Below are positions 1-64,000 of a DNA stretch of 64,000 bases, piece after piece (position 1 is the stretch's first letter; each line of letters begins with the position of its first letter). The notes below the pieces were generated by a model. The model ran no database searches and was not told where the DNA came from. It saw only the letters and a list, made by a program, of their open reading frames with translations. Source of the stretch: an uncultured Chloroflexia bacterium. Lineage in GTDB: Bacteria; Chloroflexota; Limnocylindria; Limnocylindrales; CSP1-4. The position numbers and the translations under genes are program-made. The DNA is taken from contig CAVYIM010000009.1 of assembly GCA_963768655.1 (NCBI GenBank), positions 231,440 to 295,439 on the forward strand, in the 5' to 3' direction.

Positions 1-445
1 CTGCTGCTGGACATTCGGCTTGGGCCCGAGAACGGGCTCTCCGTCCTTCGGGGCGGCGCGCCCAGGCCGGCAATCGTCGTCCTGACCGCCTACGACTACC
101 CGCAGTACGCGGCCGCGGCGCTGCGACTCGGCGCCTCCGGCTTCGTGGTCAAGACGGCGCCGATCGCCGAGCTGGTGGACGCGATTTCGAAGGGCGGCCT
201 CGGGCGGACTCGCCTTCGGCTGCAAGCCCGACCTGTCGGCTCCGGCCCCGTTGACTCGTCGCGAGGTCGACGTCGTCCGGCTGGTCGTCGACGGCCGCAG
301 CAACGATGAGATCGGCGCGGAGCTCGGCATCGCCTCGAAGACGGTCGAGGCGCATCTGCGCCGCATGTTCGATCGGCTCGGGCTGCAGTCGCGGACGGAG
401 CTGGCTACGCGGGCCCTGCGCGAGGGCTGGCTCGAGGTGCCGTAG
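1..445 (+). CDS. NarL/LuxR-family response regulator (5'-truncated by window; one frameshift near 185)
   Basis: Frame 1 gives receiver-domain LLLDIRLG...VVLTAYD...GASGFVVKTAP. After an extra T in GCGATTTCGA, frame 2 continues RRAASGG...LTRREVDVVRLVVDGRSNDEIGAELGIASKTVEAH (LuxR HTH). Confidence 0.85.
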
Positions 446-473
446 GCCCCGGGGCGGCGCTTGGTGCGGGGGT

Positions 474-661
474 TTGCCCAATACCGCTGGGGGCGATGCT
501 ACGCGACCAGCCTGCTCCCGATCGAGCGGCGAAAGGCCGAGTCCGGCCGATCGGCGCCCGTCTGAGCGCGGGAGTAAGCCGCGGAAGGCTAACCAGCCTA
601 AGATCCTGTGGATGGAGCCGGAGACCGCGTCCCTGGTACCGCCCGGGGCCCTATTGGGCAA
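474..661 (+). ncRNA. Candidate structured non-coding RNA (~188 nt), family unassigned
   Basis: Nested complementary segments: TTGCCCAATA/TATTGGGCAA (474-483/652-661), GGGCG/CGCCC, ACGCG/CGCGT, TGCTCCCG/CGGGAGTA, CGGC-GAAAG-GCCG, AGGCT-AACC-AGCCT. Lies between convergent genes; G-U pairs favour the + strand. Confidence 0.5.
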
Positions 662-753
662 GAAGGAGCCGTGCGGCCGCCCTCCGCGCGGCGGCCGTGC
701 GCGGCAAGGGCGCCGCGCCGCCCCGCGCCGTGGGCCCGCTCTCGCGCCGTTCG

Positions 754-2019
754 CTACTTGAGCGCCTCGGCCAGAAGTGCCGTCAGCTGATCCCACTCCA
801 CCAGGAACGCGTCGTGGCCCTTCGTGGAGTGGATCTCGCGGTAGGCGGCGTCCATGCCCGCCGCCGTCGCGGCCTTCACCATCTCCTGCACCTGGGTCGT
901 GCCGTAGAGGATGTCGCCTTCGATGCCGACGCCGGTCAAGCGCGTCCCGTAGGCGGCCAGCCGCTGCAGAGCGGCAACCGCACCGCCGCGGTCGCGGCCG
1001 ATGTCGTGCGTGTCCATCGCCCACACGAGCGTGCGGTACGTGTCCTCGTCGAAGCGCTCGAGCAGCTTTCGGCCCTGGTGGCGAAGATAGCTGACAATCG
1101 AGGGCGTGCCGTCGGGCTCGACGCGCCCGGCGAAGCGCTGCTCGAAGTCGATCTCGCTGCGGTAGGTCGTGATGGCCAGCTGCCGGGCCAGGTCCAGGCC
1201 CTCCAGGCCGAGCTTGTCGATGATCTCGAGCTGGATGTTGTCCCAGCCCACCGCGAGCTGGCCGATCCGAGCGGGCGCGGCGATCGGCACGACGCGACTG
1301 ACCTCGCCGGGCCGCTCGAGGGCAACCTCCAGCGCGACCATGCCCCCGAGCGACCCGCCCACCGCCAGAGCGAGCTTGCCGATCCCCAGCGCGTCGAGCA
1401 GCCGCCACTGGGCGCGGGCTTGATCCCGGACCGTGACCCTGGGAAAGGCCCGACCGTAGGGCTTGCCGGTCACGGCGTTCCGTGAGATCGGGCCGCTGGT
1501 GCCGTACCGGCTGCCCAGCAGGTTCATGCAGATGACGCCGAACTTGTCCGTATCGAGCACCTGGCCGGGGCCGATGAGCGGCGCCCACCAGTCGCCGGCG
1601 GCGTCCGCCGAGCCGGTGAGGGCGTGGACGACCAGGATCTGGCGCCCTTCGCCGATCGGGACGCCGTCGTGGCGGTAGGCCGCGACCAGGTCCGGCAGGA
1701 CCGCACCGGACTCGAGCGCGAAACGGCCCAGCCAGCGAGAGACGATCTTGCCGGTCTGCGGGTCGCTCGATTTGTCCACGTCGTTCAGGCTACGAAAACC
1801 GGGGTCGGCGCGTGCGGTCGAAACGCCGGGATCGGCGGCGATGAAACCCGATTCGCCGCGCCGATTGCCCTCGTCGCCCGCAGCCGAGACTGGCGACTCG
1901 GGCGCGCCGAGCCCCGCGGGGGACCCGGCGCGCGTAGATTCGACTCCGATGGCGGCTCCGGTGGGCGCGGGCCGGCCGCGCACCTCCGAGATCCATCGAA
2001 TTGCCGGTTTCGATTTCAT
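754..2019 (-). CDS. metX: Homoserine O-acetyltransferase (start uncertain; conserved part begins ~1780)
   Basis: ILVVHALTG, DWWAPLIGPG, nucleophile motif GGSLGGM, C-terminal GHDAFLVE; immediately downstream of metY. Confidence 0.9.
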   Translation of the reverse strand: MKSKPAIRWISEVRGRPAPTGAAIGVESTRAGSPAGLGAPESPVSAAGDEGNRRGESGFIAADPGVSTARADPGFRSLNDVDKSSDPQTGKIVSRWLGRFALESGAVLPDLVAAYRHDGVPIGEGRQILVVHALTGSADAAGDWWAPLIGPGQVLDTDKFGVICMNLLGSRYGTSGPISRNAVTGKPYGRAFPRVTVRDQARAQWRLLDALGIGKLALAVGGSLGGMVALEVALERPGEVSRVVPIAAPARIGQLAVGWDNIQLEIIDKLGLEGLDLARQLAITTYRSEIDFEQRFAGRVEPDGTPSIVSYLRHQGRKLLERFDEDTYRTLVWAMDTHDIGRDRGGAVAALQRLAAYGTRLTGVGIEGDILYGTTQVQEMVKAATAAGMDAAYREIHSTKGHDAFLVEWDQLTALLAEALK

Positions 2020-2042
2020 GGGGCTACTTGACGCTGCCACGC

Positions 2043-3545
<1,503 letters not shown>

Positions 3546-3576
3546 TCAGCTCAGTGGCGCGTCCAACGCCGGAGCC

Positions 3577-3687
3577 TCAGACCCCGTCCTCCGCACTTCG
3601 GGGCCGCCCGGGCATGGACATCATGGAACCGCGCAGGCACGAGGCCTGGCGCGAGTTCTCCCGGTGGCGCGAAGTGCGGGCGTTCAT
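3577..3687 (-). CDS. Putative 36-aa leader peptide MNARTSRHRENSRQASCLRGSMMSMPGRPRSAEDGV
   Basis: ATG at 3687, TGA at 3579-3577; ATG-ATG-TCC-ATG at 3624-3613; -10-like TATGCT just upstream; terminator 47 nt downstream of the stop. Confidence 0.65.
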   Translation of the reverse strand: MNARTSRHRENSRQASCLRGSMMSMPGRPRSAEDGV

Positions 3688-3756
3688 TGGCCGCGAAGCA
3701 TAGGGGCTCCGCGGCCAATTGCGCAAGCTGTTCGGTTGCGAGCGCCGCGCCGCGGT

Positions 3757-4962
3757 CTACTCGTATCGAAGAGCGACGACGGGGTCGAGCCGGGCGGCCT
3801 GGCTGGCAGGCCAGACACCGAAGACGACGCCCACGAGAAGGCTGAAGCCGACCGCGGCCACGACCGTGATCGGATTGAAGACGAAGCCCCAGCCGGCGTA
3901 GATGCCGATGCCGAATGAGGCCAGGACCCCGAAGAAGATGCCGATCACGCCGCCGGCGAGCGAGAGCGCCAGGGCCTCGACCAGGAACTGGGAAAGGATG
4001 TCGCGACCGCGGGCCCCGATGGCCTTTCGGATGCCGATCTCGCGGGTCCGCTCGCGGACCGAGACGAGCATGATGTTCATGATCCCGATGCCGCCCACGA
4101 GAAGCGAGATCGAGGCGATGCCCGCCAGGAGCAGCGTCAGGACGTCGCTGACAGAGCTGACCGTGCCCAACAGCTGGGCCTGGGTCGTGATCGAGAAGTC
4201 GGCCGTCTCGGCCGCGGTGATGCCGTGGCGCTGGTCGAGCAAGGCCGTGATCTCGGCCGAGACGGTGTTGATGTCGTCCTGGCTCGCGGCACTGACGCCG
4301 ATCGTCGACACGCTGGAGCTGCCCACGAACAGCTCCTGCATGGTCGAGAGCGGCACGATGACCTCGTCGTCCTGGGTGCCGGTCCCGCCCTTGGACTGCA
4401 TGATCCCGATGAGATCGAACGGCAGGCCGCCGATGTAGATGGTCGAGCCTATCGAGGAGCTGGTGAGATCGAGGTTGTCGGCCGTCGCGCCGCCGATGAC
4501 CGCGACCCGCAGGTTGGCATCGACCGAGGCCTGGTTGAGGAAGGCGCCGGTCCACATGTCGTAGGCGAAGACCGAGAGATAGCCCGGGGTCGTGCCGATG
4601 ATGCGGGCGGTCTCGTTCTGGGTGCCCGCGATCACGAGCTTGGAGGTGGTCAGCTCGGGGGCGACGTATTGGACCCCCGACAGGCCGGCGATGGCGGATC
4701 CGTCGTCGATGGTGAGGGTCGTGGCCGAGCCGAAGGAGCCGCGCGTGGCCGAGCCACGCGAGAAGCCCGGGCTGACCGTGAGCAGGTTGGTGCCCAGGGC
4801 GTTGAGCTGGTTGCTGATGCCCTTGGTGGCACCCTGGGCGACGCTGACCAGGGCGACGACGCTGGCCACGCCGATGATGATGCCGAGCATCGTGAGCGCG
4901 GTCCGCAGCTTGCCGGTGCCCAATCGGCCGATGGCCAGGCGGAGCAGGTCGATGAGCCTCAT
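3757..4962 (-). CDS. MacB/FtsX-like ABC transporter permease
   Basis: RTALTMLGIIIGVASVV and GGIGIMNIMLVSVRERTREIGIRKAIGA motifs; start overlaps the ATPase stop. Confidence 0.93.
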   Translation of the reverse strand: MRLIDLLRLAIGRLGTGKLRTALTMLGIIIGVASVVALVSVAQGATKGISNQLNALGTNLLTVSPGFSRGSATRGSFGSATTLTIDDGSAIAGLSGVQYVAPELTTSKLVIAGTQNETARIIGTTPGYLSVFAYDMWTGAFLNQASVDANLRVAVIGGATADNLDLTSSSIGSTIYIGGLPFDLIGIMQSKGGTGTQDDEVIVPLSTMQELFVGSSSVSTIGVSAASQDDINTVSAEITALLDQRHGITAAETADFSITTQAQLLGTVSSVSDVLTLLLAGIASISLLVGGIGIMNIMLVSVRERTREIGIRKAIGARGRDILSQFLVEALALSLAGGVIGIFFGVLASFGIGIYAGWGFVFNPITVVAAVGFSLLVGVVFGVWPASQAARLDPVVALRYE

Positions 4963-5657
4963 TGCAGCACCGCCTCGGCGAGCTGGCCGTCGCGGATGTG
5001 GACGCCGCGATCGGCCGCCGTGGCGACGTCGATGTCGTGGGTGATGAGCACGATCGTGCGACCCAGGGCATGGAGATCCTTGAAGAGCGAGAGCACCTCG
5101 GCCCCGGAGTGGGAGTCGAGGTTGCCGGTCGGCTCGTCGGCGAGGATCAACGCCGGCTCGGTCACGAGGGCCCGGGCGATGCCGACGCGCTGCTGCTGGC
5201 CGCCCGAGAGCTCGGAGGGCTCGTGGCCGAGGCGATCGCCCAGACCGAGACGCTCCAGGGCCGCCTGGGCCTTTCGGAGCCGCTCGCGGCGGCCGACGCC
5301 CTGGTACATCAGGGGCGCGGCCACGTTCTCCAGAGCGCTCGTGCGCGGCAGCAGGTTGTAGCTCTGGAACACGAACCCGATGGAGCGGCTCCGGACAAAG
5401 GCGAGACCGTCGTCGGATAGCTCGTCGACGGGCTGGCCGTCGAGAACGTAGCGACCGCTGGTCGGCCGGTCGAGACATCCGAGGATGTTCATCATGGTCG
5501 ACTTGCCAGAGCCCGAGGGGCCGATGATGGCCATGAACTCACCCCTGGCGACCGTCAGGTTGACGTCCACCAGGGCCGGCACCTGGACCTTGCCGGTGTC
5601 GTATATGCGGCTGATGCCTTCGAGTTCGATGATCGGCTCGACCGCGTTGGCGCTCAT
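4959..5657 (-). CDS. ABC transporter ATP-binding protein (LolD/MacB type)
   Basis: Walker A GPSGSGKST, signature LSGGQQQRV, Walker B ILADEPTGNLD. Confidence 0.95.
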   Translation of the reverse strand: MSANAVEPIIELEGISRIYDTGKVQVPALVDVNLTVARGEFMAIIGPSGSGKSTMMNILGCLDRPTSGRYVLDGQPVDELSDDGLAFVRSRSIGFVFQSYNLLPRTSALENVAAPLMYQGVGRRERLRKAQAALERLGLGDRLGHEPSELSGGQQQRVGIARALVTEPALILADEPTGNLDSHSGAEVLSLFKDLHALGRTIVLITHDIDVATAADRGVHIRDGQLAEAVLQ

Positions 5658-7150
5658 GGCACGAACCCGCCGGGGCCGCCGCCGGTCAACGCATTGAGAT
5701 TGACTCCGCCGCTGGTTGTCGTCGTGGTTCCGCTTCGGGTGGAGGACGACCCGACGACCACGGTGTCACCCTCGCTCAGGCCGCTCGTGATCTGGACGTA
5801 GGAAGTCGTAACGACGCCGACCTGAACCGCGACGCTACTTGTGCTTCCATCGGCATTCACGAGCTCGACGGTGTAGCCGCTCGCGGCGGAGCCCGACAGG
5901 GCCGTCGCGGGCACGCGCAGGGCGTTGTCGACAGAGGCTGTCGTGACCGTTACGGTCGCGCTCATGCCCGCCAGAACCGTGGCGGGCGGATCGGTGAGGG
6001 TGACCGTGACCGCGTAGGTCGCCACGCTGCTACCGCTGCCGCCGCTCGAAGACGAGGAAGACGCCACGGGCACGATCTGGGTCAGGGTTCCGGGCACCGT
6101 CACGTCGGGACCGGTGATCAAGGCGGTCGCGGTTTGCCCGACCGCGAGGCCGGTGATGGCCGACTCGGCGAAGCTGGCCGTGGCCACCATGGGCCCGACG
6201 GACTCCTCGATGGCATAGCCGCTCGGGGCGCTGACGCCGGGCAGGATGTTGACCGCGGTGATGAGGCCATCTGCCGGGGCCACCAGCGTGGCGTCGGTCA
6301 CGGCCAGCTGAGCGGCATTGACGGCCGCCTGGTCCGAGGCTACCTGGGCCTGGTCGGCCGTGATCGTGGCGCTGGCTGTGGCAGCGGTGCTGTTCTGGTA
6401 CTGCAGCTTGGCCGCGGCTTCGCTGAGCGATGCGCTCGTGACTTGCTGGGCGGCCTGCTGGTTCGATTGGCTGACCTTGAGCCTGGTCGTAGTCAGGTTC
6501 GACTGCGCTTGCGCGAGAGACGCCTGGTTCTGGGACGTGGGAGCGGCTTTGTATGCCGCCTGTGCGGCCGTGACCGCTGCCTCTGCCTGGCTCAGGGTCA
6601 GCGAGTTCTGCTGACTCGTGATCTTCTGGTTGGCGACCGCCTGGCTGTAGCTGTTCTCCGACTGGCTGAGCTGGTTACTCGCCTGGGCCTTGGTCAGTGC
6701 GGTCGGACCGGCCTGGTCTGTCGTCAGCTTGGACTGGGCGGAGGCGAGCGTGGCCTGAGCCGATGCCAGCGCGAGCTGCGCCGCCGTGGAGTCCGCCGTC
6801 GCCAGGGTCGTACCCTTGGTCACGCTCTGACCAACCGTCACCGCCACGGTCAGCACGGGCCAGGTCAGGGATCCCGACGAAGCGCTGCTACTGCCGGTCG
6901 AGCCGCCCACGCCGGACGTGGTGGCGACCGAACTCGCGATGACCGGCGCAACGCCGAAGCTGAGCCCGTAGACCGTGCTGGCCGAGATCGTCCCGGTGGC
7001 GACGGAAGTGGCGCTAACCGTGCCGGTCGTGACCGTGGATGTGGTGTATGCAGAGCTTGACGATCCTCCGAAGGCGGGGCCGACAACCGTCAGGACGACG
7101 GCTCCCACTCCCACGAGGATCAGTGCTATTGATGCCAGTCTCAGCTTCAT
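5654..7150 (-). CDS. HlyD/MacA-like efflux periplasmic adaptor subunit
   Basis: N-terminal TM, lipoyl-like halves (VTVGQSVTKG...LVAPADGLIT), long Ala/Gln coiled coil, GMSATVTV, VQITSGLSEGDTVV; first gene of the ABC operon. Confidence 0.85.
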   Translation of the reverse strand: MKLRLASIALILVGVGAVVLTVVGPAFGGSSSSAYTTSTVTTGTVSATSVATGTISASTVYGLSFGVAPVIASSVATTSGVGGSTGSSSASSGSLTWPVLTVAVTVGQSVTKGTTLATADSTAAQLALASAQATLASAQSKLTTDQAGPTALTKAQASNQLSQSENSYSQAVANQKITSQQNSLTLSQAEAAVTAAQAAYKAAPTSQNQASLAQAQSNLTTTRLKVSQSNQQAAQQVTSASLSEAAAKLQYQNSTAATASATITADQAQVASDQAAVNAAQLAVTDATLVAPADGLITAVNILPGVSAPSGYAIEESVGPMVATASFAESAITGLAVGQTATALITGPDVTVPGTLTQIVPVASSSSSSGGSGSSVATYAVTVTLTDPPATVLAGMSATVTVTTASVDNALRVPATALSGSAASGYTVELVNADGSTSSVAVQVGVVTTSYVQITSGLSEGDTVVVGSSSTRSGTTTTTSGGVNLNALTGGGPGGFVP

Positions 7151-7250
7151 TCATTCATGCCTCTCGTGTCTCGTCTAGTCGCCTGTGCCCGTGGTGAAAC
7201 CGCGGGAGCCACCGGCCGACCAGACTCGCTCGTCGCCAGCGTCGATCCGC

Positions 7251-7284
7251 AGCTTCCTTCGCCGATGCTGTCGAATTGGTTACG
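7251..7284 (-). promoter_or_regulatory. Copy of shared regulatory motif CGTAA-N6-CGAMAG-N11-(-10)
   Basis: Minus strand CGTAA ccaatt CGACAG catcggcgaag GAAGCT; same spacing as copies at 30674, 32991 and 35301. Confidence 0.6.
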
Positions 7285-7432
7285 GCGCCGAGTTGGCGCG
7301 CGACCCGTTGCTCGTGCGCGCGCGGCCCGCGCGGCCCGCCCGACGGCGCGGCTCGCCCGCACGCGCGGCTATGCGGCAGCGGGCTCGACGGCCGTCAGAG
7401 CCGACCCGCCGAGAACTCGTCTGGGTGGCCGA

Positions 7433-8062
7433 TCAGGTCTGCCGGCCCGCTGGCGTCTCGTCCCGGATCGTGCCGAGAAGATCGAGCGCACGACGGATCC
7501 GCCACTCGTGGCCGGCCCGTTCGCGAGCCGCCGGATCCTCCTGCGACTGGGCATGCTGCTCGAGCTCGAAGGCGTCGGACCAGATCCGCTCCCACGCCGG
7601 GCGATGCTTCGGGGGCACGAGGTCAGTCGCTCTCTCGTGCCAGTGCTCGATACGGCCGAGCAAGTCTTTCGAACGACTGCCGGAGGCGGAAGCCTGGGAG
7701 TCCTTCGGTTCCGTGAGGGCCGCGGCGAGATCGTCCCCGTCCCGCCGAACCCCCTCCAGCCGAGCCGCCACGTCCCCGAAAAGCCCGCTCCGAGCTACTC
7801 GCGGGTCGCGCACCCACCGGCGCAGGATGACTGCCGCGACCAGCATCGCGACGACGCCGACGGCGATGAGCACCGCGGCCGCGACGCCGCCGATCGCCGG
7901 TCGCGCCGCAGCCACAAATCCGGCCACGGCACTCACGAACCCGCCCGAACCGCCGGCAACCAGGATGAACACGAGGGCGACGCCCCGTATCTGGGCGAGC
8001 AGGACGAGAAGGTCCCAGATCGGCCTGACCCTGACCGGTAGTCGCCGTCGCATCGATCCCAT
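7433..8062 (-). CDS. Hypothetical membrane protein
   Basis: Two hydrophobic N-terminal segments followed by a soluble helical domain; no recognised family. Confidence 0.55.
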   Translation of the reverse strand: MGSMRRRLPVRVRPIWDLLVLLAQIRGVALVFILVAGGSGGFVSAVAGFVAAARPAIGGVAAAVLIAVGVVAMLVAAVILRRWVRDPRVARSGLFGDVAARLEGVRRDGDDLAAALTEPKDSQASASGSRSKDLLGRIEHWHERATDLVPPKHRPAWERIWSDAFELEQHAQSQEDPAARERAGHEWRIRRALDLLGTIRDETPAGRQT

Positions 8063-8120
8063 GCCGCCTCCTGTAGACGGTCATGCTAGCGTCCCTGGGC
8101 CGCGCGCCCTCAGGGCGCCC

Positions 8121-8606
8121 TCAGCGTCCCTGAACCGCGGGACCGCCGTTCTCAGTTGCGGGGCCCAGTTCCATGCCGGGCGCCTCATCCGGCCGCGCCC
8201 GGAAGCCGAGTGCCTCGTAGAACGGCCGCTTCCCCGTGGCGCAGAAGAGCTGGATCTGATCGATGCCCGCGTCGCGGCAGCGCCGCACGAGGCGACGCAC
8301 GACCTCGCTGCCGATACCGCGGCCCTGCCAGGCTGGATCGACGATGACCTCGACGATCAGGGCGTGGAGAGCCCCGTCCGAGATGGTCCGGCCCATGCCG
8401 ACGAGCAGAGTCCCGTCGTAGGCGCAGACGGCGTGCCAGGTCGACGCCAGCGCGCCGGCCAGCTGGTCGTCCGTGAGCGCCGTCTCCCAGCCGGTCGAGG
8501 CGTACAGCCGGAGGAAGCCCTCCCTCGACGGAGTCGCCTCGCGATACTCGATCGACCGCTCGGCGCCGTCCGTCGGACCTGTGGGCGTCACGACCGCGAC
8601 GTCCAT
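8121..8606 (-). CDS. GNAT family N-acetyltransferase
   Basis: LVGMGRTISDG, acetyl-CoA motif VDPAWQGRGIG, FYEALGF. Confidence 0.9.
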   Translation of the reverse strand: MDVAVVTPTGPTDGAERSIEYREATPSREGFLRLYASTGWETALTDDQLAGALASTWHAVCAYDGTLLVGMGRTISDGALHALIVEVIVDPAWQGRGIGSEVVRRLVRRCRDAGIDQIQLFCATGKRPFYEALGFRARPDEAPGMELGPATENGGPAVQGR

Positions 8607-8831
8607 GCGAATGGCGCGACGCTACCGTCCACTTCCACGAACTGCCTGGAGCTCACCGCAACCTCCATCCAGTCGGGCGACCCACCGCCGAGTCCGCCGC
8701 CGTCTTCGGCCCTCGCCGCCTGTGGCCTCGACGCCCGACCCGGCGGAAGGCGCCTCGGCCGTTTGCGGTTAGTATCGAGCAGTCGGTATGCGTGCGAAGG
8801 AACCAATGAGCAGACCCATGCCGCCGTACCG

Positions 8832-9640
8832 ATGGCCGCCCACGTCGGCACCCGCAGCGGAGCAGTTCACGCCGTGGAGCGCGCCAGGCCGGCCATCAGG
8901 AAAGTTCCGGAGGTCACGGTCTACTTCTGGGTGATCAAGGTGTTGACCACCGCGATGGGCGAGGCGACTTCGGACTACCGGTCCACAGGTTCGATCCCGT
9001 GATCGTGGTTCCCCTGGTTGGCATCGCCCTGACAGCCGCGCTGCTCCTGCAGCTGGTGGCGCCACGGTACGTGGCCCCGATCTACTGGCTGGCCGTGGTA
9101 ATGGTCGCCATGTTCGGAACGATGGCTGCCGATACGCTGCATGTCGGGCTGGGCATCCCGTATCTCGTGTCGACAACGCTCTTCGCCGTTTCCCTGGCGG
9201 TCATCTTCATGGCCTGGCACGGGACCGAGAAGACCCTGTCGATCCACAGCATCAACACCCACCGCCGCGAGACTTTCTACTGAGCAGCCGTCCTGGCGAC
9301 GTTGGCGCTCGGCACGGCCGCCGGCGACATGACCGCCACGACCGTCGGCTTGGGTTACTTCGGCTCGGGCGTGATGTTCGCCGTGCCGTTCGTGCTGCCG
9401 GCGCTGGCCTACGGGCTGCTCGACCTCATCGCGATCCTCGCCTTCTGGATCGCCTACATCCTGACCCGGCCGCTCGGCGCTTCGTTCGCGGATTGGGTGG
9501 GGAGAGCGCGGAACCTGAGCGGCCTCGGGCTGGGCACGGGAGAGGTCGGCGTCGCCCTGACGATCGTGATCGTCCTCCTCCTCGGCTACCTCACGATCAC
9601 CCGCAAGGACGTCAGGGGCGAGGACGGCACGCTCGGCTGA
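8832..9640 (+). pseudogene. DUF347/COG4705-type membrane protein, disrupted (frameshift ~8975-9000, in-frame TGA 9281-9283)
   Basis: KVPEVTVYFWVIKVLTTAMGEATSD; YWLAVVMVAMFGTMAAD; RRETFY*AAVLATLALGTAAGD; FWIAYILTRPLGASFADW. Confidence 0.8.
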
Positions 9641-9802
9641 CCGGGTCGATTGCGAGTGCCACGGCCAAGGCGCCGGCAACGGTCGCGCGTGGGACGGCAG
9701 CCGGGCTGGCCCGACGAGTGGGCAGTTGAGCTCGGAGGCTCTACTCCCAACCGACCTCCGACCTCGCTCGCGGGGCCGCCTCGAATCCGGATGCACGGGA
9801 CC

Positions 9803-11209
9803 TCACGGCTGGTACAGCTCCGCTGACGGGAGCGCCAGAGCAGTTACCATTCCGGGTCCCGGCGGGGTTGTCCCGTCGGCGCCGCCGGCGATAAGGACGC
9901 GACCGTCGGGGAGCAGAGTCGCCGTCTGGAGTTGACGCGCGCTTGCCATTGAGCCGCCTGGGCTAAACGTCCCGGTCTTCGGGTCATACAGCTCGGCAGA
10001 GGCCAGGATGTTGGCCGCGAGAGAGTCGTCCGCGGCATCGGCGCCGCCAGCGATGAGGACCCGGCCGTCGGGTAGGAGCGTGGCGGTGTGGCCATCACGG
10101 ACCGTCGCCATCGAGCCTGTCGGGCTGAACGTGCCGGTCTGCGGGTCATACAACTCGGCCGAGGCGAGGATGTTGCCGTTGCTACCGAAGCCGCCGGCGA
10201 TGAGCACGCGACCGTCGGGTAGCAGCGTGGCGGTGTGGCCTGCCCGAGCCGTGGTCATGGAGCCAGTCAACGTGAATTTGCCGGTTGCCGGGTCGTACAG
10301 CTCGGCCGATGCGAGCGGCGTCGAGCCGTGCTGCGTCGGGACAGAGCCTCCGGCAACAAGAACGCGGCCGTCCGGTAGCAGAGTGGCGGTGGGGCCGTCG
10401 CGGGCGGTTCTCATCGAGCCGGTCAGGCTGAACTTGCCCGTCTTGGGGTCATACAGCTCCGCTGTGGCGATGGCCTTCGAGCCAAGGTCGTAGACCGATC
10501 CGCCGACGAGGAGGACGCGGCCGTCGGGCAGCAGCGTCGCGGCCTGGTCGTAGCGTCTGACTTTCATCGAGCCGGTCAGGCTGAACCTGCCCGTCTGGGG
10601 GTCGTACAGCTCGGCCGAGTAGCCACGCTCTAAGACGTCCCCTATGCCGCTCCCGCCGGCGACAAGAACGCGGCCGTCAGCGAGCAGCGTGGCGGTCGGG
10701 CTGATGTGCGGGTAGACCATCGGGCCCGTCGGGCTGAACGTGCCGGTTGCGGGGTCATATAGCTCGGCAGAAGCCGACTCCCCGCCCGAGGCATCCTGGC
10801 CCCCGGCGATGAGGACGCGGCCGTCGGCGAGCAGCGTCGCCGAATGATCGAATCGCCCGGTGGTCATCGAGCTTGTTGGACGGAAGCGAGATGCGGCTGT
10901 CGGTGACTGCGCGAGAAGCGTAGGAGTCGGACCGGCTGTCGGTGATTCGCCACGCGAGCCCCCAGGCGGCACGGTGTTGAGTCGCGGCAACGCCCCCACG
11001 AAGAAGGTTGCCGCAGCCACGACTGCAAGGAGTGTCGCCGCCGTAACTGCGAGGCGCAGGCTCCCGCCGAACCGGCGGCTGCGGCGGACACGATGAGGGT
11101 GCTCGGTCGGCACAGCCGCTACCCATGAGCGAAGCGTCGAGGGCGCCGGGTGATCGGCAATTCGTCGCGCCGCCTCGCGCACCTCGCGCTCGAACTGCTC
11201 GTCGTTCAT
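9803..11209 (-). CDS. Membrane-anchored kelch-repeat protein (putative anti-sigma factor)
   Basis: Short cytoplasmic N-terminus, one TM, Pro/Thr linker, seven ATLL(P/A)DGRVLxxGG...SAELYDP repeats; start overlaps the sigma-factor stop. Confidence 0.85.
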   Translation of the reverse strand: MNDEQFEREVREAARRIADHPAPSTLRSWVAAVPTEHPHRVRRSRRFGGSLRLAVTAATLLAVVAAATFFVGALPRLNTVPPGGSRGESPTAGPTPTLLAQSPTAASRFRPTSSMTTGRFDHSATLLADGRVLIAGGQDASGGESASAELYDPATGTFSPTGPMVYPHISPTATLLADGRVLVAGGSGIGDVLERGYSAELYDPQTGRFSLTGSMKVRRYDQAATLLPDGRVLLVGGSVYDLGSKAIATAELYDPKTGKFSLTGSMRTARDGPTATLLPDGRVLVAGGSVPTQHGSTPLASAELYDPATGKFTLTGSMTTARAGHTATLLPDGRVLIAGGFGSNGNILASAELYDPQTGTFSPTGSMATVRDGHTATLLPDGRVLIAGGADAADDSLAANILASAELYDPKTGTFSPGGSMASARQLQTATLLPDGRVLIAGGADGTTPPGPGMVTALALPSAELYQP

Positions 11210-11772
11210 GGGACCCGCTCCCGCGCCTCGGCATCGAGGGTCGCGCGCAGGGCACGCAGCGCGTAGTGGAGCCGGCTCTTCACGGTGCCCGGCCTCTCGC
11301 CGGTCCGGGCGGCGATGTCGTCGAGCGAGTAGTCGCCGACGTAGCGCAGGGCAACCACGATGCGGTGCTTCGGCGATAGCGCCTGCATCGCCCGCTCCAG
11401 GGCATCGGTGCGCGCGAGGGCCTCGGCGTGGTCGGGTGCCGCGCCGGGGATCGGATCGGCGAAGGCAATCGGACGGATCCGGCGCTCGCCAAGCCGATCA
11501 CGGCACGTGTTCACCAGGATCCGAGTGAACCAGGCGTCGAAGGAGGCGAGATCGCGCAGGTCGCCGAAGTGCTCCCAGGCCCGCAGGACTGCGTCGCTTA
11601 CCGCGTCCTCGGCCTCTGATCGATCCCCGCTAAAGATGAACGTGGCGAGGCGGTAGGCCCCATCGAGGCGGGCATCCGCGAGGCGCGCGAAGTCCACGGC
11701 CGGGTCACCGCCGGCGGCATCGCGGTCTCGGACGCCCATGCCTTGAGTCCCCCACGTGGTGATCCCGTCCAT
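11206..11772 (-). CDS. ECF RNA polymerase sigma-70 factor (start uncertain)
   Basis: Region 2 EAEDAVSDAVLRAW...FDAWFTRILVN; region 4 YSLDDIAARTGERPGTVKSRLHYAL. Confidence 0.92.
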   Translation of the reverse strand: MDGITTWGTQGMGVRDRDAAGGDPAVDFARLADARLDGAYRLATFIFSGDRSEAEDAVSDAVLRAWEHFGDLRDLASFDAWFTRILVNTCRDRLGERRIRPIAFADPIPGAAPDHAEALARTDALERAMQALSPKHRIVVALRYVGDYSLDDIAARTGERPGTVKSRLHYALRALRATLDAEARERVP

Positions 11773-12013
11773 CGTGCCCGACAAGACTGCCACGGATGTC
11801 CGAAGGTTCAATCTTCCCAAATGCCCGCGCGACCGCCTCTACAGTCCAGGCTGTGGGCTCGTGTTGCTGCACTCGGCCGGTCGCTGGCTAGCTTGTCATC
11901 TTTGCCTCACGTCCTCCCTCCCCGACCAAACAGACCTTGACGGCCGCGGCCACCGACGGCATCGTCTCCATGGGGCCGATCCGTCACCTGGCTCCGTGCG
12001 GGAGGGAAAAGCG

Positions 12014-12277
12014 ATGCCTTCGAGTCAACCAAACGGTGCTCCGGAGCAGGACGGCGTTGCTCCGACCGAGCCTCGCGAGGCCGGCGACCGGCGTCCGGCC
12101 GATCCGGAGACCGACCGCGCGCTGGCCTTGCAGCCCACCTTTGGCACTCTCCGACGCCGCCGAGCCGGCCCGACAGGACCGGGCGCCTCGTCCCGGCCGC
12201 TGATCCTGCATCCGATCATCGCCGTCGTCGTGGCCATCGTGGCCATTGTCGCCGCGCTGCTCCTCACCGGTCGCTGA
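12014..12277 (+). CDS. Small hypothetical protein with C-terminal TM helix
   Basis: GGAGGG RBS before ATG; ends IIAVVVAIVAIVAALLLTGR. Confidence 0.55.
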   Translation: MPSSQPNGAPEQDGVAPTEPREAGDRRPADPETDRALALQPTFGTLRRRRAGPTGPGASSRPLILHPIIAVVVAIVAIVAALLLTGR

Positions 12278-12382
12278 TCGAGCCCCGGAGCCAGGCCGCG
12301 AGGTCGTTCATGGCGCCGCGGCTCGGCCTAAGCTAGTCGGGCGTCCGCCCCACGTTGCCCGCCAGCCAGTACCGCCGGAGAG

Positions 12383-13693
<1,311 letters not shown>

Positions 13694-13769
13694 CGCGAAC
13701 CGGCCGACCGCGGATCGGGGGCCGGGCCGGGACGGGGCGCGGTCGCGAGCTCGGGTCGGTGGGCGTCCC

Positions 13770-15827
13770 TCAGCGCGAGCGGCGGCGCGGGGTCATCTGC
13801 GCAACGTGCGCGTCCGCCCGCCTGGTAAGCCCGTTGTCGGGGCCCAGCGTGCGGCGGAACACCTCGGCTACATAGCGGGCCTGGTTCCGGCCCGCGACCT
13901 TGCGTCCCAGCGCCGCCATGGCGTCGGCGTCGTGGCGCAGGACCTCGAGCGTGTCCGGATCCGCAGGGCCGGGGAACTTGCGGAGCAGAGCGAGCGCATC
14001 GGCATAGCGAGCCCGGGCGCCCGCCGGATCGCCCAGCTTGAGCAGGACGTCGCCGATGTGAGCGTACATGTCCGCCACCTTACGGTCTCGAGGGCCGAGG
14101 TTGCGGAGGTACGCGTCCAGAACTGTCTGGTACATGGCGCGGGCGGCATCGAGCTGGCCCAGCTTCTCCATCACCATGCTCAGGTTGTGGCCCAGGTGAA
14201 GCGTTCGAGGATCGTCCGGTCCGGCCGTGTCACGGCTCTCGGCATGGATCGGGCCGTAGGGTCCGGCGATGCGCTCATAAACGGCTCGAGCGGCCCTCTG
14301 CTCGTCCAGCTTCTCGTGCGTTTCGGCCAGCCAGAGCAGGCACTCGAGCGTGCGCTCGCTCCTGGGCCCCTTGTTTCGTTCGTAGGCGTTGGCCAGCTCC
14401 TGCCAGCGGGCGCGGGCCTTCTCCAGCTCGCCGACCTTGCCCAGCTCCCAGGCGTAGGCCTCCAGGGCCGTCAGGGCATCGTCCCCCTCGGGGCCCACGA
14501 TCCCGACCTGCGTTTCGTACAGGACGCGGTAGGCCTCAAGGGCGGCGGCGTGCGATTCCGCGCGCGCCAGGACGCGGGCAAGGCCCGTGAGAGCCCAGAT
14601 CGTGTCGGGCGCCTCGGGACCGAGGGTCACAAGCCGCCCTTCGGCGAGCTCGCGGTAGCGGGCCGCGGAGTTGGTCAGGTCACCGAGCTGCTCGAGGTTC
14701 CAGGCCAGATCGCCCAGGACCCATTGCGTGGCCACGTGGTCCTGGCCCAGAACCCGCCGCCGCGCTTCCAGCAGCTGCTCGTCGAGCTTGCGCGCCCGGA
14801 CATGCTCGCCGCAACGGCCGAGTGAGTCGGCGAGACCGGCCAGGGCGTCGAGCGTGGCGGTCTCCTCGGGGCCGACCTTGCGCCGCAGACGGCGGTACAG
14901 GTCTTCGTAGACCTGCGCGGCGGCGGCCGGGTCGCCGACGCGGAGCAGCAGCCGGCCGTGCTGGCCGCGGGCGGCGAGGGTCGCCGGGTTGTCCGGCCCC
15001 AGCGTGGAGATCGTGGCGGCGAGAGTCTGCTCCGAAAGCGCACGGCCCGACGTGCTGTGGCCCGCCCCCACCTGCGCCCGCGCCAGGCTGAGCATCGCCT
15101 CGAGAGTATCGGGGTGGGTCGCCCCCAGGAGGCGGCGGCTGCGCTCGACGCGCTCGGCGAGCACTTCGCTGGCGCGGGCGTAGTCCTCGATCGAGATCAG
15201 GATGCTGCCCAGGTTCGCCAGCGTGCGGATGACGGCCAGGCTGTCCGGGCCCAGCGTCTTGCGCTGCACCTCCAGGAGGGCCTCGAAGGTTCCACGTGCC
15301 GAGAGGTCGTCGGCGACGGCTCGTTGCGTCAGGCCCAGGTTGTGCAGGGCGCTGAGGGTGGCCGGATCCTCGGGGCCGAGCGAGTTGCGGCGGCCCGCGA
15401 CCACGCGTTCGTAGATCGGGCGGGCCTCCTCGGGTCTGTCCAGATACGAGAGGGCCACGGCCAGGCCGTGAGCCGCGGAGAGAGTATCGAGGTGGCGCGG
15501 TCCGAAGACACGATCGCAGCGCTCCAGCAGGATGGTGTACTGGTCACGGGCGGTCGAGTAGTCGTCGAGCTCGAGCCCGATAGCCGCGACTCGAGCTTCG
15601 GCCTCGAGCGTCGCCGGGTGCTCGGGACCGAGGAGCTTGCGGCGCGCATCCATGACCTGACGGCAAAGCGAACGCTTGACTCGCAGGTCCGGGAACCCTT
15701 CCAGAAGGACGTCCAGATCCTGTAGAGCCGCAAGGCCGGAGACAGACGGGACGTCCGAAGTGTCGGCGCCCGATGAGCCGCGATCCATCGACAGAGCAGA
15801 TTCTCCCGCCTGAGCCCCCGTGGCCAC
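13770..15827 (-). CDS. Tetratricopeptide repeat protein (kinesin-light-chain-like TPR; start uncertain)
   Basis: Many ~42-aa repeats containing LGPEHPATL / LGPDNPATL / LGPEAPDT motifs. Confidence 0.88.
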   Translation of the reverse strand: MATGAQAGESALSMDRGSSGADTSDVPSVSGLAALQDLDVLLEGFPDLRVKRSLCRQVMDARRKLLGPEHPATLEAEARVAAIGLELDDYSTARDQYTILLERCDRVFGPRHLDTLSAAHGLAVALSYLDRPEEARPIYERVVAGRRNSLGPEDPATLSALHNLGLTQRAVADDLSARGTFEALLEVQRKTLGPDSLAVIRTLANLGSILISIEDYARASEVLAERVERSRRLLGATHPDTLEAMLSLARAQVGAGHSTSGRALSEQTLAATISTLGPDNPATLAARGQHGRLLLRVGDPAAAAQVYEDLYRRLRRKVGPEETATLDALAGLADSLGRCGEHVRARKLDEQLLEARRRVLGQDHVATQWVLGDLAWNLEQLGDLTNSAARYRELAEGRLVTLGPEAPDTIWALTGLARVLARAESHAAALEAYRVLYETQVGIVGPEGDDALTALEAYAWELGKVGELEKARARWQELANAYERNKGPRSERTLECLLWLAETHEKLDEQRAARAVYERIAGPYGPIHAESRDTAGPDDPRTLHLGHNLSMVMEKLGQLDAARAMYQTVLDAYLRNLGPRDRKVADMYAHIGDVLLKLGDPAGARARYADALALLRKFPGPADPDTLEVLRHDADAMAALGRKVAGRNQARYVAEVFRRTLGPDNGLTRRADAHVAQMTPRRRSR

Positions 15828-15914
15828 TCATGATGCCAGGTTCGGCAGAGTTCGAGGGCGCGGCGGTTACGATAACGGAGCGCCCCGAATGGTGCCGTGG
15901 CACCTCGTCGAACG

Positions 15915-16070
15915 CCGGGAGATCGCCTTCAAGTCGGTCGAAATCGAGATTCCTGGTCGGCCTGGGCGTGGACGAGCTGTCGGCGGACGCTGCGTCGCCG
16001 GACGGGATCCGGGCGGCGCTTGCGGGAGTTGCGTCTGCGGAGCTGCGCGGTCTGGCGACCCGGGCTCATG
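15915..16070 (+). pseudogene. Remnant of PTS enzyme I (PtsI/PtsP) C-terminus
   Basis: LVGLGVDELSADAASPDGIRAALAGVASAELRGLATRA resembles the LxGLGxDELS end of PEP-protein phosphotransferases; no upstream domains present. Confidence 0.55.
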
Positions 16071-16113
16071 ATCGCGGCGGAACTGACTGCGCGCGGTCAG
16101 GCGCGCCTGCCCT

Positions 16114-16614
16114 CTACGCAGCGCCGGACATTCCGCCGGGGCTTGCAACCGTGCGCAGCGAGATCGCCAGCTCGCGGTTCACCAGCAACGTGCGGAACCA
16201 CTGCGAAACGGGCTCGCTGCAGAACTCGTACTCGAGCACCGCGTCCGTGATCGCGACCATGGCGGGCCTGCGGTCGAAGCTGCGGACCGGGTTCGCCGTC
16301 GGCGGGGCGTGCATGAAGCCTTCGGCACAGTAGGGGCCGAGCTTGACGGTCACGCCGTTCGGCTTGGTCGCGAGGCGTCGCTTGGGGTCGCCGCGAGGGC
16401 CGCTGGCCACGACGATGTCGAGCTCGTCACGGGAGATATCGAGCTTGTCGAATTCCTGGGTGTGGCCGTCCAGCGTGCTCACCAGGGTGACGTCGTGGAC
16501 GGTGATGGTCTTGCGGCGGTTGAGCAGGTCGGCCAGGCGCGAGTCCTCGAGGTCCACGCGTCCTTCGACGCGACAGTCCTCGGAAAAACCTACGAAGTCG
16601 ATGTCCGTTCCCAT
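16114..16614 (-). CDS. Hypothetical protein
   Basis: Protein-like ORF MGTDIDFVGFSEDCRVEGRV...FRTLLVNRE with GC3 bias; no family recognised. Confidence 0.7.
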   Translation of the reverse strand: MGTDIDFVGFSEDCRVEGRVDLEDSRLADLLNRRKTITVHDVTLVSTLDGHTQEFDKLDISRDELDIVVASGPRGDPKRRLATKPNGVTVKLGPYCAEGFMHAPPTANPVRSFDRRPAMVAITDAVLEYEFCSEPVSQWFRTLLVNRELAISLRTVASPGGMSGAA

Positions 16615-16831
16615 CTCGTCCCCTGATGATTGCTGGGGCATTGAAATGAATTTCCTACGGGTGGGATCGGACGAGTAGTCCCGATGAAGATACGCCGAAC
16701 GGGGAGGTACTCCGTCCGCAGCCCGCAGGATGAAACGCGGCCCGTCAGATGGGACGGACGGGGCCGGCGGCCCGCGTCGGGCCGACTGCGGATGTGGGAG
16801 CCGGACCCCGCCGCGGAGCCGCGCCTTCGGG

Positions 16832-17506
16832 TTACGGCCTCGGGTCAGCGCGACCCGCCGGCGCCTGGCCCGCGCTCGGTCCAGGCTTGCCCGAGGGGCC
16901 AACTCGCCTCTCCTGGCCGGAGAGCAGACGCTGGATGTTGTCGATGTGGAAGAGCCAGATGAGCCCCGGGACGCCGACGCCGTAGACGAAGTAGATCGGT
17001 GGCAGGGGGGCGACCGCGGTCCAGACGACCATGGCGATGCCGCCGATCAGCGTTGCGGTGAGCGACCCCAGTGACGAGATACGCGTGACCGCGATCACGA
17101 TCACGAAGACGGGGAAGATGATCGCCAGAATGACCGGCGCGATGATCAGGGCGCCCCCGGTGGCCGGCGCCACGCCGCGGCCGCCGTGGAAGCCGATGAA
17201 CGGCGAGCGACTGTGGCCGACGACGGCGGCCAGCGCGGCCGCGACCTGCGCCACCTGGTCGCCGCCGATGGCGATTACGAAGAGAACGGCGACGACTGCC
17301 TTGGCCACGTCGAGCAGTCCGGAGATGGCGGCCCAGCGGAAGCCGACCGCGCGCGACACGTTGGCGCCGCCGGTGCGGCCGCTACCCACGGTGCGCGGAT
17401 CGGGCCCGCCGATCAACCGCGGAACGATGATGCCGAAAGGAATGCCCCCAAGGAGATAGCCGGCGACCAGGGCGACGGCCACCCGGACGAGGTCGATGGT
17501 CTGCAT
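16832..17506 (-). CDS. plsY: Glycerol-3-phosphate acyltransferase
   Basis: GYLLGGIPFG, DPRTVGSGRTGGANV, GHSRSPFIGFHGGRGVA, HIDNIQRLLSGQE motifs. Confidence 0.93.
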   Translation of the reverse strand: MQTIDLVRVAVALVAGYLLGGIPFGIIVPRLIGGPDPRTVGSGRTGGANVSRAVGFRWAAISGLLDVAKAVVAVLFVIAIGGDQVAQVAAALAAVVGHSRSPFIGFHGGRGVAPATGGALIIAPVILAIIFPVFVIVIAVTRISSLGSLTATLIGGIAMVVWTAVAPLPPIYFVYGVGVPGLIWLFHIDNIQRLLSGQERRVGPSGKPGPSAGQAPAGRADPRP

Positions 17507-17552
17507 CGCCGCGAAGTATAGGGCGGCGAGTTGATGCCGAATTGGGTCGCCG

Positions 17553-18632
17553 CTAGCCGGCGCCTTCCTCCAGCTCGGCCAGGAAGCGCTCCGGGTTGTG
17601 GCGCAGCCACAACCGGCGGTCCGGGTGAGCGGCCACGTCCTCGACGAGATCCGCGAGGCGGGCGTTCACCGGCGTTGCGACCCCGATCTGTAGCCCGAAG
17701 CGAGCGACCGCGCCGTGCATCCAGGCCACTTCCGTCTGCTCGGGCGACGGCCCCTCGCCGGCCATCTGGACGTGGAGCCGCAGCGAGGGCAGTTTGCCGG
17801 CGCGCGCCCCACCCACGATTCGTCGCAGGATCGGGCGGCCCAGCCAGGACGGAAGCCTGACGGCGCGAGCCAGCCACGGGACGGCCGCGCCGGGCAGCCT
17901 GACCGGCCTGAGCCCGAGCGCGGTCATCACCGCCATTGTCTCCAGGAGCTGCCGCCGCTCGACCTCGAACAGCCGCTTGTCGGCGTAGATCGCGGCCGGA
18001 TCCATGTCGAGGATCGCCCCGGTGGCGTTGGCGATCAGGTTGGTCAGCAGCTTCGACCACTTCATCGCCTTCGCGTCGGACAGTTCCGCGGTGCGCAGGC
18101 CCGCGGGCGCGAAGTCGGCCAGCAGCGGCGCAATGAGCGGTTCCGCCGCAGGATTGGCTGCGGCCAGTGCGATCCCGCCGCGCCCGAGCCAGACGACCTC
18201 GTCCTCCGATACGAGGCGGATCGGGGCAGTCATCGAGCCGGCGATCTGCGGCGCCGACGGCCGGATCTCCGTGGCGGTCTCCTCTGCGCCGATGCCGTTC
18301 TCGACGGTCAGGGTTGGCACGTCCGGCCAGGCCAGCGTGGGCGCCAGCGCCTCGCGCAGGACGGGCATCTTCACCGCCACCAGGATCAGGTCCGGGCGGG
18401 TCGCGTCCTCCGTCCGCATGACCCGATGGACCGGCACGACCGCGCGCGTGCCGTCCGGCCGAACCAGCGTCACCGGCCGCTCCGACGGCCCCTCGAAGAT
18501 TTGGACGAGGGTGACGTCGTAGCCGGCGCTGCCCAGCAGCGTCCCGAGGAACGACCCGACGGCTCCCGCGCCCACGACCAGAACTCGTCGGGGGTTCCTG
18601 CTGTCGCAGTCCGATGGGGGCGCGGTCGGCAT
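17553..18632 (-). CDS. panE: Ketopantoate reductase (PanE/ApbA family)
   Basis: Rossmann VVGAGAVG, ILVAVK, ENGIG, KWSKLLTN, VATPVN. Confidence 0.82.
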   Translation of the reverse strand: MPTAPPSDCDSRNPRRVLVVGAGAVGSFLGTLLGSAGYDVTLVQIFEGPSERPVTLVRPDGTRAVVPVHRVMRTEDATRPDLILVAVKMPVLREALAPTLAWPDVPTLTVENGIGAEETATEIRPSAPQIAGSMTAPIRLVSEDEVVWLGRGGIALAAANPAAEPLIAPLLADFAPAGLRTAELSDAKAMKWSKLLTNLIANATGAILDMDPAAIYADKRLFEVERRQLLETMAVMTALGLRPVRLPGAAVPWLARAVRLPSWLGRPILRRIVGGARAGKLPSLRLHVQMAGEGPSPEQTEVAWMHGAVARFGLQIGVATPVNARLADLVEDVAAHPDRRLWLRHNPERFLAELEEGAG

Positions 18633-18834
18633 CTCGGCACCTGTTGATCGAGGGTCGGTCGGTCGCCTGCTAGCCTAGCCGGACGGACCCGGCCGTGCCG
18701 GGTCCTGCGTCGCCGCGAGCGCGCCACCAGTCTGCCGAGGACGATTGCCAACACCCGCGCAGCGGCGCGCCTCGATTGCGCCCGCCAGCCGGGCCACTCT
18801 GGACTGCTACCCGATCAGGCGGCAGGATTAGCCC

Positions 18835-20304
18835 ATGAAGACTCGTCAAGCGCTTCTGTCCATCGTCGTTGCCGTCATCGTCGCCGGCTGTGGTTCGACG
18901 ACGCCCTCGCCGACCGGGCCGGTCGCCACTCCGACGCCCACCGCCGGGGCCAGCGCCACGCCTCTAGTCGGGCCCAGCCTCACACTGGCGGCTACGCCCT
19001 CTGCCGCCATTCCTACACCCTCGACCGCCACGCCCTCTGCGACCCCGGCGGCGCAAGCCGCGGCCGACTGGCCGGTCTACCACCTCGATGCCCAGCGCAC
19101 CGGCTTCGTTACCGGCTTCCCGGCTACGAGCGGCACGCTGACCAAGGTCTGGTCGGCGGCGCTCGACGGTGCCGTCTACGCCGAGCCTCTCGTCATCGGC
19201 GGGCACATCCTCGCCGTGACCGAGAACGACACCGCCTACTCCCTGGATCCCAAGACCGGCGCCATCCTCTGGCACACGCATCTCGGCACGCCGGTCCGTT
19301 TGTCCACGCTCCCGTGCGGGGACATCGATCCGCTCGGGATCACCGGCACGCCCGCCTACGACGCCGCGACCGGATCGGTCTTCATGGTCGCCGAGGAAGC
19401 CGGGCCGCATCACATTCTCTACGCCCTTGATGCCTCGACCGGCGCCGTTCGGTGGTCGCGCAACGTCGATCTGTCCGGCGATAGCCCGATCACCCATCAG
19501 CAGCGGCCCGCTCTCGCCGTCGTCAACGGCTACGTGTACATCGGCTTCGGCGGACTGGCCGGCGACTGCGGCCAGTACAAGGGCGAAGTCGTAGGCGTGC
19601 CGACCAGAGGCACGGGCAGCACCATCTCGTACCGCGTTCCGGTTGCGCGCGAAGGCGCTGTCTGGGCGACCGGCGGACCGGTGATCGACAGTTCCGGCAA
19701 CCTCTACGTCTCGACCGGCAACGGCAGCTCGACGACCAGCTACGACGGCAGCGACTCCGTCATCGAGCTTTCGCCGACGCTCAAGATGATCGGCCGGTTC
19801 GCTCCGTCGACCTGGGCCTACGACAACGCCCACGACCTGGACCTCGGTTCCACGAACCCGGTGCTCGTGCCCGGTGGGTGGGTGTTCCAGGTCGGGAAGA
19901 GCGGTACCGGATACGTGATGCACCAGGGGGCACTGGGCGGAATCGGTGGACAGGTGTCCAGCGCCTCGGTCTGCGGGGCGTACGGCGGAATGGCTCAGGA
20001 CGGCTCCACGATCTACGTGCCCTGCCGGACCGCGATCCGTCAGGTCACGATCGGCTCCGACGGCAAGCTCACCGTGGGCTGGGAGTCGAAGAGCGGGGTG
20101 GGCGGCGGACCGGCCGTGATCGGCGGCGGAGCCGTCTGGAGCGCCAACTGGTCCAACAACCACCTGTATGCGCTCGACCCGGCCACCGGCGCCGCGCTGG
20201 CCAGCATCTCAGTCGGCACGCTGCCCCACTTCGCCTCCCCGACGCTGTGGGGCGGGCAGGTTCTGATCGGGACGATGAGCGGCGTACTGGCGATCGCGCC
20301 GTAG
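18835..20304 (+). CDS. Lipoprotein with PQQ-like beta-propeller repeats
   Basis: Lipobox IVAGC, Pro/Thr linker, repeated Y(A/S)LDxxTGAxxW motifs. Confidence 0.85.
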   Translation: MKTRQALLSIVVAVIVAGCGSTTPSPTGPVATPTPTAGASATPLVGPSLTLAATPSAAIPTPSTATPSATPAAQAAADWPVYHLDAQRTGFVTGFPATSGTLTKVWSAALDGAVYAEPLVIGGHILAVTENDTAYSLDPKTGAILWHTHLGTPVRLSTLPCGDIDPLGITGTPAYDAATGSVFMVAEEAGPHHILYALDASTGAVRWSRNVDLSGDSPITHQQRPALAVVNGYVYIGFGGLAGDCGQYKGEVVGVPTRGTGSTISYRVPVAREGAVWATGGPVIDSSGNLYVSTGNGSSTTSYDGSDSVIELSPTLKMIGRFAPSTWAYDNAHDLDLGSTNPVLVPGGWVFQVGKSGTGYVMHQGALGGIGGQVSSASVCGAYGGMAQDGSTIYVPCRTAIRQVTIGSDGKLTVGWESKSGVGGGPAVIGGGAVWSANWSNNHLYALDPATGAALASISVGTLPHFASPTLWGGQVLIGTMSGVLAIAP

Positions 20305-20342
20305 GCCGGCGACAGACGCGGCGCGACGGGAGGAGTGGCTCG

Positions 20343-20870
20343 ATGGCTCGACTGACAGAGGCGGACGTGCTGGAGTACCGCCGGCCCGTGCTCGACCTGC
20401 TTGCGGACGACGATCCGCTCGACGTCCAGGCGGCCGAAGTGGCGGCCTGGCGCGAGCTGATCGATCGGGCCGACGGCGACCTCCGAACCAGGCCGGCGGC
20501 CGGCGAGTGGTCTGTCATCGAATGCCTCGGCCATATGGCCGACTCGGAGCTGGTGACGTCGGCCCGCTACCGCTGGGTCCTGGCCGAAGACGAGCCGCCG
20601 TTGCAGAGCTGGGATCAAGAGGCCTGGGCCGCTCGCTTCGACCACACCCACGACGACCCGGCGACGCTCCTCGATCTGTTCGCCGCCCTCCGCCACGCCA
20701 ACGTTGCGCTGTGGCAGCGCACTCCGGCCGCCGATCGCGCTCGATCCGGCATCCACGCCGAACGTGGCCCGGAATCAATGGACCTGCTGTTCCGCCTGCA
20801 GGCCGGCCACGGCCGGCTACACCGCGCCCAGGCCGAACGGGCGCTGGCGGAGGCGCGGCGCAGCCGGTAG
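20343..20870 (+). CDS. DinB/YfiT-family protein
   Basis: EWSVIECLGHMADSE, HAERGPES, AGHGRLHRAQ metal-binding His pattern. Confidence 0.88.
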   Translation: MARLTEADVLEYRRPVLDLLADDDPLDVQAAEVAAWRELIDRADGDLRTRPAAGEWSVIECLGHMADSELVTSARYRWVLAEDEPPLQSWDQEAWAARFDHTHDDPATLLDLFAALRHANVALWQRTPAADRARSGIHAERGPESMDLLFRLQAGHGRLHRAQAERALAEARRSR

Positions 20871-20872
20871 CC

Positions 20873-22014
20873 CTAGTGTCCCGTTGCGCAACTAGCTGAC
20901 TACGTATGGCGCTGGCAGCTACGATTGCGCCATGGCACAACTTCCTGCTCCAGCACTGGCGCTCTCGGAAGCCGACCGCGCAGCCCTGAGGGCGATCGCT
21001 CGCGCGTCGACGAGTCAGCAGCGAGCGGTGACGCGGGCGCGCATCCTCCTTCGGGCGGCCGACGGCATGGCCAACGAACACATCGCGGCCGAGCTCCACG
21101 TCAGTCCGACGACCGTGAAGCTGTGGCGGCGTCGGTATGGTGCCTCGGGCCTTGCCGGTCTGGCCGACGGGCATCGCAGCGGACGTCCGGCTCGCTACAC
21201 CCGAGAGGATCGAGATCGGGTGATCGCCCTGACCCTTGAGCCTCCGCCCGACGGGGTGACGCACTGGAGCGTTCGGCGTCTGGCGGCCCGGCTCACGATG
21301 AGCGAGACGACGGTTTGGCGAATCTGGCGGGAGGCCGGCGTCAAGCCGCATCGGACGGAAACGTTCAAGTTCTCGACCGATCCAGAGCTACAGGCCAAGG
21401 TCCGCGACGTCGTCGGGCTCTATCTGGACCCGCCCGACGGAGCCATCGTGCTCTCTATCGACGAGAAGACCCAGATCCAGGCCCTCGATCGAACAGCGCC
21501 GATGCTGCCGATGAAGCCCGGCCAGATCGAGCGCCACACCCACGACTACAAACGACACGGAACGACCTGCCTGTTCGCGGCCCTCGAGGTCGGCACCGGC
21601 GCGGTCACCGGCCAGACTCGTGCCCGTCACCGAGGCGAGGACTTCCTCGCGTTCCTGCGCCAGGTCGAGGCCGCCTATCCAGAGGGCGAGCTCCACGTTG
21701 TCCTCGACAACGTCAGCACCCACAAGACCCCCGCGGTTCGAGAGTGGCTCGCCGATCGGCCCCGGATCACATTTCACTTCACGCCCACATCCGCATCCTG
21801 GATGAACCAGGTCGAGACGTGGTTCGGCATCCTCTCCCGTCAGGCCATCCGGCGCGGCAGCTTCGGGAGCGTGAAGGAACTCATCGCCAAGATCCGCGCC
21901 TTCATCGACAGCTGGAATGCCGGTTCGACGCCCTTTGTCTGGGTCAAGACTGCCGACGAGATCCTCGCCAAAGCCGTTCGGAAGTCCTCAGCGACTTCCG
22001 AATCGGGACACTAG
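20873..22014. mobile_element. IS630-family insertion sequence with imperfect terminal inverted repeats at a CTAG/TA target
   Basis: Left CTAGTGTCCCGTTGCGCAACTAGCTGA vs right (reverse complement) CTAGTGTCCCGATTCGGAAGTCGCTGA, 22/27 identical; CTAG at both ends. Confidence 0.93.
20932..22014 (+). CDS. IS630 transposase
   Basis: N-terminal HTH; DDE motifs SIDEKTQIQAL, VVLDNVSTHK, SWMNQVETWF. Confidence 0.96.
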   Translation: MAQLPAPALALSEADRAALRAIARASTSQQRAVTRARILLRAADGMANEHIAAELHVSPTTVKLWRRRYGASGLAGLADGHRSGRPARYTREDRDRVIALTLEPPPDGVTHWSVRRLAARLTMSETTVWRIWREAGVKPHRTETFKFSTDPELQAKVRDVVGLYLDPPDGAIVLSIDEKTQIQALDRTAPMLPMKPGQIERHTHDYKRHGTTCLFAALEVGTGAVTGQTRARHRGEDFLAFLRQVEAAYPEGELHVVLDNVSTHKTPAVREWLADRPRITFHFTPTSASWMNQVETWFGILSRQAIRRGSFGSVKELIAKIRAFIDSWNAGSTPFVWVKTADEILAKAVRKSSATSESGH

Positions 22015-23000
22015 CGCCCCAGGATGCGGTCGATCTCGGCCATCTGGGCGGGCGTCAGCGGCCCGAATTCCATGGCTCGGGCGTTCTCCTGCACCTGGGC
22101 GACCGTCCGGAAGCCGGGCAGCGGGACCGTGGCAGGGCTGCGTCCCCAGATCCAGGCGAGGGCGCCCTGGGCGAGGGTCCGGCCGTTAGTGGTCAGGATC
22201 TCGCGGATCGACGCGAGCGAGTCGAGCCAGGCCTGGTTCGCCCGGCCGCCCTTGATGCCCGCGAACCACTCGACCTTCTGGCGGATGTCGTCGTCGCAGA
22301 ACCTGGTCTCCGGCGTGATCTTCCCGGTCAGCACGCCCATGCCCAGCGGGGCGCGATTCATGCTGGCCAGGTTCATCCGCTCGGCCAGGGCGAGCAGCTC
22401 GGCGCTGCCGGTCAGGACGTTGAGCTCCTGCTCGATGACGCCGCAACCGGGTGCGGTCGAGAAGGCTTCGATCGCATCCGGCCGATCCGTGCTCCAGCCG
22501 TAGGTGCGGACTTTTCCCTCGGCCACGAGCTGCTCTAGGACGTCGCGGACGGCCAGGGCCCGGGGCAGCTCGAGCCCCCAAACGTGGAGCAGGTACACGT
22601 CGACGTGGTCCGTGTCGAGGCGCCGCAGGCTGCCCTCCAGGTTCTCCCGCACGTGGCCGGCGACATCGCTCGCTTCCTCCGTCGAATCGTACGGGTTCAC
22701 TGTGCGGGCCGCCTCGTCGAGCTCGTAGCCGAACTTGGTGGCGATGACGGCCCGATCGCGGCGGCCTTTGAGGGCCGCGCCCAGCACGCGCTCGCTATGG
22801 CCGGCGCCGTAGTTGGCGGCCGTGTCGAAGAAGCTGGCGCCCAGCTCCAGGGCGGCATGGATGGCGCGAGTCGATTCGACGTCGTCGACGACGCCCCAGC
22901 CGGCCTGGGCGCCCATCATGGTCCATGGCCCGCCGATCGCCCAGCAGCCCATGCCGACCGCCGATACCTCGATGCCGCTGCGTCCGAGTGTTCGCTTCAC
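22011..23000 (-). CDS. Aldo/keto reductase
   Basis: VSAVGMGCWAIGG, FFDTAANYG, IATKFG, SLRRLDTDHVDVYLLH. Confidence 0.95.
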   Translation of the reverse strand: MKRTLGRSGIEVSAVGMGCWAIGGPWTMMGAQAGWGVVDDVESTRAIHAALELGASFFDTAANYGAGHSERVLGAALKGRRDRAVIATKFGYELDEAARTVNPYDSTEEASDVAGHVRENLEGSLRRLDTDHVDVYLLHVWGLELPRALAVRDVLEQLVAEGKVRTYGWSTDRPDAIEAFSTAPGCGVIEQELNVLTGSAELLALAERMNLASMNRAPLGMGVLTGKITPETRFCDDDIRQKVEWFAGIKGGRANQAWLDSLASIREILTTNGRTLAQGALAWIWGRSPATVPLPGFRTVAQVQENARAMEFGPLTPAQMAEIDRILGR

Positions 23001-23039
23001 GGTGTTTCTCCTCGATCCCGCGCTTGCCGCGGCGCCTCG

Positions 23040-24212
23040 CTAGCCCCGGACGACCCGCAGGTCCAGGCTCGAGCGGTTCAGGACGGCCGCGCCGCCGGGC
23101 GCGCACATGACGATGTTCTCCAGGCGCACGCCCCACCGGCCGGGGAAGTAGATGCCGGGTTCGACGCTGAATGCCATCCCCGGCGCCAGCGGCGTGGCGT
23201 TGCCGGCGACCATGTACGGGTCTTCGTGTACCTCGAGGCCGATGCCGTGGCCGACGCGATGGGTGAAGAACTCGCCGTAGCCGCCGGCGGCGATGACGCC
23301 CCGAGCGACGGCGTCGATCTGCTCGGCCGGGACGCCGGGTCGAACCGCGGCGGTGGCCTTCGCCTGCGCCTCGCGGACCAGCTCGAAGACGCGCACGAAT
23401 TCGGGCTCGGGCGCGCTGCCGGCATCGCCGCCGACCCAGATGGTCCGGGTCGTGTCGCTGCAGTAGCCCGCCAGCGTGCCACCGATGTCGAGCACGATCG
23501 GCTCGCCGGCCGCGATGACTCGATCGCCGGCGTCGTGGTGGGACGAGGCGCTGTTGGGCCCGGAGCCGACGATGGCGAAGTCGGCGACGTCGTGGCCCTC
23601 GTCGATGAGCCGCCCCCGGACCTCGCGGGCGACTTCCGCCTCGGTTCGGCCGACCAGCCGCCCGGAAGCGATCGCGTCCACGGTGCGGTCCGCGGCCGCC
23701 GCGGCAAGGGCGAGGAGCCGCGCCTCGTCGGCGTCCTTGACCTGGCGCAGGTCGCGCATGACGGTGCTCGCCGGCTCAAACCTGCGGCCGGGCAGGACAG
23801 CCTGCAGGGCGAGCACGTGCATGGCCCAAAGCCGATCCGAGAGGCCGATGGGCTCCCACGCGGCGTCGCCGGCGGCCATCTGCCGGGGCGCGAACAGGTC
23901 GGCGACCAGCGCGGCCGCGTCGTCGGTCTCCTCGAACGGGATGATCTCGGCATGGCCGGCACCTACGAGCGGCGTGGCGCTCGCCTTCTGGGCCTCCAGG
24001 TGAGGCACCACGAAAGAGACCGGACCCTCGCGCGGGACGACCAGCAGCGTGATGCGCTCCATCGGCTCGCCGGCGAAACCGGTCAGGTAGCGCAGGTCCG
24101 GACCGACGCCGAGAAGCAGGGCGGCGAAACGGCGCTCGACGATCGCCTCCCGACAGGCGGCCAGGCGGGCGGCGTATCGGTCGGCTGGAATCTGGCGGGC
24201 GGACTCACTCAT
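23040..24212 (-). CDS. Xaa-Pro (M24) aminopeptidase
   Basis: Creatinase N-domain; LDIGG, YCSDTTRT, HRVGHGIGLEVHE, SVEPGIY, GVRLEN. Confidence 0.94.
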   Translation of the reverse strand: MSESARQIPADRYAARLAACREAIVERRFAALLLGVGPDLRYLTGFAGEPMERITLLVVPREGPVSFVVPHLEAQKASATPLVGAGHAEIIPFEETDDAAALVADLFAPRQMAAGDAAWEPIGLSDRLWAMHVLALQAVLPGRRFEPASTVMRDLRQVKDADEARLLALAAAAADRTVDAIASGRLVGRTEAEVAREVRGRLIDEGHDVADFAIVGSGPNSASSHHDAGDRVIAAGEPIVLDIGGTLAGYCSDTTRTIWVGGDAGSAPEPEFVRVFELVREAQAKATAAVRPGVPAEQIDAVARGVIAAGGYGEFFTHRVGHGIGLEVHEDPYMVAGNATPLAPGMAFSVEPGIYFPGRWGVRLENIVMCAPGGAAVLNRSSLDLRVVRG

Positions 24213-24264
24213 GCGTGGAGAGTAGCCCCGGATCGGCCCGGGTGCCAGGGCGCCCGGCAGGGGG

Positions 24265-25188
24265 CTACTTGCCCGCCAGTGTCTCGACCAGCGGCGCCAT
24301 CGACTCCATGGCGTGGCCTGGGATCGTGTAGTAGCTGATACCGAGCCTGTCGCGGCGTCGCAGTAGCTGTTCGCGGGTGGATCTCAACGTGCCGTACAGG
24401 ACGTAGGGGCTGCCGTACAGCGCCGTGGGCGCCCAGCGCGCCGCTGCCCAGCCGGAGCCGAGCAGCGAGTTGCCGCTCCCCACCAGACCGGCGTCGCCGA
24501 GCCAGAGGTTGAGCTCGAGGTTCGGGAACCGATCGCCGGCCGCCGCCTTGACCAGGGCCACTTTCTCGGCCGTGGCGGTCTCGGTTGCCTGGCGGATTAT
24601 CGGCCGGCCGGCGGCGTTGAAGCCCGGGGTGAGCCCGACGATGTCGGCCTCGCGCGCGGCCAGCCGAAGCATGCGCGGACCGCCGCCCCCGATCGCCAGT
24701 GGCGGCCGCGGCCGCTGAACCGTGATCACGCCGGCGGAGGCGCGGTCCATCTGGTAGTGCTTACCGCTGTGAGTAACGGTCTCACCGGCGAGCAGACGCT
24801 TCAGCAGCGGGATCGCCTCCTCGAGCCGATCCACCCGGCGGGGGCCCGGATCGTAGGTCATGCCCAGCCGGCTGTAGTCGCCGGTCATCCAGCCCGCTCC
24901 CAGTCCCATCTCGAACCGCCCGCCGGAGAGCAGATCCAGCGTCGCCGCCTCGCGGGCGAGGATCAGGGGGTGGCGGTAGTCGTTGGCGAAGACGAAGGCG
25001 CCGACGCGCAGGTGTGTGGTTGCCGCGGCCGCGGCGGCAAGCGCCGCGAGCGGGGACAGCTGGCTGCCCAGGTGGTCCGGCATGACCAGCACGTCGTAGC
25101 CGATCGACTCGGCGCGGCGGGCGAGGGCCGCCCAACGCTCCCCGGAGGGCGCCGATCCCTGCTGAACCGCGAACCGGAACGGGTGCAT
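24265..25188 (-). CDS. LLM-class (probably F420-dependent) oxidoreductase
   Basis: GYDVLVMPDH, NDYRHPLILAREAATLDLLSGGRFEMGLGAGW, IGGGGPRMLRLAAREADIV. Confidence 0.9.
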   Translation of the reverse strand: MHPFRFAVQQGSAPSGERWAALARRAESIGYDVLVMPDHLGSQLSPLAALAAAAAATTHLRVGAFVFANDYRHPLILAREAATLDLLSGGRFEMGLGAGWMTGDYSRLGMTYDPGPRRVDRLEEAIPLLKRLLAGETVTHSGKHYQMDRASAGVITVQRPRPPLAIGGGGPRMLRLAAREADIVGLTPGFNAAGRPIIRQATETATAEKVALVKAAAGDRFPNLELNLWLGDAGLVGSGNSLLGSGWAAARWAPTALYGSPYVLYGTLRSTREQLLRRRDRLGISYYTIPGHAMESMAPLVETLAGK

Positions 25189-25225
25189 GAGCGCAGGTTA
25201 CCGCGTCGCGTCGAATCGTCGAATC

Positions 25226-25260
25226 AGGAAGGGACCGGGCACAACGCCCGGCCCCTTCCT
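25226..25260 (-). terminator. Hairpin, probable terminator after the ABC exporter operon
   Basis: AGGAAGGGACCGGGC-ACAAC-GCCCGGCCCCTTCCT inverted repeat. Confidence 0.65.
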
Positions 25261-25283
25261 CCGCGCCCGTTGGCTCGGGGTGG

Positions 25284-27305
25284 CTAGACCGCTTCGGCGA
25301 TCGCCTCCTCGAACTGCGAGTTGTAGAGGTCGAAGTAGAAGCCGCGGCGCGCCATCAGCTCGTCGTGACTGCCCTGCTCGACGATCTTGCCGTGGTTCAT
25401 CACCAGGATCTCGTCGGCATTGCGGATGGTGGAGAGGCGGTGGGCGATGACGAAGGCCGTGCGGCCCTTCATCAGGCGCGCCATCGCCTGCTGGACCAGG
25501 ACCTCGGTCCGGGTGTCCACCGAGCTGGTGGCCTCGTCGAGGATCAGGATTTGCGGGTCGGCCAGGAAGGCTCGCGCGATCGTCAGCAGCTGCTTCTCGC
25601 CCTGCGAGAGGTTCGAGGCATCGTCGTCGATCACCGTGTCGTAGCCTTGCGGCATCGTCCGCACGAAATGGTCGACGTGGGCCGCTTTCGACGCGGCGAT
25701 GATCTCGTCGTCGGTGGCGTTCTCGCGGCCGTAGGCGATGTTCTCCCGGATCGTGCCGCCGAACAGCCACGTGTCCTGGAGCACCATGCCGAAGGTTCGG
25801 CGCAGGTTGTCTCTCGCCAGCTGGCGGCTGTCGATGCCGTCGATCTTGATGCTGCCCCTATCGATCTCGTAGAAGCGCATCAGCAGATTCACGATGGTGG
25901 TCTTGCCGGCCCCGGTGGGACCGACGATGGCGACCACTTCGCCCGAGCGGACGTCGACGTTGAAATCGTCGATCAGCGGAATCTCGGGCTCGTAGCGGAA
26001 GGCGACGTCATCGACGGCGACGTGGCCGGCGGCGTTCTCCAGGACGCGCGGCCGCACCGTCTCCGGGACCTCCTCGGGCTCGTCCAGCAGTTCGAAGACA
26101 CGCTCGGCCGACGCCATCGTGGACTGCAGGAGATTCATGATGCTGGCCACTTGTGTGATCGGCTGCGTGAAGGAACGTGAGTACTGGATGAACGCCTGGA
26201 CGTCGCCGAGAGACATCGTTCCATTCGCGACCTGAAGGCCACCGAGCACGCCGATCGCAACATAGTTGAGGTTGCTGACGAATGTCATGACCGGCATGAT
26301 CAGCCCGGATATGAATTGCGCCTTGAAGCTCGCCTCGTAGACCAGCTGATTCTCGTCGTCGAAATGGCGAATGGCGTCTTCCTGGTGGCCGAAAACCTTG
26401 ACGATGCTGTGGCCGGTGTGTGACTCCTCGACCTGACCGTTGAGGACGCCAGTCCTGGTCCATTGCGCGGTGAACTGCTTCTGGGATTGGCGAGCGATTA
26501 GCATCGTCAGGACCGCGGCGGTCGGAAGCACGAGTAACGATATGACCGCGAGCGTGGGGCTGATCCAGAACATCATCGCCAACACGCCGATGATCGTCGT
26601 GAATGACGTGATGATCTGCGTCAGGCTCTGCTGCAGCGTGTTGGCAATGTTGTCGATGTCATTTGTGACACGGCTCAGCGTGTCGCCATGGGCATGTGTG
26701 TCGAAGTACTTGAGCGGCAGTCGGCCGAGCTTCTGGTCGACCTCGCGTCGCAGACGGTACACGGTGCGCTGTGAAACACCGGCCATCGTGTACCAGGCCA
26801 CCCACGTGAAGAAGGTAGCCACGAGGTAGAGGCCCAATAGAGCGAGCAGCACGGTGCCCAGCGCGCCGAAGTTCACGCCGACGCCGGGCGTGAAGTTGGT
26901 GCCGGCGAGCATGGACGCGATCTGGGGGTCGTGCTGTTGGGCCAGGGCGATCGCCTGCTGCTGAGTCATCCCGGCCGGGAACATCTTGCCGACCAGGCCG
27001 TCCATGAGCTGGTTGATGCCGTTGCCCAGGATCTTGGGACCGAAGACCGAGCCGGCAGTGCTGAGCAGCGCGACCCCAACGACCAGGATGATCTTCGGTC
27101 GTTCGGGCCGCAGCTCGCCGATCAGCCGCCGGAGAGCACGGCGGAAGTTCTTGGGTTTCTCGACCGGCATGGCCATGTGGCCCATCGGCCCGAAGCCGCC
27201 GCCACGGCGCCGGCCGCCGAAGCCGCCGGGGCCTCCCGCCGGGCGTGCCGGGGCTCGACCCGAAGAGCCGTTCGTTCTCGTATCTCCGCCTGCTGGCCCG
27301 CTCAT
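25284..27305 (-). CDS. Heterodimeric multidrug ABC exporter, TMD-NBD subunit B
   Basis: TM domain plus GPTGAGKTT, LSQGEKQL, ILILDEATS; start overlaps partner stop. Confidence 0.95.
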   Translation of the reverse strand: MSGPAGGDTRTNGSSGRAPARPAGGPGGFGGRRRGGGFGPMGHMAMPVEKPKNFRRALRRLIGELRPERPKIILVVGVALLSTAGSVFGPKILGNGINQLMDGLVGKMFPAGMTQQQAIALAQQHDPQIASMLAGTNFTPGVGVNFGALGTVLLALLGLYLVATFFTWVAWYTMAGVSQRTVYRLRREVDQKLGRLPLKYFDTHAHGDTLSRVTNDIDNIANTLQQSLTQIITSFTTIIGVLAMMFWISPTLAVISLLVLPTAAVLTMLIARQSQKQFTAQWTRTGVLNGQVEESHTGHSIVKVFGHQEDAIRHFDDENQLVYEASFKAQFISGLIMPVMTFVSNLNYVAIGVLGGLQVANGTMSLGDVQAFIQYSRSFTQPITQVASIMNLLQSTMASAERVFELLDEPEEVPETVRPRVLENAAGHVAVDDVAFRYEPEIPLIDDFNVDVRSGEVVAIVGPTGAGKTTIVNLLMRFYEIDRGSIKIDGIDSRQLARDNLRRTFGMVLQDTWLFGGTIRENIAYGRENATDDEIIAASKAAHVDHFVRTMPQGYDTVIDDDASNLSQGEKQLLTIARAFLADPQILILDEATSSVDTRTEVLVQQAMARLMKGRTAFVIAHRLSTIRNADEILVMNHGKIVEQGSHDELMARRGFYFDLYNSQFEEAIAEAV

Positions 27306-29032
27306 GCCACTTCCTCCCGGGTCAGCTGCGAGTACACGATCTCTTGATACGTCTCGCAGGTCTTCATCAGTTCGGCGTGTGTTCCGATCCCCGCCACGAC
27401 GCCTCCGTCCAGGACGACGATCTGGTCGGCGTGCAGGATCGTCCCGACTCGCTGGGCGACGATGATTACCGTCGCTCCCCGGACCTCCTGTCTGAGCGCC
27501 GCTCGGAGTTGCTGGTCGGTCTTGAAGTCGAGCGCCGAGAAGCTGTCGTCGAAGATGAACACCTTGGGCTTCTTCACGATCGCGCGTGCGATCGCCAGCC
27601 GCTGGCGCTGGCCACCCGAGACGTTCGTGCCGCCCTGGTCGATTTCGGCCTCCAGCTCGCCATCCATCTCGCTGACGAATCCCCTGGCCTGGGCTATGTC
27701 CAGGGCGTGCCATAGTTCGTCGTCGGTGGCGTTCTCGTCGCCGTAGCGAAGGTTGCTGGCTACGGTTCCGCTGAACAGGTAGGCCTTCTGTGGAACGACG
27801 CCCATCAGGTGCCAGAGATCTTCCTGGCGCATCTCACGGACGTCGACCCCGTCGATCCGGACGTGGCCCGAGGTCACGTCGTAGAAGCGCGGGATGAGGT
27901 TGATCAGCGTCGTCTTGCCGGCGCCAGTGCTGCCAACGATTGCCGTGGTCTGCCCGGGCCTGGCCGTGAACGAGATGTCGCACAGCACGGGCTCCTCGGC
28001 GCCCGGGTAGCCGAACTCGACCCTGTCGAACTCGACCAGGCCGTGCGGGTCCAGAATCTCCACCGGTGCCTCCGGGTCGCACAGCTCGGCCTCCGAGTCG
28101 AGGACCTGCTGAATCCGCTCGGCGGATGCCGCCGCTCGTGGGACCATGACGAACATGAGCGCCGCCATCATGACCGCCATGAGAATCTGCATGACGTACT
28201 GCAGAAAGGCGGACAGATTTCCAATCGGCATCGCGCCTGAGGCTATGCGCAGCCCGCCGAACCACACTATCGCCACGGTTGAAACGTTCATGATCCCGAA
28301 AAGGAACGGAATCATCATCGCGAAGAGACGGTTCACCCGGAGCGCGGTATCCGTGAGATCTCGGTTAGCGACGTCATAGCGGGCTTCATCATGATCGGTA
28401 CGGACGAACGCGCGAATGACGCGCATGCCACTCAGCGTCTCGCGCATGACCTGCTGGACGCGGTCAGTGCGCTTCTGCATTGACCGGAAGAGCGGCATCG
28501 CCCGAGTCGCGATGATGCCCATCACGAGGGCCACAAGAGGTACGATGACGATGAGCAGGCTGGAGAGCGGTACGTCCTCGCGGAGCGCCATTATGACGCC
28601 ACCGACGAGCATGATCGGCGCAATGATCATGACGTTGAAGGCCATGATCAGGACCATCTGGACCTGCTGGACGTCGTTCGTGTTGCGGGTGATCAGCGAC
28701 GGCGTTCCGAAGACGTTGGTCTCCTTCTGGGAGAAGCTCATGACCTTGCGGAAGATCGCGCTACGCACATCGCGTCCGAATGCCATCGCCGTTCTCGACC
28801 CGAAGAAGACGGAAATGATGGCGCACATGACGACGAGGAGCGTGACGAGCAGCATGAAGCCGCCGGTGCGGATGATGTAGCCGGTGTCACCTTTGATCAC
28901 GCCGTTGTTGATGATGTCCGCGTTGAGGTTCGGCAGGTACAGGTTGGCGAGAGCCTGGATGGTCACCATCACCAGAACCGCGGCCAGCGGCCAACGGTAG
29001 GGACGGAGGTATGTGGCGAGAAGTCTGATCAT
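27302..29032 (-). CDS. Heterodimeric multidrug ABC exporter, TMD-NBD subunit A
   Basis: GSTGAGKTT, VSGGQRQRL, degenerate Walker B FIFDDSFSALD. Confidence 0.95.
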   Translation of the reverse strand: MIRLLATYLRPYRWPLAAVLVMVTIQALANLYLPNLNADIINNGVIKGDTGYIIRTGGFMLLVTLLVVMCAIISVFFGSRTAMAFGRDVRSAIFRKVMSFSQKETNVFGTPSLITRNTNDVQQVQMVLIMAFNVMIIAPIMLVGGVIMALREDVPLSSLLIVIVPLVALVMGIIATRAMPLFRSMQKRTDRVQQVMRETLSGMRVIRAFVRTDHDEARYDVANRDLTDTALRVNRLFAMMIPFLFGIMNVSTVAIVWFGGLRIASGAMPIGNLSAFLQYVMQILMAVMMAALMFVMVPRAAASAERIQQVLDSEAELCDPEAPVEILDPHGLVEFDRVEFGYPGAEEPVLCDISFTARPGQTTAIVGSTGAGKTTLINLIPRFYDVTSGHVRIDGVDVREMRQEDLWHLMGVVPQKAYLFSGTVASNLRYGDENATDDELWHALDIAQARGFVSEMDGELEAEIDQGGTNVSGGQRQRLAIARAIVKKPKVFIFDDSFSALDFKTDQQLRAALRQEVRGATVIIVAQRVGTILHADQIVVLDGGVVAGIGTHAELMKTCETYQEIVYSQLTREEVA

Positions 29033-29179
29033 GGGCGTGCGTCCTGGATGTTCATCGTTGGGCGATCCTCAACTCGGCGGTTAGCTGGTCGGTGGCGTGT
29101 GGGTGGGCCTTGCCGGTCAGGGTGGCAGTGGATTGTGAAGCAGGCGTGAAGCGGGCTCGGAAGAGTGATGCGTTCTCCC

Positions 29180-29725
29180 TCAGCCGCTCGAGTGCGGCTC
29201 GCCGCCCGCAACCGCAGCGAGGTCGGCATTGGCGTCGATCAACCGGCGACGGGCGGCGTGGATGGCCCTCATGCCGGTCAGGAGAGCGGACATCTCCGTC
29301 TCGGAGAGTTCGCCCAGGACGCGGGCGAGGAGCTCACGGCGATGGGCGGCCGCGTCCTGGAAGACCGTCTGCCCCGCGTTGGTGGGGTGGACAAGAACGA
29401 CGCGGCGATCGTCGATGCCATGGCGCCGCTCTACCAGGCCGCGCTTCTCCATCCGGTCGACGATGCCGGTCGCGCTTGCGTCCGAGACGTCGAGTGCCTC
29501 GGCCAGTCGCTTCATGGAGAGCGGCCCGGCCATCTCCAGCACCGCCAGGACATTGAGGTGGACCAGGCTGAGGGAGTGGCGGTGCCAGGCCTTGAACGCC
29601 CCCTCGCGGTCGCGCGGCGACATGTCGGTCATCACGTCGAGCAGCTCCTGCTGGAGGGCCTGGCGCTCGGTGGAGCCCGATTCCGGAGCCGCCCCTGTGC
29701 TCCGTGTATCAGAGACATTCTGCAT
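29180..29725 (-). CDS. MarR-family regulator (probably leaderless)
   Basis: LSMKRLAEALDVSDASATGIVDRMEKRGLVER...DRRVVLV; TATACT box 7 nt before ATG. Confidence 0.9.
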   Translation of the reverse strand: MQNVSDTRSTGAAPESGSTERQALQQELLDVMTDMSPRDREGAFKAWHRHSLSLVHLNVLAVLEMAGPLSMKRLAEALDVSDASATGIVDRMEKRGLVERRHGIDDRRVVLVHPTNAGQTVFQDAAAHRRELLARVLGELSETEMSALLTGMRAIHAARRRLIDANADLAAVAGGEPHSSG

Positions 29726-29732
29726 GACGTGT

Positions 29733-29761
29733 AGTATATCGCGAATTCGCAATCCCCCCAA
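29733..29761 (-). promoter_or_regulatory. marR promoter with palindromic operator
   Basis: TTGGGG-N17-TATACT on the minus strand; near-palindrome ATCGCGAATTCGCAAT at 29738-29753. Confidence 0.6.
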
Positions 29762-29840
29762 TTCAGTAGTCGGGCTCCTACAATCGGGCTGGTGACGGCC
29801 GGCCCAGGGCCGCGCGGCCGCGCTGCTGGAGGAACTCGAG

Positions 29841-30329
29841 ATGGCTGAGACGGTGTTGGGCGCCATCGCCAACGCCAGGTTCAAGACCGGCATGTTCAAG
29901 GCGGAGAAGTGGGTCCTGGTTGTAACCGACCAGCGGCTGCTCGGAGCCCGGCTCACCGACGAGCTGGCCAGGAGCATCGTGGAGCAAGCGCGGGCCCAGG
30001 CCGGCGCATCGGGGAGCGGTTTCTTCGGCCAGCTCGGCGTCGGACTCAAGGCCGCTTCGACAATCGGGCAACGCTACTGCGCCATGACGCCGCAGGCAAT
30101 TCTCGCCGAGACGCCGGGTAACTGGGCGCTCCTGCCGGGTCAGGTCAGCTCCATCAAGGTCGAGCGGAAGTCACGCCCAGGTGGCGAAGACGGCCCGGAT
30201 CTCGACTTCGTCAGGATCACGATCGAGGCGGCGGGGGGTAAGGGCACGTACGAGACGAGCGACGACAAGCCCGGCCAGCGAGAGGTCCAGGCTTTGCTGG
30301 CCCGAACCTTCGGCCCGGTCGTCAGGTAG
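29841..30329 (+). CDS. Hypothetical protein
   Basis: GGAGG RBS; protein-like ORF with VLVVTDQRLL (PH-like pattern, unconfirmed). Confidence 0.7.
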   Translation: MAETVLGAIANARFKTGMFKAEKWVLVVTDQRLLGARLTDELARSIVEQARAQAGASGSGFFGQLGVGLKAASTIGQRYCAMTPQAILAETPGNWALLPGQVSSIKVERKSRPGGEDGPDLDFVRITIEAAGGKGTYETSDDKPGQREVQALLARTFGPVVR

Positions 30330-30350
30330 GGGCGGCGCCGAGCGGCCGGA

Positions 30351-30599
30351 TCAGCCCGAGGCCAGCTTGAGCAGGACGGCCAGGACGCCGAAGACGACGA
30401 CAAGAATGGCGATGTCGAAGACCCACTGGCCGACCGCGTTCTTGGGCCGCCAGCGGTTCGAGATGTAGCTCCAGGCCCCCATCCGCAGGATCTCGCGGCC
30501 GCTCGGGCTCGCGGTCGGCCTCGCCGGCACCGTGATCGCCGGCGGGGGGATGGCCGGCGCAACGGGCGTCGCGGCCGGCGGCGTGTCTTCCTCGGGCAT
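30351..30599 (-). CDS. Small protein with C-terminal TM helix
   Basis: GAAGGAGA RBS before MPEEDTPP...; ends FDIAILVVVFGVLAVLLKLASG. Confidence 0.65.
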   Translation of the reverse strand: MPEEDTPPAATPVAPAIPPPAITVPARPTASPSGREILRMGAWSYISNRWRPKNAVGQWVFDIAILVVVFGVLAVLLKLASG

Positions 30600-30673
30600 C
30601 GTCTGTTCTCCTTCGACCGCCGGCCGGCTGCGCCGGTGGGCTCTCGAATAGGGTAGCGGCGGGCCCGGGAGCG

Positions 30674-30716
30674 CGTAACGAGTTCGAAAGGCCGGCCGGA
30701 CGAGACTGCGGTCATG
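30674..30716 (+). promoter_or_regulatory. Shared regulatory motif, -10 and ATG
   Basis: CGTAA cgagtt CGAAAG N11 GAGACT N6 ATG. Confidence 0.65.
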
Positions 30717-30814
30717 ACAGCTTCGCCTGGTCGTCGCCGACCGGGCGCGGATCGGCCTCCGGCCGACCAGATCGCCAGATTGACTGCTCTCCACATGTCG
30801 GAAGGGGCTCGAGG

Positions 30815-32833
30815 ATGACCGCCGTCGCCAGACCCGCATCTATGCCGCGACTTCGGCCCGTTGAGGCGCTGCGCGGCCTGGTCCGAGGCAACGTCGACGA
30901 GGCCGCCTGGGTCCGCCCGGCGTTCCTCGCAGTTCTCGCCCTGGCCGCGGTTCTGTACCTCTGGAACCTGACCGTGAGCGGCTACGCCAACACCTACTAC
31001 TCCGCTGCCGCGCTGTCCGCTTCCAAGAGCTGGTCGGCCTGGTTCTTCGGCAGCTTCGATGCCGCCAACTTCATCACCGTCGACAAGCCGCCGCTCTCCA
31101 CGATGATCATGGGCCTGTCGGTCCGGATCTTCGGCCTGAGCTCGTGGACGATACTGGCCCCGGAGGCGCTCGCCGGCGTGGCCACGGTCGGAGTGCTGTT
31201 CCTGGCGGTGAAGCGGTCGTTCGGTCCGGCTGCCGCGGTCATCGCCGCGGCCGTCATGGCTCTCACTCCGGCCGCGGTCTTGATCTTCCGCTTCAACAAC
31301 CCGGACGCACTGCTGACTCTCCTGCTGGTGACCTCAGCATGGGCGTTGCTCCGCTCGCTCGAGCACGGCAGCTACCGCTGGCTGACCCTCGCGGCGGCGT
31401 GCGTCGGCTTCGCCTTCCTGACCAAGTACCTGCAGGCGTACCTGGTCCTGCCGGGCTTCGCCCTCGTCTTCGGCTTCTCGGCCGACACGACGCTGCGCCG
31501 CCGACTGCTGGGTCTCGTGGCGGCCTTCGCCACGGTCCTCGTCTCGAGCGGCTGGTGGGTGGCGATCGTGGAGCTGCTGCCGGCCGGCAGCAAACCCTTC
31601 ATCGGCGGCAGCACGACCGGCTCGGCCCTCGATCTCATCTTCGGTTACGACGGCCTGGGCCGCATCTTCGGCGCGACCGGCCCGGGTGGGGGCGGTGCCG
31701 GCGGCGGTGGCTTCAGCGGCGAGGTCGGTCCGCTGCGGCTCTTCAACGACCAGTTCTTCGGCGAGATCGCGTGGCTCATCCCACTCGCGCTCGTCTGCCT
31801 TGTGGCCGGTTTGTGGATGCGCCGCTGGGCGCGCCGCACCGATGCCGGCCTGGCGGGCTATCTGCTCTGGGGCGGCTGGTTCGTCGTGACGGCGATCGTC
31901 TTCAGCTACATGTCGGGCATCATCCACAGTTACTACGCCGTCGCCCTGGCGCCGGCGATCGCCGCGCTCGTCGGGGCGGGCCTGGTGGATCTCTGGTCGG
32001 CGCGGGCGCGGATATGGCTCGGCGGCATCGCCGTCGGGCTGCTCTGCCTGGGGTCGGCCTGGTTCGGCTCGACGCTGCTCGACCGAACGCCGAGCTTCGC
32101 CCAGGGTCTCGGGACCGTGGCGATCCTGCTGGCCGCTGTCGGCCTGCTCATCCTGGTGGTGGCCTCGTTGCCGTCGCTGGCCGAGAACGCGGCAGTGAAG
32201 CGGCTGGCGGTCGGCGCGGCGGCGCTGGGTGTCTGCGCGACGCTGATCGCGCCGGCGGCGTATGCGATCGACACGACCGGCACGGCCTACGGCGGCGGCG
32301 ATCCGCATCCGGGGCCGGGAACGACGAGCGGTATTGCGGGCGGCTTCGGCGGCGCAGGCCCAGCCGGCCCGGGCGGTGGCGCTTTCGGCGGCTCGAGTGG
32401 GGCCCTGCCGGGCGGTCCTTCCACGGGCCTACCCGGCGACGGCGGCGGCTTGGGCGGCAACACCTCCGACACGGCCCTGCTCGACTACCTGGTCTCGAAC
32501 AGAGGCACCGCGACCTGGATCGTGGCGATCGACTCCGCCCAGGAGGCGGGCTCGATCGAAATCGCCACCGGCCTTCCTGTCATGGCCATGGGCGGGTTCA
32601 CCGGCTCGGATCCCACGCCCACGCTGGCCGAGCTCCAGGCCGACATAGCTGCCGGCAAGCTTCGGTTCGTGATAGCCGGAAGCGGCAGCGGCGGCCTGGG
32701 GGCGGGGTTCCCGGGCGCGGGCGGCGCCGGCGGCGCCGATAGCAGCGTCGACACATGGGTCACTGCAACCTGCAAGGCAGTCAGCTACGGTGGCTCGGCC
32801 AGCCTGTACGACTGCGCCGGAGCGGCCGGCTGA
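30815..32833 (+). CDS. ArnT/YkcB-like (GT39/PMT_2) membrane glycosyltransferase
   Basis: YANTYYSAA, FFGSFDAANFITVDKPP, FRFNNPDALL, many TM helices, Gly-rich loops, VMAMGGFTGSDP. Confidence 0.92.
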   Translation: MTAVARPASMPRLRPVEALRGLVRGNVDEAAWVRPAFLAVLALAAVLYLWNLTVSGYANTYYSAAALSASKSWSAWFFGSFDAANFITVDKPPLSTMIMGLSVRIFGLSSWTILAPEALAGVATVGVLFLAVKRSFGPAAAVIAAAVMALTPAAVLIFRFNNPDALLTLLLVTSAWALLRSLEHGSYRWLTLAAACVGFAFLTKYLQAYLVLPGFALVFGFSADTTLRRRLLGLVAAFATVLVSSGWWVAIVELLPAGSKPFIGGSTTGSALDLIFGYDGLGRIFGATGPGGGGAGGGGFSGEVGPLRLFNDQFFGEIAWLIPLALVCLVAGLWMRRWARRTDAGLAGYLLWGGWFVVTAIVFSYMSGIIHSYYAVALAPAIAALVGAGLVDLWSARARIWLGGIAVGLLCLGSAWFGSTLLDRTPSFAQGLGTVAILLAAVGLLILVVASLPSLAENAAVKRLAVGAAALGVCATLIAPAAYAIDTTGTAYGGGDPHPGPGTTSGIAGGFGGAGPAGPGGGAFGGSSGALPGGPSTGLPGDGGGLGGNTSDTALLDYLVSNRGTATWIVAIDSAQEAGSIEIATGLPVMAMGGFTGSDPTPTLAELQADIAAGKLRFVIAGSGSGGLGAGFPGAGGAGGADSSVDTWVTATCKAVSYGGSASLYDCAGAAG

Positions 32834-32990
32834 TCTTCTGCCGAACCGGGCCGAGTCGGCCGCCGGTCAGTCGCCGAACCGGGCGAGGCCGATGCCGGGG
32901 TGCGAAACGGCCCAGCGGTACGCGGCCGCCCACTCCGGTTCGGCGGCGGCCTTGGGGCGGCGGCAAAGTGTGCCCGCAGGCTCCGGCGCC

Positions 32991-33033
32991 CGTAACCGTT
33001 TCGAAAGACGCCTCGGTCCATCGTCCGGACATG
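32991..33033 (+). promoter_or_regulatory. Shared regulatory motif, -10 and ATG
   Basis: CGTAA ccgttt CGAAAG N11 CATCGT N6 ATG, upstream of the response regulator. Confidence 0.65.
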
Positions 33034-33211
33034 CACCTCCGGTGCGTCGATCAAGCAGATACCCGCGGTGCCGCCTCGCCCGGCTCCCCCCTCTCCGGGC
33101 GAGGCGGCACCGAATCAAGTCGGGTCCGACGCGCCCCGGCGGTACGATGAACGTGCGGTCGAGGCCGGACTCCGGCAGACGCCGCATCTGACACCTCGGT
33201 AGGGAGAATCG

Positions 33212-33880
33212 ATGCGCGTGCTCGTGGCGGAGGACGATCCCGGCCTGCGCGAAGTCCTCGTCCTGGGCCTGGAGGACCACGGCTATCAGGTCGACGCGGC
33301 CGAGCGCGGCGACGACGCCATCGACATGTTCAAGTTCTACGACTACGACGTCGCCGTCGTCGATTGGCGCATGCCCGGCGCCGAGGGGATCGACGTCGTG
33401 GCCTGGGCCCGCAAGCACGGCAAACCCACGGCGATCCTGATGCTGACCGCCCGCGACGCCCCACCGGACAGGATCCGCGGCCTGGACGCGGGCGCGGACG
33501 ACTACCTGGTCAAGCCCTTCGACTTCGGCGAGCTGCTGGCGCGCATCCGAGCCCTGCAGCGACGGCCGCGCGGCGTGGACGCTCCGGTCATCGCTCGCGG
33601 CTCACTCGCCCTGGATCCGATTCGCCGCGAGGTCACCGTGGGGGACCACCCGGTAGCTCTCACCTCCACCGAATACAACATCCTCGAGCTGCTCCTGCGC
33701 CGCTCGCCGGCGGTGGTGGATCGAAAGGCGATCGCCGAGCATGCCTGGCGCGACGAGACCGACCCGCTCGGCTCGAACGCCATCGACGTCCAGCTGAGCA
33801 GGCTGCGGGCCAAGCTGCCGGCCGCCGGGGTTCGGATCGTGACGGTCCGCGGCGCCGGCTATCGCCTGGAGGAAGCGTGA
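33212..33880 (+). CDS. OmpR/PhoB-family response regulator
   Basis: VLVAEDD, VVDWRMP, GADDYLVKPF, winged helix VTVRGAGYRL. Confidence 0.96.
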   Translation: MRVLVAEDDPGLREVLVLGLEDHGYQVDAAERGDDAIDMFKFYDYDVAVVDWRMPGAEGIDVVAWARKHGKPTAILMLTARDAPPDRIRGLDAGADDYLVKPFDFGELLARIRALQRRPRGVDAPVIARGSLALDPIRREVTVGDHPVALTSTEYNILELLLRRSPAVVDRKAIAEHAWRDETDPLGSNAIDVQLSRLRAKLPAAGVRIVTVRGAGYRLEEA

Positions 33881-35205
33881 AGCTTTTCGGCCGTTCACCT
33901 GGACAGGCCGGCACCCACAACCACGACGGACCGTCCGTGGCCATGCTCACGATCCGCGTCGCGATGGCCGCCAGCGCGATCGTCGGCATCGCCTATGTGG
34001 TCATTGCCGTCGTCGTTGCGATCTTTGTTTCCGGGAATCTCATGGCCGACGTCGATCATCGCCTCGTCCAGGTCCTTGATGCCCAGTCGGGCGGGCTTCC
34101 GGGGCAGCCAGGCGGGCTGCCGGACGGCGGCGTTCAGACTGGCCCGGGCTTCGACCCCGCCCGTCAGGATCCTCGCGGCCTGCCCGTGCTGCTCTGGGTC
34201 GTCAGCGCCGACGGGACGGCAACCAGCCAGGTCCCGAACGTTTCCGTGCAGCTCCCCGCCGAAGACCGGTCGGTATCCGCCCCGACGACGGTTTCGATCG
34301 GCGGCGTCAGCTACCGCATCGACGGCCAGACCGTGGGCACGCAGCGCTACGTCGTGGCGCAGGCGCTGGACAACGAATCCAGCACCGAGTCGACGCTGAT
34401 CGTGGCCGAGTTCGGGATCGGCTGCGCGCTCCTGATCGTCGTCTTTCTCGGCGCGCTGGCCGTGGGCCGGAGGGTTGCGCTGCCGATCGAGCGGGCGCGG
34501 CGCCGCCAGCTCGAGTTCACGGCCGATGCCTCGCATGAGCTGCGCACTCCGCTCTCGGTCATCGAGGCTCAGACGAGCCTGGCCCTCGCCCGCAACCGCG
34601 ACGGAACCTGGGACGCGAGTGCCTTCGGGCGGATCGACGGGGAGCTCAAGCGGACGCGCCACCTCGTGGACGACATGCTGTGGCTGGCCAGATTCGATTC
34701 GACCGGTGGGCAGCCCGACGCCGAACCGGTGGACGTCGGCGTCCTGGCCGCTCAGACGGCCGACCAATTCGGGGCGGTGGCCGAGGCTCGGGGCCAGAAG
34801 CTGTCGGTGAGTGCCGCGGCGGGCGCGGACGGCGCGATCGTGACCGCGCCCCCGGAATGGCTCGATCGGCTGCTGGGCGTGCTGCTCGACAACGCCTGCA
34901 AGTACTCGCCGGAGGGCGGCCCCATCTCCGTCTCCGTGGCGGGCGAAGGGCGGCGCGTGCGCCTCACCATCGACGACTCCGGGCCCGGCATTCCGGCCGA
35001 GGAGAGAGGCCGCGTCTTCGATCGCTTCCATCGAGCGACGGACGCTCCGGGCGGTGCTGGCCTGGGTCTCGCCATCGCCGATGCCATCGTCCGGGCCACG
35101 GGTGGTCGCTGGGTGATCGGCACGTCCCCGGCCGGCGGCGCGAGCGTCTCGGTCAGCTGGCCGCGCTCGGTCTCCGGGCGCCGCGACCCGCACGCCACCG
35201 ACTGA
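33877..35205 (+). CDS. Sensor histidine kinase
   Basis: Two TMs; H-box DASHELRTPL, N-box LLDNACKY, DDSGPGI, GAGLGLAI; GTGA overlap with the regulator. Confidence 0.95.
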   Translation: MKLFGRSPGQAGTHNHDGPSVAMLTIRVAMAASAIVGIAYVVIAVVVAIFVSGNLMADVDHRLVQVLDAQSGGLPGQPGGLPDGGVQTGPGFDPARQDPRGLPVLLWVVSADGTATSQVPNVSVQLPAEDRSVSAPTTVSIGGVSYRIDGQTVGTQRYVVAQALDNESSTESTLIVAEFGIGCALLIVVFLGALAVGRRVALPIERARRRQLEFTADASHELRTPLSVIEAQTSLALARNRDGTWDASAFGRIDGELKRTRHLVDDMLWLARFDSTGGQPDAEPVDVGVLAAQTADQFGAVAEARGQKLSVSAAAGADGAIVTAPPEWLDRLLGVLLDNACKYSPEGGPISVSVAGEGRRVRLTIDDSGPGIPAEERGRVFDRFHRATDAPGGAGLGLAIADAIVRATGGRWVIGTSPAGGASVSVSWPRSVSGRRDPHATD

Positions 35206-35300
35206 CGCGCCCGTCCGGACGTACCACCGCGGCGGCCCCTCGGCCGACCCGCGCGTCCGCCGGACCGCCCGCTCGACCGTCCGCCGGCAATCGATCATGC

Positions 35301-35343
35301 CGTAATCCGTTCGAAAGCATGCCCGGGCGAAGCTCTGGTCATG
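35301..35343 (+). promoter_or_regulatory. Shared regulatory motif, -10 and ATG
   Basis: CGTAA tccgtt CGAAAG N11 GAAGCT N6 ATG. Confidence 0.65.
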
Positions 35344-35459
35344 AACGAAACCGCCGCCTCGCCGGCCCCCAGTCGCCACTCCGTGCCGCTTTCCGCCTCG
35401 CTATGGCGTAACGGACCAGTGGCCCGTTCCCATGGCCTTTCGACAAAGGAGAAAACAAG

Positions 35460-36065
35460 ATGACCACGCCCGAAGCTGCCCCTGGCAACGATCCCGCCAG
35501 CCCGCCCGTCTGGGAACCCGGGCGCGATCCGGGCGCGCCCGAAGAAGTCGGCCCCATCGAAATCGCGCCGGCCCTGCGCTCGAAGTCGCGGCCCGGCGGC
35601 CCGGCCCGCCGCGCCAGCTCGACTACCGGGCTGCTCGTCGTCGCGGCCCTGATCGCTTTCGGAGGCGTCGGGTTCGCCGCGGGCCACCTGACGGGCAGCG
35701 GCCAGACGAGCGCGGGCAGCCCCAACTTCAGCGCCTTCCGCGCCAATGCCAGCGGTGCTCCCGATGCCGCGGCTCGTGGCGCCCTTGCCGGCGCTCTCAC
35801 TGTGACGGGAACCGTCGCCAGCGTCTCGGCGGACTCGATCACCATCCAGTTGGCCGACGGTTCGACTGAGACCATCGCGACCGGCTCGTCGACCACCTAT
35901 CACAACCAGACCGCCGGATCGAGCACAGATCTCGCGGCCGGCCAGACGGTCCAGGTGCAGACGTCGGACGGCGCGGGTGCAGCCCCGAACGCGAGCCCGA
36001 ACGCTGCCGCCAGCCCGGGCACGCCGACCACTCGGACGGCGACCGACGTTACGATCACGTCCTAG
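35460..36065 (+). CDS. Membrane-anchored DUF5666-like protein
   Basis: AAGGAG RBS; one TM; VTGTVASVSADSITIQL...DLAAGQTVQV...ATDVTI. Confidence 0.75.
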   Translation: MTTPEAAPGNDPASPPVWEPGRDPGAPEEVGPIEIAPALRSKSRPGGPARRASSTTGLLVVAALIAFGGVGFAAGHLTGSGQTSAGSPNFSAFRANASGAPDAAARGALAGALTVTGTVASVSADSITIQLADGSTETIATGSSTTYHNQTAGSSTDLAAGQTVQVQTSDGAGAAPNASPNAAASPGTPTTRTATDVTITS

Positions 36066-36284
36066 TTCCGTGTGCCACGTTATGCGGGCGCGGGCGGTCT
36101 GGAAGGATCCCTCGCGCCCGCGCCATTTCACCCGCAGCCCGCAGCCCGAAGTCAGGTGGCGCGGCCCGACGAAACGGACGCCCGGCCGGCGGCCCGGCAG
36201 CGCCAGGGCAGGCCGGGTTGACGCGCGTCCGGGTGGGTGGGCGGGCGGACCCCGAGCGGCGGGCCCGAGGCCTCGGTCGAGCGT

Positions 36285-37430
36285 TCAGATCCGGCGGACT
36301 ACCACCGAGCCGGCCGCGCTGTCCCACCAGGCCTGCTTGCGAGGGTTGTCGTTGGCCATGACGGCGGCGATGATCGCGGGGAGCACGATCACCTGACACA
36401 CCAGCCAGAGGAGGTATCGGATCGTCGTCATTGCGATGCCGAGCGACGACCCGTCTGCCGCGCGAACCACCCGCAGCCCCAGAGCGCGCTGGCCGAGCGT
36501 GCCCTGGAAGGCCCACCAGCATGTGGGCTGGTAGGCGAACAGCAGGATGAACCAGCACAGGTAGGTCGCCGAGGCGCCGGTCGAGTAGATCGTGTACCCA
36601 TCGCCGTTACCGTAGCTGTAGTACTGCATGCCGAAAGCAGCGGCAACGATGGACGCGACGATCAGTGCCACGAACATCAGGATGGAGTCGATGATGAGCG
36701 CGCCGAAGCGATGGCCAATGCCCCCCCAGGCCAGGCCCGGCGCCGGGCCGAACTGGACCGGCGCACCCGGCCATGCCGGCGTTGGGTAGCCGAAGCCTGA
36801 GGGGCTCGGGGGTGGCCAGTACCCCGGCGGATAGCCGGGCTGAGGGGCGAACCCCGGCGCGGGCGGATAGCCAGCAGCGAACCCGGTCGAGGACGGCTGC
36901 TGCGGCCAGGAGCCCGGCCCGAATCCGGGAGCCGGCGGATAGCCGGGAGCCGGCGGATAGCCGGGAGCCGGCGGATAGCCGGGAGCCGGCGGATAGCCGG
37001 GAGCCGGCGGATACCCCGGAGCCGGCGGATAGCCGGGAGCGAACCCGGGAGGGGGCGGCTGCTGTGGCCACGAACCGGGCGTGTACCCGGCCGGCGGCGG
37101 ATAGCCCGGAGCCGGCGGATACCCGGGTGGCGTCGCCGCGGCCGCGGGGTCGAAGGCCGGCGGCACAGGTGATGGCGCCGCAGGCGCCGTGGCCCAGGGT
37201 GGCGTCGCCGCGGCCGCGGGGTCGAAGGCCGGCGGCACAGGTGATGGCGTCGCAGGCGCCGTGGCCCAGGGTGGCGTCTGGCTGTCGCCCGGTGCTGGGA
37301 TCGGTTGCTGAGGCGGCAGACTTTGAGGCGGCGGCAAGGCAGCGGCGGACCCGGAGTCGGCAGCATTCTGAGGCTGCTGACCGGCCGGCCAATCGGTGCT
37401 GGGTCCCTCGTCCTGCCCGTCCGTGGCCAT
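36285..37430 (-). CDS. RDD-family membrane protein with Pro-rich repetitive N-terminus
   Basis: RFGALIIDS, GTLGQRALGLRVV, QAWWDSAAGSVVV. Confidence 0.88.
   Translation of the reverse strand: MATDGQDEGPSTDWPAGQQPQNAADSGSAAALPPPQSLPPQQPIPAPGDSQTPPWATAPATPSPVPPAFDPAAAATPPWATAPAAPSPVPPAFDPAAAATPPGYPPAPGYPPPAGYTPGSWPQQPPPPGFAPGYPPAPGYPPAPGYPPAPGYPPAPGYPPAPGYPPAPGFGPGSWPQQPSSTGFAAGYPPAPGFAPQPGYPPGYWPPPSPSGFGYPTPAWPGAPVQFGPAPGLAWGGIGHRFGALIIDSILMFVALIVASIVAAAFGMQYYSYGNGDGYTIYSTGASATYLCWFILLFAYQPTCWWAFQGTLGQRALGLRVVRAADGSSLGIAMTTIRYLLWLVCQVIVLPAIIAAVMANDNPRKQAWWDSAAGSVVVRRI
36925..37038. repeat. 18-bp tandem repeat (about 6 copies) encoding YPPAPG
   Basis: CCGGGAGCCGGCGGATAG repeated in tandem within the RDD gene. 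Confidence 0.9.
37125..37278. repeat. 72-bp tandem duplication encoding TPPWATAPAxPSPVPPAFDPAAAA
   Basis: Near-identical units starting at 37125 and 37197. Confidence 0.9.
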
Positions 37431-37673
37431 GCCCGCTCCTCCGCGATTCCCCGGCGCGCCTGCGCGATCCGGTCTGTTGGGTCGCCGACGGGCCGGTTCC
37501 GGCGCCGTCTGGGCGGCCACGCCCATCGTAGCAGCGCGGCAGTGCTCGCAAAGGTTTCCGACGCGTTTGGCCACAGCCCCCTGCCGCCAGGTTCATTCAG
37601 GACTGGTTCAGCCGTCGGCCACACAATCCTCGTCAGTCAAAGTCCCTAACTGAACAGTTCCTGGGTTGATGAG

Positions 37674-38057
37674 ATGAATGGCAAAGGCTTGAGACGCCTT
37701 CTTTGGTTGGTGGTCGGGATCGCCGCTGTGGCGGTCGTCGGAGTGGTGGCCTACAACCTGGGCCTGGCCGCAAACCACGGCGCGGCCCACGTAGCTTTCG
37801 GTCCGCTCCGCGGCAACTACGCCTACGGGCCCGGCCTCGGGTTCGGCCCGTTTGGGCTGCTGGCCGCGATCCTGTTCGGCCTGGTCCTGGTCTGGCTCTT
37901 CGTGGCGCTGATCTCCGGACCGGCCGGCGGTCCCAACCGAGTGTCGAACGACCCCACGGCGATCGACAGACTCCGCGAGCTTTCGGAGATGCACGACAAG
38001 GGTGCTCTCAGCGACGAGGAATTCGCGGCGTCGAAGCGCCGGCTTCTCGGTCTCTGA
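37674..38057 (+). CDS. SHOCT-domain membrane protein
   Basis: Two TMs; C-terminal IDRLRELSEMHDKGALSDEEFAASKRRLL. Confidence 0.88.
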   Translation: MNGKGLRRLLWLVVGIAAVAVVGVVAYNLGLAANHGAAHVAFGPLRGNYAYGPGLGFGPFGLLAAILFGLVLVWLFVALISGPAGGPNRVSNDPTAIDRLRELSEMHDKGALSDEEFAASKRRLLGL

Positions 38058-38335
38058 CGGCCTCTCCCGCGCACAGCTAGCCGTTCCTGCTCCAGCGCGC
38101 CCTGGCGCGCGGCGGATATTCCGCCCGAGCGAGCGAATGGCAGACGCCAGATCGAGCCGTCGAACTGCAGGGCCGTCGAGCCGACCCTGGTGCATGCAAA
38201 CGAACTAGCTGTTTCGGATGGGTCGACCCGGACCCTCGGCCATGTGTCGCGAGCCAGGCGAAGCGACGACTCCTCACGTAACATGTGCGCCGGAGGCGGC
38301 CAGAGGGGGAGAAGGACAGCGGCTTGGGACACCCC

Positions 38336-39256
38336 GTGACCGGAGGTCGACTCCACAGGAGCGGCGGCTTGTTGCTGCTCGCGGGTCTTCTCACAGCGTG
38401 CTGTGCCGGACCGGCGTTGCCGGTGTCTGGCCACGATCCGGGGCGCGGGCTCGTTCCGGACGACCGTGTGGCCGCCGCGGCCTTGCAACTTGCGCCGCCG
38501 GCGCCGGGCGGACCGTTGGTCCCTGAGGCGGCGGGAAGCGAGCAAGCCGACGCGACGCCGGCTCCCACCGCCACGCCCCAGCCGAGCGCCACTCCTGCCC
38601 AGAGCGGTGTCCCAAGCGCTGCGTCGGGGGGCGCCCCCGACGCGATCGCACCACCGTCGGCGCCGCGAAGCTTCGTCGCGCTGGGCGACTCGCTGTCCGT
38701 CTGGGCATTCCCCCCGCATAGCGCCCGACCGTCCGCAACTGGCGCATGGCCCGGCCTTCTGGCCGCCCTGGACACCAATCTCACGCTCCTGCACGACGCC
38801 GGCGTGCCCGGGAACACCACCTCCCAGATGCTCGCTCGGCTCCGGCGGGACGTATTCGCCTATCACCCGGACATGCTCTTCGTGCTGGGCGGCACCAACG
38901 ACGTGGGCGACGGCTATGCCGTCTCCACCACTATCGCCGACCTGCGCAAGATAGTCGAAGCCGCCAGGGCCCAGGGCATCGAAGTCGTGCTACTGACCAT
39001 CCCGCCGAACAATGCGATCCGGTGCTCCCGGCTGGCCAGGTTGCGAGCGACGAATGCGGCCATCATCGCCCTCGGCAGAGCGGAGGGCGTGACCGTCGTC
39101 GACGTCTACTCGGCGCTTGTGTCGGCCGGCGGAAGGCTTCCCGCGGCCTATGTCGCGGCCGACGGTCTGCACCTGAGCCTGCTGGGCGAGAAGGTCGTTG
39201 CCGCCACGGTCTACGCCCGGCTGACCGCGCCGCCGCCGCCCGAGCGCGATCGCTAG
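38336..39256 (+). CDS. SGNH/GDSL hydrolase, probably secreted or lipoprotein (start uncertain)
   Basis: Blocks VALGDSLS, AGVPGNT, LGGTND, DGLHLS. Confidence 0.9.
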   Translation: MTGGRLHRSGGLLLLAGLLTACCAGPALPVSGHDPGRGLVPDDRVAAAALQLAPPAPGGPLVPEAAGSEQADATPAPTATPQPSATPAQSGVPSAASGGAPDAIAPPSAPRSFVALGDSLSVWAFPPHSARPSATGAWPGLLAALDTNLTLLHDAGVPGNTTSQMLARLRRDVFAYHPDMLFVLGGTNDVGDGYAVSTTIADLRKIVEAARAQGIEVVLLTIPPNNAIRCSRLARLRATNAAIIALGRAEGVTVVDVYSALVSAGGRLPAAYVAADGLHLSLLGEKVVAATVYARLTAPPPPERDR

Positions 39257-39469
39257 ATCGCCCCCGGGGTCCCCACGATCGGACGTCACCGGCGGTCGCC
39301 GGGCAGTTTCGGGTGGTCACCGGGCCGTTGGATGTGCGGCCGCGTGGGCGCGCTGCGCCGATCGGACGAGAACGCTCTTCCCATTGGCTTTGGGACTGGC
39401 CGGGGCCGATTCCTAAGGCGGGCGCCGGAGACGACGCACAAGAAGTGCACCCCTCGGGGGCAGGAGCCT

Positions 39470-40363
39470 ATGTCAACCGAACAACCCAAAGCCGGCGACG
39501 ATCCCTCCGGTAGGGCGTCCGGATCGAGATCAGTCGTCGGGAAATGGTGGAACCTCGCGGCCCCCAGGGCCAGCAGGGATCCGCGCTATCGCGTCCTCCA
39601 GCGCCGCGACGTCCGTGAGGCGGTTCGGGTCCAGATCGTCCTCGTCATGGCGATCGTGGTCGTCGACGTGGCCCTCATCGGGGTGAAGCCTGCGGCCATA
39701 GACATCGCCGCTGCGATCGCCCTGATCGCATCCGGCGTACCGCTCCTGAGCCGGCGAATCGTCCTGCGTCGACCGTATGCGACCGCGGTCTTCTCGGGCG
39801 TCGTCCTGAACCTGTTGATCGTGTCGGCGCTGATAAGCGTGCCCGACAGGGCAGCTCTGTTCATGGGCTCGTACGCGGTGGTGATCGTCGCGTCGGCGCT
39901 GTTCTGCGGGTTCGATCAACGGCCTCATCTGATGTGGCTCGCGTTCTCGCTTGGACTTTGGCTCATCGCGCTCCAGGTGGCGTCGATCGGCGCTGCTGCT
40001 CGTTTCGACAGTGAGATCCTCACTGTCGGCGCGGTGGTGGCCAGCGCGGCAGGCAACCGGCTCGTCCAGGCGCGCCGCGAGCGGATGTATGCGACGGAGG
40101 CGATGCTCCGCCGCGAGCGCCGCGACCTGCGCGAAGCGGTGGCTCGTCTCGAAGCGGCCCTGTCGACGATCGCCAGCCTCGAAGGCATCCTGCCGATCTG
40201 CGCTCACTGCAAGCGAATCAGAGAAGCCGACGACACGTGGGTTCGAATCGAGACCTACGTCGAAGAGCGATCGACCGCCCAGTTCAGCCACGGTATCTGC
40301 CCCGAGTGCGCCGAGCGCTACTTCCCGGGAGTCCTGGCCGACCCCTGGACGGTGCCCGACTAG
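39470..40363 (+). CDS. Multi-pass membrane protein with C-terminal CxxC...SHGICxxC domain
   Basis: AGGAG RBS; about 6 TM segments, coiled coil, LEGILPICAHCKRIR...FSHGICPECA. Confidence 0.8.
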   Translation: MSTEQPKAGDDPSGRASGSRSVVGKWWNLAAPRASRDPRYRVLQRRDVREAVRVQIVLVMAIVVVDVALIGVKPAAIDIAAAIALIASGVPLLSRRIVLRRPYATAVFSGVVLNLLIVSALISVPDRAALFMGSYAVVIVASALFCGFDQRPHLMWLAFSLGLWLIALQVASIGAAARFDSEILTVGAVVASAAGNRLVQARRERMYATEAMLRRERRDLREAVARLEAALSTIASLEGILPICAHCKRIREADDTWVRIETYVEERSTAQFSHGICPECAERYFPGVLADPWTVPD

Positions 40364-40424
40364 CTGGACGACGCGACCCGTGGGTCCTCTGCCGTCGCAA
40401 TCCTGACGGCGTTCCAAATCGGCG

Positions 40425-41282
40425 TCAGCGAACCTGGAAGGAGCGCTTCGCCAGGCCGAGCCAGTAGCCGTCGATCGTGAACGTGGGCGCCTCGCCCGGT
40501 TCTGTGGCGGCGCCCAGGGCGACGAAGAGCGGCGCGAAGTGCTCGACCGTCGGGTGGGCATAGGGCATTCCCGGCGCCCGGTTGCGGAAGTCGAAGAGGG
40601 CGTCCAGGTCGCCCCGCTCGAGCGTCTCGGCGGCCCAGCGGTCGAACTCGACCGACCATTCGGGGGCGCCCGCACGTCCGTCCCAGTACTCGTGCACGAA
40701 CGGCAGGCCGTGGGTCATGAAGCCGCTGCCCATGACCAGCACGCCCTCATCGCGCAGCGGCGCGAGCCGCCGGCCGATCTCGAACAGATGCGCCGGCTGC
40801 AGGTCCGGCATCGAGATCTGGAGGACCGGGATGTCGGCCTCGGGGTACATCGGAATGAGCGGCACGTAAGCGCCGTGGTCGAGGCCACGGTCCGGGCGCT
40901 CCGCCACTTCCTCGCCGGGCGGCATCAGGGCCTTGACCCGGGCCGCCAGCTCGGGCGCCCCGGGCGAGTCATAGCGGACGCGGTAGTAGCGCTCCGGGAA
41001 TCCGTAGAAGTCGTACACCAGCGGCGCCGGAGCGGTGGCTCCGAGTGTCAGCGGCGCCGACTGCCAGTGAGCGCTGACGGTGAGGATGGCCCGCGGCCGC
41101 GGCAGTGCCCCGGCCCATGCCGCCAGCTCGGCCGGCCAGGTCTCGTCGTCGAGGAGCGTGGGCGCGCCATGGCCGAGATAGAGGGCCGGCATTCGACCCG
41201 GTTCGGCCGCATCCGCCAGCCGGCCTGCCGCTTCGGTGGAGGTCGCCGCCCGCTCGCCCGCCGGCCAGCTCGAATCAGGCAT
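40425..41282 (-). CDS. DODA/LigB-family (YgiD-like) extradiol dioxygenase
   Basis: YLGHGAP, VSAHW, YDFYGFP, RGLDHGAYVPL, GSGFMTH, HPTVEHFAPL. Confidence 0.92.
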   Translation of the reverse strand: MPDSSWPAGERAATSTEAAGRLADAAEPGRMPALYLGHGAPTLLDDETWPAELAAWAGALPRPRAILTVSAHWQSAPLTLGATAPAPLVYDFYGFPERYYRVRYDSPGAPELAARVKALMPPGEEVAERPDRGLDHGAYVPLIPMYPEADIPVLQISMPDLQPAHLFEIGRRLAPLRDEGVLVMGSGFMTHGLPFVHEYWDGRAGAPEWSVEFDRWAAETLERGDLDALFDFRNRAPGMPYAHPTVEHFAPLFVALGAATEPGEAPTFTIDGYWLGLAKRSFQVR

Positions 41283-41814
41283 CGGGAAGTGCCTTGGCTA
41301 CGGTCGGGGGAATGGCCCCGGCGTGCATCTGGTCGTGGAGGGCCGTGAGCATCCGGAGGAGCGCACGCTGGTCCTCGGCAGTCAGGGCGTCGAAGAGGCC
41401 GGCGATCGAAGCCTGATAAGCCTCGAACTGAGCGGCGACGCGGTCGCGATTGCAGGTCAGCTCGACGAGCGTGACTCGGCGGTCGGTGGAGTGGGGGACG
41501 CGCCGGACAAGGCCCTCGGCCTCGAGCCCATCCACGAGTGCGGTCACATTCCGGGGCGTAACGCTGAGCTGGTCGGCCAGGTCCGCCATCCTCTGAGGCC
41601 CGAGGCAATGGATGGCGTGCAGGAGCCGCAGGCGCGGGACGCTCGCGCCGGCCTCTATAGCCCTTCGGTTCGCCCAGTGCTCGAAGGTGTTCACGAAGGC
41701 CGCCGTTTGGACGGCCAGCGCCGCCACCGGGGAACCGGTCGCGCCGGCCGGCGCGGCGACTTGGCCCATGCCTTCCACGCCCTGTGCGTCTGTCTCAGGA
41801 GATGCTGTAGACAT
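41275..41814 (-). CDS. MarR-family regulator
   Basis: MADLADQLSVTPRNVTALVDGLEAEGLVRR...DRRVTLVELT. Confidence 0.92.
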   Translation of the reverse strand: MSTASPETDAQGVEGMGQVAAPAGATGSPVAALAVQTAAFVNTFEHWANRRAIEAGASVPRLRLLHAIHCLGPQRMADLADQLSVTPRNVTALVDGLEAEGLVRRVPHSTDRRVTLVELTCNRDRVAAQFEAYQASIAGLFDALTAEDQRALLRMLTALHDQMHAGAIPPTVAKALPDA

Positions 41815-41842
41815 TCACTATCTTCCTTGGTATTGTTGTAGC

Positions 41843-41868
41843 TGCAATGTTACCACGGTAACGATGCA
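41843..41868. promoter_or_regulatory. Palindromic operator between divergent marR and LUD genes
   Basis: TGCA-at-GTTACC-ac-GGTAAC-ga-TGCA in an AT-rich intergenic region. Confidence 0.6.
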
Positions 41869-41992
41869 CTGTTACATCATATGGAGCGGAACTAAACCGA
41901 TAAGGTCCGGGCGATGATGTCGCCGGGGTCGAGACAGCCGCCCGACGAGCGCAGGGCCTCCATTCATCTACCCAGACAGGAAGAACGCTGAA

Positions 41993-42643
41993 ATGACCGA
42001 GACGGAGAACAAGACGATCGAGCGGTTGCCGGTTAACCTGGAGTTCGCCGCGCCGGCGGACGAGGCAGCCATCGAGCGGACCGCCGAGGCGCTGCGAAGC
42101 CGAGGCTTCGACGTCCGCATCGTCGATGGCGCGACGGAAGCCCGCGAGATCGTGCTGAGCCTGGTGCCCGAGGGCGCCGAGGTGAACCAGGGGGCGTCCG
42201 TAACTCTCCAGCAGATGGGCGTGACGGAGGCGCTCGAGCAGACCGGCCGCTACGACGCGCTTCGTCCCAGGCTGCGGTCCATGGATCGAGCGACGCAGAG
42301 GCGGGAGATGCGCAAGATCGGCGCGGCCCCGGACTTCTTCGTCAACAGCCTCCAGGCGGTGACGCAAGAGGGTCAGATGGTCGTCGCCTCCATGGGCGGC
42401 AGCCAGCTCGGCCCGATCGTTTCCGGCGCCGGTCGGGTGATCCTTGTCGTCGGCGCGCAGAAGGTGGTTCCGAATCTGGCGACGGCGTTCCGGCGGGTGG
42501 AGGAGTACGCGTATCCGCTCGAGGACGCTCGAGCGCAGGAGACGTACGGCTTCCGGAGCGCGATCAACAAGCTGCTGGTGCTCAACGGCGACTTCCCCGG
42601 CCGAACCACGGTGATCCTGGTTCACGAGTCCGTCGGGGTCTGA
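41993..42643 (+). CDS. LUD-domain (LutC/YkgG-like) protein
   Basis: GASVTL, FFVNSLQAVTQEG, GAGRVILVVGAQKVVPNL. Confidence 0.85.
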   Translation: MTETENKTIERLPVNLEFAAPADEAAIERTAEALRSRGFDVRIVDGATEAREIVLSLVPEGAEVNQGASVTLQQMGVTEALEQTGRYDALRPRLRSMDRATQRREMRKIGAAPDFFVNSLQAVTQEGQMVVASMGGSQLGPIVSGAGRVILVVGAQKVVPNLATAFRRVEEYAYPLEDARAQETYGFRSAINKLLVLNGDFPGRTTVILVHESVGV

Positions 42644-42705
42644 ATCTCCGCCGGCCCCGGTCGGTCCCAGGCTCTCGGCACCCGCCAGCCGATCCCGGTC
42701 AGGAG

Positions 42706-42734
42706 TTGCGACTCAGTCTCAATAGTGTTATCGT
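42706..42734 (+). promoter_or_regulatory. Sigma-70 promoter overlapped by a Zur/Fur-type box
   Basis: TTGCGA-N17-TATCGT with TG extension; near-palindrome TTGCGACT-C-AGTCTCAA at 42706-42722 covers the -35. Confidence 0.75.
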
Positions 42735-42773
42735 CGGCCGCGCAAACGATCAGGCGTAGACGGGTGCCCCGAA

Positions 42774-43679
42774 TTGAGACCGAGCCGAATCATCACCCTC
42801 ACACTGGCGGCGACCACGCTTCTCGGCGGCTGCGCCGGCGCCTCGACTGCCGGTAGCTCCGGCGGCAAGCTGACGGTCGTGACGACAACGACCGTCTTCG
42901 CGGACATGGTCGCGAACGTCGGCGGCGACCTGGTATCGGTCACGAGCATCGTGCCCAAGAACGCGGACGTCCACACTTTCGAGCCGCTCCCTGACAGCGT
43001 CCGGATGGTCGCCAGCGCGAAGCTCCTGGTGATGAACGGGCTCGGACTGGACGACTGGCTCCAGAAGACGATCACCGATGCCGCGGCCACGGGGACGTCC
43101 CTGCTCCAGCTCGGCGTCGACCTGCCGGGCGTGACCTTCCTGCCCGGCGATACCGCGGGCACCGAGAATCCACATCTGTGGATGGACGTCAAGTACGCCG
43201 AGCTCTACGTGGACAGGATCGCCACTGCTCTCGGGTCGGTCGATCCGGCTCACGCCGCCACGTACGAAACGCAGGCCGCCGCCTATAACCAGCAGCTCGA
43301 AACCCTGGACTCCTGGGTCCGGGCGCAGATCGCGACGATCCCGGTGGCGAACCGCAAGCTCGTCACCTTCCATGACGCCTTTCCCTACTACGCCCGCGAG
43401 TACGGCATTACGATCGTCGGCGTCGCCGTGGAGGCGCCCGGTCAGGACCCCAGCGCCGGCTACACGGCCCAGCTCATCACGGCCATCCAGAACGCAGGAG
43501 TGAAGGCCATCTTCAGCGAGGCTCAGTTCCCGGCCAAGCTCGTCGATGAACTGGCGTCGGAGACGGGCTGCAAGGTCGTGGCCAACCTGTACGACGATGC
43601 CCTGGGCGATCCACCCGTGACGAGCTACGAGGAGGTCATCCGCTGGGACACCACTCAGCTCGTCGAGGCGCTGAGCTGA
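42774..43679 (+). CDS. znuA: Zn/Mn ABC transporter substrate-binding lipoprotein
   Basis: Lipobox LLGGC; DVHTFEP, NPHLWMD, TFHDAFPYY. Confidence 0.9.
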   Translation: MRPSRIITLTLAATTLLGGCAGASTAGSSGGKLTVVTTTTVFADMVANVGGDLVSVTSIVPKNADVHTFEPLPDSVRMVASAKLLVMNGLGLDDWLQKTITDAAATGTSLLQLGVDLPGVTFLPGDTAGTENPHLWMDVKYAELYVDRIATALGSVDPAHAATYETQAAAYNQQLETLDSWVRAQIATIPVANRKLVTFHDAFPYYAREYGITIVGVAVEAPGQDPSAGYTAQLITAIQNAGVKAIFSEAQFPAKLVDELASETGCKVVANLYDDALGDPPVTSYEEVIRWDTTQLVEALS

Positions 43680-44638
43680 TGGGCGGGATCATGAGCGGCC
43701 GAATCGGGCGTCTGCCCGCCAGAAGCGGAGCACCGACGCTCGCCGCGACTCAACTCCAAGCGCCCGGGGCCGTTGTCTCGGCCCAGGTCGGTGGGCCGAT
43801 GGAGGCCGTCGGGGCGCCGATTCCCGCGATCCGCCTCAAGGGCGTCACGGCCGGGTACGGAGAACGAATCGCGCTCGATGACGTGGACCTGGAGATCCCC
43901 CTCGGAGCGCTCGTTGCGGTCGTGGGGCCCAACGGGGGCGGCAAGTCCACACTTCTCAAGCTCATCGCCGGGGTCCTGAAGCCCTGGACAGGGACGGTCG
44001 AAGTGCTGGGCGCCCGGGCCGGCCGCGAGGCGCATCGCGTCGCCTACGTGCCGCAGGCGGAGCTGGTCGACTGGTCGTTCCCCGTCAACGTCTGGAACGT
44101 GGCGATGATGGGCCGCTATCCGCGCCTGGGGCCGCTGCGCCAGCCGAGCCGCGCCGACAACGAGGCGGTAGAGGAGGCCCTGGAGCGCGTGGGGATGCTG
44201 GATCGGGCACGCTCGCCGATCGGGGCGCTCTCCGGCGGGCAGCGGCGCCGTGCCTTCCTGGCCCGCGCGATGGCCGCCGAGGTCGACCTGTACCTGCTCG
44301 ACGAGCCGGTCACCGGCGTCGACATCCCAACCCAGGAAGCCATCATGGCGCTCCTCGTGGCCGAGGCGGAGAGCGGCAAAGCCGTCGTCGCCACGACCCA
44401 CGACCTGGCCGCCGCTGCCCGCCATTTCCGATCGATCGTCGCCGTGAACCGTTGCATCGTGGCTTCGGGGCCTGCCGACCTCGTGACCAACGCGGACGTC
44501 CTGGCGCGGACCTACGGCGAGCACCTGCTGATGCTGGGCGACCGCGTCGGGATACTGGACGATTCCCACCACCACGACGACCCGGCCGGCCGCACGGAGC
44601 GCCACTTCCACGAGGACCACCCGGAGGGCAGGTCGTGA
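43679..44638 (+). CDS. znuC: Zn/Mn ABC transporter ATP-binding protein (start may be 43799)
   Basis: GPNGGGKST, AYVPQ, LSGGQRRR, LLDEP; His-rich C-terminus. Confidence 0.9.
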   Translation: MGGIMSGRIGRLPARSGAPTLAATQLQAPGAVVSAQVGGPMEAVGAPIPAIRLKGVTAGYGERIALDDVDLEIPLGALVAVVGPNGGGKSTLLKLIAGVLKPWTGTVEVLGARAGREAHRVAYVPQAELVDWSFPVNVWNVAMMGRYPRLGPLRQPSRADNEAVEEALERVGMLDRARSPIGALSGGQRRRAFLARAMAAEVDLYLLDEPVTGVDIPTQEAIMALLVAEAESGKAVVATTHDLAAAARHFRSIVAVNRCIVASGPADLVTNADVLARTYGEHLLMLGDRVGILDDSHHHDDPAGRTERHFHEDHPEGRS

Positions 44639-45481
44639 ACCTGGTGGTCGATCCTCTGGGATATGCGTTCTTCGTTCGGGCGCTCGTGGCGTCTGCCATC
44701 GTGGGGCTGGTCTGCGCCACGGTCGGCAGCTACATGGTCCTGCGCGGGCTGGCCTTCATGGGCGATGCGCTGAGCCACTCTGCGTTCCCGGGAGTGGTGG
44801 TCGCGTACATGGTCAAGGGGCCGTTCTATCTCGGGGCCTCGTTGGCCGCTGTCGGCACCGCGCTGGCGATCGGCTGGGTCACGCGCCAGGGCAAGGTCAA
44901 GAGCGATGCCGCGATCGGCGTCCTGTTCGCGGGGATGTTCGCCCTGGGCGTCTTCCTGTTCAGCCTGATCCCCAACTATGTCGGCGATCTGCTGGGTTTC
45001 CTGTTCGGCGAGGTGCTGGGCATCGGCGTCAGCGACCTGATCTCGTTGACGGTCCTTGGAGTGCTCGTCCTTGGGACGGTGGCGCTCCTCTGGAAGGAAC
45101 TGCTCTACTCCACGTTCGACCCGCTCGGAGCCGCAGCGTCCGGGCTGCCGGTGAGCCGGCTGGACTACCTGCTGCTGGCGCTGATCGCCCTCACGATCGT
45201 CATCAGCCTCCAGGCCGTTGGGATCGTCCTCGTCGTGGCGATGCTGGTCACCCCGGCGGCGACGGCGCAGGCTGCTCTCACGGAGCTTCGGCCGCCTCGT
45301 CCTGATCGCGGCCACGATCGGAGTCGTGAGCCCGATCGTCGGGCTGTACGGCAGCTACTGGCTCAACTCCGCCAGCGGCGCCACGGTCGTCCTGGTGGAG
45401 AGCGGCGTGTTTGTCGCGACCCTCGCGGCGACCACGCTTCTGGAGCGGTTCGCCCACCGGACCAAGCAGGCGGTGGCATAG
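44635..45481 (+). CDS. znuB: Zn/Mn ABC transporter permease (frameshift near 45270-45290)
   Basis: AFMGDALSHSAFPG, FLFGEVLG, QAVGIVLVVAMLVTPAATA; C-terminus continues in another frame (SGATVVL). Confidence 0.88.
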
Positions 45482-45499
45482 CGGGCCACCCGGCGTCGC

Positions 45500-45970
45500 T
45501 CAGGTCGACATCGCCGCCTGGCAGGACGGGCAGAGCCCGAACAGCTCGACGCGATGGCGGTCGACGCGGTAGCCGGTCCGGCGCTCGACCTCGGCGATGA
45601 TCGGCGTCATGCCCAACTGTTCGAGATCGACCGCACGCTGGCAGCGCGTGCAGACCAGGTGGTGATGATGACCGCGCGAGTCGCAGCGGACGTAGGAGTG
45701 CTCGCCGTTGGGCAGATCGAGGCGCTCGACCGCACCCAGGCCCACCAGCACCTCGAGCGTCCGGAAGATCGTAGCCCTCGCCACGCCCATCTTCCGGCGC
45801 CGCGAATCCGCTACCAGGTCCGCTGTCTCGAACGCGCCGTCCCGGCTCGCTATCAGCTCCGCGACCGCGCGCCTCGCGCCGGTCGTGCGGTGGCCGGCGT
45901 CCTCGAGGACTCGAATGAGCTCCGCTCCGGCAGGATCGCCGCTCGGTTGTCGATTCTGCATGGCGGCCAT
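45500..45970 (-). CDS. zur: Fur-family regulator, probably Zur
   Basis: RATIFRTL, HHHHLVCTRC, HRVELFGLCPSC; adjacent to the Zn ABC operon. Confidence 0.85.
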   Translation of the reverse strand: MAAMQNRQPSGDPAGAELIRVLEDAGHRTTGARRAVAELIASRDGAFETADLVADSRRRKMGVARATIFRTLEVLVGLGAVERLDLPNGEHSYVRCDSRGHHHHLVCTRCQRAVDLEQLGMTPIIAEVERRTGYRVDRHRVELFGLCPSCQAAMST

Positions 45971-46088
45971 GATAGGCCGCGAGCCTGCGACGCGGGTCGA
46001 TCCGCGGACCCGATCCGCGATACAGTGGGGCGGCCGCGGGTCAGGGCGCCCTTGCCGCGACCTCATGCTCGGCGCAGGGAGATCGGCG

Positions 46089-46304
46089 ATGAGACGTTCC
46101 TTCGTTGCCGGCGCGATGGGCGGGTTCGTCGCGTTCGGCGTCCTGGCGGTCCTCGCCGCCGTGATGATGCGGCGGCTCATGCCGGCGATGATGCCGCGCA
46201 TGATGGAGCGGATGATGAGCGAGGGAGGCTGCTGCTCCGACGAAATGCGGCCCTGCATGGAGCGCTGCGGCTGCGGCCGATCGGGAGAGCCCGGTTCGGA
46301 CTGA
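46089..46304 (+). CDS. 71-aa Met/Cys-rich membrane-anchored small protein
   Basis: GGGAG RBS; TM helix then MMRRLMPAMMPRMMERMMSEGGCCSDEMRPCMERCGC. Confidence 0.65.
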   Translation: MRRSFVAGAMGGFVAFGVLAVLAAVMMRRLMPAMMPRMMERMMSEGGCCSDEMRPCMERCGCGRSGEPGSD

Positions 46305-46752
46305 CGGGCTCTGGGCGGCGCGCTGCGCAAGGCCTGGATCGGTTCCCGGCCCGGTGGCTGACCAGGTCACCCGGCCGGCCAGTCCAGGCCATGATTGCTT
46401 CGGGAGCGCCACGCCTGGCGGCGGCGCGGGCGCCCTCCGCGAGCCGACGCTCGAACGCACGGGCGCTCGAAACACCCGATGCCGTCGGCTTTGAGTCATC
46501 TACGCCTGGCGGGCGTGTTGGACGCGAATGCCGGGCCCGGCGCACCGAAAACGGCTCCCACCAGGGCTTCGTCATGCTCGGCTGAGCGTGGACCAGGCTC
46601 CTACAGGCGTCTCGTTCGCCCCGAACGGCGCCGGTCGCGGATGACACGCCTGGTGGGCGTATCTGCAAGAAACTCAGCCCGGCCCCGGAGCGCCGCCGCA
46701 TCCACGGTCGAATCCAGGCTCCGCGGCCGCCGCCGCGGCAGCCCGCGTCCAA

Positions 46753-47205
46753 TCAGGGGGCAGGCGCCTCGCGGTCGAGGCGCCTGCGGAGCAGCGCGGC
46801 GCTGACGGGGCAGGCGCCGGTGAACTCGGGCAATTCGAGCATGGCAGCGGGGACGATCTCGCGTCCGCCCGCTTCGTAGCCGAGCCGCGGGAACCAACCG
46901 GCGGCGGTCTCGGTCAGGAGGAACAGCTCGGCGATGCCGCGGGCGGCGGCGACCGCCTCGGCTCGCTCGACGAGGAGGCGTCCAAGCCCCGACCCGCGGC
47001 GACCCGCATCGACGCAGACCGATCGGAGAAGCCCCGCCGTTCCGTAGGGCTCGATGGCGGCGCAGCCGACGACTCGGCCGTTCTCACGGGCGACGACAGC
47101 CATGCCGACCGCAAGTTCGAGACCGGCCGTCGGCAGCTCGCTCGCCCGAAGAAGGGCTTCGATCGCCGGCAGGTCGCCCGCTCGCGCCGGCTCGATCGCG
47201 ATCAT
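46753..47205 (-). CDS. arsN2: Arsenic-resistance GNAT acetyltransferase (ArsN2-like)
   Basis: GLLRSVCV, RRGSGLG, LFLLTETAAGWF, EFTGACPVSA; coupled to arsM. Confidence 0.85.
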   Translation of the reverse strand: MIAIEPARAGDLPAIEALLRASELPTAGLELAVGMAVVARENGRVVGCAAIEPYGTAGLLRSVCVDAGRRGSGLGRLLVERAEAVAAARGIAELFLLTETAAGWFPRLGYEAGGREIVPAAMLELPEFTGACPVSAALLRRRLDREAPAP

Positions 47206-48011
47206 CCGCAGTTGCCGCCGCAACCGCACGACTGCGGCCCGGCCTGGGCCGCGGTGGGCGCCGGCGCAAGAGCTTGCGCCCCGGCCGCGCTCGCCGCCGG
47301 CTTGGAGGCCTTGACGATGGCGCTGTACATGCGGTCGGCGACCTGATGGCTGACCGTCACCGAGACGTCCGTCAGGCCGACAGCCTCGAGCCCCATTCGG
47401 AACTCGGAGAAGGTCAGGGCCCCGGCGACGCAGCCGATGTAGGTGCCGCGCTCGGCACGCTGTTCGGCCGTGAGCGAATCGTCGGCGACGATGTCGGTGA
47501 TGCCGATCCGCCCGCCCGGACGTAGGACACGGGCGATCTCGCGGAATACAGCGGGCTTGTCCGCGGCCAGGTTGACCACGCAGTTGCTGATCACGACGTC
47601 GATCGAGGCGGCTGGCAGCGGGATCGCCTCGATATGGCCCTTGAGGAACTCGACGTTGGTGGCGCCGGCCTCCGCGGCGTTGCGCTGCGCCAGGGCCAGC
47701 ATCTCGTCCGTCATGTCCAGGCCGAAAGCTCGACCCGCCGGCCCGACGCGCCTGGCAGAGAGAAGCACGTCGATGCCGCCGCCGGAGCCGAGGTCGAGCA
47801 CACGCTCGCCCTCGTGGAGCTCCGCGACCGCGATCGGATTGCCGCAGCCCAGCGAAGCCATGACCGCGGCGCCCGGCAGTTCATCGCGCTCCATGGCGGA
47901 GTAGAACGCGCTGCCGTAGTCGCCGGCGTCGCCACAGCAGCTCTCGCCGTTGAGCACGCCGAGCGCCTCCTGCGCGTAGTGGAGACGGACGGTTTCATGG
48001 ATGTCGGTCAT
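47202..48011 (-). CDS. arsM: Arsenite S-adenosylmethionine methyltransferase
   Basis: SCCG, SLGCGNP, VLDLGSGGGID, VISNCVVNL, GCVAGA; Cys-rich tail. Confidence 0.94.
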   Translation of the reverse strand: MTDIHETVRLHYAQEALGVLNGESCCGDAGDYGSAFYSAMERDELPGAAVMASLGCGNPIAVAELHEGERVLDLGSGGGIDVLLSARRVGPAGRAFGLDMTDEMLALAQRNAAEAGATNVEFLKGHIEAIPLPAASIDVVISNCVVNLAADKPAVFREIARVLRPGGRIGITDIVADDSLTAEQRAERGTYIGCVAGALTFSEFRMGLEAVGLTDVSVTVSHQVADRMYSAIVKASKPAASAAGAQALAPAPTAAQAGPQSCGCGGNCG

Positions 48012-48023
48012 CGGAGGCCTCGC

Positions 48024-48200
48024 TCAGCAGGCGCAGGGGGCGGGAGTCCGGGCGGGGGTGCGCACCGGCAGGACGAAGAGGCGGAGCCGGCTCGAAAGCC
48101 GCAGCCCGTTCCCGGTGCCGGAGCGGCGGGCCTCGCGTGCCTCTCGGAGGCGCTCCTCCGTGAGCAGTCTGACGATCTCGGGGCTGTAATACATCGACAT
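48024..48200 (-). CDS. 58-aa small protein ending in Cys-Ala-Cys, first gene of the arsM operon
   Basis: Strong GAAAGGAG RBS; MSMYYSPEIVRLLTEERLREAREARR...PAPCAC*; not in the ORF track. Confidence 0.7.
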   Translation of the reverse strand: MSMYYSPEIVRLLTEERLREAREARRSGTGNGLRLSSRLRLFVLPVRTPARTPAPCAC

Positions 48201-48237
48201 GGATCGATCTCCTTTCGAAGCGTACCATAGGTACTAT

Positions 48238-48269
48238 ATCGAGACTTGTCAATATCTATCGCAATCGAT
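48238..48269. promoter_or_regulatory. Two tandem ArsR-like operator boxes in the divergent promoter
   Basis: ATCGA-N6-TCAAT (48238-48253) and ATCTA-N6-TCGAT (48254-48269). Confidence 0.6.
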
Positions 48270-48280
48270 ATTCTGGCGGC

Positions 48281-48625
48281 ATGAAGCGATCGACCGATCC
48301 CGATGTCCTCCTGCTCCAGGCCACGGCCGATCCCACGCGCCTGTCGATCCTGAGACAGCTCAGCGCCGAGGGCGCCGTCTGCGCGTGCGACTTCTCCGAC
48401 TGCTGCGGAGTCGGGCAGCCGACGGTTTCGCACCACCTGCGCGTCCTGCGCGAGGCGGGCTGGGTGACGGCGGACCGGCGCGGGACGTGGATCTGGTACG
48501 CCATCCGGCCGGAAGCGGTGGCCCGTTTCCGCGAGCTGGCCGGCGGGCTGGCGGCGGGTCCGGCTCGGCCGGTCGCGGCTCTTTCGAGCCGGGCTCGGCC
48601 TCTGGCGGTTCAGTCCGCCGACTAG
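48281..48625 (+). CDS. arsR: ArsR/SmtB-family repressor
   Basis: ADPTRLSIL, VCACDF, QPTVSHHLRVLREAG, RRGTWIWY. Confidence 0.92.
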   Translation: MKRSTDPDVLLLQATADPTRLSILRQLSAEGAVCACDFSDCCGVGQPTVSHHLRVLREAGWVTADRRGTWIWYAIRPEAVARFRELAGGLAAGPARPVAALSSRARPLAVQSAD

Positions 48626-48771
48626 GGAGGCTCGGACTACCTGCCGGGGCGCCTGGTGGGCCAGGTCGCGGTCCCTCTGGCATTCGGGCGGAGGCCATCT
48701 CAGAATCGTCGTCTCGGCCGTGTCTGAGCGGCCGCAGGCTCCGCTCCACGGGAGGACAACGAGGGACCGAC

Positions 48772-49227
48772 ATGGCGCCCGAACCAACCCGCGTCCTGTT
48801 CATCTGCACGGGCAACTCCGCCCGCAGCCAGATCGCTGAAGCGCTGCTCACCGTCCTCGGCGGCCCGGATTTCGCCGCCTTCTCCGCGGGGACCGATCCG
48901 CAGGGTGTTCGCCCCGAGACGCTCCGCGTCCTCGAAGAGCTCCGCATCAACTGGTCCGGCGCCCGTAGCAAGTCGGTGACCGAGTTCCTCGGCCAGCCCT
49001 TCGACTACGTGATCACCGTCTGCGATCGAGCGCGGCAGACGTGCCCGGTCTTCCCCGGCCGGCACGAGACGCTGCACTGGGATATCGCCGATCCAGTCGA
49101 GGTCGAAGGTTCGGACGAGGAGCGTCTGGATGCCTTCCGGCGGACTCGGGCGGAAGTCACCGAACGGCTGCTGAAGTTCATCGAAGCGACGCAGATCCCC
49201 ACTGGCGGGCCTCCCGCCGCCGGCTGA
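48772..49227 (+). CDS. arsC: Arsenate reductase (LMW-PTP/thioredoxin type)
   Basis: FICTGNSARSQIAE, SAGT, VITVCD...CPVFPG, HWDIADP. Confidence 0.92.
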   Translation: MAPEPTRVLFICTGNSARSQIAEALLTVLGGPDFAAFSAGTDPQGVRPETLRVLEELRINWSGARSKSVTEFLGQPFDYVITVCDRARQTCPVFPGRHETLHWDIADPVEVEGSDEERLDAFRRTRAEVTERLLKFIEATQIPTGGPPAAG

Positions 49228-49313
49228 TCGTCGATTGCCCGGGCGCGGCTGGTCGCCGGTCCGGTCCGGCCCGTCCGCGTCCGACTATGAGCCCGCCATT
49301 CGGCTCCTGGCGC

Positions 49314-50615
49314 CTACTTGGGCAGCGCCGACAGACCTGACTCGCCGGAACCGGCCTCGTCGCGTGCCTTCGCTCGATCCAGGTAGGACTGCGCCCTGGC
49401 GATCTGCGCCGTGAGGGCGTCGATGGTCTGGCTCATGCTGTCGAGGGCCTTGAGCTTGAAGGCGTCGATCTCGTCCATCGTGGCGTAGATGTTGTCGAAT
49501 GCGGTCTGCAGCTTGGCGATGTCGACCGTCGCCGAGGCGGCCTGCTCGTTGACCGCGGTCGACTGCTGGCGCAGCAACACCGAGGTGCTCTCGATCAGGT
49601 TCGAGGTCGTCGTGTTGAGGGCGGTGATCTGATCCAGGACCAGCTTCTGGTCGGACAGAGCCTGGGCCACGATCACGGCCGTCCGCAGAGCGGAAATGGT
49701 CGTGGTGGTGGCGCGGTCGACGCCACGGATCAGCTCGAGGTTGTTGCGGCGGATCACGTCGAGAGCCAGATAACCCTGGACGCTGACCGCCAGCTGAGTG
49801 GTCAGGTCCTGGACCTTCTGGCGGACGTAGAAGAGCATGTCCTCCTGCAGGACTTTCGCCCGCTCGGGATCGGTCGTCTGGATCTGCGCGATCCGCGCGC
49901 TCAGGCTGGCGTCGAGCTTCTGGGCCAGGTAGATGTACTGGCGCAGGCGCTCCATGATCGCCCACAGGTTCGCCTTCTCCAGCTCGAGGTCGGAGTTGTC
50001 CTTCTGTAGCGTCGCCTGGCCGTTGCCGAGGCCCTTGATGACGGCGTTGATGTGGCTCTGGCTGGAGCGGTAGCGGTCGAAGTAGTCGCGCAGCTTGTCG
50101 CCCCACGGGATGACCCCGAACAGCTTGCGGGGCGAGAAGAGGTCGCCCTGGTGGGCCGGGTCGAGGTCGTCGATCTGACGGCGCAGCTGGATCAGGCTGG
50201 TCGAAACCTCCGATGAGCCGGAGATGCCGCCCCGCTTCATCGCCGCCACGGGTCGGTCCAGCAGCCGCGAGGAGACCTGGGCCGAGTTCTTGATGTCGTC
50301 CTCGCCGAGGTTGCGGATGTCGGCGACGCGGGCCTCGAACGCGGGGTCGTGGACGTCGAGCGAGGCGATCGCGTCGACGTAGCCGGAGACCATCTCGTCG
50401 AGCTTCTTGACGGTCTCGGGATCGAGCTTGACCGCGTTCTCGGCCGCCGGTGCGGCCACCTCGGCGACGGGCGCCGGCGCGGTCAGGACGAGCGCGTTCT
50501 CGGTGGTGGTCAGGACAGGCGCGGCAGGGGCCGGTGAGGCAGGGGCCGGCGCGGCTATCACGCCGCTGGCGGCCGCCGTACCGGAGGCCTTGTCGATCTT
50601 GAGCGAGTCGCCCAT
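49314..50615 (-). CDS. Toxic anion resistance protein (TelA/KlaA family)
   Basis: GAGGAGGAG RBS; KLFGVIPWG...YFDRYRSSQSHI, NNLELIRGVDRA, LQTAFDNIY. Confidence 0.88.
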   Translation of the reverse strand: MGDSLKIDKASGTAAASGVIAAPAPASPAPAAPVLTTTENALVLTAPAPVAEVAAPAAENAVKLDPETVKKLDEMVSGYVDAIASLDVHDPAFEARVADIRNLGEDDIKNSAQVSSRLLDRPVAAMKRGGISGSSEVSTSLIQLRRQIDDLDPAHQGDLFSPRKLFGVIPWGDKLRDYFDRYRSSQSHINAVIKGLGNGQATLQKDNSDLELEKANLWAIMERLRQYIYLAQKLDASLSARIAQIQTTDPERAKVLQEDMLFYVRQKVQDLTTQLAVSVQGYLALDVIRRNNLELIRGVDRATTTTISALRTAVIVAQALSDQKLVLDQITALNTTTSNLIESTSVLLRQQSTAVNEQAASATVDIAKLQTAFDNIYATMDEIDAFKLKALDSMSQTIDALTAQIARAQSYLDRAKARDEAGSGESGLSALPK

Positions 50616-50805
50616 TTGATGCTCCTCCTCGTGATGGCGCCTGCTGCCCACGGATCCCAGCCGGCTCTCGGCCCGAAGAACGGGATAAGGGTACTGCCGC
50701 CGCCGAATCGGTTGGGGCCGGCGCGGCAGGGGACCGGCAGTCGGGCGTACCCCGATCCGAGTGGAGGCTTGCGGTCCGGGCGGTGGAGGGCCAACCTTGG
50801 CGTCG

Positions 50806-52926
50806 ATGATGCCCCTGCCGTCTCGTTTCGGTGCTCGAGGCCGGCTGTTGACGGCGCTGGGCGTCCTCGCGCTGGTCTGTGGCGGCGTGGAACCGCCGGC
50901 GGTCCGGGCCAATCCGGCGCAGCCGGCCGGCGCGTTCGGGTCCGCCACAGTTACCACGGAGAGCCTGGGCGGCGCTGATCAGTACGCCGTGGCCGTGGCC
51001 ATCTCCCAGCGCCTCTTCCCCCACGGCGGGGCGCCGGTGGCCTATCTGGCGGGGGGCGACAACTACGCCGACGCCCTGGCTGTCGGGCCGATCGCGGCCC
51101 GCGAAGGCGGGGCGATCCTGTATACGTCTGGTTCCTCGCTGACGGCGGCGGTGGGCAGGGAGCTCATCCGTCTCGCTCCGGCCCGAGTCGAAGTGCTGGG
51201 CGGGACATCCGTCATCGCCGACCACGTCCTGGATCAGGTGGCCACCATTCTCCCTGCCACGACGGTCGTGGAGCGCCTGGCCGGGGCCGACGCCCCCGGC
51301 ACCGCCGCGGCCCTCTCGGCCCGAGAGTTCGGGCGCAGCGCCGCCTCTACCGTCTTCGTGGCCTCGGCCCAGAGTCCGTCCGACGCGATAGCCGCCGGTC
51401 CGGCCGCGGCACGACTCGGCTCGCCGCTCCTCCTCGCCACCGCTTCGAGCCTGCCGGCGACGACCGCCGCCGAGCTGGTTCGACTCGAGCCGGATCGGGT
51501 CTTCGTCGTCGGCAGCGCGAGCGCGGTCTCCGACGAGGTGCTCGACGCGATCAAGCTGATCGTCCCGGAGACGGAGCGGCTCTCGGGCGCGGACGCCTAC
51601 GCCACGGCCGCCGCGGTCGCCGCTCGGTTCCTTCCCGCGGCCCCGACCGAAGTGACGGCCGAGGTCATGGCCGGCACCCCCGGTTACGCGAATGGCCTGC
51701 CGGCCGTCCCGCTCGCGGCCGCCCGCGGGGCCCCGATCCTGTTCGTCCCGGCGGACGACGTTCTGCCGAACCCTACCCGGGACGCCATCGTCGCCGCCCG
51801 GCCCTCCCGGTTCGTGATCGCCGGCTCGGTCTCGGAGGTCGTTCGGGCGCAGCTCGTCGGCTTCTCCGACCGCCGGCTGACCGTGCCTGCGCCCACCCCG
51901 GCCTACCCCGCGTACGACTCGGGCTATCACGACTACGGCGAGATGGTCACGCTCATCAAGGCCACAGAGATCGCCTACCCGACGCTCGTCCACGTCTTCT
52001 CGATCGGGAAGAGCTACCAGGGCCGCGACATCTGGGCGGCCAAGATCTCCGAGAACGTCTCGGCCGACACGGACGAGCCGGGCGTGCTGGTCGACGCCCT
52101 CCACCACGCCGACGAGCATCTGAGCGTCGAGCAGGCGCTCTACCTCCTGGAGACTCTGACATCCGGATACGCGACCGATCCGACCGTCCATCAGCTGGTC
52201 GACTCGCGCGTGATCTGGATCGTTTTCGCCCTCAACCCCGACGGCTGGGCCTACGACCTGTCGGGCGGTACCTACCACTTCTGGCGGAAGAACCGCCAGC
52301 CGTACGGCGGCTACTACGGCACGGATATCAACCGAAACTACGGGTACCGGTGGGCCTGCTGCGGCGGATCGTCGTCGAATCCCAACGCCTACAACTTCCG
52401 CGGACCCAGCGCCTGGAGCACACCCGAGGCCACGGCGCTCCGCAACTTCGTGGCCAGCCGCGTGATCAACGGTGTCGAGCAGATCAAGACCCACGTCACG
52501 CTCCATACCAACGGCGAGCTGATCCTCTATCCGTACGGCTACACGAAGACGGCGCTCCCGGGCGACATGAAGGCCGACGACTACGCGGTCTTCGTCAAGA
52601 TGGCCCAGACGATGGCCCGCATGAACGGCTACACGGCCGAGCAGTCGAGCCACCTCTACATCACCGACGGCGACGAGATCGACTGGCTGTACCACCAGTA
52701 CGGGATCTTCTCCTTCACCTTCGAGCTCTACCCCAAGGAGCTGGGCAGTCTGACGGCGGACGTCTATCCGCCCTATTCGGTGGTCCCGGCGCAGACCGCG
52801 CGCAACCGCGGAGCGCTGCTCTACCTGATCTACGCCGCCGGCTGCCCGTACGCCCTGATCGGCAAAGCCGCCCAATACTGCTCGGGCTCCCCGGTCGTGA
52901 CGCCGTCGTCAGGGCTGCTGCCGTAG
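50806..52926 (+). CDS. Secreted cell-wall-binding repeat 2 (CWB2) x3 plus M14 carboxypeptidase T-like protein
   Basis: Repeats LGGADQYAVA / RLAGADAPGTA / RLSGADAYATA; M14 motifs HHADE, WRKNR, DINRNY, TLHT, FTFELYP. Confidence 0.9.
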   Translation: MMPLPSRFGARGRLLTALGVLALVCGGVEPPAVRANPAQPAGAFGSATVTTESLGGADQYAVAVAISQRLFPHGGAPVAYLAGGDNYADALAVGPIAAREGGAILYTSGSSLTAAVGRELIRLAPARVEVLGGTSVIADHVLDQVATILPATTVVERLAGADAPGTAAALSAREFGRSAASTVFVASAQSPSDAIAAGPAAARLGSPLLLATASSLPATTAAELVRLEPDRVFVVGSASAVSDEVLDAIKLIVPETERLSGADAYATAAAVAARFLPAAPTEVTAEVMAGTPGYANGLPAVPLAAARGAPILFVPADDVLPNPTRDAIVAARPSRFVIAGSVSEVVRAQLVGFSDRRLTVPAPTPAYPAYDSGYHDYGEMVTLIKATEIAYPTLVHVFSIGKSYQGRDIWAAKISENVSADTDEPGVLVDALHHADEHLSVEQALYLLETLTSGYATDPTVHQLVDSRVIWIVFALNPDGWAYDLSGGTYHFWRKNRQPYGGYYGTDINRNYGYRWACCGGSSSNPNAYNFRGPSAWSTPEATALRNFVASRVINGVEQIKTHVTLHTNGELILYPYGYTKTALPGDMKADDYAVFVKMAQTMARMNGYTAEQSSHLYITDGDEIDWLYHQYGIFSFTFELYPKELGSLTADVYPPYSVVPAQTARNRGALLYLIYAAGCPYALIGKAAQYCSGSPVVTPSSGLLP

Positions 52927-52974
52927 GTCACCGCCGCGGCGCGGCGGCCGGCCGGGATGCCGCCCGCCGGGCGG

Positions 52975-54564
52975 TCAGAACCGGCCGATATCGCGCCGCC
53001 GCAGCCCGGTCAGCCCGATGAGTGTGAGGCCGGCCGCGACGGCCGACATCACGACCAGCGGCAGGAAGGTCAGGCTCGCAGCAGGCAGTTGGGGCACGCG
53101 CTCGAATGGAGAGAGGTCCTGGAGCCAGCTTGGGAGGCCGAGGACCGCGCCGAGGAATCCCACGACGACGCAGGCCACAAGGATCGCCCACGACACGCCG
53201 ACCAAGCGCGGTACCAGCCCGTCGAGCGCGATGGCGAGCCCGACCATGATCCACATGGCCGGCGCGTAGACGAGGGCGGCCACGAACAGGCGCGGAACGC
53301 TTTGCATGCCGCCGCCCGCGAGGCCGTAGGTGAGGCCAGTGGCCAGACCGGCGACGGCGAGCAGGATGACGCTGCCCGCGCAAGCCACCGCGAAGTGACT
53401 CGCCGCGAACCGCCAGCGCGAGACGGGCGTCGCCAGGACCAGGTCGGCGCGCATGGACGTTTCCTCGCTCCGGACCCGCACGGCGGACTGGATGGCGAAA
53501 CCCGTGGCGATGAGCGCCATCAGTCGGAAGGATGAAGCGAAGTACAAGTCCGTAAGGCTCCCTCCGCCGGCGCCAGCCATCAACTCGGTGAGGGCCTTGT
53601 TCCCGCCGATCAAGGTGTCCACCGTGGGCCCCATCCAGCCGTAGGCGATGCCGATGAACAGGACACCGGCGCTCCATCCGAGCAGCGATGCCCGCTGCAG
53701 GCGGAAGGCAAGACCCAACGGGTTCCCGAGGCTCGGCGCTGCCGCCGCCGGGCCCGGCCGCGCCGCTACCAGCCCGGCGCCGAGGTCGCGTCGGAGGGTC
53801 AGGGCGGTGGCCGCGACAACCAGGAGCACCGTGACCGCCACCAACAGCAGCAAGGGCCACCATCGCTCATCGGCGAACGGCCGCGCCTTCTGGGCCACTC
53901 CGATCGGGGAGAACCAGGAGAGAGTGCCGTCGCCGATGTCGCCGACGGCACGCAGCATGTACGCCGCCCCGAGCACCGCCCCGGCGGTGCCATAGACGAC
54001 TCGGGTGTTCTCGGTGACCTGCGCCACGAGCAGCGCGACGCCGCCGAAGACCAGACCGACCAGGAGGAACGACACCCCGAAGACGACCGACCCGGCAGCG
54101 GGCAGGCCCTGGGCGATCAGTACGGCAGCGATGAGCCCGCCAACGATCAGGTTCATGGCCGTAACCGTGATCGCCGCGGCGAGGGTGTTGGCATGGATGC
54201 CGACCGGTAGGGAGCGCACGACTTCGAGGCGGCCGCCTTCCTCTTCGCCCCGCGTCAGCCGGCCAACCATGAAGATGCTCATGAGACCCACCAGCACCAT
54301 TCCCCCGGCGCCGAACTGGAACGCCACCTGTCCGCCGATCGTGTTCAGGCCCTGGGGGGCTCCGTTGAAGGCGATCATCGCCGCGTTGCCATAGGTGGCG
54401 GCAGCCGTCTGATCGAGGGCGGCCTGATTGGGGAAAACGCCCTCGATCCCGACTGTCGTCAGAGCCGCCAGCACGACGAGCGCGACGATCCAGACGAGGA
54501 TCCGGACGCGGTCCCGGCGCAGGATGAAGCGGGTCAGCGCAACGGTTCCCGTGAGCGAGGTCAT
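52975..54564 (-). CDS. ABC-2 type exporter permease (polyketide-antibiotic-exporter-like)
   Basis: [45 protein letters not shown]; about 12 TMs. Confidence 0.9.
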
Positions 54565-55505
54565 CGACGCGGCAAGGGTGTCGTTTCGCGCTCCCGGTCG
54601 ACACGTTCGGGTTCCTGTGCCAGCTCATCGCCGTAGTGCCGGAGGAACAGCTCCTCGAGCGTGGGTGGATGGCTGACCAGGCTCCGAACTCCGAGCTCAC
54701 CGAGCCGGCGCACCGCAGGGTCGAGGTGATCGGTGTCAACCTCGAAACGCACACGGGCGCCGTCGATCTCGAAGTCGTGGACACCGTCGAGGTCGGCCAG
54801 CCCCTGCGCTGGATGCACGGTCTCCGCGGTGATCGATGTTCGGGTGAGGTGCCTCAGCTCGTCGAGCGTGCCCGTTTCCACGGTCCGCCCCAGTCGGATG
54901 ATGCTCAGCCGGTCGCACAGCGCCTCGACCTCGGCCAGGATGTGGCTGGAGAGCAATACCGTTCGCCCCTGCGCCTTCACTTCGCGGATGCAGTCCTGGA
55001 AGACTGCCTCCATCAGCGGGTCGAGTCCCGAGGTCGGTTCGTCGAGGAGGAGCAGCTCGGCGTCCGACGCCAGGGCCGCCACCAGTGCAACCTTCTGCCG
55101 GTTCCCTTTTGAGTAGGAGCCGGTCTTCTTGGTCGGATCGAGCTGGAACCGTTCGAGGAGCTCGTCGCGGCGGCGCCGGTTGAGATCGCCCCGCAGGCGA
55201 CCGAAGAGGTCGATCACCTCACCGCCGGTCAGGCCCGGCCACAGGCTGACCTCTCCGGGCACGTACGCCAACCGGCGATGCAACTCGACAGCGTCGCGCC
55301 ACGGGTCCTTGCCAAGCAATTCGACATCGCCGGAGTCGGCACGAAGCAAGCCGAGCAGCACGCGAATGGTCGTGGTCTTACCCGAGCCATTCGGACCGAG
55401 AAACCCGTGGACCTCGCCGGCCTTGACCGACAGGTCGAGACCGTCGAGAGCGCGCGTCGATCCGAAGTTCTTCGTGAGACCTGAAGTGGAGATCGCGGTG
55501 GGCAC
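54561..55505 (-). CDS. ABC exporter ATP-binding protein
   Basis: [34 protein letters not shown]. Confidence 0.94.
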
Positions 55506-55832
55506 GTCGCCATGATCGCACCAATCCAGTGTTCCCTTCTCGGTGGCGGCGGCCGGTCTCTTGCCCGCTGCACAGCTGCCCGCTGCACCGCGGCCCGCTG
55601 CCCGCCGCACCGCGGCGGGACCGGCCATCCCCTGACGGCCTCCCTTGGTCGGAGCCAGCTCCGGCTTCGCTACATCTCCACGATGGCGACGAATGGTTAC
55701 TATGTCGCGGTCCGGGTCTCCACGCCGCAGGACTCAGCCGCAGGATCAGACGCTCTGCATGCTCCGTGCGGCGAGCCCCACCCGTAGCATCGGATCAGAT
55801 GCTCGAAATAGGCGTGGAAGATCGGCAGCCGC

Positions 55833-55908
55833 GCGCCCGTAGCTCAGTGGATAGAGCATCTGACTTCGGATCAGAGGGTCGGGGGTTCGAATCCCTCCGG
55901 GCGCGCCA
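55833..55908 (+). tRNA. tRNA-Arg, anticodon UCG
   Basis: Acceptor GCGCCCG/CGGGCGC plus GCCA; D arm TAGCTCAGTGGATAGAGC; anticodon arm TCTGA-CTTCGGA-TCAGA; T arm GGGGG-TTCGAAT-CCCTC; 76 nt. Confidence 0.97.
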
Positions 55909-55909
55909 C
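55892..55909 (+). repeat. att site, tRNA-proximal junction
   Basis: TCCCTCCGGGCGCGCCAC, identical to 63277-63294. Confidence 0.92.
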
Positions 55910-55910
55910 A

Positions 55911-57541
55911 CTAACCAGCGAGCGTAGCGGTCGCTGATGCGATCAGCGGCAGGTAGTCAGGGTGAGCCAGCCTCGCCTTCACGATCTCGTCGTCCCGGAC
56001 CTTGACTTCCGCGAACAGGTTCCGGCGATCTCGGCGCGCTCGGTAGGCGTGGCCTTGGACCAAAGCGTTCCGAGCTCTTGCAGCAGGCGCGCAGCGCGGA
56101 CCAGCACCGCCTCGCTGTAGGACGGCTGTGCGGCTCCTCCGTTGAGGGACGCGGTCAGTGCCCGCTTTCGGCCCACGTACTCGTCGCGGGTGATGTCGGC
56201 CTGCAGGAAGAGTTCCCGAAGGTTCGCCAGCTGCCGCTCGATCCGGGCCGTGTCGACAGTGGGACGTTGGATCTGAGCTTCGCGACGCTGGAGCCGCTCG
56301 ATGTCAGCCCGCCAGTCTGCCGGGATAACGAGGCTGGCCAGCCACGTCGCCAACCTGGTCCTCGAGTTGTGCCGAGCGAACGGCTCGCTGGTCGCAGGCG
56401 TGCCGCTCGCGCTGCGACGTGCACGCCATGTACAACACCGCTGGCGGCCGCTGCTCGACCGGTGGGCTTCACCGTAGAGGTTCGCCCCGCAACGGTCGCA
56501 GACGGCAAGCCGGCGGAACGGGTAGACGTTGTGAAGCTTGCCGCCGTTTGAGCCGCGGAACGACCGCGCCCGCACAGCCTTGATGGCCTGCCAGAGGCTC
56601 TCGTTCCAGATCGGTTCTTGCTCGCCCTGTTTCCACTCGGTGTCGTGGAAGTTGTGAGCCTTGCGCTCCTTGTCCGGCCGAGTGTGCCAGCCGACCTGGC
56701 CGACATATACGGGGTTGGAGACGATCACCCGGATCGAACTGCCCGAGAACGGTTCGCCCAGAGCGTTTCGATAACCCAGGAGGTTCATATGCGCGGCCAG
56801 CGGCCGAAACCCAGGATCCCGGTCGCGTAGGTTTCGCCGATGAGGCGGACAAGGTCGGCTCGCGTATATGTCGAGCCGAACCCGATGCGAGGCTGAGGCT
56901 CCGTGTCGAGGACGAGCTTGCCGGTCTCGACCAACTCCGAGCCGCCCTTGACCTTGTTGTAGACCGTCTCGTAGCTCATCCGATAGCCGATCGGGACGGT
57001 CCCGGACCACTTGCCGAGTTCGTATCGCTTCACCCGATACGCCTTCTGGACTTTCCCGCCGTGGAGAGTCAGGAACTCGTGCGAGAGAGCGGAGTGGACA
57101 GCCTGGCCAACCTGCTGGTCTGCGCTGCTGAGATCGTTCGTCTCGATGTAGACGACGATCACGCCGGCCTCGTGGAGCCGCTGCTCGTAGATCGCCGCCT
57201 CGCGTCGCTCTCGGGCGAACCGGCTCGTGTCGTAGACCAGGAGAACGTCGAACGCGCCGGCTTCCGCGTCGGCGATCATTCGCTGGAACTGCGGCCGGCG
57301 CGACGCCTTCGAGCCGCTGACGAAGTCCGTGTAGAAGGCGCCGTCGAAACCCTCTGCGCCCGGGTCCGCGTTCTCCACCTCGGCAAGCTCCAGGCCCCAC
57401 CGCGATGCGTATGCGTAGGCCGCGCTGCGTTGCACGATCGGCCCGGAGTTCTCACCCTGCTTCTTGGTCGACTCGCGGACCAGGCCCGCGCGCAACCAGG
57501 CCTCGAAGCTGCTCTGGGGCTCGCGGGAGCTGTCGCCTCAA
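55911..57541 (-). CDS. Large serine recombinase (resolvase, recombinase, Zn-ribbon, coiled coil) with several frameshifts in this sequence
   Basis: TTG start MRRQLPRAPEQLRGLVARG/LVRESTKKQ (catalytic Ser), RRPQFQRMI...DVLLVYDTSRFAR, PIGY, NPVYVG, CDRCG...YMAC; pieces lie in different frames. Confidence 0.88.
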
Positions 57542-57807
57542 TGAGGGCCTCCTGCCCTCGCGCCGTTGCTTGCCGCCGGCGAGGGCCTGCTAGGGCGGGA
57601 CCGACTCGATGGTCGCCGCCGTTGCCTCTCGCCACGATAGACCAAAGCGGGCGGGGTTGCCGCTACCGAAGCCGATGCGTGCCCCCGAGACACGGCTACC
57701 GGGCCATCTTCGGGAAGCCCAACGCTCTCTTGGGCCGCCTCCCGGCTGGCAACTGCGAGTGCGACTCGGGCGAGCACCGACATGAGTGGAAGCGCTTGCT
57801 CTCTCAT
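57538..57807 (-). CDS. 89-aa ORF between repSA and int (candidate directionality factor)
   Basis: ATGA overlap with the repSA stop and TTGA overlap with the integrase start. Confidence 0.5.
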   Translation of the reverse strand: MREQALPLMSVLARVALAVASREAAQESVGLPEDGPVAVSRGHASASVAATPPALVYRGERQRRRPSSRSRPSRPSPAASNGARAGGPH

Positions 57808-59155
57808 CCGGACAGGGCCGGCGAACGGGCGCTTCCGCGGTTACCCGCTGCGACGGCCCGCTCAGCGGGACTCAGACCTGCCCCGGCGAAGTGGAAGTCT
57901 CGCCGGATTACGACCTGGCCACCGGCGGCACGAGCGCGAATCCGGCTGAGCCACGGATCCGCATTCGCTCGAAACTCCGCCCGGACGGCGCGCAGCGCGG
58001 CGAAGGTGACCGAGTAGCGACGAGCCTTGGTCAGGAAGTGGCCACGAAAGCCCAGGTTGTGAGCCCAGCGTGGATTGAGCCTCCAGGCCGATCGCATCAG
58101 AGCGCGAGCATGAGGAGAGAGGTCGGCTCGTTCGATCACGCCCTCTACTCGGATCCGTCGATCAAGACCACCGGCAATCTGTGCGTCCTTGGTGGCGTAC
58201 TTGGCGAGGTAGCCCGCTACGCCGGCTCCGTGCCCGTCGCCTGCTTGCGGGCTCGCAGTTATCGGTCTCGTGTCGATCTGCTCACCCCAGCGGATCACCA
58301 TCTCACGTCCACCGGGTCCCGCCACCGTGACCGCTACGCGCGCCGCGGTGCGGGCGACGGCCTCCGCTAGACGCTGCGCCGTCGCTCCGCCCGCCGGCGC
58401 GGTGTCGGGACCGCCGGGTCCGTCGAGTCGGATGACCGCATGGACGTGGACCGATCCACGGGCCTGGAACTCGGCGACCTTGGCATAGGCGACACGGACC
58501 TGGCGTCGCAGGGCTGCCACGCTCAGGCCGCCCAAGGCCGCGAGCTCGCGAGGCAGGTACGTGATCGTCCGCCGCCACAGGGCTCCGAGGTTCGCGTTCC
58601 ATAGCGCCGCGGCTTCGTAGCCGTAGCAGTCGGGGCAGATGGCCTGGCCGACGAGCGGATCGCCATCTTCATGGCGAGCCGTGCAGCTTGTGGGAACGCC
58701 GTGCAAGCAAGCGCCGTCTACGCCGGGATGACACGGGCGGACCTGATCCTCACTCACGACTCGCCGATGGACTGCTCCGAACGAGGGAGCGGTGAACGTC
58801 GCGAAGACGACCGGGTGCGAGGCCACGGATGTCGAGACACTTTGGCCTCACTTCCCTCAAGCCCCGCGGCTACCAGGAAGTAGGCGTCGCGGCGATACCG
58901 CTCCGAGCAAGGCGGGCACCGCGACTCGCGTCGGTTGCCACAGGCGACCAGGACGAAGCCCGGAGCCTCGGACCTGGTCGATCGACGAGCGACAACCTGA
59001 CCAGTCGAAGCCAGCGCCGCGACCGACTCGCCCTCCAGGCGGATCGGCGAGGTACAACCGCCGGTTCGGCGGATCAGCTCGACGAGGGCAGGTGCGCCGG
59101 CGCCGTAGCGGGCAGCGAGCACCGCCAGCGACGCCGGCTCATGCACGAGCACCAC
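57804..59155 (-). CDS. repSA: RepSA-type rolling-circle replication initiator (frameshift near 58830-58860)
   Basis: GGCTSPIRL, CGNRRESRCPPCSERY, FATFTAPSFGAVH, KVAEFQARG, HUH motif VHVHAVIRLDG, YLAKYATK, WAHNLGFRGHFLTKARRYS. Confidence 0.9.
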
Positions 59156-59162
59156 CCGATCC

Positions 59163-59588
59163 TCAGGCGCTCTGCTCGGTGCGATGGAGCGTCTGCGGGA
59201 TCTGGGCCTTCACCGTCGCTCCACGAACCGCAGTCGCGCGGAACGACCACGCGAGGCGAGGCCGGGAGCCCGACGTGTCCACGTAACCGGTCGCTGTTAG
59301 GCCCTCGAAGGCAACGGCTGGGAAGGGCGAACCAGCCGGCGCCTGGGGAAGGGTCGGCGGATTGCGGGACGCGATCTTGACCTTGACGACCTTGTTCCGA
59401 GCCTCCGGATCGGCGTCGAAGACCGAGATCGCCCAGAGCGGCAGACCCGAGTCGCGATCGTGCGCCTGGACCCGCTGCTCGGGTGTCGAGGCATCGAAGT
59501 CGATGACCTGCTCTACGCCTCCGACCGCGTATGCGCCGGCTGGGAACAGGAGCTCGTGGGTGATGGGGATGTTTCTGCCGAGTGCCAT
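59163..59588 (-). CDS. Pra-like protein (actinomycete element replication/integration/excision activator family)
   Basis: AAGGAG RBS; FPAGAYAVG.VEQVIDFD...DRDSGLPLW...DADPEAR...VKVKIAS...FEGLTA..Y...RLAWSFRA, recognised from AICE proteins. Confidence 0.7.
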   Translation of the reverse strand: MALGRNIPITHELLFPAGAYAVGGVEQVIDFDASTPEQRVQAHDRDSGLPLWAISVFDADPEARNKVVKVKIASRNPPTLPQAPAGSPFPAVAFEGLTATGYVDTSGSRPRLAWSFRATAVRGATVKAQIPQTLHRTEQSA

Positions 59589-60116
59589 GGATCTACTCCT
59601 TGTCTGATTTCGAACAGCACGAAAGAACCGACGCGCTGCGCACAGCTATCGCCGGATAGAGCTCGCCTAAGCGGCTCGAAAGAGTGGGGGCGGGCGCTCT
59701 GTCTTGGTCCGAAATGTCTAGCCGGACCTGCGCCGGTCGCCACCAAAGACGCTAGGCCGACCGACTCCGAGAGTCAAGGCTTCTGCGTACCATCCGGCGT
59801 ACCATCGGCGGATTTGGCCGCTGTCCGAGCCGAAATCGAGCCTGGGAGAGCTGCCGGCGGCCACGAAAACTGCCCGCTGGCGGACACAAACCGGGACCGA
59901 GCCTGGATCCCGGCGAGACGGTCAGGGCGGGCTCTACCTGACTTCGCTCGATCGCTGCGACCGGCGAGTATGGCCCGATGCACGGGGTCATCGGGCGGGT
60001 TCGCCTGTTATCGCCGCGATCCGCTCAACGAGGCCGACAACGGGGCAGCCCTTCGACTTGTTACGACTTTCTCTACGAGATCAAGTGAGCGCCAGGTGAG
60101 CGGCGCCCGGTAGGGT

Positions 60117-60365
60117 GTGAAGCGCAAGGCACTCTTCGCGACGATGGCAGATGCACTGAATGGTTCAGGGCTCGCTGTAGGTCCCGCGAACTCGGGTACT
60201 GTCGGTTTGAGCTATCCACAGAGCCATCCCCGAACGTGGACAGGAGTTGTGGAAGGGTGCCTAGCCGCCGGACCTTCGGTGTCGCACACTAACGCTTGGG
60301 CTGGGCCTTTGGTTGCTCTCGCGGTGGCGACGCTGCGGAACGAGTCCGCGCGGAGGCTGAGTTAG
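60117..60365 (+). CDS. Hypothetical small protein
   Basis: 82-aa ORF immediately upstream of the methyltransferase; no family recognised. Confidence 0.35.
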   Translation: MKRKALFATMADALNGSGLAVGPANSGTVGLSYPQSHPRTWTGVVEGCLAAGPSVSHTNAWAGPLVALAVATLRNESARRLS

Positions 60366-60386
60366 AATAGAACAAGGGTTCTGCCA

Positions 60387-61847
60387 ATGGAGGTCTCTCA
60401 CGTGCGGGAAATGCCATCGCCGCCCGACTTGGACAGTAACGCGAACCAACGCCAGGCGGTCGGCGACGACGACGACGACGGCGGCGGCCCGACGTCACAG
60501 GTAACCGTCCGCCGCCACAAAGTGCGAGCCACCGCCGAGACACTTTGGTCTCCTGAAGCGGTCGGCATCCCCACAAGACTCCGTGTTCGGCGCGGAGACG
60601 GACTCCGGTCGATCTCGCTGTTCACAGGCGCCGGTGGTTTGGATCTCGGGTTGTCCAGAGCTGGAGGCGGAGAGATCCAGTTCGGCGCGTGGGTGGAAAA
60701 GGACGAGGACTCCCGCGAGACGATTGCCCTGAACCACCCAACCGGGCGAGACGCGATCTTCGGCGACATCACCAAAGTCCACCCGACGCAGCTCATGCAG
60801 GCCGCGGGCTTGTCTAGAGGCCAAGCCTTCTTGGTGGCGGGAGGGCCGCCGTGCCAAGCGTTCAGCACTGCAGGCTTACGTCAGTCGATACACGAGCCGC
60901 GCGGACAGGTAGTCGATCGCTATTTCGACATCATCCGCGAGGTTAGGCCTCGGTTCTTTGTGTTTGAGAATGTCCGCGGCTTGGCATCCGTCGCGATCAA
61001 ACATCGCCGCTATGTGGACAGGATCGCCAGCGAGAAGGAGAACCCCGGCGAGCCGGACCTTGAGGCAGACCAACGGCTTGGCTCGGTCTTTGACCAGGTT
61101 TCTGGCCCAACATGAAGAGCCTGGGTTACGAGGTCGTCTTTGCACTCCTGAATGCCGCCGATTATGGCACGGCCCAAGTTAGGCATAGGTTCGTCTTCTT
61201 GGGTAGTCGAGATCACGAGTTTGGCTCGGGTACGTTTCGCAAGATGACGGGGCAGACCATGACCCTGCAGGACCTGCTCCCTCCAACTCACCACCGGCTG
61301 GCGCCCTACAGCCCAATAGAGCCGTGGCGCGTTCTACGAGATGCCATTGGTGGTATGCCAGAGCCAGACCCGAGGGAGACTTTCACCTACAGTCCGGAGC
61401 GCATCAATGTGTGGAAACGAATTCCAGCTGGACGCTACTGGACGTATGTCCGCGACAACCCGGTGTTGTTCCCTGAGGGGCTCGAAGCTCTACTGAAGGG
61501 CGCGTTCTCATCTGGGGGCGGTAAGGTTGGCTTCTGGCGGAGGCTCTCTTGGGACAAGCCATCGCCGACCCTCCCGACACAACCACAACATCGGCGACAG
61601 GGTTGTGCCACCCCGATGTCGAAAGGCCCCTATCAGTGCCGAGCATGCGGCGCTCCAGGATTTCCCAGAGGGCTACCGGTTCGCTGGCAACAAGGCGAGC
61701 AAGTACAAGCAGATCGGAAATGCTGTGCCGGTGCGACTCGGGGAGGCCTTAGGAAACCTGCTACTCTCCGTCGCGAGCGGCGGGGCAGTAAGGGGCACCA
61801 TTGAGGAAGAGGAAGACCCGCTACCAGTGAGAGTGGTATCAGCTTGA
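60387..61847 (+). CDS. C5 DNA cytosine methyltransferase (frameshifts near 61100 and 61590-61640; start uncertain)
   Basis: Motif I SLFTGAGGLD, IV GGPPCQAFS, VI FENVRG, VII/VIII LNAADYG.AQ.R.R, WRRLSWDKPSPT, X YKQIGNAVP. Confidence 0.93.
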
Positions 61848-62683
61848 CCGTTCCGCACGAGGTTGTGTGCCAACACATTGACCAGGCAGTGAAGGTTGCC
61901 GTTCAGCGTGTCACCGACCGTGCTGAGGAACTGTTTACGTCCGAAGTTGCGAGTGCCGCCAATGGCGGAGCATCTCCGTTTCAGAAGCTTCTGCTGCCCG
62001 AAGCGAAGATCTTCTCGTCATTTGAGCGATCTCTCAGTGCCTCGTTAGGAAAGGCGTTCGACTACATCGGCGCCGACATCGCGCGAGCTACATACGGTAA
62101 TGGCCAGCACGACTACTCGTACCACGGCTCGATTTCCCCGGAAACGCTCGGCGCGATTGAGGTGATTGTCGCGCGATACAAAGCGAAGGGGACACTGCAC
62201 AGGATGCCCGACACGGTCGCCGAGTTAGCGGAACTCGCGCCGATTATTGAGGCCAGCGAGCCGACAGTGAGTCGCACGATCAAGAACGACGTCTATTTTG
62301 TTGACCACGACCAGATCAAGAATTTCCTTGAGATCAAGACGGTTCAACCGAACTACGACACTTGCGACAAGATGAAGACTCGTATCCTGACAATCCATGC
62401 GATGCATCATGGCGGCGCCGACAAGATTTGTGCGCTGGTCGTCTTTCCTCACAACCCCAACGGCCTTGAGGGCATCTATGCTTGGCCGCCGCTCCAGTAC
62501 TTCCTGGATCCACAACACGATTGGAAGGCTCGAGGGCAAGCCCTGATGGGGCCTGGTCTGTGGAACTTCCTCGGCGACTCGGACGGTACATACGATGAAT
62601 TGATGGACTGCTTCTACGAGGTGTCCATCAAACGAAAAGACGAGATGTTAAGCTCTGCTAAGGCTGACCGTGGAGTAGCGTGA
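61844..62683 (+). CDS. Type II restriction endonuclease (TdeIII-like, PD-(D/E)xK)
   Basis: SSFERSLSASLG, NDVYF...FLEIKTVQPN, LWNFLG...TYDEL; coupled to the MTase. Confidence 0.78.
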   Translation: MTVPHEVVCQHIDQAVKVAVQRVTDRAEELFTSEVASAANGGASPFQKLLLPEAKIFSSFERSLSASLGKAFDYIGADIARATYGNGQHDYSYHGSISPETLGAIEVIVARYKAKGTLHRMPDTVAELAELAPIIEASEPTVSRTIKNDVYFVDHDQIKNFLEIKTVQPNYDTCDKMKTRILTIHAMHHGGADKICALVVFPHNPNGLEGIYAWPPLQYFLDPQHDWKARGQALMGPGLWNFLGDSDGTYDELMDCFYEVSIKRKDEMLSSAKADRGVA

Positions 62684-63090
62684 AGAACCTAGCGATCACG
62701 TGCCCGCCCGACTCCTGGCCCGCTGGCCTGGACGGATGCGTCTGCCTGGGGATTTCGGAGGCCCGAGGGGCGGACGCTCTCTGGCTCGTCTTCCGAGGTT
62801 CCGACCGCACGGTTACCTCGGTGTCGGGTTTCCTTTTCGAGGGAGTCGAAGTGCCCCCGGACATCACAGCGCTGGAGCCCGCGGTCGTTGCTTCCGGCCC
62901 AAGGAGTCTCTGGGTACTGATCGCAGAGGACAGAACTGCCTTCTACAAGGCCGTTGCCGGCGGGAAGCTGCATATCGGAGGCGACTTTCGGGAGTTTGGT
63001 CGTCTGGCCAGAAGGCTGATACGCCTTACCGAGCAGTTGGAGTTGTGGACGCAGCTCGACGCCATCCTTGATTACGTCCAATCCTCGTAG
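62680..63090 (+). CDS. Hypothetical protein, weak SCP2-like C-terminal pattern
   Basis: GTGA overlap with the REase; LWVLIA...FYKAVAGGKLHIGGD. Confidence 0.6.
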   Translation: MKNLAITCPPDSWPAGLDGCVCLGISEARGADALWLVFRGSDRTVTSVSGFLFEGVEVPPDITALEPAVVASGPRSLWVLIAEDRTAFYKAVAGGKLHIGGDFREFGRLARRLIRLTEQLELWTQLDAILDYVQSS

Positions 63091-63161
63091 ACCTGAGGGA
63101 GCGGCTGCGCCTACGAACCAGACGTCCGATGAGCCACAGGCGAGAGCTAACGCGTCATGCT

Positions 63162-63194
63162 GAGCGCACCGAGCGCACCGAGCGCACCGAGCGC
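63162..63194. repeat. 9-bp tandem repeat GAGCGCACC (about 3.7 copies)
   Basis: Direct reading of the sequence; just inside the right end of the element. Confidence 0.85.
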
Positions 63195-63204
63195 CGTTGA
63201 TGTC

Positions 63205-63276
63205 CTAGGCGGCCTGAAGCGCCTCGACCAGCTCGTCCAGGCCCTCGATCGCGAAGGTTGGTGGCGTGCGTTTGTT
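63205..63276 (-). other. Orphan coding tail NKRTPPTFAIEGLDELVEALQAA* abutting the distal att site
   Basis: 24 codons, strong GC3 in the distal part, no start codon of its own, in frame with the att core (VARPEG). Confidence 0.65.
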
Positions 63277-63294
63277 TCCCTCCGGGCGCGCCAC
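63277..63294 (+). repeat. att site, distal junction
   Basis: Identical to the tRNA 3' end; part of an inverted repeat GTGGCGTGC-N16-GCGCGCCAC (63261-63294). Confidence 0.92.
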
Positions 63295-63386
63295 TCATTC
63301 GGGTAGTGACTGAAAACCCAAAGGCATAGGCGCCGGGTGAGCGCATCCATGTGAGATCCGGTCGTCAGTATCCGGCGAGTGCGTGG

Positions 63387-64000
63387 CTACCAAGGGTCCA
63401 CGACCCCTCGAAGGTCGAAGCCGAGGCTGGTGTAGGCACCGGCGCGCTTGGAATGCATCCGCGCCAGGACGGGATCCTGTAGTCCACGTAGTCATGCACC
63501 TCGACCCTCGTCTTGCCCTCGACCGGCCTGAGCACGCGGCCGACGTACTGGACGATTTGGCCCCGGAAGGCGATCGGAAACGCTATAAACAGCGTGTCCA
63601 GCGGCGGACAATCGAAACCCTCGCCCAGGAGACTGCCGGTGGCCACGAGCACTACGCCATCGCCGGGCTGCGTCGCCGCAAGTCGATCGACGATCGCTCG
63701 TCGCTCTTTTCTGCCCATGCCTCCGACCAGGACGTCTGGGCGAACTCCCATTTCCTCAAGTCGATCTCGGATAAAGCCCACATGCTGCTTCCATTGAGAG
63801 AGAACGAGGCAGTTGCGGCCCGACTGCACGGCCGCAGCGATGTCGCCACAGACCTGGCGAGTCCTAGCGTCATCCTCTACCAGCGAGCGGAAGACGGCCT
63901 GGATGGTGGGAGGCACCTCGCTTGTGCCGGTGACTGGATTTCCGTGGTTGGTTGGATGGACGACTAGCGTGCGCACCACGCCCGCCGTCGCGCCGGGATC
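63387..64000 (-). CDS. SF2 (DEAD/DEAH-box) helicase C-terminal part (truncated by window; frameshift near 63480)
   Basis: VLVATGSLLGEGFDCPPLDTL, QYVGRVLR, VHDYVD, then ARMHSKRAGAYTSLGF in another frame. Confidence 0.85.

Follow-up and report, generated by a model that had tools for sequence, protein, structure and literature searches.

The attP site of SSV1-type archaeal integrases lies within the int gene, and integration disrupts that tyrosine integrase gene by splitting it into two distant parts. In characterized large serine integrases, attP is a separate short site and the direction of recombination is set by a separate directionality factor; these enzymes are prized as genome-engineering tools because they are one-directional, with reversal needing a separate protein. 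The closest precedent for the locus described here is phage Mx8, whose integration target is a tRNA gene and in which the replaced part of the integrase is much longer than in the Chloroflexia element. Integration of Mx8 turns intP into intX by recombination that supplies a different 3′ end to the gene, and the available portion of the source describes an enzyme altered in behavior rather than inactivated (PMC6070905). In mycobacteriophage BPs and its relatives, as far as the accessible text of the source extends, attP is also found within an ORF, so that the form of the protein differs between the free genome and the integrated one; integration removes a C-terminal proteolysis tag, and Int itself is C-terminally tagged (PMC3694055). 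Among actinomycete pSAM2-type elements, about 14% (19/144) rely on serine recombinases, and eight of these share a single tRNA-Leu gene as their site; the available part of that survey makes no mention of att sites inside int (PMC3218068). The literature searched yielded no serine-integrase case in which integration alters the gene.

The locus compared here with these systems comes from the genome of an uncultured soil Chloroflexia bacterium. Within the window (the whole 64,000-nucleotide stretch of DNA that was analyzed), an exact 18-bp direct repeat (TCCCTCCGGGCGCGCCAC) flanks an element of 7.4 kb that is lodged in the 3′ end of a tRNA-Arg(TCG) gene. Its features are as follows.

55833..55908, plus strand: complete tRNA-Arg(TCG) with encoded CCA (ARAGORN); from 55892 onward it forms the att core
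55892..55909, unstranded: attL core, exact 18-bp repeat; on the minus strand, six codons (VARPEG)
55910..55916, unstranded: putative outer portion of the attP half-site on the integrase side (CTAACC, equivalent to CCAACC), in the last integrase codons
55871..57541, minus strand: broken copy of a large serine integrase, which would span from TTG at 57541 to TGA at 55873-55871 in the antisense tRNA
57804..59155, minus strand: RepSA, pSAM2-type replication initiator, split by a frameshift near 58839 (an indel relative to sister species G008)
59163..59588, minus strand: 141-aa ORF of the conserved backbone, with no family match
60387..61804, plus strand: cargo gene for a C5 cytosine DNA methyltransferase, spread over two frames, 60387-61115 and 61112-61804
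61844..62683, plus strand: cargo TdeIII-type type II restriction endonuclease (Pfam PF09520, 9.3e-35)
63205..63276, minus strand: stored integrase tail, 23 codons (NKRTPPTFAIEGLDELVEALQAA) and TAG, with no start of its own, in the frame of the core
63277..63294, unstranded: attR core, the second copy of the 18-bp repeat, exactly matching the attL core

The element resembles Mx8 in gene geometry, in that attP lies in the int ORF and integration gives int a new 3′ end. However, it is no member of the Mx8 type: Mx8 Int is a phage tyrosine recombinase, whereas the enzyme here belongs to the large serine recombinases and is encoded by a small RepSA element, just 23 residues are exchanged, and the part removed is a conserved short tail ending in AA. 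With BPs it shares an attP inside an ORF and a protein form that would depend on integration, but BPs has an interrupted repressor gene and a tyrosine recombinase as its integrase, while here the integrase is interrupted and no repressor is involved. Unlike in SSV1-type elements, the change is confined to the extreme C-terminus, and all catalytic and DNA-binding domains are preserved. The pSAM2-type elements are similar in their RepSA initiator, small size and integration at tRNA 3′ ends with direct repeats; they differ in that the present element has no FtsK-like transfer gene and resides in Chloroflexia rather than Actinobacteria. The phiC31, Bxb1, SPbeta and LI/A118 integrases have the same domain order and fold, and the site here would likewise be short and palindromic, but attP is inside the integrase gene and no separate directionality factor is recognizable in the element.

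The element and its broken genes

What occupies 55892-63294 is a small integrative and replicative element, in a copy that is decaying; it carries the large serine integrase, a RepSA of pSAM2 type, a single unknown ORF and restriction-modification cargo. PF20199 is found on both RepSA pieces (5.6e-99 and 7.8e-26), and PF00145 matches both pieces of the frameshifted methyltransferase gene (Pfam). Since no FtsK/SpoIIIE-type transfer protein was found among the ORFs of the 7.4-kb element, it is classed as integrative and replicative, and at most mobilizable. Similarity between the repeat regions is imperfect further leftward (25/30). A chance origin of the 18-bp repeat was rejected, as the same core with the same tail occurs four more times in the genome (C8) and in many related genomes. 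In a comparison of this genome (G000) with that of the sister species, the backbone (55868-60085) is 96.7% identical to the G008 element, whereas the chromosomal DNA flanking the element is only 66-86% identical. As judged from these sequences, the backbone identity, far above that of the flanks, shows an element that was recently mobile. The same tRNA gene in G008 bears other islands and displaced 47-nt tRNA halves.

Alignment with the intact G008 orthologue reveals six frame-disrupting differences in the window integrase (57485, 56809, 56441-56461 with a net +8, 56349, 56021 and 55925), so no isoform is made from this copy and nothing switches here. With frameshifts in both integrase and RepSA, this copy is in all likelihood inactive. 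As the sequence-only reading had noted, the frame stops at a TAG (55913-55911) 1 nt off the core; its prediction of a 1-nt error near 55925 is matched by a single surplus base at 55925. The eight chromosomal genes examined elsewhere in the window are all intact, which argues against a generally error-prone assembly. A local assembly error may nevertheless lie behind the broken genes, given that near-identical (99.8%) short-read contigs contain one extra base within 58570-58946, in RepSA, relative to the window.

The domains of the enzyme can be recognized despite this damage. PF00239 (Resolvase) matches 56785-57495 (3.8e-15) and the RESTKKQ motif is present, while PF07508 (Recombinase) is found on a piece of the window integrase whose zinc-ribbon part is cut by frameshifts. 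Homologues display PF07508 and PF13408 (precomputed assignments), with C348, C351 and C374 invariant, and R22 and S24 are invariant across 30 homologues. An AlphaFold2 model of the homologue P0012 predicts long helices at 390-509, in keeping with the coiled-coil motif that belongs to the zinc-ribbon domain, and the best Foldseek matches of this model are the SPbeta, phiC31, Bxb1 and LI integrase complexes (E down to 5.7e-18), which the integrase profile also matches in the PDB. By this predicted structure, the enzyme has the large serine recombinase fold. No sequence at least 30% identical to it is present in the phage and plasmid collections.

The integrase frame across the att core

The G008 orthologue, an ORF of 553 aa, crosses the att core and ends ...VARPEGFEPPTL in the antisense tRNA (fuller C-terminal end, ...SMVSVARPEGFEPPTL). 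The frames described earlier in the window are as claimed: the core reads VARPEG on the minus strand, the attL frame then gives FEPPTL and a TGA (55891-55871), and the attR frame runs from the core through the stored tail to a TAG (63276-63205). When the ends of 45 database matches were classified, the antisense-tRNA peptide after the core terminated 29; three are fused in frame to the tail (P0012, 573 aa, and P0036, 555 aa, both full length, and P0040, partial), three end in ARPEVS..., and ten were classed as other, although two of these (P0014 and P0038) also enter the antisense tRNA outside the pattern used. A further tail-fused form, P0051, is found at 45% identity. No homologue stops before the core, and the distal tail is conserved as coding (see below), so the outcome that the sequence-only reading had named as its refutation did not occur. 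Integrated copies were set against complete tRNA genes at Arg-TCG (L100, L101, L104, L105) and Arg-CCT (L098, L108, L015), and the geometry of integrase, core and tRNA recurs at Arg-TCG, Arg-CCT and Pro-CGG, varying with the integrase clade. These comparisons support the placement of the att core inside the integrase ORF, with integrated copies ending in antisense tRNA.

Unbroken DNA joining the integrase 3′ end, the core and the tail occurs at several loci (L109/L110, L115/L116/L118, L128, L130, L132, L134 and L141/L142). Several metagenome attP-like junctions likewise carry the integrase-tail fusion, and all of those in JGI metagenome contigs have truncated integrases. Such fused forms can come from internal junctions of tandem arrays as well as from free circles; none of the four runs searched showed a circular joint.

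These junctions also bear on the position of the crossover. The 9-bp inverted repeat described in the sequence-only reading exists (8/9 complementary), but the center of symmetry is probably one base further right, on CC rather than TC. In seven natural attP-like junctions (six distinct sequences), the center of symmetry is CC (55893-55894 / 63278-63279), about which a mean of 0.61 of 24 pairs are complementary, compared with 0.49 for the next best center. The outer arms, GGTTGG/CCAACC, lie 22.5 nt from this center. In this integrase clade, attP is probably an imperfect palindrome of ~46 bp (GGTTGG ... CC ... CCAACC) that lies wholly within the last integrase codons and encodes about V-G-V-A-R-P-E-G-x-x-R-T-P-P-T. 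We infer from this symmetry that crossover at CC is likelier than at TC.

Conservation of the stored tail

Codons 1-7 of the tail fall within the attP palindrome (GGTTGG at 63256-63261), and codons 8-23 lie outside it. The tail was analyzed in 24 distinct DNA copies from 22 loci, a set gathered with a protein profile and hence biased toward intact-looking copies. There are no in-frame stops inside these copies, and the terminal stop is at the same codon in 24/24 (17 TAG, 5 TGA, 2 TAA, no TGG). Diversity at the three codon positions is 0.204/0.163/0.463 in the 16 distal codons, where variation is mostly in the third position, and 0.265/0.287/0.26 in the seven codons inside the palindrome. In the integrase frame, pN/pS is 0.46, versus 1.04-1.29 in four other frames. 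Diversity is 0.046 in the core versus 0.705 in the 40 nt past the tail stop, similarity ending at the stop. The fixed stop, the third-position variation and the loss of similarity beyond it bear out the reading of the far-end tail as genuine coding sequence. In 5/24 copies CTG stands as the first core codon, which is therefore not a constrained start. At the level of sequence, the ORF geometry, its recurrence in homologues and the coding-type conservation of the tail are all shown by these comparisons.

The 16-codon consensus is [FI][VA]IEG[VL][DE]ELVEAL[RL]AA followed by a stop. The C-terminus is AA in 21/24 copies (LRAA in 13, LLAA in six, LQAA in two) and the final A is present in 24/24; the host ssrA tag, GNSQPAFALAA, ends in ALAA. 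There is also a second tail type, IEGxDEW..., that does not have the AA ending. The distal-codon pattern, the fixed stop and the length hold for integrases that range from 45 to 99% identity and have either of two att cores. A tail profile finds 59 places with E below 1e-8, in 44/401 family genomes. Tails (44 genomes) are thus commoner than integrase relatives (17/401 genomes, order sample), so most of them are orphan scars; decayed tails are seen at L067, L069, L074, L081, P0021 and P0100.

Two proposed integrase isoforms and competing explanations

In the proposed mechanism, the attP state, whether a free circle or the internal junction of a tandem array, would let the gene continue through 16 more codons to a stop. 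Once the site recombines with the tRNA, the tail codons would come to lie at the opposite end of the element and lack a start codon there, and the last 23 conserved residues would be swapped for about six (five to seven) from the antisense tRNA, FEPPT plus one. The earlier claim of two integrase isoforms is supported in its structural half for the family, by the comparative data, and does not hold for the present copy, which is dead. We infer that cells make both isoforms and that the tail has a functional role. As a best guess, the tail would tie control of the enzyme to the state of the element, through stability (the ssrA-like C-terminus), or through activity or directionality. By analogy with the ALAA of the host ssrA tag, the AA ending may mark the tail as a degron, activity or directionality control being the alternative. 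A decaying element with attP in the end of its integrase gene, integration that swaps the tail and a tail that may be regulatory is, as a whole, probably the right explanation. A more specific version is considerably more doubtful: that the DNA state of the element sets the behavior of its own recombinase with no directionality factor, the circular form making a tailed enzyme that is tuned for integration or quickly degraded, and the integrated form a tail-less one that is stable or capable of excision.

If true, this would be a self-rewiring switch in a large serine recombinase, common to a clade of tRNA-targeting Chloroflexia integrases. The clade itself extends to serine integrases the principle seen in the Mx8 tyrosine integrase and the repressor of phage BPs, and its integration-rewritten C-terminus offers a testable, protein-encoded coupling of enzyme behavior to DNA state. 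It also shows that serine integrases can target tRNA genes via the T-arm and acceptor end.

Alternatively, the swap could be real in the DNA but functionally neutral, attP overlapping the gene end for compactness and the post-core residues being dispensable. This would agree with the more distant tRNA-Pro-targeting clade, in which no conserved tail was found and the ends after the core are unrelated (LVGARG, then LAPRHRHH.., LAPTNRIS.. or VAPRLCR). AlphaFold2 gives the tail a pLDDT below 50 and shows no docking of it, and the available part of a cryo-EM report describes phiC31 integrase C-terminal residues 590-605 as having no density (10.1101/2025.05.02.651858). Yet the 16 distal codons, although outside the 46-bp palindrome, still vary at third positions and keep a fixed stop and length, and we regard neutrality as improbable.

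The conserved stretch left of attR might instead be an untranslated DNA element, such as an extended binding site, a promoter or terminator, or a plus-strand gene. The seven proximal codons, which overlap the palindrome arm, have no wobble pattern, and a plus-strand ORF (63157-63306) crosses the region in the window; that ORF, however, is the triplet-aligned frame, with pN/pS of 1.09 and six stops over the copies. The antisense frame that shares the wobble position reaches pN/pS of 0.48 with one stop, but it is Ser/Thr-rich, as is usual for the antisense of GC-rich coding sequence. This frame was rejected as a gene, since it has no conserved start and stops occur at its left border in 6/21 copies printed. 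Moreover, similarity breaks off exactly at the stop of the integrase frame, always a stop codon, and large serine recombinases act on short sites that lack arm sites, according to the accessible text of one source (PMC3694055). A purely DNA-level role is thus very improbable.

Least credible of all, and given almost no weight, is that the repeats stem from another recombinase, such as the tyrosine integrase of a neighboring island, with the serine read-through incidental: tRNA 3′ ends are classic tyrosine-integrase targets and the G008 tRNA has its other islands and displaced halves, but no tyrosine integrase was found among the ORFs of the element, the geometry recurs at three tRNA genes and changes with the integrase clade, and the junction is a palindrome of serine-integrase size, even if the portion of the survey available calls serine-recombinase integration at tRNA genes rare (PMC3218068).

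The tRNA-Arg locus also appears to serve as a landing pad, to which elements bring defense cargo (restriction-modification, TOTE) and then decay.

The integrase reading frame and its attachment site

The element is inserted in the 3′ end of a tRNA gene and is bounded by two copies of a short core, attL and attR, with the tail preceding the core at the attR side:

55833-55908, plus strand: tRNA-Arg(TCG), called by ARAGORN
55892-55909 and 63277-63294: exact 18-bp repeat (the core), of which the left copy is the last 17 bases of the tRNA gene and one more
63276-63205, minus strand: tail of 23 codons and a stop

Beyond the 18-bp repeat, a weaker likeness continues for another 12 bases leftward, so that the extended repeat is identical at 25 of 30 positions. 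Between the repeats lie a serine recombinase on the minus strand pointing towards the tRNA, a pSAM2-type RepSA initiator, a C5 DNA methyltransferase with a TdeIII-type restriction enzyme, and two ORFs of 141 and 136 aa with no family match; the cargo sits between the backbone and the tail. Neither a transfer protein nor a tyrosine integrase was found among these genes, and Pfam recognised no excisionase or directionality factor in the backbone ORFs. Recombinase, RepSA and methylase each occupy more than one frame in this copy. Pfam, conserved residues, a PDB profile search and Foldseek of an AlphaFold2 model agree in placing the recombinase among the large serine recombinases, with the SPbeta, phiC31, Bxb1 and LI integrases as top matches.

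On the minus strand the core encodes VARPEG. At attL this frame continues as FEPPTL to a stop within the antisense tRNA, and at attR it continues through 23 codons ending QAA to a TAG. The last integrase frame, as sequenced, stops one base from the core (TAG, 55913-55911). A reading made from the sequence alone had described the repeat, the VARPEG core, both frames and this premature stop, all of which are confirmed; it had also supposed that a 1-nt correction near 55925 would restore read-through. Among the 401 genomes of the order searched, a 99%-identical match to the N-terminal integrase piece occurs in G008, a sister species of the same genus, where the gene is a single open frame of 553 codons that passes through the core and ends ...LIASATVRSMVSVARPEGFEPPTL*. 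Alignment of the two copies places one surplus base in the window at exactly 55925.

Further frame-changing differences from G008 lie at 56021, 56349, 56441-56461, 56809 and 57485, with another in RepSA at 58839. These frameshifts may be local assembly errors, as suggested by short-read contigs of other samples, about 99.8% identical over 58384-59979, that carry one extra base in RepSA, and by the orthologue's state at 55927 and 57485 in all covering short-read contigs. However, eight chromosomal genes from other parts of the window each match Pfam at full length as a single gene, and the assembly is therefore not generally prone to frameshifts. The element in the window appears to be decaying, and its integrase copy to be a broken relic. 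Aligned with the G008 element (contig C5), window 55868-60085 is 96.7% identical, whereas the chromosomal flanks of the two genomes are only 66-86% identical, which argues that the backbone moved between species recently. The cargo between backbone and tail differs between the two, and one metagenome contig joins window 60085 directly to 63227.

Three side observations concern the surroundings of the G008 integrase. The intact gene adjoins a displaced tRNA 3′ half, which contains a 15-base internal duplication, and not the real tRNA gene (G008:C5:77239-104417; L040, L041); the same array holds two further displaced 47-nt tRNA halves. The real tRNA-Arg(TCG) of G008 is on another contig (G008:C6:9570-9645, L042), with an RNase H gene after it, and seems to be unoccupied.

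Two others belong to the window copy. The restriction-modification cargo (60387-62683) sets a frameshifted C5 methylase next to an apparently intact TdeIII-type endonuclease, a combination that would be lethal if both calls were right, so that one call, or the frameshift itself, is probably misleading. A perfect tandem 9-base unit, GAGCGCACC, is repeated three and a half times at 63162-63194, at the inner edge of the conserved stretch and 11 bases past the stop codon of the tail.

Homologues and the geometry of the site

A search of a large protein collection with the C-terminal half of the integrase returned 45 matches, which were sorted by their ends. In 29 the core is followed by an antisense-tRNA peptide, either ARPEGFEPPT plus one residue or, in a clade at tRNA-Arg(CCT), APPDGFEPPT...; three end in the tail, three end ARPEVS..., and ten are frameshifted, truncated or otherwise different, although two of these (P0014, P0038) still enter the antisense tRNA. 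None of the 45 stops before the core. The proposal that homologous ORFs run through the tRNA att core is thus borne out. In metagenome and genome DNA, ARAGORN finds complete tRNA genes overlapped by the integrase ORF, namely Arg(TCG) at loci L100, L101, L104 and L105 and Arg(CCT) at L098, L108 and L015. Relatives at 38-41% identity read through an antisense tRNA-Pro(CGG) (L018, L021, L024, L029), and certain others, at about 30-55% identity, run through different tRNAs and in different frames. It may be that an att site in the end of the gene is common among tRNA-targeting serine integrases; the relatives at 30-41% identity have no conserved tail. The ORFs of P0049, P0053, P0156 and P0181, in that 30-41% group with the tRNA-Pro loci, likewise run into antisense tRNA genes. 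A third kind of junction ends ...ARPEVSEFRT or similar (P0009, P0026, P0039, P0067, P0083) at a variant core, ACCTCCGGG..., which also occurs at G008:C5:83103. A single-protein locus search of genome contigs gave only two close loci.

Seven natural junctions, six of them distinct, have their best centre of symmetry between the second and third core bases, where a mean of 0.61 of 24 pairs are complementary, against 0.49 at the next best centre. The motifs GGTTGG and CCAACC lie 22.5 bases either side of this centre; in the window their counterparts are 63256-63261 and 55911-55916. Falling wholly inside the ORF, the site spans about 46 bp, which matches a serine-integrase attP in size. This symmetry suggests a crossover at CC. 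The inverted repeat first proposed near the start of the core exists, but the best centre is one base to the right of the TC dinucleotide originally favoured. The tail-side half-site resembles the T-arm of the tRNA (25/30 over the extended repeat), and this explains the FE..PPT that the two isoforms share directly after the core.

The tail as coding sequence

A 29-residue profile of core and tail, run against 401 genomes of the family, matched 97 genomes at E up to 0.01, many of the weak matches probably being plain antisense tRNA; below E 1e-8 our count is 59 places, spread over 44 genomes. In the 30 loci returned, all cores that meet a stop within 15-32 codons were extracted, giving 23 sites, 21 of them exactly 23 codons long; L069 and L074, the remaining two, are degenerate and were left out. 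The 21 sites, the window and two copies on contig C8 of the same genome (G000) make 24 distinct DNA sequences. Their collection with a protein profile biases the set towards intact copies, and decayed tails do exist.

In all 24 copies the stop falls at one fixed codon (17 TAG, 5 TGA, 2 TAA), and the frame is free of stops before it. Diversity rises from 0.046 in the core to 0.705 over the 40 bases past the stop. The seven core-proximal codons vary equally at their three positions (0.265/0.287/0.26), and the 16 distal codons vary mainly at the third (0.204/0.163/0.463). The distal tail, as had been predicted, is conserved as coding sequence. The integrase frame has a pN/pS of 0.46, as against 1.04-1.29 for four other frames; the antisense frame with the same wobble position is low as well (0.48), so that the ratio does not by itself separate the two. 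That antisense frame was rejected, having one stop, no conserved start, bordering stops in several copies and a Ser/Thr-rich peptide. A separate 29-codon gene is also unlikely, because the first core codon varies (GTG in 10, ATG in 5, TTG in 4, CTG in 5) rather than being preserved as a start. Long open frames upstream of the tails at L077, L083 and L085 are GC-rich chance frames rather than integrase. Overall, an att core within the integrase ORF, with a conserved tail, is supported at the family level by these comparisons of sequence.

A second type of tail, ...[YC].I[PR]IEG[AR]DEW[IL]..., follows the same core elsewhere (G000:C8:11723; P0070, P0169). It has only the IEGxDE motif in common with the main type and no AA end.

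Some proteins carry integrase and tail in one frame. P0012 (573 aa, 78% identical over the part searched) ends ...VGVARPEGFERTSPTFVIEGVDELVEALRAA; P0036 (555 aa, 55% identical, with the other core) ends ...VAPPDGSGHARQTFAIEGVDELVAALLAA; the partial P0040 ends ...MARPEGSERAMQTLRVEGVKELVRALVAA; and P0051 (588 aa, 45% identical) ends in a related tail finishing RAAA. In DNA, an integrase 3′ end, core and tail are contiguous at L109/L110, L128, L130, L132, L134 and L141/L142, and at L115/L116/L118 with two junctions each. At the contiguous-junction loci, including all those in JGI contigs, the integrase is a 3′ remnant only, and the JGI contigs with such junctions show no terminal overlap. A second element entering the tRNA-proximal site would place its tail beside the integrase of the older element. 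Tandem arrays are thus expected to hold such junctions, and fused ORFs are no proof of free circles.

The attP junction expected of an excised circle was sought in sequencing runs, the best of which shares at most 0.34 of the sampled words. No circular-type joint was seen at 90% likeness in contigs of runs X1, X2, X3 and X15. One X2 contig joins 55891 to 63277, with 18 letters fitting both sides and a shorter side of 30 letters, and is at most a weak sign of a tRNA site without the element. Searching plasmid and phage collections with P0012 (tblastn) gave no extrachromosomal record and no relative at 60% identity or above, the best among the matches listed being at most 28.6%. RNA-library contigs over the integrase are about 92% alike and give no sign that this copy is transcribed.

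Tails occur in 44 of the 401 family genomes, as against 17 of the 401 genomes of the order for integrase relatives at E up to 1e-20. Contig C8 holds four more copies of the core, at 2947, 11722, 12809 and 19145 (G000:C8:1-19162, L012); the same 23 codons lie before three of them and a divergent version before the fourth. The islands there have intact tails and no integrase; two carry the following genes:

C8, one island: TOTE-type primase-helicase interrupted by a group II intron; DUF4143 ATPase
C8, another island: hybrid histidine kinase; IS110 transposase; N6/N4 methylase

An element that lost its integrase-RepSA backbone would be reduced to cargo, tail and core, as in these islands, which appear to be older, further decayed elements whose tails record once-active lineages. 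Islands with defence cargo seem to form an array at the tRNA-Arg locus. Several att copies have right flanks similar to the native flank beside the unoccupied tRNA of G008, a likeness that serial integration does not explain. The contig of the window ends 706 bases past attR, and window 63345-64000 is 93% identical to C8:12737-13533.

Possible roles of the tail and related systems

In an AlphaFold2 model of P0012 (30-row alignment; mean pLDDT 75.4), residues 539-573, comprising the core-encoded residues and the tail, fall below pLDDT 50, with a short helix at 563-572. The model of P0012 alone thus gives no structural hint of function; it is compatible with a flexible linker leading into a small, acidic, amphipathic helix. 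An AA end is present in 21 of 24 tail copies, and the final residue is A in all 24. The host tmRNA (G000:C3:122850-123221, Rfam 127.9 bits) was missed by ARAGORN at default settings and found by Rfam, and relaxed ARAGORN gave its tag as GNSQPAFALAA. In mycobacteriophage BPs the repressor loses a C-terminal proteolysis tag on integration, and Int itself is tagged (PMC3694055). The extreme C-terminus of phiC31 integrase is described in a preprint as acidic and as contacting the directionality factor, and the protein ends VAA, going by the description of a linker there (10.1101/2025.05.02.651858).

By analogy with these systems, a degron and a part in activity or directionality are both plausible for the tail. 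If the geometry is real, a stability tag can be proposed tentatively, and a modulator of activity or direction is a slightly more doubtful candidate; some other role seems unlikely, and the absence of any role less likely again.

Integration of serine recombinases into tRNA genes is described as rare (PMC3218068). A literature search limited mainly to open-access text turned up no serine integrase with attP in its own ORF. The gene geometry is the same as that of phage Mx8, in which attP lies within int, a gene that acquires a new 3′ end and altered behaviour on integration (PMC6070905), although the Mx8 enzyme is a tyrosine recombinase.

Follow-up and report, generated by a model that had tools for sequence, protein, structure and literature searches.

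Modules of RepSA and Pra are regarded as a signature of conjugative elements from actinomycetes, the transfer of which depends on a single FtsK-like translocase. The operational definition of an AICE, as set out by Ghinet 2011 (PMC3218068), joins int, rep and tra modules in one element and places it in Actinobacteria. The replication module is described as RepSA, RepAM or Prim-Pol. The same source already reports actinomycete AICEs with serine integrases, tra-less relatives called 'remnant or mobilizable' and Frankia elements lacking tra or rep. In Mycobacterium AICEs a single tRNA-Leu gene is the target of serine recombinases, and the same paper calls it rare for such enzymes to integrate at tRNA genes (PMC3218068). 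A further relative, as described in PMC8584621, is the 'AICE remnant SCO3937' of S. coelicolor. It comprises SCO3932 (KorSA-like), SCO3933 (Pra-like), SCO3934 (TraSA-like), SCO3936 (RepSA-like) and the serine integrase SCO3937.

Here we report a mobile element of 7.4 kb (positions 55892-63294) which occupies a tRNA-Arg gene in a genome of the Chloroflexota. The window, i.e., the whole stretch of DNA analysed, comprises 64,000 nucleotides and its end coincides with the contig end. The locus represents an integrative replicon which derives from AICEs and lacks a transfer module, and its phylum is new for AICE-type elements. We estimate at roughly 70% that it is the integrated copy of a small, integrative and self-replicating element of pSAM2/AICE lineage, equipped with a Pra-like gene, repSA and an integrase gene, yet with no transfer gene.

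The integration target is tRNA-Arg(TCG) at 55833-55908 on the plus strand (ARAGORN; Rfam RF00005, 72.8 bits). An exact direct repeat of 18 nt, TCCCTCCGGGCGCGCCAC, forms the attL core (55892-55909) and the attR core (63277-63294) and equals the 3' end of this tRNA, the last 17 nt of which come from the att core. The integrase adjoins attL. The P arm of attR (63205-63294, minus strand), when read in frame with the core, spells VARPEG-NKRTPPTFAIEGLDELVEALQAA followed by a stop. We infer that this is the tail which the integrase would recover in an excised circle. The arm is 89% identical in G008, another genome of the genus, with the same stop, and the integrase ORFs of G008 and G291 continue through the att core (...ARPEGFEPPT). 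Arm plus core are found in three further copies on contig C8. Dyad symmetry of attP is weak, at best 15 of 30, centred after core base 2. An empty site is provided by two congeners (L152 and L154), in which the orthologous tRNA-Arg locus lacks the element; the upstream flank (75-81%), the tRNA-Arg gene and a TOTE island are present. Contigs joining 55891 to 63277 were seen in two of four runs, a weak signal as the shorter side of the joint spans 30 nt. Neither a circular junction nor an extrachromosomal form turned up among the contigs of these four runs, and terminal repeats were absent from all 80 metagenome loci.

Integrase, RepSA and the Pra-like protein are encoded on the minus strand; methylase, TdeIII-type endonuclease and an ORF without assignment are on the plus strand. 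The gene order proposed in a sequence-only reading, i.e., pra-like, repSA and int on one strand followed by methylase and endonuclease between att repeats, holds with one exception. The small ORF which it placed between repSA and int (57538-57807) is unsupported as a gene: its codon-position GC of 0.76/0.68/0.66 displays no GC3 rise and family searches returned no match. The whole RepSA-int spacer (57496-57803) is likewise devoid of a family match and of a GC3 signal. Close to attR a short backbone segment (63118-63194) is shared by the three RepSA elements which the genome contains. It includes a 9-nt repeat, GAGCGCACC, in 3.6 copies at 63162-63194.

The integrase (55911-57495, minus strand) is a large serine integrase of the lineage termed 'Ser-A' (Pfam Resolvase PF00239 and Recombinase PF07508; PHROG 95). 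These two are the only domains detected in the window; a zinc-ribbon domain goes unseen because the respective region is out of frame. In the G008 orthologue Resolvase, Recombinase and Zn_ribbon_recom are all present and the N-terminus is 99% identical. Intact orthologues have 537-569 aa, the G008 frame being 569 aa long. Generally, the serine integrases of RepSA elements integrate at the 3' ends of tRNAs, and the integrase genes extend across the attachment site. The att repeats measure 17-18 nt with serine integrases versus 45-51 nt with tyrosine integrases.

The rolling-circle replication initiator RepSA (57804-59155, minus strand) matches PF20199 in two frames (E 5.6e-99 and 7.8e-26), which together cover profile positions 5-88 and 92-434 of 438. 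The intact G008 frame of 468 aa matches positions 5-434 with an E of 1.9e-131. RepSA carries the motifs HVH and YxxK, which we take to be of the HUH type. Replication initiators with 39-47% identity to it are encoded on 24 plasmid records, each of them actinomycete.

A protein of 141 aa (59163-59588, minus strand) probably is a Pra homologue, judged by sub-threshold matches, language-model similarity and synteny. The match to SCO3933_fam has an E of 4.7e-4 and 20 bits, which is under the cut-off of 80. Among Atlas clusters, those bearing the name 'plasmid replication, integration and excision activator' reach 0.96-0.97 by language-model similarity. In L129 and L147 homologues are located between GntR and TraB-like genes. 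A structure model (pLDDT 82) predicts an OB-fold, the top fold matches being SSB-type OB folds (Z 7.2-6.0). Probably, the protein is the activator of the pra-repSA-int operon. A GntR domain as in KorSA was not detected by Pfam on any ORF of the element. Next to the Pra-like gene follows a non-coding leader and control region (59589-60085, minus strand) which is conserved across the element family. Its nucleotide identity to two other RepSA elements of the same genome is 76-82%, and column conservation of 0.6-0.85 goes along with absence of a 3-nt periodicity. Two GGTACGC direct repeats (59785-59791 and 59797-59803) are positioned upstream of a promoter-like pair recognised by eye, TTGACT...TAGCGT; a promoter scan tool returned no promoter in this region. 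A hairpin is located at 59974-59995 (DNA fold z -2.24). The leader is a candidate for harboring both operator and origin.

The cargo starts with a type II C5-cytosine DNA methylase (60387-61847, plus strand). PF00145 matches in three ORFs (profile 2-128, 130-193 and 280-320), as does PADLOC MTase_II PDLC03378 (4-133, 137-272 and 285-331). The adjacent gene encodes a type II restriction endonuclease of the TdeIII family (61844-62683, plus strand; PADLOC REase_II), whose open frame is full-length and covers positions 3-241 of 242 of PF09520 (RE_TdeIII; E 9.3e-35). Such adjacency is as in a type II restriction-modification system. An ORF of 136 aa (62680-63090, plus strand) overlaps the endonuclease stop by 4 nt and is without a match in Pfam, NCBIfam, PHROGs and PADLOC. 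The designation as a defence element is apt for this copy with its restriction-modification cargo; it does not extend to the relatives, in which the cargo differs. To the right of attR a second mobile island follows, a TOTE conflict system, and not host backbone. It starts with the C-terminus of a helicase (63295-64000, minus strand; Helicase_C) outside of the element and is cut by the contig end. A 94% identical copy is located at C8:12827-13533; AEP-TOTE plus ResIII and AAA_14-DUF4143 were matched for the island.

Several genes of this copy are broken. In the integrase four frame-breaking indels spread the gene over at least three frames: at about 56812 (-1), at 56441-56462 (+8 net), at 56349 (+1) and at 56021-56025 (-1). 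RepSA is split into two frames by a 1-nt deletion at 58840. The methylase is in three or four frame pieces with breaks at about 61097-61110, 61590 and 61640. Are these breaks real? If so, the copy would be a dead, fixed remnant, with genuine pseudogenes for integrase, RepSA and methylase, and would neither excise nor replicate. The density of breaks, at least eight in the 7.4 kb of the element versus one among 48 ORFs over 55 kb of host DNA, also fits real decay. Further, the complex 8-nt indel at 56441-56462 is unlike the usual homopolymer error, and the X2 and X3 contigs over 56812 are without an inserted G. On the other side, short-read contigs about 99.9% identical to the window have one extra base between 58807 and 58916. 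Since these contigs hold the missing base the RepSA break probably is an assembly error. The integrase differs from that of G008 by 85 synonymous and only 16 non-synonymous changes, and the same assembly has a frameshift in its own chromosomal ftsK at an A run. Among the contigs of the four runs, those over the integrase region were all from alleles 2-8% diverged, and none reached the cargo. A cell with an intact endonuclease and a dead methylase would not survive, which is one of the reasons to read the breaks as errors. A remnant would have to tolerate this open frame, e.g., by inactivating missense changes in the endonuclease or by the frame being open by chance; the latter we estimate at about 1 in 5 at the local break rate. 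On balance, we lean slightly towards consensus errors in an error-prone assembly, and away from decay, as the source of the eight breaks; a dead remnant is the less probable case, though one to be taken seriously.

A host other than an actinomycete had been suspected from the sequence, and the records of relatives agree. A 100% identical locus of the same genus and further relatives are labelled as Chloroflexia, Chloroflexota or Ca. Limnocylindrales MAGs. The assignment to Chloroflexota is based on these submitters' labels and on database grouping. A mis-binned or chimeric actinomycete fragment would turn the unusual host into an artefact; the genome is a MAG and the nearest named RepSA relatives are all actinomycete. 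Yet the element is located more than 231 kb inside a 295-kb contig of host-like GC, the upstream flank and the tRNA are orthologous in congeners, and in other genomes of the genus RepSA elements reside inside contigs of 0.35-1.4 Mb. Contamination is 0.61%, and long reads spanning host genes and element argue against it as well. We regard mis-binning as most improbable.

Among the genomes sampled, the family is confined to one genus. Of the 51 genomes of this genus 26 carry RepSA; it was found in none of 144 genomes of other genera of the same family, and in none of 394 genomes outside the genus from a sample of 401 across the phylum. Typing of 24 RepSA loci yielded two integrases of serine lineage A, seven of serine lineage B and 15 tyrosine integrases; Pra, RepSA and integrase are together in 22 of the 24. 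The family is common in one Chloroflexota genus, and it swaps its integrases (tyrosine or two serine lineages) as well as its cargo.

No FtsK, MOB-type relaxase or capsid family was matched by Pfam among the 15 ORFs scanned, as the sequence-only reading had stated. Its core claim of a compact AICE-like element with serine integrase and RepSA, lacking FtsK/TraB, is borne out, and the Pra homologue is probable. It had proposed a search for RepSA, Pra and serine recombinase loci lacking FtsK; in the genus the RepSA loci form a family with no FtsK/TraB domain nearby. PF01580 matches exist in all 51 genus genomes, chiefly a chromosomal ftsK of about 790 aa, with essentially one FtsK-domain gene per genome; in the window genome chromosomal ftsK is the only match. 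In the 26 RepSA genomes of the genus none lies within about 76 kb of any RepSA match. This speaks against a mere one-off deletion of a TraB-bearing AICE. Of 35 distant metagenome loci searched by tblastn with a TraSA-like protein, 19 have Tra upstream of RepSA; of four close and six mid-distance loci none has.

How does such an element move? G008 contains an intact copy with a backbone 96.6% identical over 4221 nt and a different cargo; its flanks do not match those of the window. RepSA and Pra reach an identity of at least 99%, the two RepSA frame pieces being 97% and 92% identical to the intact G008 RepSA; host ftsK is only 79% identical. Because the backbone is that similar while host ftsK is not, the comparison points to a recent transfer of the element between species of the genus. 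Such spread without transfer genes of its own would suit an IME-like mobilisable element, in which the rolling-circle Rep doubles as relaxase and the conjugative apparatus is supplied from outside the element. ICEs are known to mobilise RCR plasmids in a Rep-dependent manner. The element's own genome (88.6% complete), however, has no match to AAA_10/VirB4-like, T4SS-DNA_transf or TraG-D_C, only the chromosomal FtsK, and a single FtsK-domain gene per genome is essentially the rule in the genus. Mobilisation of this kind is unlikely.

A phage satellite or phage-inducible island packaged by a helper phage is very unlikely. Small size, tRNA integration, self-replication, defence cargo and lack of transfer genes would be compatible with it, and the term satellite had been used for the element. 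Yet Pfam matched no family for capsid, terminase, packaging or helper interference in 15 window ORFs and 77 cargo ORFs of relatives, nor did a PHROG scan of nine window ORFs; RepSA relatives had no match in IMG/VR, and the backbone is a pSAM2-type plasmid module. The term is unsupported. One may also speculate, with considerable reserve, that Pra-RepSA-Int elements are autonomous integrative rolling-circle plasmids which spread between Chloroflexota species without a translocase of their own, e.g., with RepSA as own relaxase and OB-fold Pra coating the exported or imported single strand, and that their serine integrase, directed at tRNA genes, may in addition mobilise defence islands without an integrase (TOTE and others) which share att arm and core in tandem arrays. 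We hold this to be improbable. If true, a small element would be the driver of a defence-island hotspot.

For the integrative replicon which we favour the following course is conceivable. A promoter in the conserved leader would drive pra-repSA-int and would be activated by the OB-fold protein Pra. The serine integrase would recombine attL and attR at a point close to the left edge of the core; excision would restore the integrase gene's own 3' tail, and upon integration 15-16 element-borne nt would rebuild the tRNA. RepSA would nick an origin in the conserved non-coding region and initiate rolling-circle copying of the circle. The restriction-modification cargo may serve defence and/or post-segregational stability. 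Movement from cell to cell would require something outside the element.

A RepSA/Pra module has colonised one genus of another phylum without a translocase. It has radiated there, with integrases of three types, a variety of cargos and more than one copy in a genome, and it shows signs of having spread recently between species, which raises the question how such minimal replicons move. Moreover, one tRNA-Arg locus can stack defence cargo, restriction-modification on the element and a TOTE island alongside. In practical terms, the family contributes large serine integrases which act on tRNA genes via short, defined att sites and are attractive as tools for integration.

Compared with the AICE definition, a recombinase beside att and a replication module are present; a Tra translocase and an actinobacterial host are not. 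With pSAM2 of Streptomyces ambofaciens and pSAM2-type AICEs, as described in PMC2440964 and PMC3218068, the element shares RepSA (PF20199), a probable Pra-type regulator, an integrase beside att, integration at a tRNA 3' end and a size of about 10 kb. In contrast to pSAM2 as portrayed there, it is without genes for the TraSA/FtsK translocase, KorSA (GntR) and Spd, Pra directly adjoins repSA, the integrase is a serine instead of a tyrosine recombinase, and the host is a member of Chloroflexota. The SCO3937 remnant likewise combines a pSAM2-type module with a serine integrase, alike at the family level, and the Pra-like protein of the window weakly matches the SCO3933 family model; according to its description the remnant retains TraSA and KorSA homologues, which the window element lacks. 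As in Mycobacterium AICEs, a large serine recombinase with a tRNA target operates in an AICE-type element. The targets differ, tRNA-Arg(TCG) here and tRNA-Pro(CGG) in the sister lineage; Tra is absent and the integrase ORF crosses the att core, unlike in the Mycobacterium elements as reported. With the Frankia elements (PMC3218068) and IMEs (Guedon 2017, PMC5704250) the element has in common a recombinase and no conjugation module of its own. It differs from these, as characterized in both sources, in that tra is lacking throughout the family, the replication module is retained and no relaxase or oriT is identifiable.

The actinomycete plasmid pNL15-2K-Cir (11.6 kb, L049) carries a RepSA which is 41% identical and a serine 'recombinase family protein'; unlike the window element it has GntR and FtsK/SpoIIIE proteins, and its recombinase and small ORFs have no detectable similarity to those of the element. 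In the Myxophage Mx8 attP lies inside the 3' end of intP, so that integration alters the C-terminus of the protein. The position of attP within the 3' end of the integrase gene is a feature shared with our element; in Mx8, however, Int is a tyrosine recombinase of a phage, whereas here it is the serine integrase of a plasmid-like element.

The source genome (G000, an uncultured Chloroflexia bacterium) is 88.6% complete and comprises 3.37 Mb in 9 contigs at 69% GC. The window is the final 64 kb of a 295-kb contig. A tRNA-Arg(TCG) gene occupies 55833-55908. Its last 17 nt are part of an exact 18-nt repeat, TCCCTCCGGGCGCGCCAC, which is found at 55892-55909 and again at 63277-63294; these are the att cores. 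Between them the minus strand encodes a large serine recombinase (Resolvase and Recombinase domains; PHROG 95 integrase), separated by a 310-nt spacer from RepSA (PF20199), and a 141-aa Pra-like protein. A non-coding stretch of about 500 nt leads to the plus-strand genes, i.e., a C5 methylase, a TdeIII-family endonuclease and a 136-aa ORF without family match. None of the 15 window ORFs scanned matched FtsK, relaxase or capsid families. The sequence-only reading, which had described a minimal AICE-like element with a serine integrase, restriction-modification (R-M) cargo and no transfer genes, was largely right in its observation. The small ORF it had listed (57538-57807) is not counted as a gene and was ruled out as an Xis/RDF candidate, as it has no GC3 rise, no coding signal and no family match.

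The architecture is shared by a family of elements. We typed 24 loci, i.e., 20 fetched loci, two other copies in G000, the window and an intact copy in a genome of the same genus (G008). The integrase follows RepSA in all 24, and Pra lies directly 5' of RepSA in 22. Most loci (15/24) have a tyrosine integrase and target tRNA-Cys, -Ser, -Leu, -Lys or -Thr. A serine lineage B accounts for 7/24, with tRNA-Pro(CGG) as target where visible, and a serine lineage A, consisting of the window and G008, for 2/24, both at tRNA-Arg(TCG). Where both ends were found the elements measure 5.7-11.4 kb. The att repeats are 17-18 nt with serine and 45-51 nt with tyrosine integrases.

Both serine cores start directly 3' of the T-loop, and identity stops at the tRNA 3' end. 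Judged from sequence, a crossover close to the core's left edge, with the element rebuilding the tRNA, would predict this layout. The best attP dyad (15/30, centred after core base 2) is weak and not significant after 19 offsets. The integrase ORF crosses the core: the G008 protein terminates in the tRNA-encoded ...ARPEGFEPPT, and so does an integrase of another genus with 55% identity. In another MAG a 75%-identical integrase likewise overlaps tRNA-Arg(TCG), with no RepSA nearby. The attR arm of the window carries on the integrase frame as VARPEG-NKRTPPTFAIEGLDELVEALQAA followed by a stop, and this is kept in G008. In the integrated lineage B elements (L064 and L066) the last ~44 integrase codons stand at the far end.

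Two insertion sites appear to be composite. On G000 contig C3 (L007, C3:502000-521999) a tyrosine-integrase RepSA element at tRNA-Lys, its RepSA likewise frame-split, adjoins (14200-18355 of the locus) a full-length recombinase of lineage B, with an attP-like arrangement, and after it a Rep_1 (RCR plasmid) gene; RepSA and Rep_1 replicon types appear to stack here. Beside this element (6915-8018), as well as in the window at 20896-22011, are DDE_3 (IS630-like) transposases with HTH_32/HTH_23. Instead of a full tRNA-Arg, the G008 copy (L023, 12402-12480) adjoins just a 3' half, in which 15 nt (TCAGAGGGTCGGGGG) are duplicated internally, suggesting that the insertion here was tandem or rearranged. 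Beyond this half is a HipA kinase gene.

The Pra assignment draws on several lines of evidence. The family model of SCO3933, the Pra homologue of a Streptomyces coelicolor AICE remnant that is described as also having a serine integrase (PMC8584621), matched all three genus proteins tested, the window copy included, weakly (17-20 bits, cut-off 80). In the ESM Atlas the protein falls among clusters that bear the name 'plasmid replication, integration and excision activator' (scores of 0.96-0.97). In two metagenome contigs 41-47% identical homologues are flanked by a GntR and a TraB-like gene and lie upstream of RepSA, which is the gene order of pSAM2. The AlphaFold model is all-beta (pLDDT 82). 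Structurally it comes closest, at middling Z scores of 7.2-5.7, to single-strand-binding proteins with OB folds and to two OB-fold proteins encoded by ICEs; Foldseek against the PDB returned nothing at E <= 0.001.

Across the family, conservation of the non-coding backbone at 59589-60085 is comparable to that of the coding DNA, without 3-nt periodicity. Two GGTACGC repeats are positioned just upstream of a TTGACT-17 nt-TAGCGT pair which was seen by eye; a sigma-70 promoter scan of 59500-60450 found none. A hairpin is located at 59974-59995. RNAalifold gave a weak leader consensus (-7.3 kcal/mol) from an alignment that mixed two leader types. We infer that this region comprises an operator, a promoter, a leader and a candidate origin.

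Several genes of the window copy are frame-broken as assembled. The split in RepSA is at 58840, four indels change the integrase frame, and the methylase is spread over three or four frames, two of its three breaks resembling 1-nt deletions in short runs. That the assembly makes indel errors follows from two host genes. Of the 48 host ORFs checked in the window, only an ABC-3 (ZnuB-like) permease is frame-shifted (44640-45481, near 45280). The chromosomal ftsK, the only FtsK-domain gene of G000 (C7:169445-171815), lies in two frames split at an A run near 171100, most simply by an assembly indel. The ftsK split is in keeping with the low completeness of several genomes of the genus that consist of few contigs and likewise have split RepSA genes. 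The rival explanation is decay of the element itself; the density of indels in it is much above that in the rest of the assembly. Against decay speak three points. Short-read contigs from four peat-metagenome runs are ~99.9% identical to the window over 58188-59979, and all three that span 58807-58916, an interval including the RepSA break, have one extra base. The integrase differs from its intact G008 orthologue by 85 synonymous and 16 non-synonymous changes. Finally, a dead methylase beside an open endonuclease would be lethal. We therefore lean, at about 60:40, towards assembly errors, to which strain mixtures and the proximity of the contig end may have added. In this comparison the four runs cover the integrase region only with alleles 2-8% diverged and the cargo at 60137-63007 not at all, which places the methylase breaks outside it.

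The integrase N-terminus, searched against 301 genomes of the order, led to the G008 copy, where it aligns at 99% identity within an open frame of 569 aa. Its RepSA and integrase are intact, the latter with all three serine-integrase domains. Its backbone (integrase, RepSA, Pra-like gene and leader) is 96.6% identical to the window over 4221 nt. Chromosomal ftsK, by contrast, shows just 79% identity between G000 and G008, with no match between the element flanks. These signs of recent spread argue that the element moved between species not long ago. The G008 cargo differs (M23 peptidase, DUF2752, unknown ORFs), yet ~90 nt beside the far att core are common to both. Two other congeners lack the element at the orthologous locus, where the upstream flank (75-81% identical), tRNA-Arg and downstream island are all present. 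In two of the four runs contigs join 55891 to 63277 over the 18-nt core, a weak signal with a shorter side of 30 nt. The sequence-only reading had proposed looking for circular junctions: no back-joining joint occurs among the assembled contigs of the four runs, from which rare forms are dropped. Terminal repeats were absent from all 80 metagenome loci, and an IMG/VR scan with RepSA gave no pattern match. One contig of run X2 joins 60085 to 63227, i.e., the backbone straight to the attR arm without the 3.1-kb R-M cargo, suggesting that a variant with no cargo, or with other cargo, exists in nature.

The absence of a Tra translocase extends to the family. FtsK_SpoIIIE is found in all 51 genomes of the genus, nearly always as a single ~790-aa chromosomal gene, and never on the same contig within ~76 kb of a RepSA match. 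As a positive control, metagenome loci with enough flank were searched by tblastn with the TraSA-like protein of an actinomycete plasmid. A translocase was detected just upstream of RepSA in 19/35 distant loci, in none of four close and none of six mid-distance relatives. G000, at its 88.6% completeness, has no match to AAA_10 (VirB4-like) or to the coupling-protein families T4SS-DNA_transf and TraG-D_C. Among 18 large cargo ORFs of relatives 17 lack a Walker A motif; the other, a 271-aa ORF in L007, has the motif without a family match. By these sequence criteria no P-loop translocase is evident in the relatives' cargo.

The supposition of a non-actinomycete host is supported by record titles. 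In a scan of genome contigs one locus matching the G008 integrase at 100% identity is labelled uncultured Chloroflexia MAG; further relatives are labelled Chloroflexota or Candidatus Limnocylindrales, which NCBI places within Chloroflexota. That the element is a contaminant is unlikely, since it resides on a long contig whose GC resembles the host's, congeners have RepSA elements inside contigs of 0.35-1.4 Mb, and G000 contamination is 0.61%. RepSA is present in 26 of the 51 genomes of the genus and in 0/144 genomes from other genera of the family. A sample of the phylum (401 genomes, 217 genera) contained 394 genomes from other genera, none of them with RepSA. Among plasmid records RepSA has 24 matches, every one actinomycete, at 39-47% identity.

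The cargo is variable. The window carries an R-M pair (for TdeIII-type systems the site is GGNCC); relatives carry AbiE, HEPN and HNH proteins, an ECF sigma factor, peptidases, insertion sequences and many unknown ORFs. Lineage B cargo includes a NUDIX gene, which we take to recall pSAM2 Pif, with HD and HTH-DUF5919 genes. PADLOC hits among 27 cargo ORFs of relatives were confined to AbiEi/AbiEii in L057 and one HNH protein in L050, so a 'defence element' is not a family trait. The earlier interpretation was right in part.

To the right of attR (63295-64000) a TOTE conflict-system island starts (AEP-TOTE primase and ResIII helicase, AAA_14-DUF4143 ATPase). Between species whose core genes share ~79% identity, the island is 91-96% identical. 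G000 contig C8 (L161, C8:1-20000) carries a second copy that a group II intron interrupts. On this contig att cores at 2947, 12809 and 19145 mark three tandem junctions, each a 95-nt integrase-tail arm with the same core. The islands that they bound, one being TOTE and another containing a Gp49 toxin, glyoxalase, sensor kinase, IS110 and N6/N4 methylase, lack a lineage A integrase, RepSA and Pra. They may be integrase-less hitchhikers of the lineage A integrase.

Serine recombinases are not foreign to AICEs. Ghinet et al. (PMC3218068) report them in 19/144 AICEs; in eight Mycobacterium AICEs they target tRNA-Leu, which is called rare. Loci with two or fewer modules were left out there as remnants, and tra-less Frankia elements are termed remnants or mobilizable. 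An 11.6-kb actinomycete plasmid combines RepSA and a serine recombinase with its own GntR and FtsK. Our literature search found no paper tying RepSA or pSAM2-type elements to Chloroflexota. The supplementary tables of PMC3218068 may list further tra-less or tRNA-targeting cases. What is new is the phylum, the family-wide absence of Tra and KorSA with the replication genes kept, and the signs of recent spread.

Follow-up and report, generated by a model that had tools for sequence, protein, structure and literature searches.

Integrative mobilizable elements and cis-mobilizable accretion arrays carry an integration module without conjugation genes, and a helper mobilises the former through oriT and a relaxase. 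The pSAM2-type AICEs combine Pra, RepSA and Int genes with TraB/FtsK, Spd, KorSA and xis. As described by Ghinet 2011, 19 of 144 AICEs use a serine recombinase, a tRNA target is called rare for these, and actinomycetes also hold elements that lack tra and combine rep with pra, in some cases with int as well, which are treated as exceptions or leftovers. In the SSV-type 'suicidal' archaeal integrases, as presented in PMC8371274, the recombination site lies in the integrase gene, which is split when the element integrates into a tRNA gene. In mycobacteriophage BPs, according to PMC4557955, attP lies in a coding region and integration yields a C-terminally shorter protein, while the longer viral form has an ssrA-like degradation tag; the BPs integrase is likewise described there as bearing a C-terminal proteolysis signal.

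Within a window of 64,000 nucleotides (the whole stretch of DNA that was analysed), we characterized a 7.4 kb mobile element of a Chloroflexota bacterium from peat, with a tRNA-Arg gene as its insertion site (Table 1). The element is bounded by a 30-nt repeat (55880–55909 and 63265–63294, 83% identity) that contains an exact 18-nt core, TCCCTCCGGGCGCGCCAC, and the 3' end of the tRNA-Arg(TCG) gene stays intact in its presence. Between the cores, the minus strand carries the serine integrase, RepSA and Pra genes and the plus strand carries a C5-methylase/TdeIII-endonuclease cargo. A preliminary description had proposed an element of about 7.4 kb with these three genes between att repeats, and the 18-nt cores, the tRNA-Arg gene and the Pfam domains establish that it is real. 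Like the pSAM2-type AICEs, it has Pra, RepSA and Int genes, including a RepSA-type initiator and a site-specific integration module (serine integrase domains, with the core at the tRNA-Arg 3' end and again 7.4 kb downstream). Unlike them, it lacks TraB/FtsK, Spd, KorSA and xis, resides in a Chloroflexota host, and shows a protein identity of only 39–47%. Its integrase, a serine recombinase at a tRNA site, belongs to the minority integrase type in AICEs. The window element probably belongs to a TraB/FtsK-less family of small elements, both integrative and self-replicating, in a peat-dwelling Chloroflexota genus, with the backbone and life cycle proposed below.

Table 1. Features of the element and its integration target, in window coordinates.
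Feature	Position	Strand	Basis
tRNA-Arg (anticodon TCG), integration target	55833..55908	+	ARAGORN; Rfam RF00005, 72.8 bits
Large serine integrase, integrated form	55871..57541	-	Pfam Resolvase 3.8e-15, Recombinase 8.6e-09
attL core, 18 nt, identical to attR core	55892..55909	no strand	repeat comparison
Gap between repSA and int, probably non-coding	57496..57803	-	six frames all with negative codon score; no Pfam/NCBIfam match
repSA, rolling-circle replication initiator	57804..59155	-	PF20199 positions 92-434 (5.6e-99) and 5-88 (7.8e-26), two frames
pra-like gene, 141 aa, intact	59163..59588	-	141 homologues; NCBI name Pra on one, in a Limnocylindrales MAG
Conserved non-coding backbone upstream of pra	59589..60085	no strand	within the 55868-60085 stretch aligned to G151 and L112
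Variable cargo slot, here 3.1 kb, lower G+C (55-63%)	60086..63204	+	comparison with G151 and L112
C5 cytosine DNA methyltransferase, three frames	60387..61847	+	PF00145 model positions 2-128, 130-193, 280-320; PADLOC MTase_II
TdeIII-family type II restriction endonuclease, full length	61844..62683	+	PF09520 positions 3-241 of 242, 9.3e-35; PADLOC REase_II
136-aa ORF in cargo, no assigned function	62680..63090	+	codon score +17.9
Detached int 3' end, 23 codons (NKRTPPTFAIEGLDELVEALQAA) and stop at 63205-63207	63205..63276	-	attR arm translation
attR core	63277..63294	no strand	repeat comparison

The host is a member of the Chloroflexota and not, as for AICEs, an actinomycete. Its RpoB is 75% identical to that of a Chloroflexota MAG, and a 75-row RpoB tree joins the two as a pair (support 100) within the clade of all 8 Chloroflexota rows and apart from the 3 Actinomycetota rows. 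No WhiB was found in the host genome (88.6% complete). These results agree with the non-actinomycete host that had been proposed. Additionally, the left flank of the element matches kin genomes of the host genus at 78–93%, and an NCBI record places one Pra homologue in Candidatus Limnocylindrales.

The backbone (55868–60085) is 96.6% identical to the corresponding region of a genome of another species, G151, over 4,221 columns (about 99.4% over 57868–60085, which takes in the segment upstream of pra) and 98.7% identical to a related locus, L112. With a G+C content of 63–71%, matching the host, these ∼4.3 kb read as an operon-like pra-repSA-int block that is homologous (about 40–47%) to the replication and integration module of pSAM2-type AICEs. 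RepSA matches PF20199 in two frames with scores of 332.7 and 91.6 bits; its halves in the assembly (57804–58826 and 58754–59155) are separated by a missing C at 58839, and it is 97% identical to the intact RepSA of G151. The strings VHVHAV and YLAKYATK, which we take to be HUH-like motifs, are legible in its translation. RepSA matches 24 plasmid records at 40–45% identity, every one of them from an actinomycete genus, and its match to PF23343, the replication family of filamentous-phage G2P, falls short of the threshold (24.5 bits, cut-off 27.8). The pra-like ORF has no Pfam or NCBIfam match. Its product is 39–47% identical to three actinomycete records, one of which is annotated 'plasmid replication, integration and excision activator', and 40% identical to the annotated Pra of a 4.3-kb plasmid (X335 plasmid NC_019317). 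The nearest Atlas clusters (0.96–0.97) carry the Pra name; clusters of that name occur most often in Actinomycetota. The roles given here to Pra and RepSA are carried over from pSAM2 by homology of only 40–47%.

The gene order had been given as pra-like, repSA, a small ORF and int on one strand. While pra, repSA and int do lie on the minus strand, the small ORF (57538–57807) is unsupported: its codon score is −21.9 with a GC3 of 0.63, the score of the gap is below zero in each of the six frames, and no family match was found. Most other ORFs of the element score +18 to +85, and two frameshifted methylase pieces and the N-terminal piece of repSA score about zero or below. Upstream of pra, no ORF in 59589–60085 passes the codon score, and a direct repeat, GCGTACCATC, is present twice at 59785–59806. 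This segment is a candidate promoter or origin region.

In the assembly, int occupies two reading frames with at least five frame-breaking indels (at about 55927, 56022, 56349, 56452 and 56812, plus 57487 near the start, which is either 57495 or 57541). The window copy retains PF00239 and PF07508 in two frames, and an intact 553-aa orthologue in G151, 99% identical over residues 19–245, has PF00239, PF07508 and PF13408, the resolvase catalytic, recombinase and zinc-ribbon domains of a large serine recombinase. The second Cys pair is legible in the window only in a shifted frame. The C-terminus of the integrated form is ...VSVARPEG-FEPPTL*, of which the final six codons and the stop are tRNA antisense; the G151 protein likewise ends within tRNA antisense (ARPEGFEPPTL*). 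The right-hand 90 nt of the element (63205–63294) are more than an att repeat, as the attR arm extends the int frame by 23 codons to a stop and is the 3' end of int, separated from the rest of the gene. On a circular map drawn from this arrangement, attP falls within int, 23 codons upstream of its stop, so that integration swaps out a conserved C-terminal tail whose codons are read only from the circular element.

Comparison of related copies is consistent with a maintained tail. The reading frame and stop are preserved in 11 of 14 attR-arm copies, and among 44 Int homologues 31 have the tRNA read-through end and five, down to 46% identity, have a contiguous tail. All five contiguous tails, and nine of the 11 detached ones that are intact, end in Ala-Ala (LLAA, LRAA, LQAA and similar). 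The pN/pS of the tail frame is 0.54, compared with 0.99 and 1.15 in the two other same-strand frames, a modest signal of selection since an antisense frame scores about as low (0.56); variable columns number 11, 10 and 15 by codon position. AlphaFold2, from a 26-row alignment with four tail-bearing sequences, predicts a low-confidence linker (residues 544–556, pLDDT <50) followed by a strand and helix (559–572, block pLDDT 72–79), with the terminus as a helix and not a free disordered end.

The window int resembles the SSV-type genes in holding its own attP (in the circle, 23 codons separate the core from the stop, with contiguous forms in five of 44 homologues) and in being split on integration. 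In contrast to an archaeal tyrosine recombinase inactivated by the split, this is a serine integrase of a bacterium, and the split costs it no more than the final 23 codons, leaving all the catalytic and DNA-binding domains in place. The coding-region attP and the shortened integrated form recall BPs, and the Ala-Ala tail ends may do so too. However, the split gene here is a serine integrase and not a repressor, the BPs integrase is a tyrosine recombinase, and the element is not a phage. The circle would encode a full-length integrase with the conserved strand-helix tail ending in Ala-Ala, and the integrated copy encodes an Int in which six tRNA-antisense codons replace the tail. We propose that such an isoform switch may alter the direction or the stability of the integrase. 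Tentatively, and with more doubt than confidence, we suggest that the switch replaces a separate directionality factor or sets the half-life of the protein, and so governs integration versus excision in a TraB-less Pra-RepSA family spreading between Chloroflexota species by a route not yet described. If true, this would be a bacterial serine integrase with a built-in isoform switch.

By homology, Pra would switch on repSA and int, and the integrase would join attL to attR through the 18-nt core, which lies at the 3' end of tRNA-Arg(TCG). RepSA, as an HUH-type initiator, would then amplify the circle by rolling-circle replication, and the integrase would put the circle back into tRNA-Arg.

As assembled, about 10 frameshifts break int, repSA and the methylase gene; they span 55927 to 61600 and run onward into the flanking helicase. 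Since the genes are intact in related copies and the breaks go on through the helicase to where the contig stops, the most likely cause is consensus error at the terminus of a long-read contig rather than decay. The indel excess passes attR into the helicase (63470) against two references, while 2.6 kb of left flank aligned with a 92% relative show 0 indels. Missing bases are present in contigs from other samples at 56812 (X1, X11), within 58807–58918 (X1, X2, X11) and at 63470 (X11); within 58807–58918, near-identical contigs are 1 nt longer in three of the four metagenome runs, the fourth (X3) having no listed contig there. If the frameshifts were instead true mutations, the window copy would be a decaying, immobile remnant now fixed in the chromosome. 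We regard this as unlikely, though it would account directly for some ten frame-breaking indels, for a second RepSA copy of the same genome (contig C3) that is split too, and for the tally against G151 (8 indel events, 130 mismatches), a ratio that fits the pseudogene range. Moreover, no breaks occur in rpoB or in about 20 chromosomal genes of contig C6; assembly quality is thus not low throughout, and any errors would have to be local. A remnant would not be expected to carry its indel excess beyond attR into a non-element gene, as seen with two references and one metagenome contig, nor to have an indel in 58188–59979 despite about one substitution per kb relative to contigs of other samples. 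The alternate frames of int retain conserved residues, with ∼96% amino-acid identity where nucleotides differ by 9%, and the chromosomal ftsK of the host genome is likewise split. A broken methylase beside an intact endonuclease would be lethal if real, which also counts for artefact.

Among 401 genomes of the phylum, strong RepSA matches were confined to the host genus (the host genome and four of the six other sampled members), and pra-repSA DNA matches occur in at least 10 of 20 other genomes of the genus. The family comprises 64 metagenome loci and 141 Pra homologues. The search for RepSA and Pra loci without FtsK that had been proposed yielded 18 elements in which the integrase is visible (serine type in 4, tyrosine type in 14), varying in cargo. 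Elements of the family measure 4–9 kb, occur in several copies per genome, use at least five tRNA targets and are near-identical across species. No FtsK_SpoIIIE (PF01580) was found in 164 proteins (the window's 14 ORFs and 150 from 28 related loci), and none of the 14 ORFs matched an FtsK/TraB, relaxase or capsid family, as claimed at the outset. In each of five genomes the one strong FtsK (about 800 aa) is on a different contig from the RepSA loci; the exception is G151, where the closest RepSA fragment is 76 kb away. Lack of the TraB translocase is thus the norm of the whole family and not a single deletion; the actinomycete tra-less forms are treated as exceptions, whereas this Chloroflexota family is tra-less by rule. 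The element resembles integrative mobilizable elements and accretion arrays in its own integration/excision module, its lack of conjugation machinery and the att-type arms repeated beside cargo blocks (three copies on contig C8 of the host genome, four in contig C1 of G403), but differs in that no oriT, relaxase or helper was identified.

Because the backbones of the window and G151 are 96.6% identical and syntenic blocks of the two species' chromosomes only 76–85% (75.7–85.2%), the comparison points to recent horizontal spread between species. Candidate routes would be helper conjugation, transduction, transformation and vesicles. No VirB4-like or coupling-protein family was detected in five genomes of the genus (no AAA_10 above cut-off, no TraG-D_C). 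Spread between species without conjugation genes would suit a phage satellite or movement by transduction: on infection by a helper phage, Int and Rep would cut the element out and copy it, and a small circle or a concatemer of it would be packaged. The 4–9 kb size, the layout of integrase, replication initiator and activator, the defence-type cargo and the sub-threshold G2P match of RepSA recall phage-inducible islands. We nevertheless consider this improbable, given that none of the 164 proteins matched a capsid, terminase, packaging or Zot-like family, a search of IMG/VR with Pra gave a single weak match (37% over 47 residues), and no helper phage was identified. Still less credible, and in our view very improbable, is an origin by deletion from an ordinary TraB-encoding AICE, with recent arrival from an actinomycete or mis-binning from one. 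RepSA and Pra are otherwise known from actinomycetes, and the actinomycete origin of all 24 plasmid records matching RepSA and the distribution of the Atlas Pra clusters would favour it. Any such transfer must be old at 39–47% protein identity, TraB is present in 0 of 18 relatives with a visible integrase, kin elements lie within contigs of up to 471 kb, the left flank matches kin of the host genus and the backbone G+C matches the host. The absence of FtsK across the related loci speaks against a mere deletion derivative, which the preliminary description had named as a result that would refute its reading.

On the circular junction that the preliminary description proposed to look for, no such junction and no 'goes back' joint was seen in the contigs of four metagenome runs, and terminal overlaps were found in 0 of 62 related contigs. 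A single contig, from one run and at low depth, joins 55891 to 63277 (18 nt shared), where intervening DNA is possible. In another genome, G406, the helicase orthologue (96%) lies ∼210 nt downstream of a tRNA-Arg gene, and the interval holds no element.

Similarity to G151 and L112 ends at 60085 and restarts at 63204/63205, with other DNA of 4.5 kb and 4.8 kb between, which places a variable cargo slot immediately after the int stop codon. The methyltransferase and endonuclease proposed for this slot belong to the expected families; however, the methylase is spread over three frames (ORFs 60387–61115, 61112–61804 and 61527–61847, with frame breaks near 61100 and near 61595), among which all motif regions are present. 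The type II pair would protect the host and penalise loss of the element. Addiction to it as a stabiliser does not hold as a family property, as the slot holds other DNA in the nearest relatives and has zero depth in four metagenome runs. Cargo in the family includes R-M, HEPN, HNH, MazF and NUDIX genes, and the R-M pair is one of several interchangeable cargos. This status of the R-M pair, the three frameshifted genes and the attP inside int had been overlooked in the preliminary description. The 136-aa ORF has no match in Pfam, NCBIfam or PADLOC. Homologues of the endonuclease are mostly 273–290 aa at 57–77% identity, three being named (Cyanothece, Pseudomonas and Primorskyibacter), and the specificity of TdeIII is presumably GGNCC.

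The window is the terminal 64 kb of contig C9 (295 kb) in the host genome (G000; 3.37 Mb, 9 contigs, 69% G+C). The element within it lies between two copies of an 18-nt core made up of the last 17 nt of a tRNA gene plus one base. The central reading of the preliminary description holds: the element is real, and its parts are as follows.

Features of the element and its boundaries
Feature	Position	Strand	Evidence
tRNA-Arg(TCG)	55833-55908		Rfam, 72.8 bits
attL core	55892-55909		end of tRNA-Arg(TCG) plus one base
Large serine recombinase (int)	between cores	minus	Resolvase and Recombinase domains
RepSA	between cores	minus	PF20199, 5.6e-99 and 7.8e-26
pra-like gene, 141 aa	between cores	minus	homology, names of relatives
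C5 methylase	between cores	plus	
TdeIII-family endonuclease	between cores	plus	9.3e-35
ORF of 136 aa, no assigned function	between cores	plus	
attR core	63277-63294		exact copy of attL core

Because Pfam and NCBIfam contained no match to the pra-like gene, three other results were used to assign it. Its product is 39-47% identical to three actinomycete records, one of them annotated 'plasmid replication, integration and excision activator'; an 83% homologue from a Candidatus Limnocylindrales MAG carries an NCBI name of the same kind; and Atlas clusters with a Pra-type name match at 0.96-0.97. A profile search of the element's scanned ORFs revealed no FtsK/TraB, relaxase or capsid families. Using a codon model trained on the host genome, most other element ORFs scored +18 to +85, with values around zero or below for two frameshifted methylase pieces and the repSA N-piece. 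The 'small ORF' previously placed between repSA and int (57538-57807) scored -21.9 and the repSA-int gap was negative in all six frames; this gap is treated here as non-coding. The tRNA was the sole match in an Rfam scan, and a promoter scan found 0 sigma-70-like sites. Terminator-like sites (7 versus 3.9 expected) were set aside as evidence. A PDB sequence search with the full-length integrase returned a single weak match (3g13, E 2.8e-4), and identity to large serine recombinases from phage records was just 22-25%.

Beyond what was first described, the integrase gene is split by integration. The intact integrase of a related element in G151, a genome of another species of the host genus, ends in '...VSVARPEG FEPPTL' and a stop, where 'ARPEG' is encoded by the core and 'FEPPTL' with its stop by the antisense of the tRNA T-arm. 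At attR, the same strand and frame read on as 'ARPEG NKRTPPTFAIEGLDELVEALQAA' to a stop codon (63205-63207) that falls exactly at the cargo junction. Judging from the sequence, the 90 nt resuming at 63205 are more than an att arm. Since this tail frame continues int at attR, the circular order would be pra, repSA, full-length int, cargo and the pra upstream region, placing the predicted attP inside int, 23 codons ahead of its stop. We compared 14 copies of the arm (the window's, three on contig C8 of G000, nine regions from four kin genomes, and one in the metagenome contig L112). The 23-codon frame and its stop are kept in 11 of these, with two disrupted and the core not located in one. Across the 11 intact arms, pN/pS was 0.54 in the int frame; the two remaining frames of that strand gave 0.99 and 1.15, and one of the antisense frames 0.56.

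Among 44 Int homologues, 31 end in tRNA read-through, 5 carry a contiguous tail, such as P0165 ('...ARPEGFERTSPTFVIEGVDELVEALRAA') and P0198 (46% identity; '...TRQTFRITGVDALVARLLAA'), and 8 end otherwise. We regard the 31 read-through and 5 contiguous-tail forms as the most telling indication of a split int. Within 51 genomes of the genus no contiguous int-plus-tail copy was found, matches stopping at residues 554-557 of 573. P0165 was modelled with AlphaFold2 (26-row alignment, mean pLDDT 75.5): residues encoded by the core fall in a linker of low confidence (544-556), and the tail is modelled as a short strand plus helix (559-572, block pLDDT 72-79). In another serine-integrase lineage, which targets tRNA-Pro and aligns only over its N-terminal 185 residues (31% identity), the gene likewise reads into its tRNA ('...GARGFEPPTSS...'); its attR was not located in locus L104, where no repeat of at least 12 nt involved the tRNA.

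Two integrase C-termini are thus observed, and from this anatomy we infer that integration swaps one for the other, giving two isoforms tied to the physical state of the element. The tail may affect directionality, and a separate directionality factor is not evident. An int truncated by integration offers a directly testable model of directionality control in large serine integrases that operate without such a factor; large serine integrases are widely used in genome engineering. Alternatively, the Ala-Ala end of the tail may act as a degradation signal, by analogy with mycobacteriophage BPs, for which PMC4557955 describes a C-terminal degradation signal.

The description first given needs correction, as int, repSA and the methylase are all frameshifted in the assembled window. 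Against the G151 element, which aligns over 55868-60085 (96.6%, 130 mismatches, 8 indel events), the int stretch has +G at 55927, -G at 56022, +G at 56349, +8 nt at 56452, -G at 56812 and +C at 57487, with -C at 58839 in repSA and +G at 60042. The methylase contains two frame changes, at about 61100 and about 61595, its Pfam model positions 2-128, 130-193 and 280-320 falling in three ORFs. Conserved residues survive in shifted frames, for example the second Cys pair of the integrase, 'LYMACTSQRERHAC'. We consider it probable that these frameshifts are consensus errors. Real decay of the window's copy is rather unlikely, although a pseudogene would also fit the indel-to-mismatch ratio, and rpoB and ~20 genes on contig C6 of the same assembly are unbroken.

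Several results argue against decay. Contigs from other peat metagenomes restore missing bases: the one at 56812 is present in runs X1 and X11, contigs of X1, X2 and X11 are 1 nt longer than the window across 58807-58918, and an X11 contig has the extra base at 63470. This last position is not part of the element; it belongs to a helicase gene just beyond attR (63365-64000, minus strand), in which the missing C shifts ~40 C-terminal residues. Comparison with either of two references, a 94% copy on C8 and a 96% orthologue in G406, another genome of the genus, reveals the deletion. On the left side of the tRNA, a comparison with a 92% relative shows 0 indels in 2.6 kb, and a further 2.9 kb has just one in-frame 27-nt and one intergenic 1-nt indel; the excess of indels thus coincides exactly with the final 8.1 kb of the contig. 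Additionally, the endonuclease is full length whereas its methylase is broken. The chromosomal ftsK of G000 (C7:170744-171275) is split over two frames (open frames of 570 and 264 aa), while in four kin genomes it is one frame of ~800 aa, a sign that indel errors extend beyond the element. The final 706 nt of the window have a 94% copy at C8:12827-13533, which probably accounts for the end of contig C9 at this point. On C8, a group II intron reverse transcriptase/maturase (L186:13803-15410) comes after the helicase paralogue.

As proposed earlier, the host is not an actinomycete. Its rpoB is a single open frame of 1162 codons, and RpoB is 75% identical to that of a Chloroflexota MAG; identity is 66-67% with Sphaerobacter and a further Chloroflexi MAG, and 58-64% with three actinobacterial rows. 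In a FastTree of 75 rows the host pairs with the Chloroflexota MAG (support 100), in a clade that takes in all 8 Chloroflexota rows and is separate from the one with 3 Actinomycetota rows. WhiB was not found in the host genome (15 candidates scored; 88.6% complete). The chromosomal left flank of the element matches same-genus genomes at 78-93%, and contig C9 therefore belongs to the host organism. This chromosomal part also contains an IS630-family transposase (21028-22014, plus strand; NF033545, 2.2e-86), and a similar DDE_3 transposase adjoins the tRNA-Lys of the element on contig C3 of G000 (L007:6963-8021). A 685-aa TPR protein (13770-15827, minus strand) resembles the FxSxx-COOH system TPR family at 284.7 bits, against a cut-off of 300.

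The element belongs to a family lacking TraB. G000 has three RepSA loci, intact on C6 and split on C9 and C3. Across 401 genomes of the phylum, strong RepSA matches (>400 bits) were limited to the host genus (G000 and 4 of 6 others sampled), with matches below 40 bits in three more genomes (two outside the genus; one in another genus of the same family). DNA matches to pra-repSA occur in at least 10 of 20 other genomes of the genus, often several per genome, and we collected 141 Pra homologues (E 1e-3 or better) and 64 metagenome loci. Eighteen elements have a visible integrase: 14 tyrosine, beside tRNAs Lys(TTT), Leu(CAA), Cys(GCA) and Ser(TGA), and 4 serine (window, G151, L104, L159), beside Arg(TCG) and Pro(CGG). 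Several of the tyrosine-integrase elements carry an HTH_17 Xis. The absence of FtsK noted at first extends to the relatives: FtsK_SpoIIIE was found in 0 of 164 proteins scanned (14 + 19 + 41 + 90) from the window and related loci. Five genomes each have one strong FtsK of ~800 aa that is not on a contig with RepSA loci, except in G151, where it lies 76 kb from the nearest RepSA fragment. Replication initiators in 24 plasmid records, every one from an actinomycete genus, share 40-45% identity with RepSA, which makes the link to AICEs an old one and not a recent import.

At ~12900-13250 of L105 (G151:C5), the near-identical G151 element abuts just the 3' 41 nt of a tRNA-Arg, its similarity to the window starting at 55868; ARAGORN detected no tRNA beside it, and a resolvase fragment (L105:3546-3863) adjoins its other end. 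The site looks rearranged or nested. At L007 (G000:C3), genes for a 530-aa serine recombinase, an N6/N4 methylase and a Rep_1-family protein (14197-18094) lie ~2.3 kb past pra, on the side away from repSA and int, and are possibly a second, unrelated small element.

Syntenic chromosome blocks of G000 and G151 share 75.7-85.2% nucleotide identity, and the element backbones 96.6%, rising to ~99.4% over 57868-60085. On this cross-species near-identity in sequence, the element has evidently moved between species. Twenty runs from peat, permafrost or bog, each from a different study, contain 22-33% of the element's words; in the four runs aligned, the matched share is the backbone. One X2 contig joins 55891 to 63277, with 18 letters common to both, consistent with an empty site, or with other DNA between. 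In G406, a helicase orthologue follows tRNA-Arg by ~210 nt with no element between; it was rejected as an exact empty site, its tRNA being just 81% identical and the exact core absent. The suggested search for circular junctions gave no joint leading back to the start in contigs of four runs, and 0 of 62 related contigs had terminal overlaps. Five genomes of the genus contained no TraG-D_C and no VirB4-like AAA_10 above cut-off, and IMG/VR contained a sole, weak Pra match.

Previous work has regarded RepSA/Pra modules as peculiar to actinomycetes and bound up with mycelial conjugation through TraB. That an uncultured Chloroflexota genus from peat has a diversified family of them, in multiple copies and across species, shows that the replication/integration module can persist without TraB-type transfer, and raises the question of how such elements move. 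By analogy with pSAM2, as described in Ghinet 2011, Pra would activate the repSA-int block, Int would excise the element, RepSA would replicate the circle by the rolling-circle mode, and Int would re-integrate it. The element resembles the replication/integration half of an AICE but lacks two defining features, TraB and an actinomycete host. Ghinet et al. report serine recombinases in 19 of 144 AICEs and call tRNA targets rare among these enzymes. Archaeal SSV-type tyrosine integrases also have attP within int, but according to the review PMC8371274 the split there inactivates the gene, whereas the window's element loses just the integrase tail. Neither RepSA/Pra elements in Chloroflexota nor a serine integrase whose own gene contains attP was described in the literature searched, most subscription journals lying outside its scope.

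The R-M pair reported at the outset is present, but as optional cargo in a variable slot. Similarity to G151 and L112 (whose Pra is 100% identical to the window's) ends at 60085 and returns at 63204/63205, with unrelated DNA between (4.5 kb in G151, 4.8 kb in L112). The window's R-M cargo (60137-63007) had zero depth in four metagenome runs and no match among the 64 metagenome loci, results that have no bearing on the origin of the cassette. Contigs of X2 and X11 leave at 60085 and rejoin at 63227 and 63205, respectively; with intervening DNA possible, a cargo-free form is not claimed. R-M-like sets occur in three elements: the window's, L107 (C5 methylase and HNH enzyme) and L112 (N6/N4 methylase). 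Cargo elsewhere in the family includes ECF sigma factors with Kelch or unassigned partners, HNH, HD, HEPN, NUDIX with HTH-DUF5919, MazF, Phd and Fic. In function, the R-M pair would act against DNA entering the cell and penalise cells that lose the element. With R-M, HNH, HEPN, toxin-antitoxin and ECF-sigma cargo in a fixed slot, these elements are likely to serve as carriers of defence and regulatory genes in a soil phylum about which little is known.

Directly upstream of pra in L104 (7827-9069) and L143 (5658-6885), a NUDIX gene lies next to an HTH_31-DUF5919 gene, and the L104 NUDIX protein matches PADLOC candidate PDC-S07. Pif of pSAM2 is a NUDIX protein; by analogy, the pair may be an immunity module inherited from AICEs. 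At 63162-63194, on the right edge of the window's cargo and immediately ahead of the int stop codon, the 9-mer GAGCGCACC is repeated in tandem (three complete units and a partial fourth). In the conserved non-coding backbone, the direct repeat GCGTACCATC occurs twice at 59785-59806, and contigs of three runs skip 129-145 nt from ~59804/59810 to 59940/59950, which suggests that this region (59804-59950) exists in length variants. Lastly, a 95-nt arm of int tail plus core occurs three times on C8 (2869-2963, 12737-12831 and 19067-19161; locus L186) and four times within ~70 kb of G403, also of the host genus (C1, 851-919 kb). The blocks it bounds carry DUF4143/AAA_14 ATPases, a HigB-like gene paired with an HTH gene, an IS110 transposase, a ParB_N gene and a helicase, and the arrangement looks like a tandem island array with a common att system.
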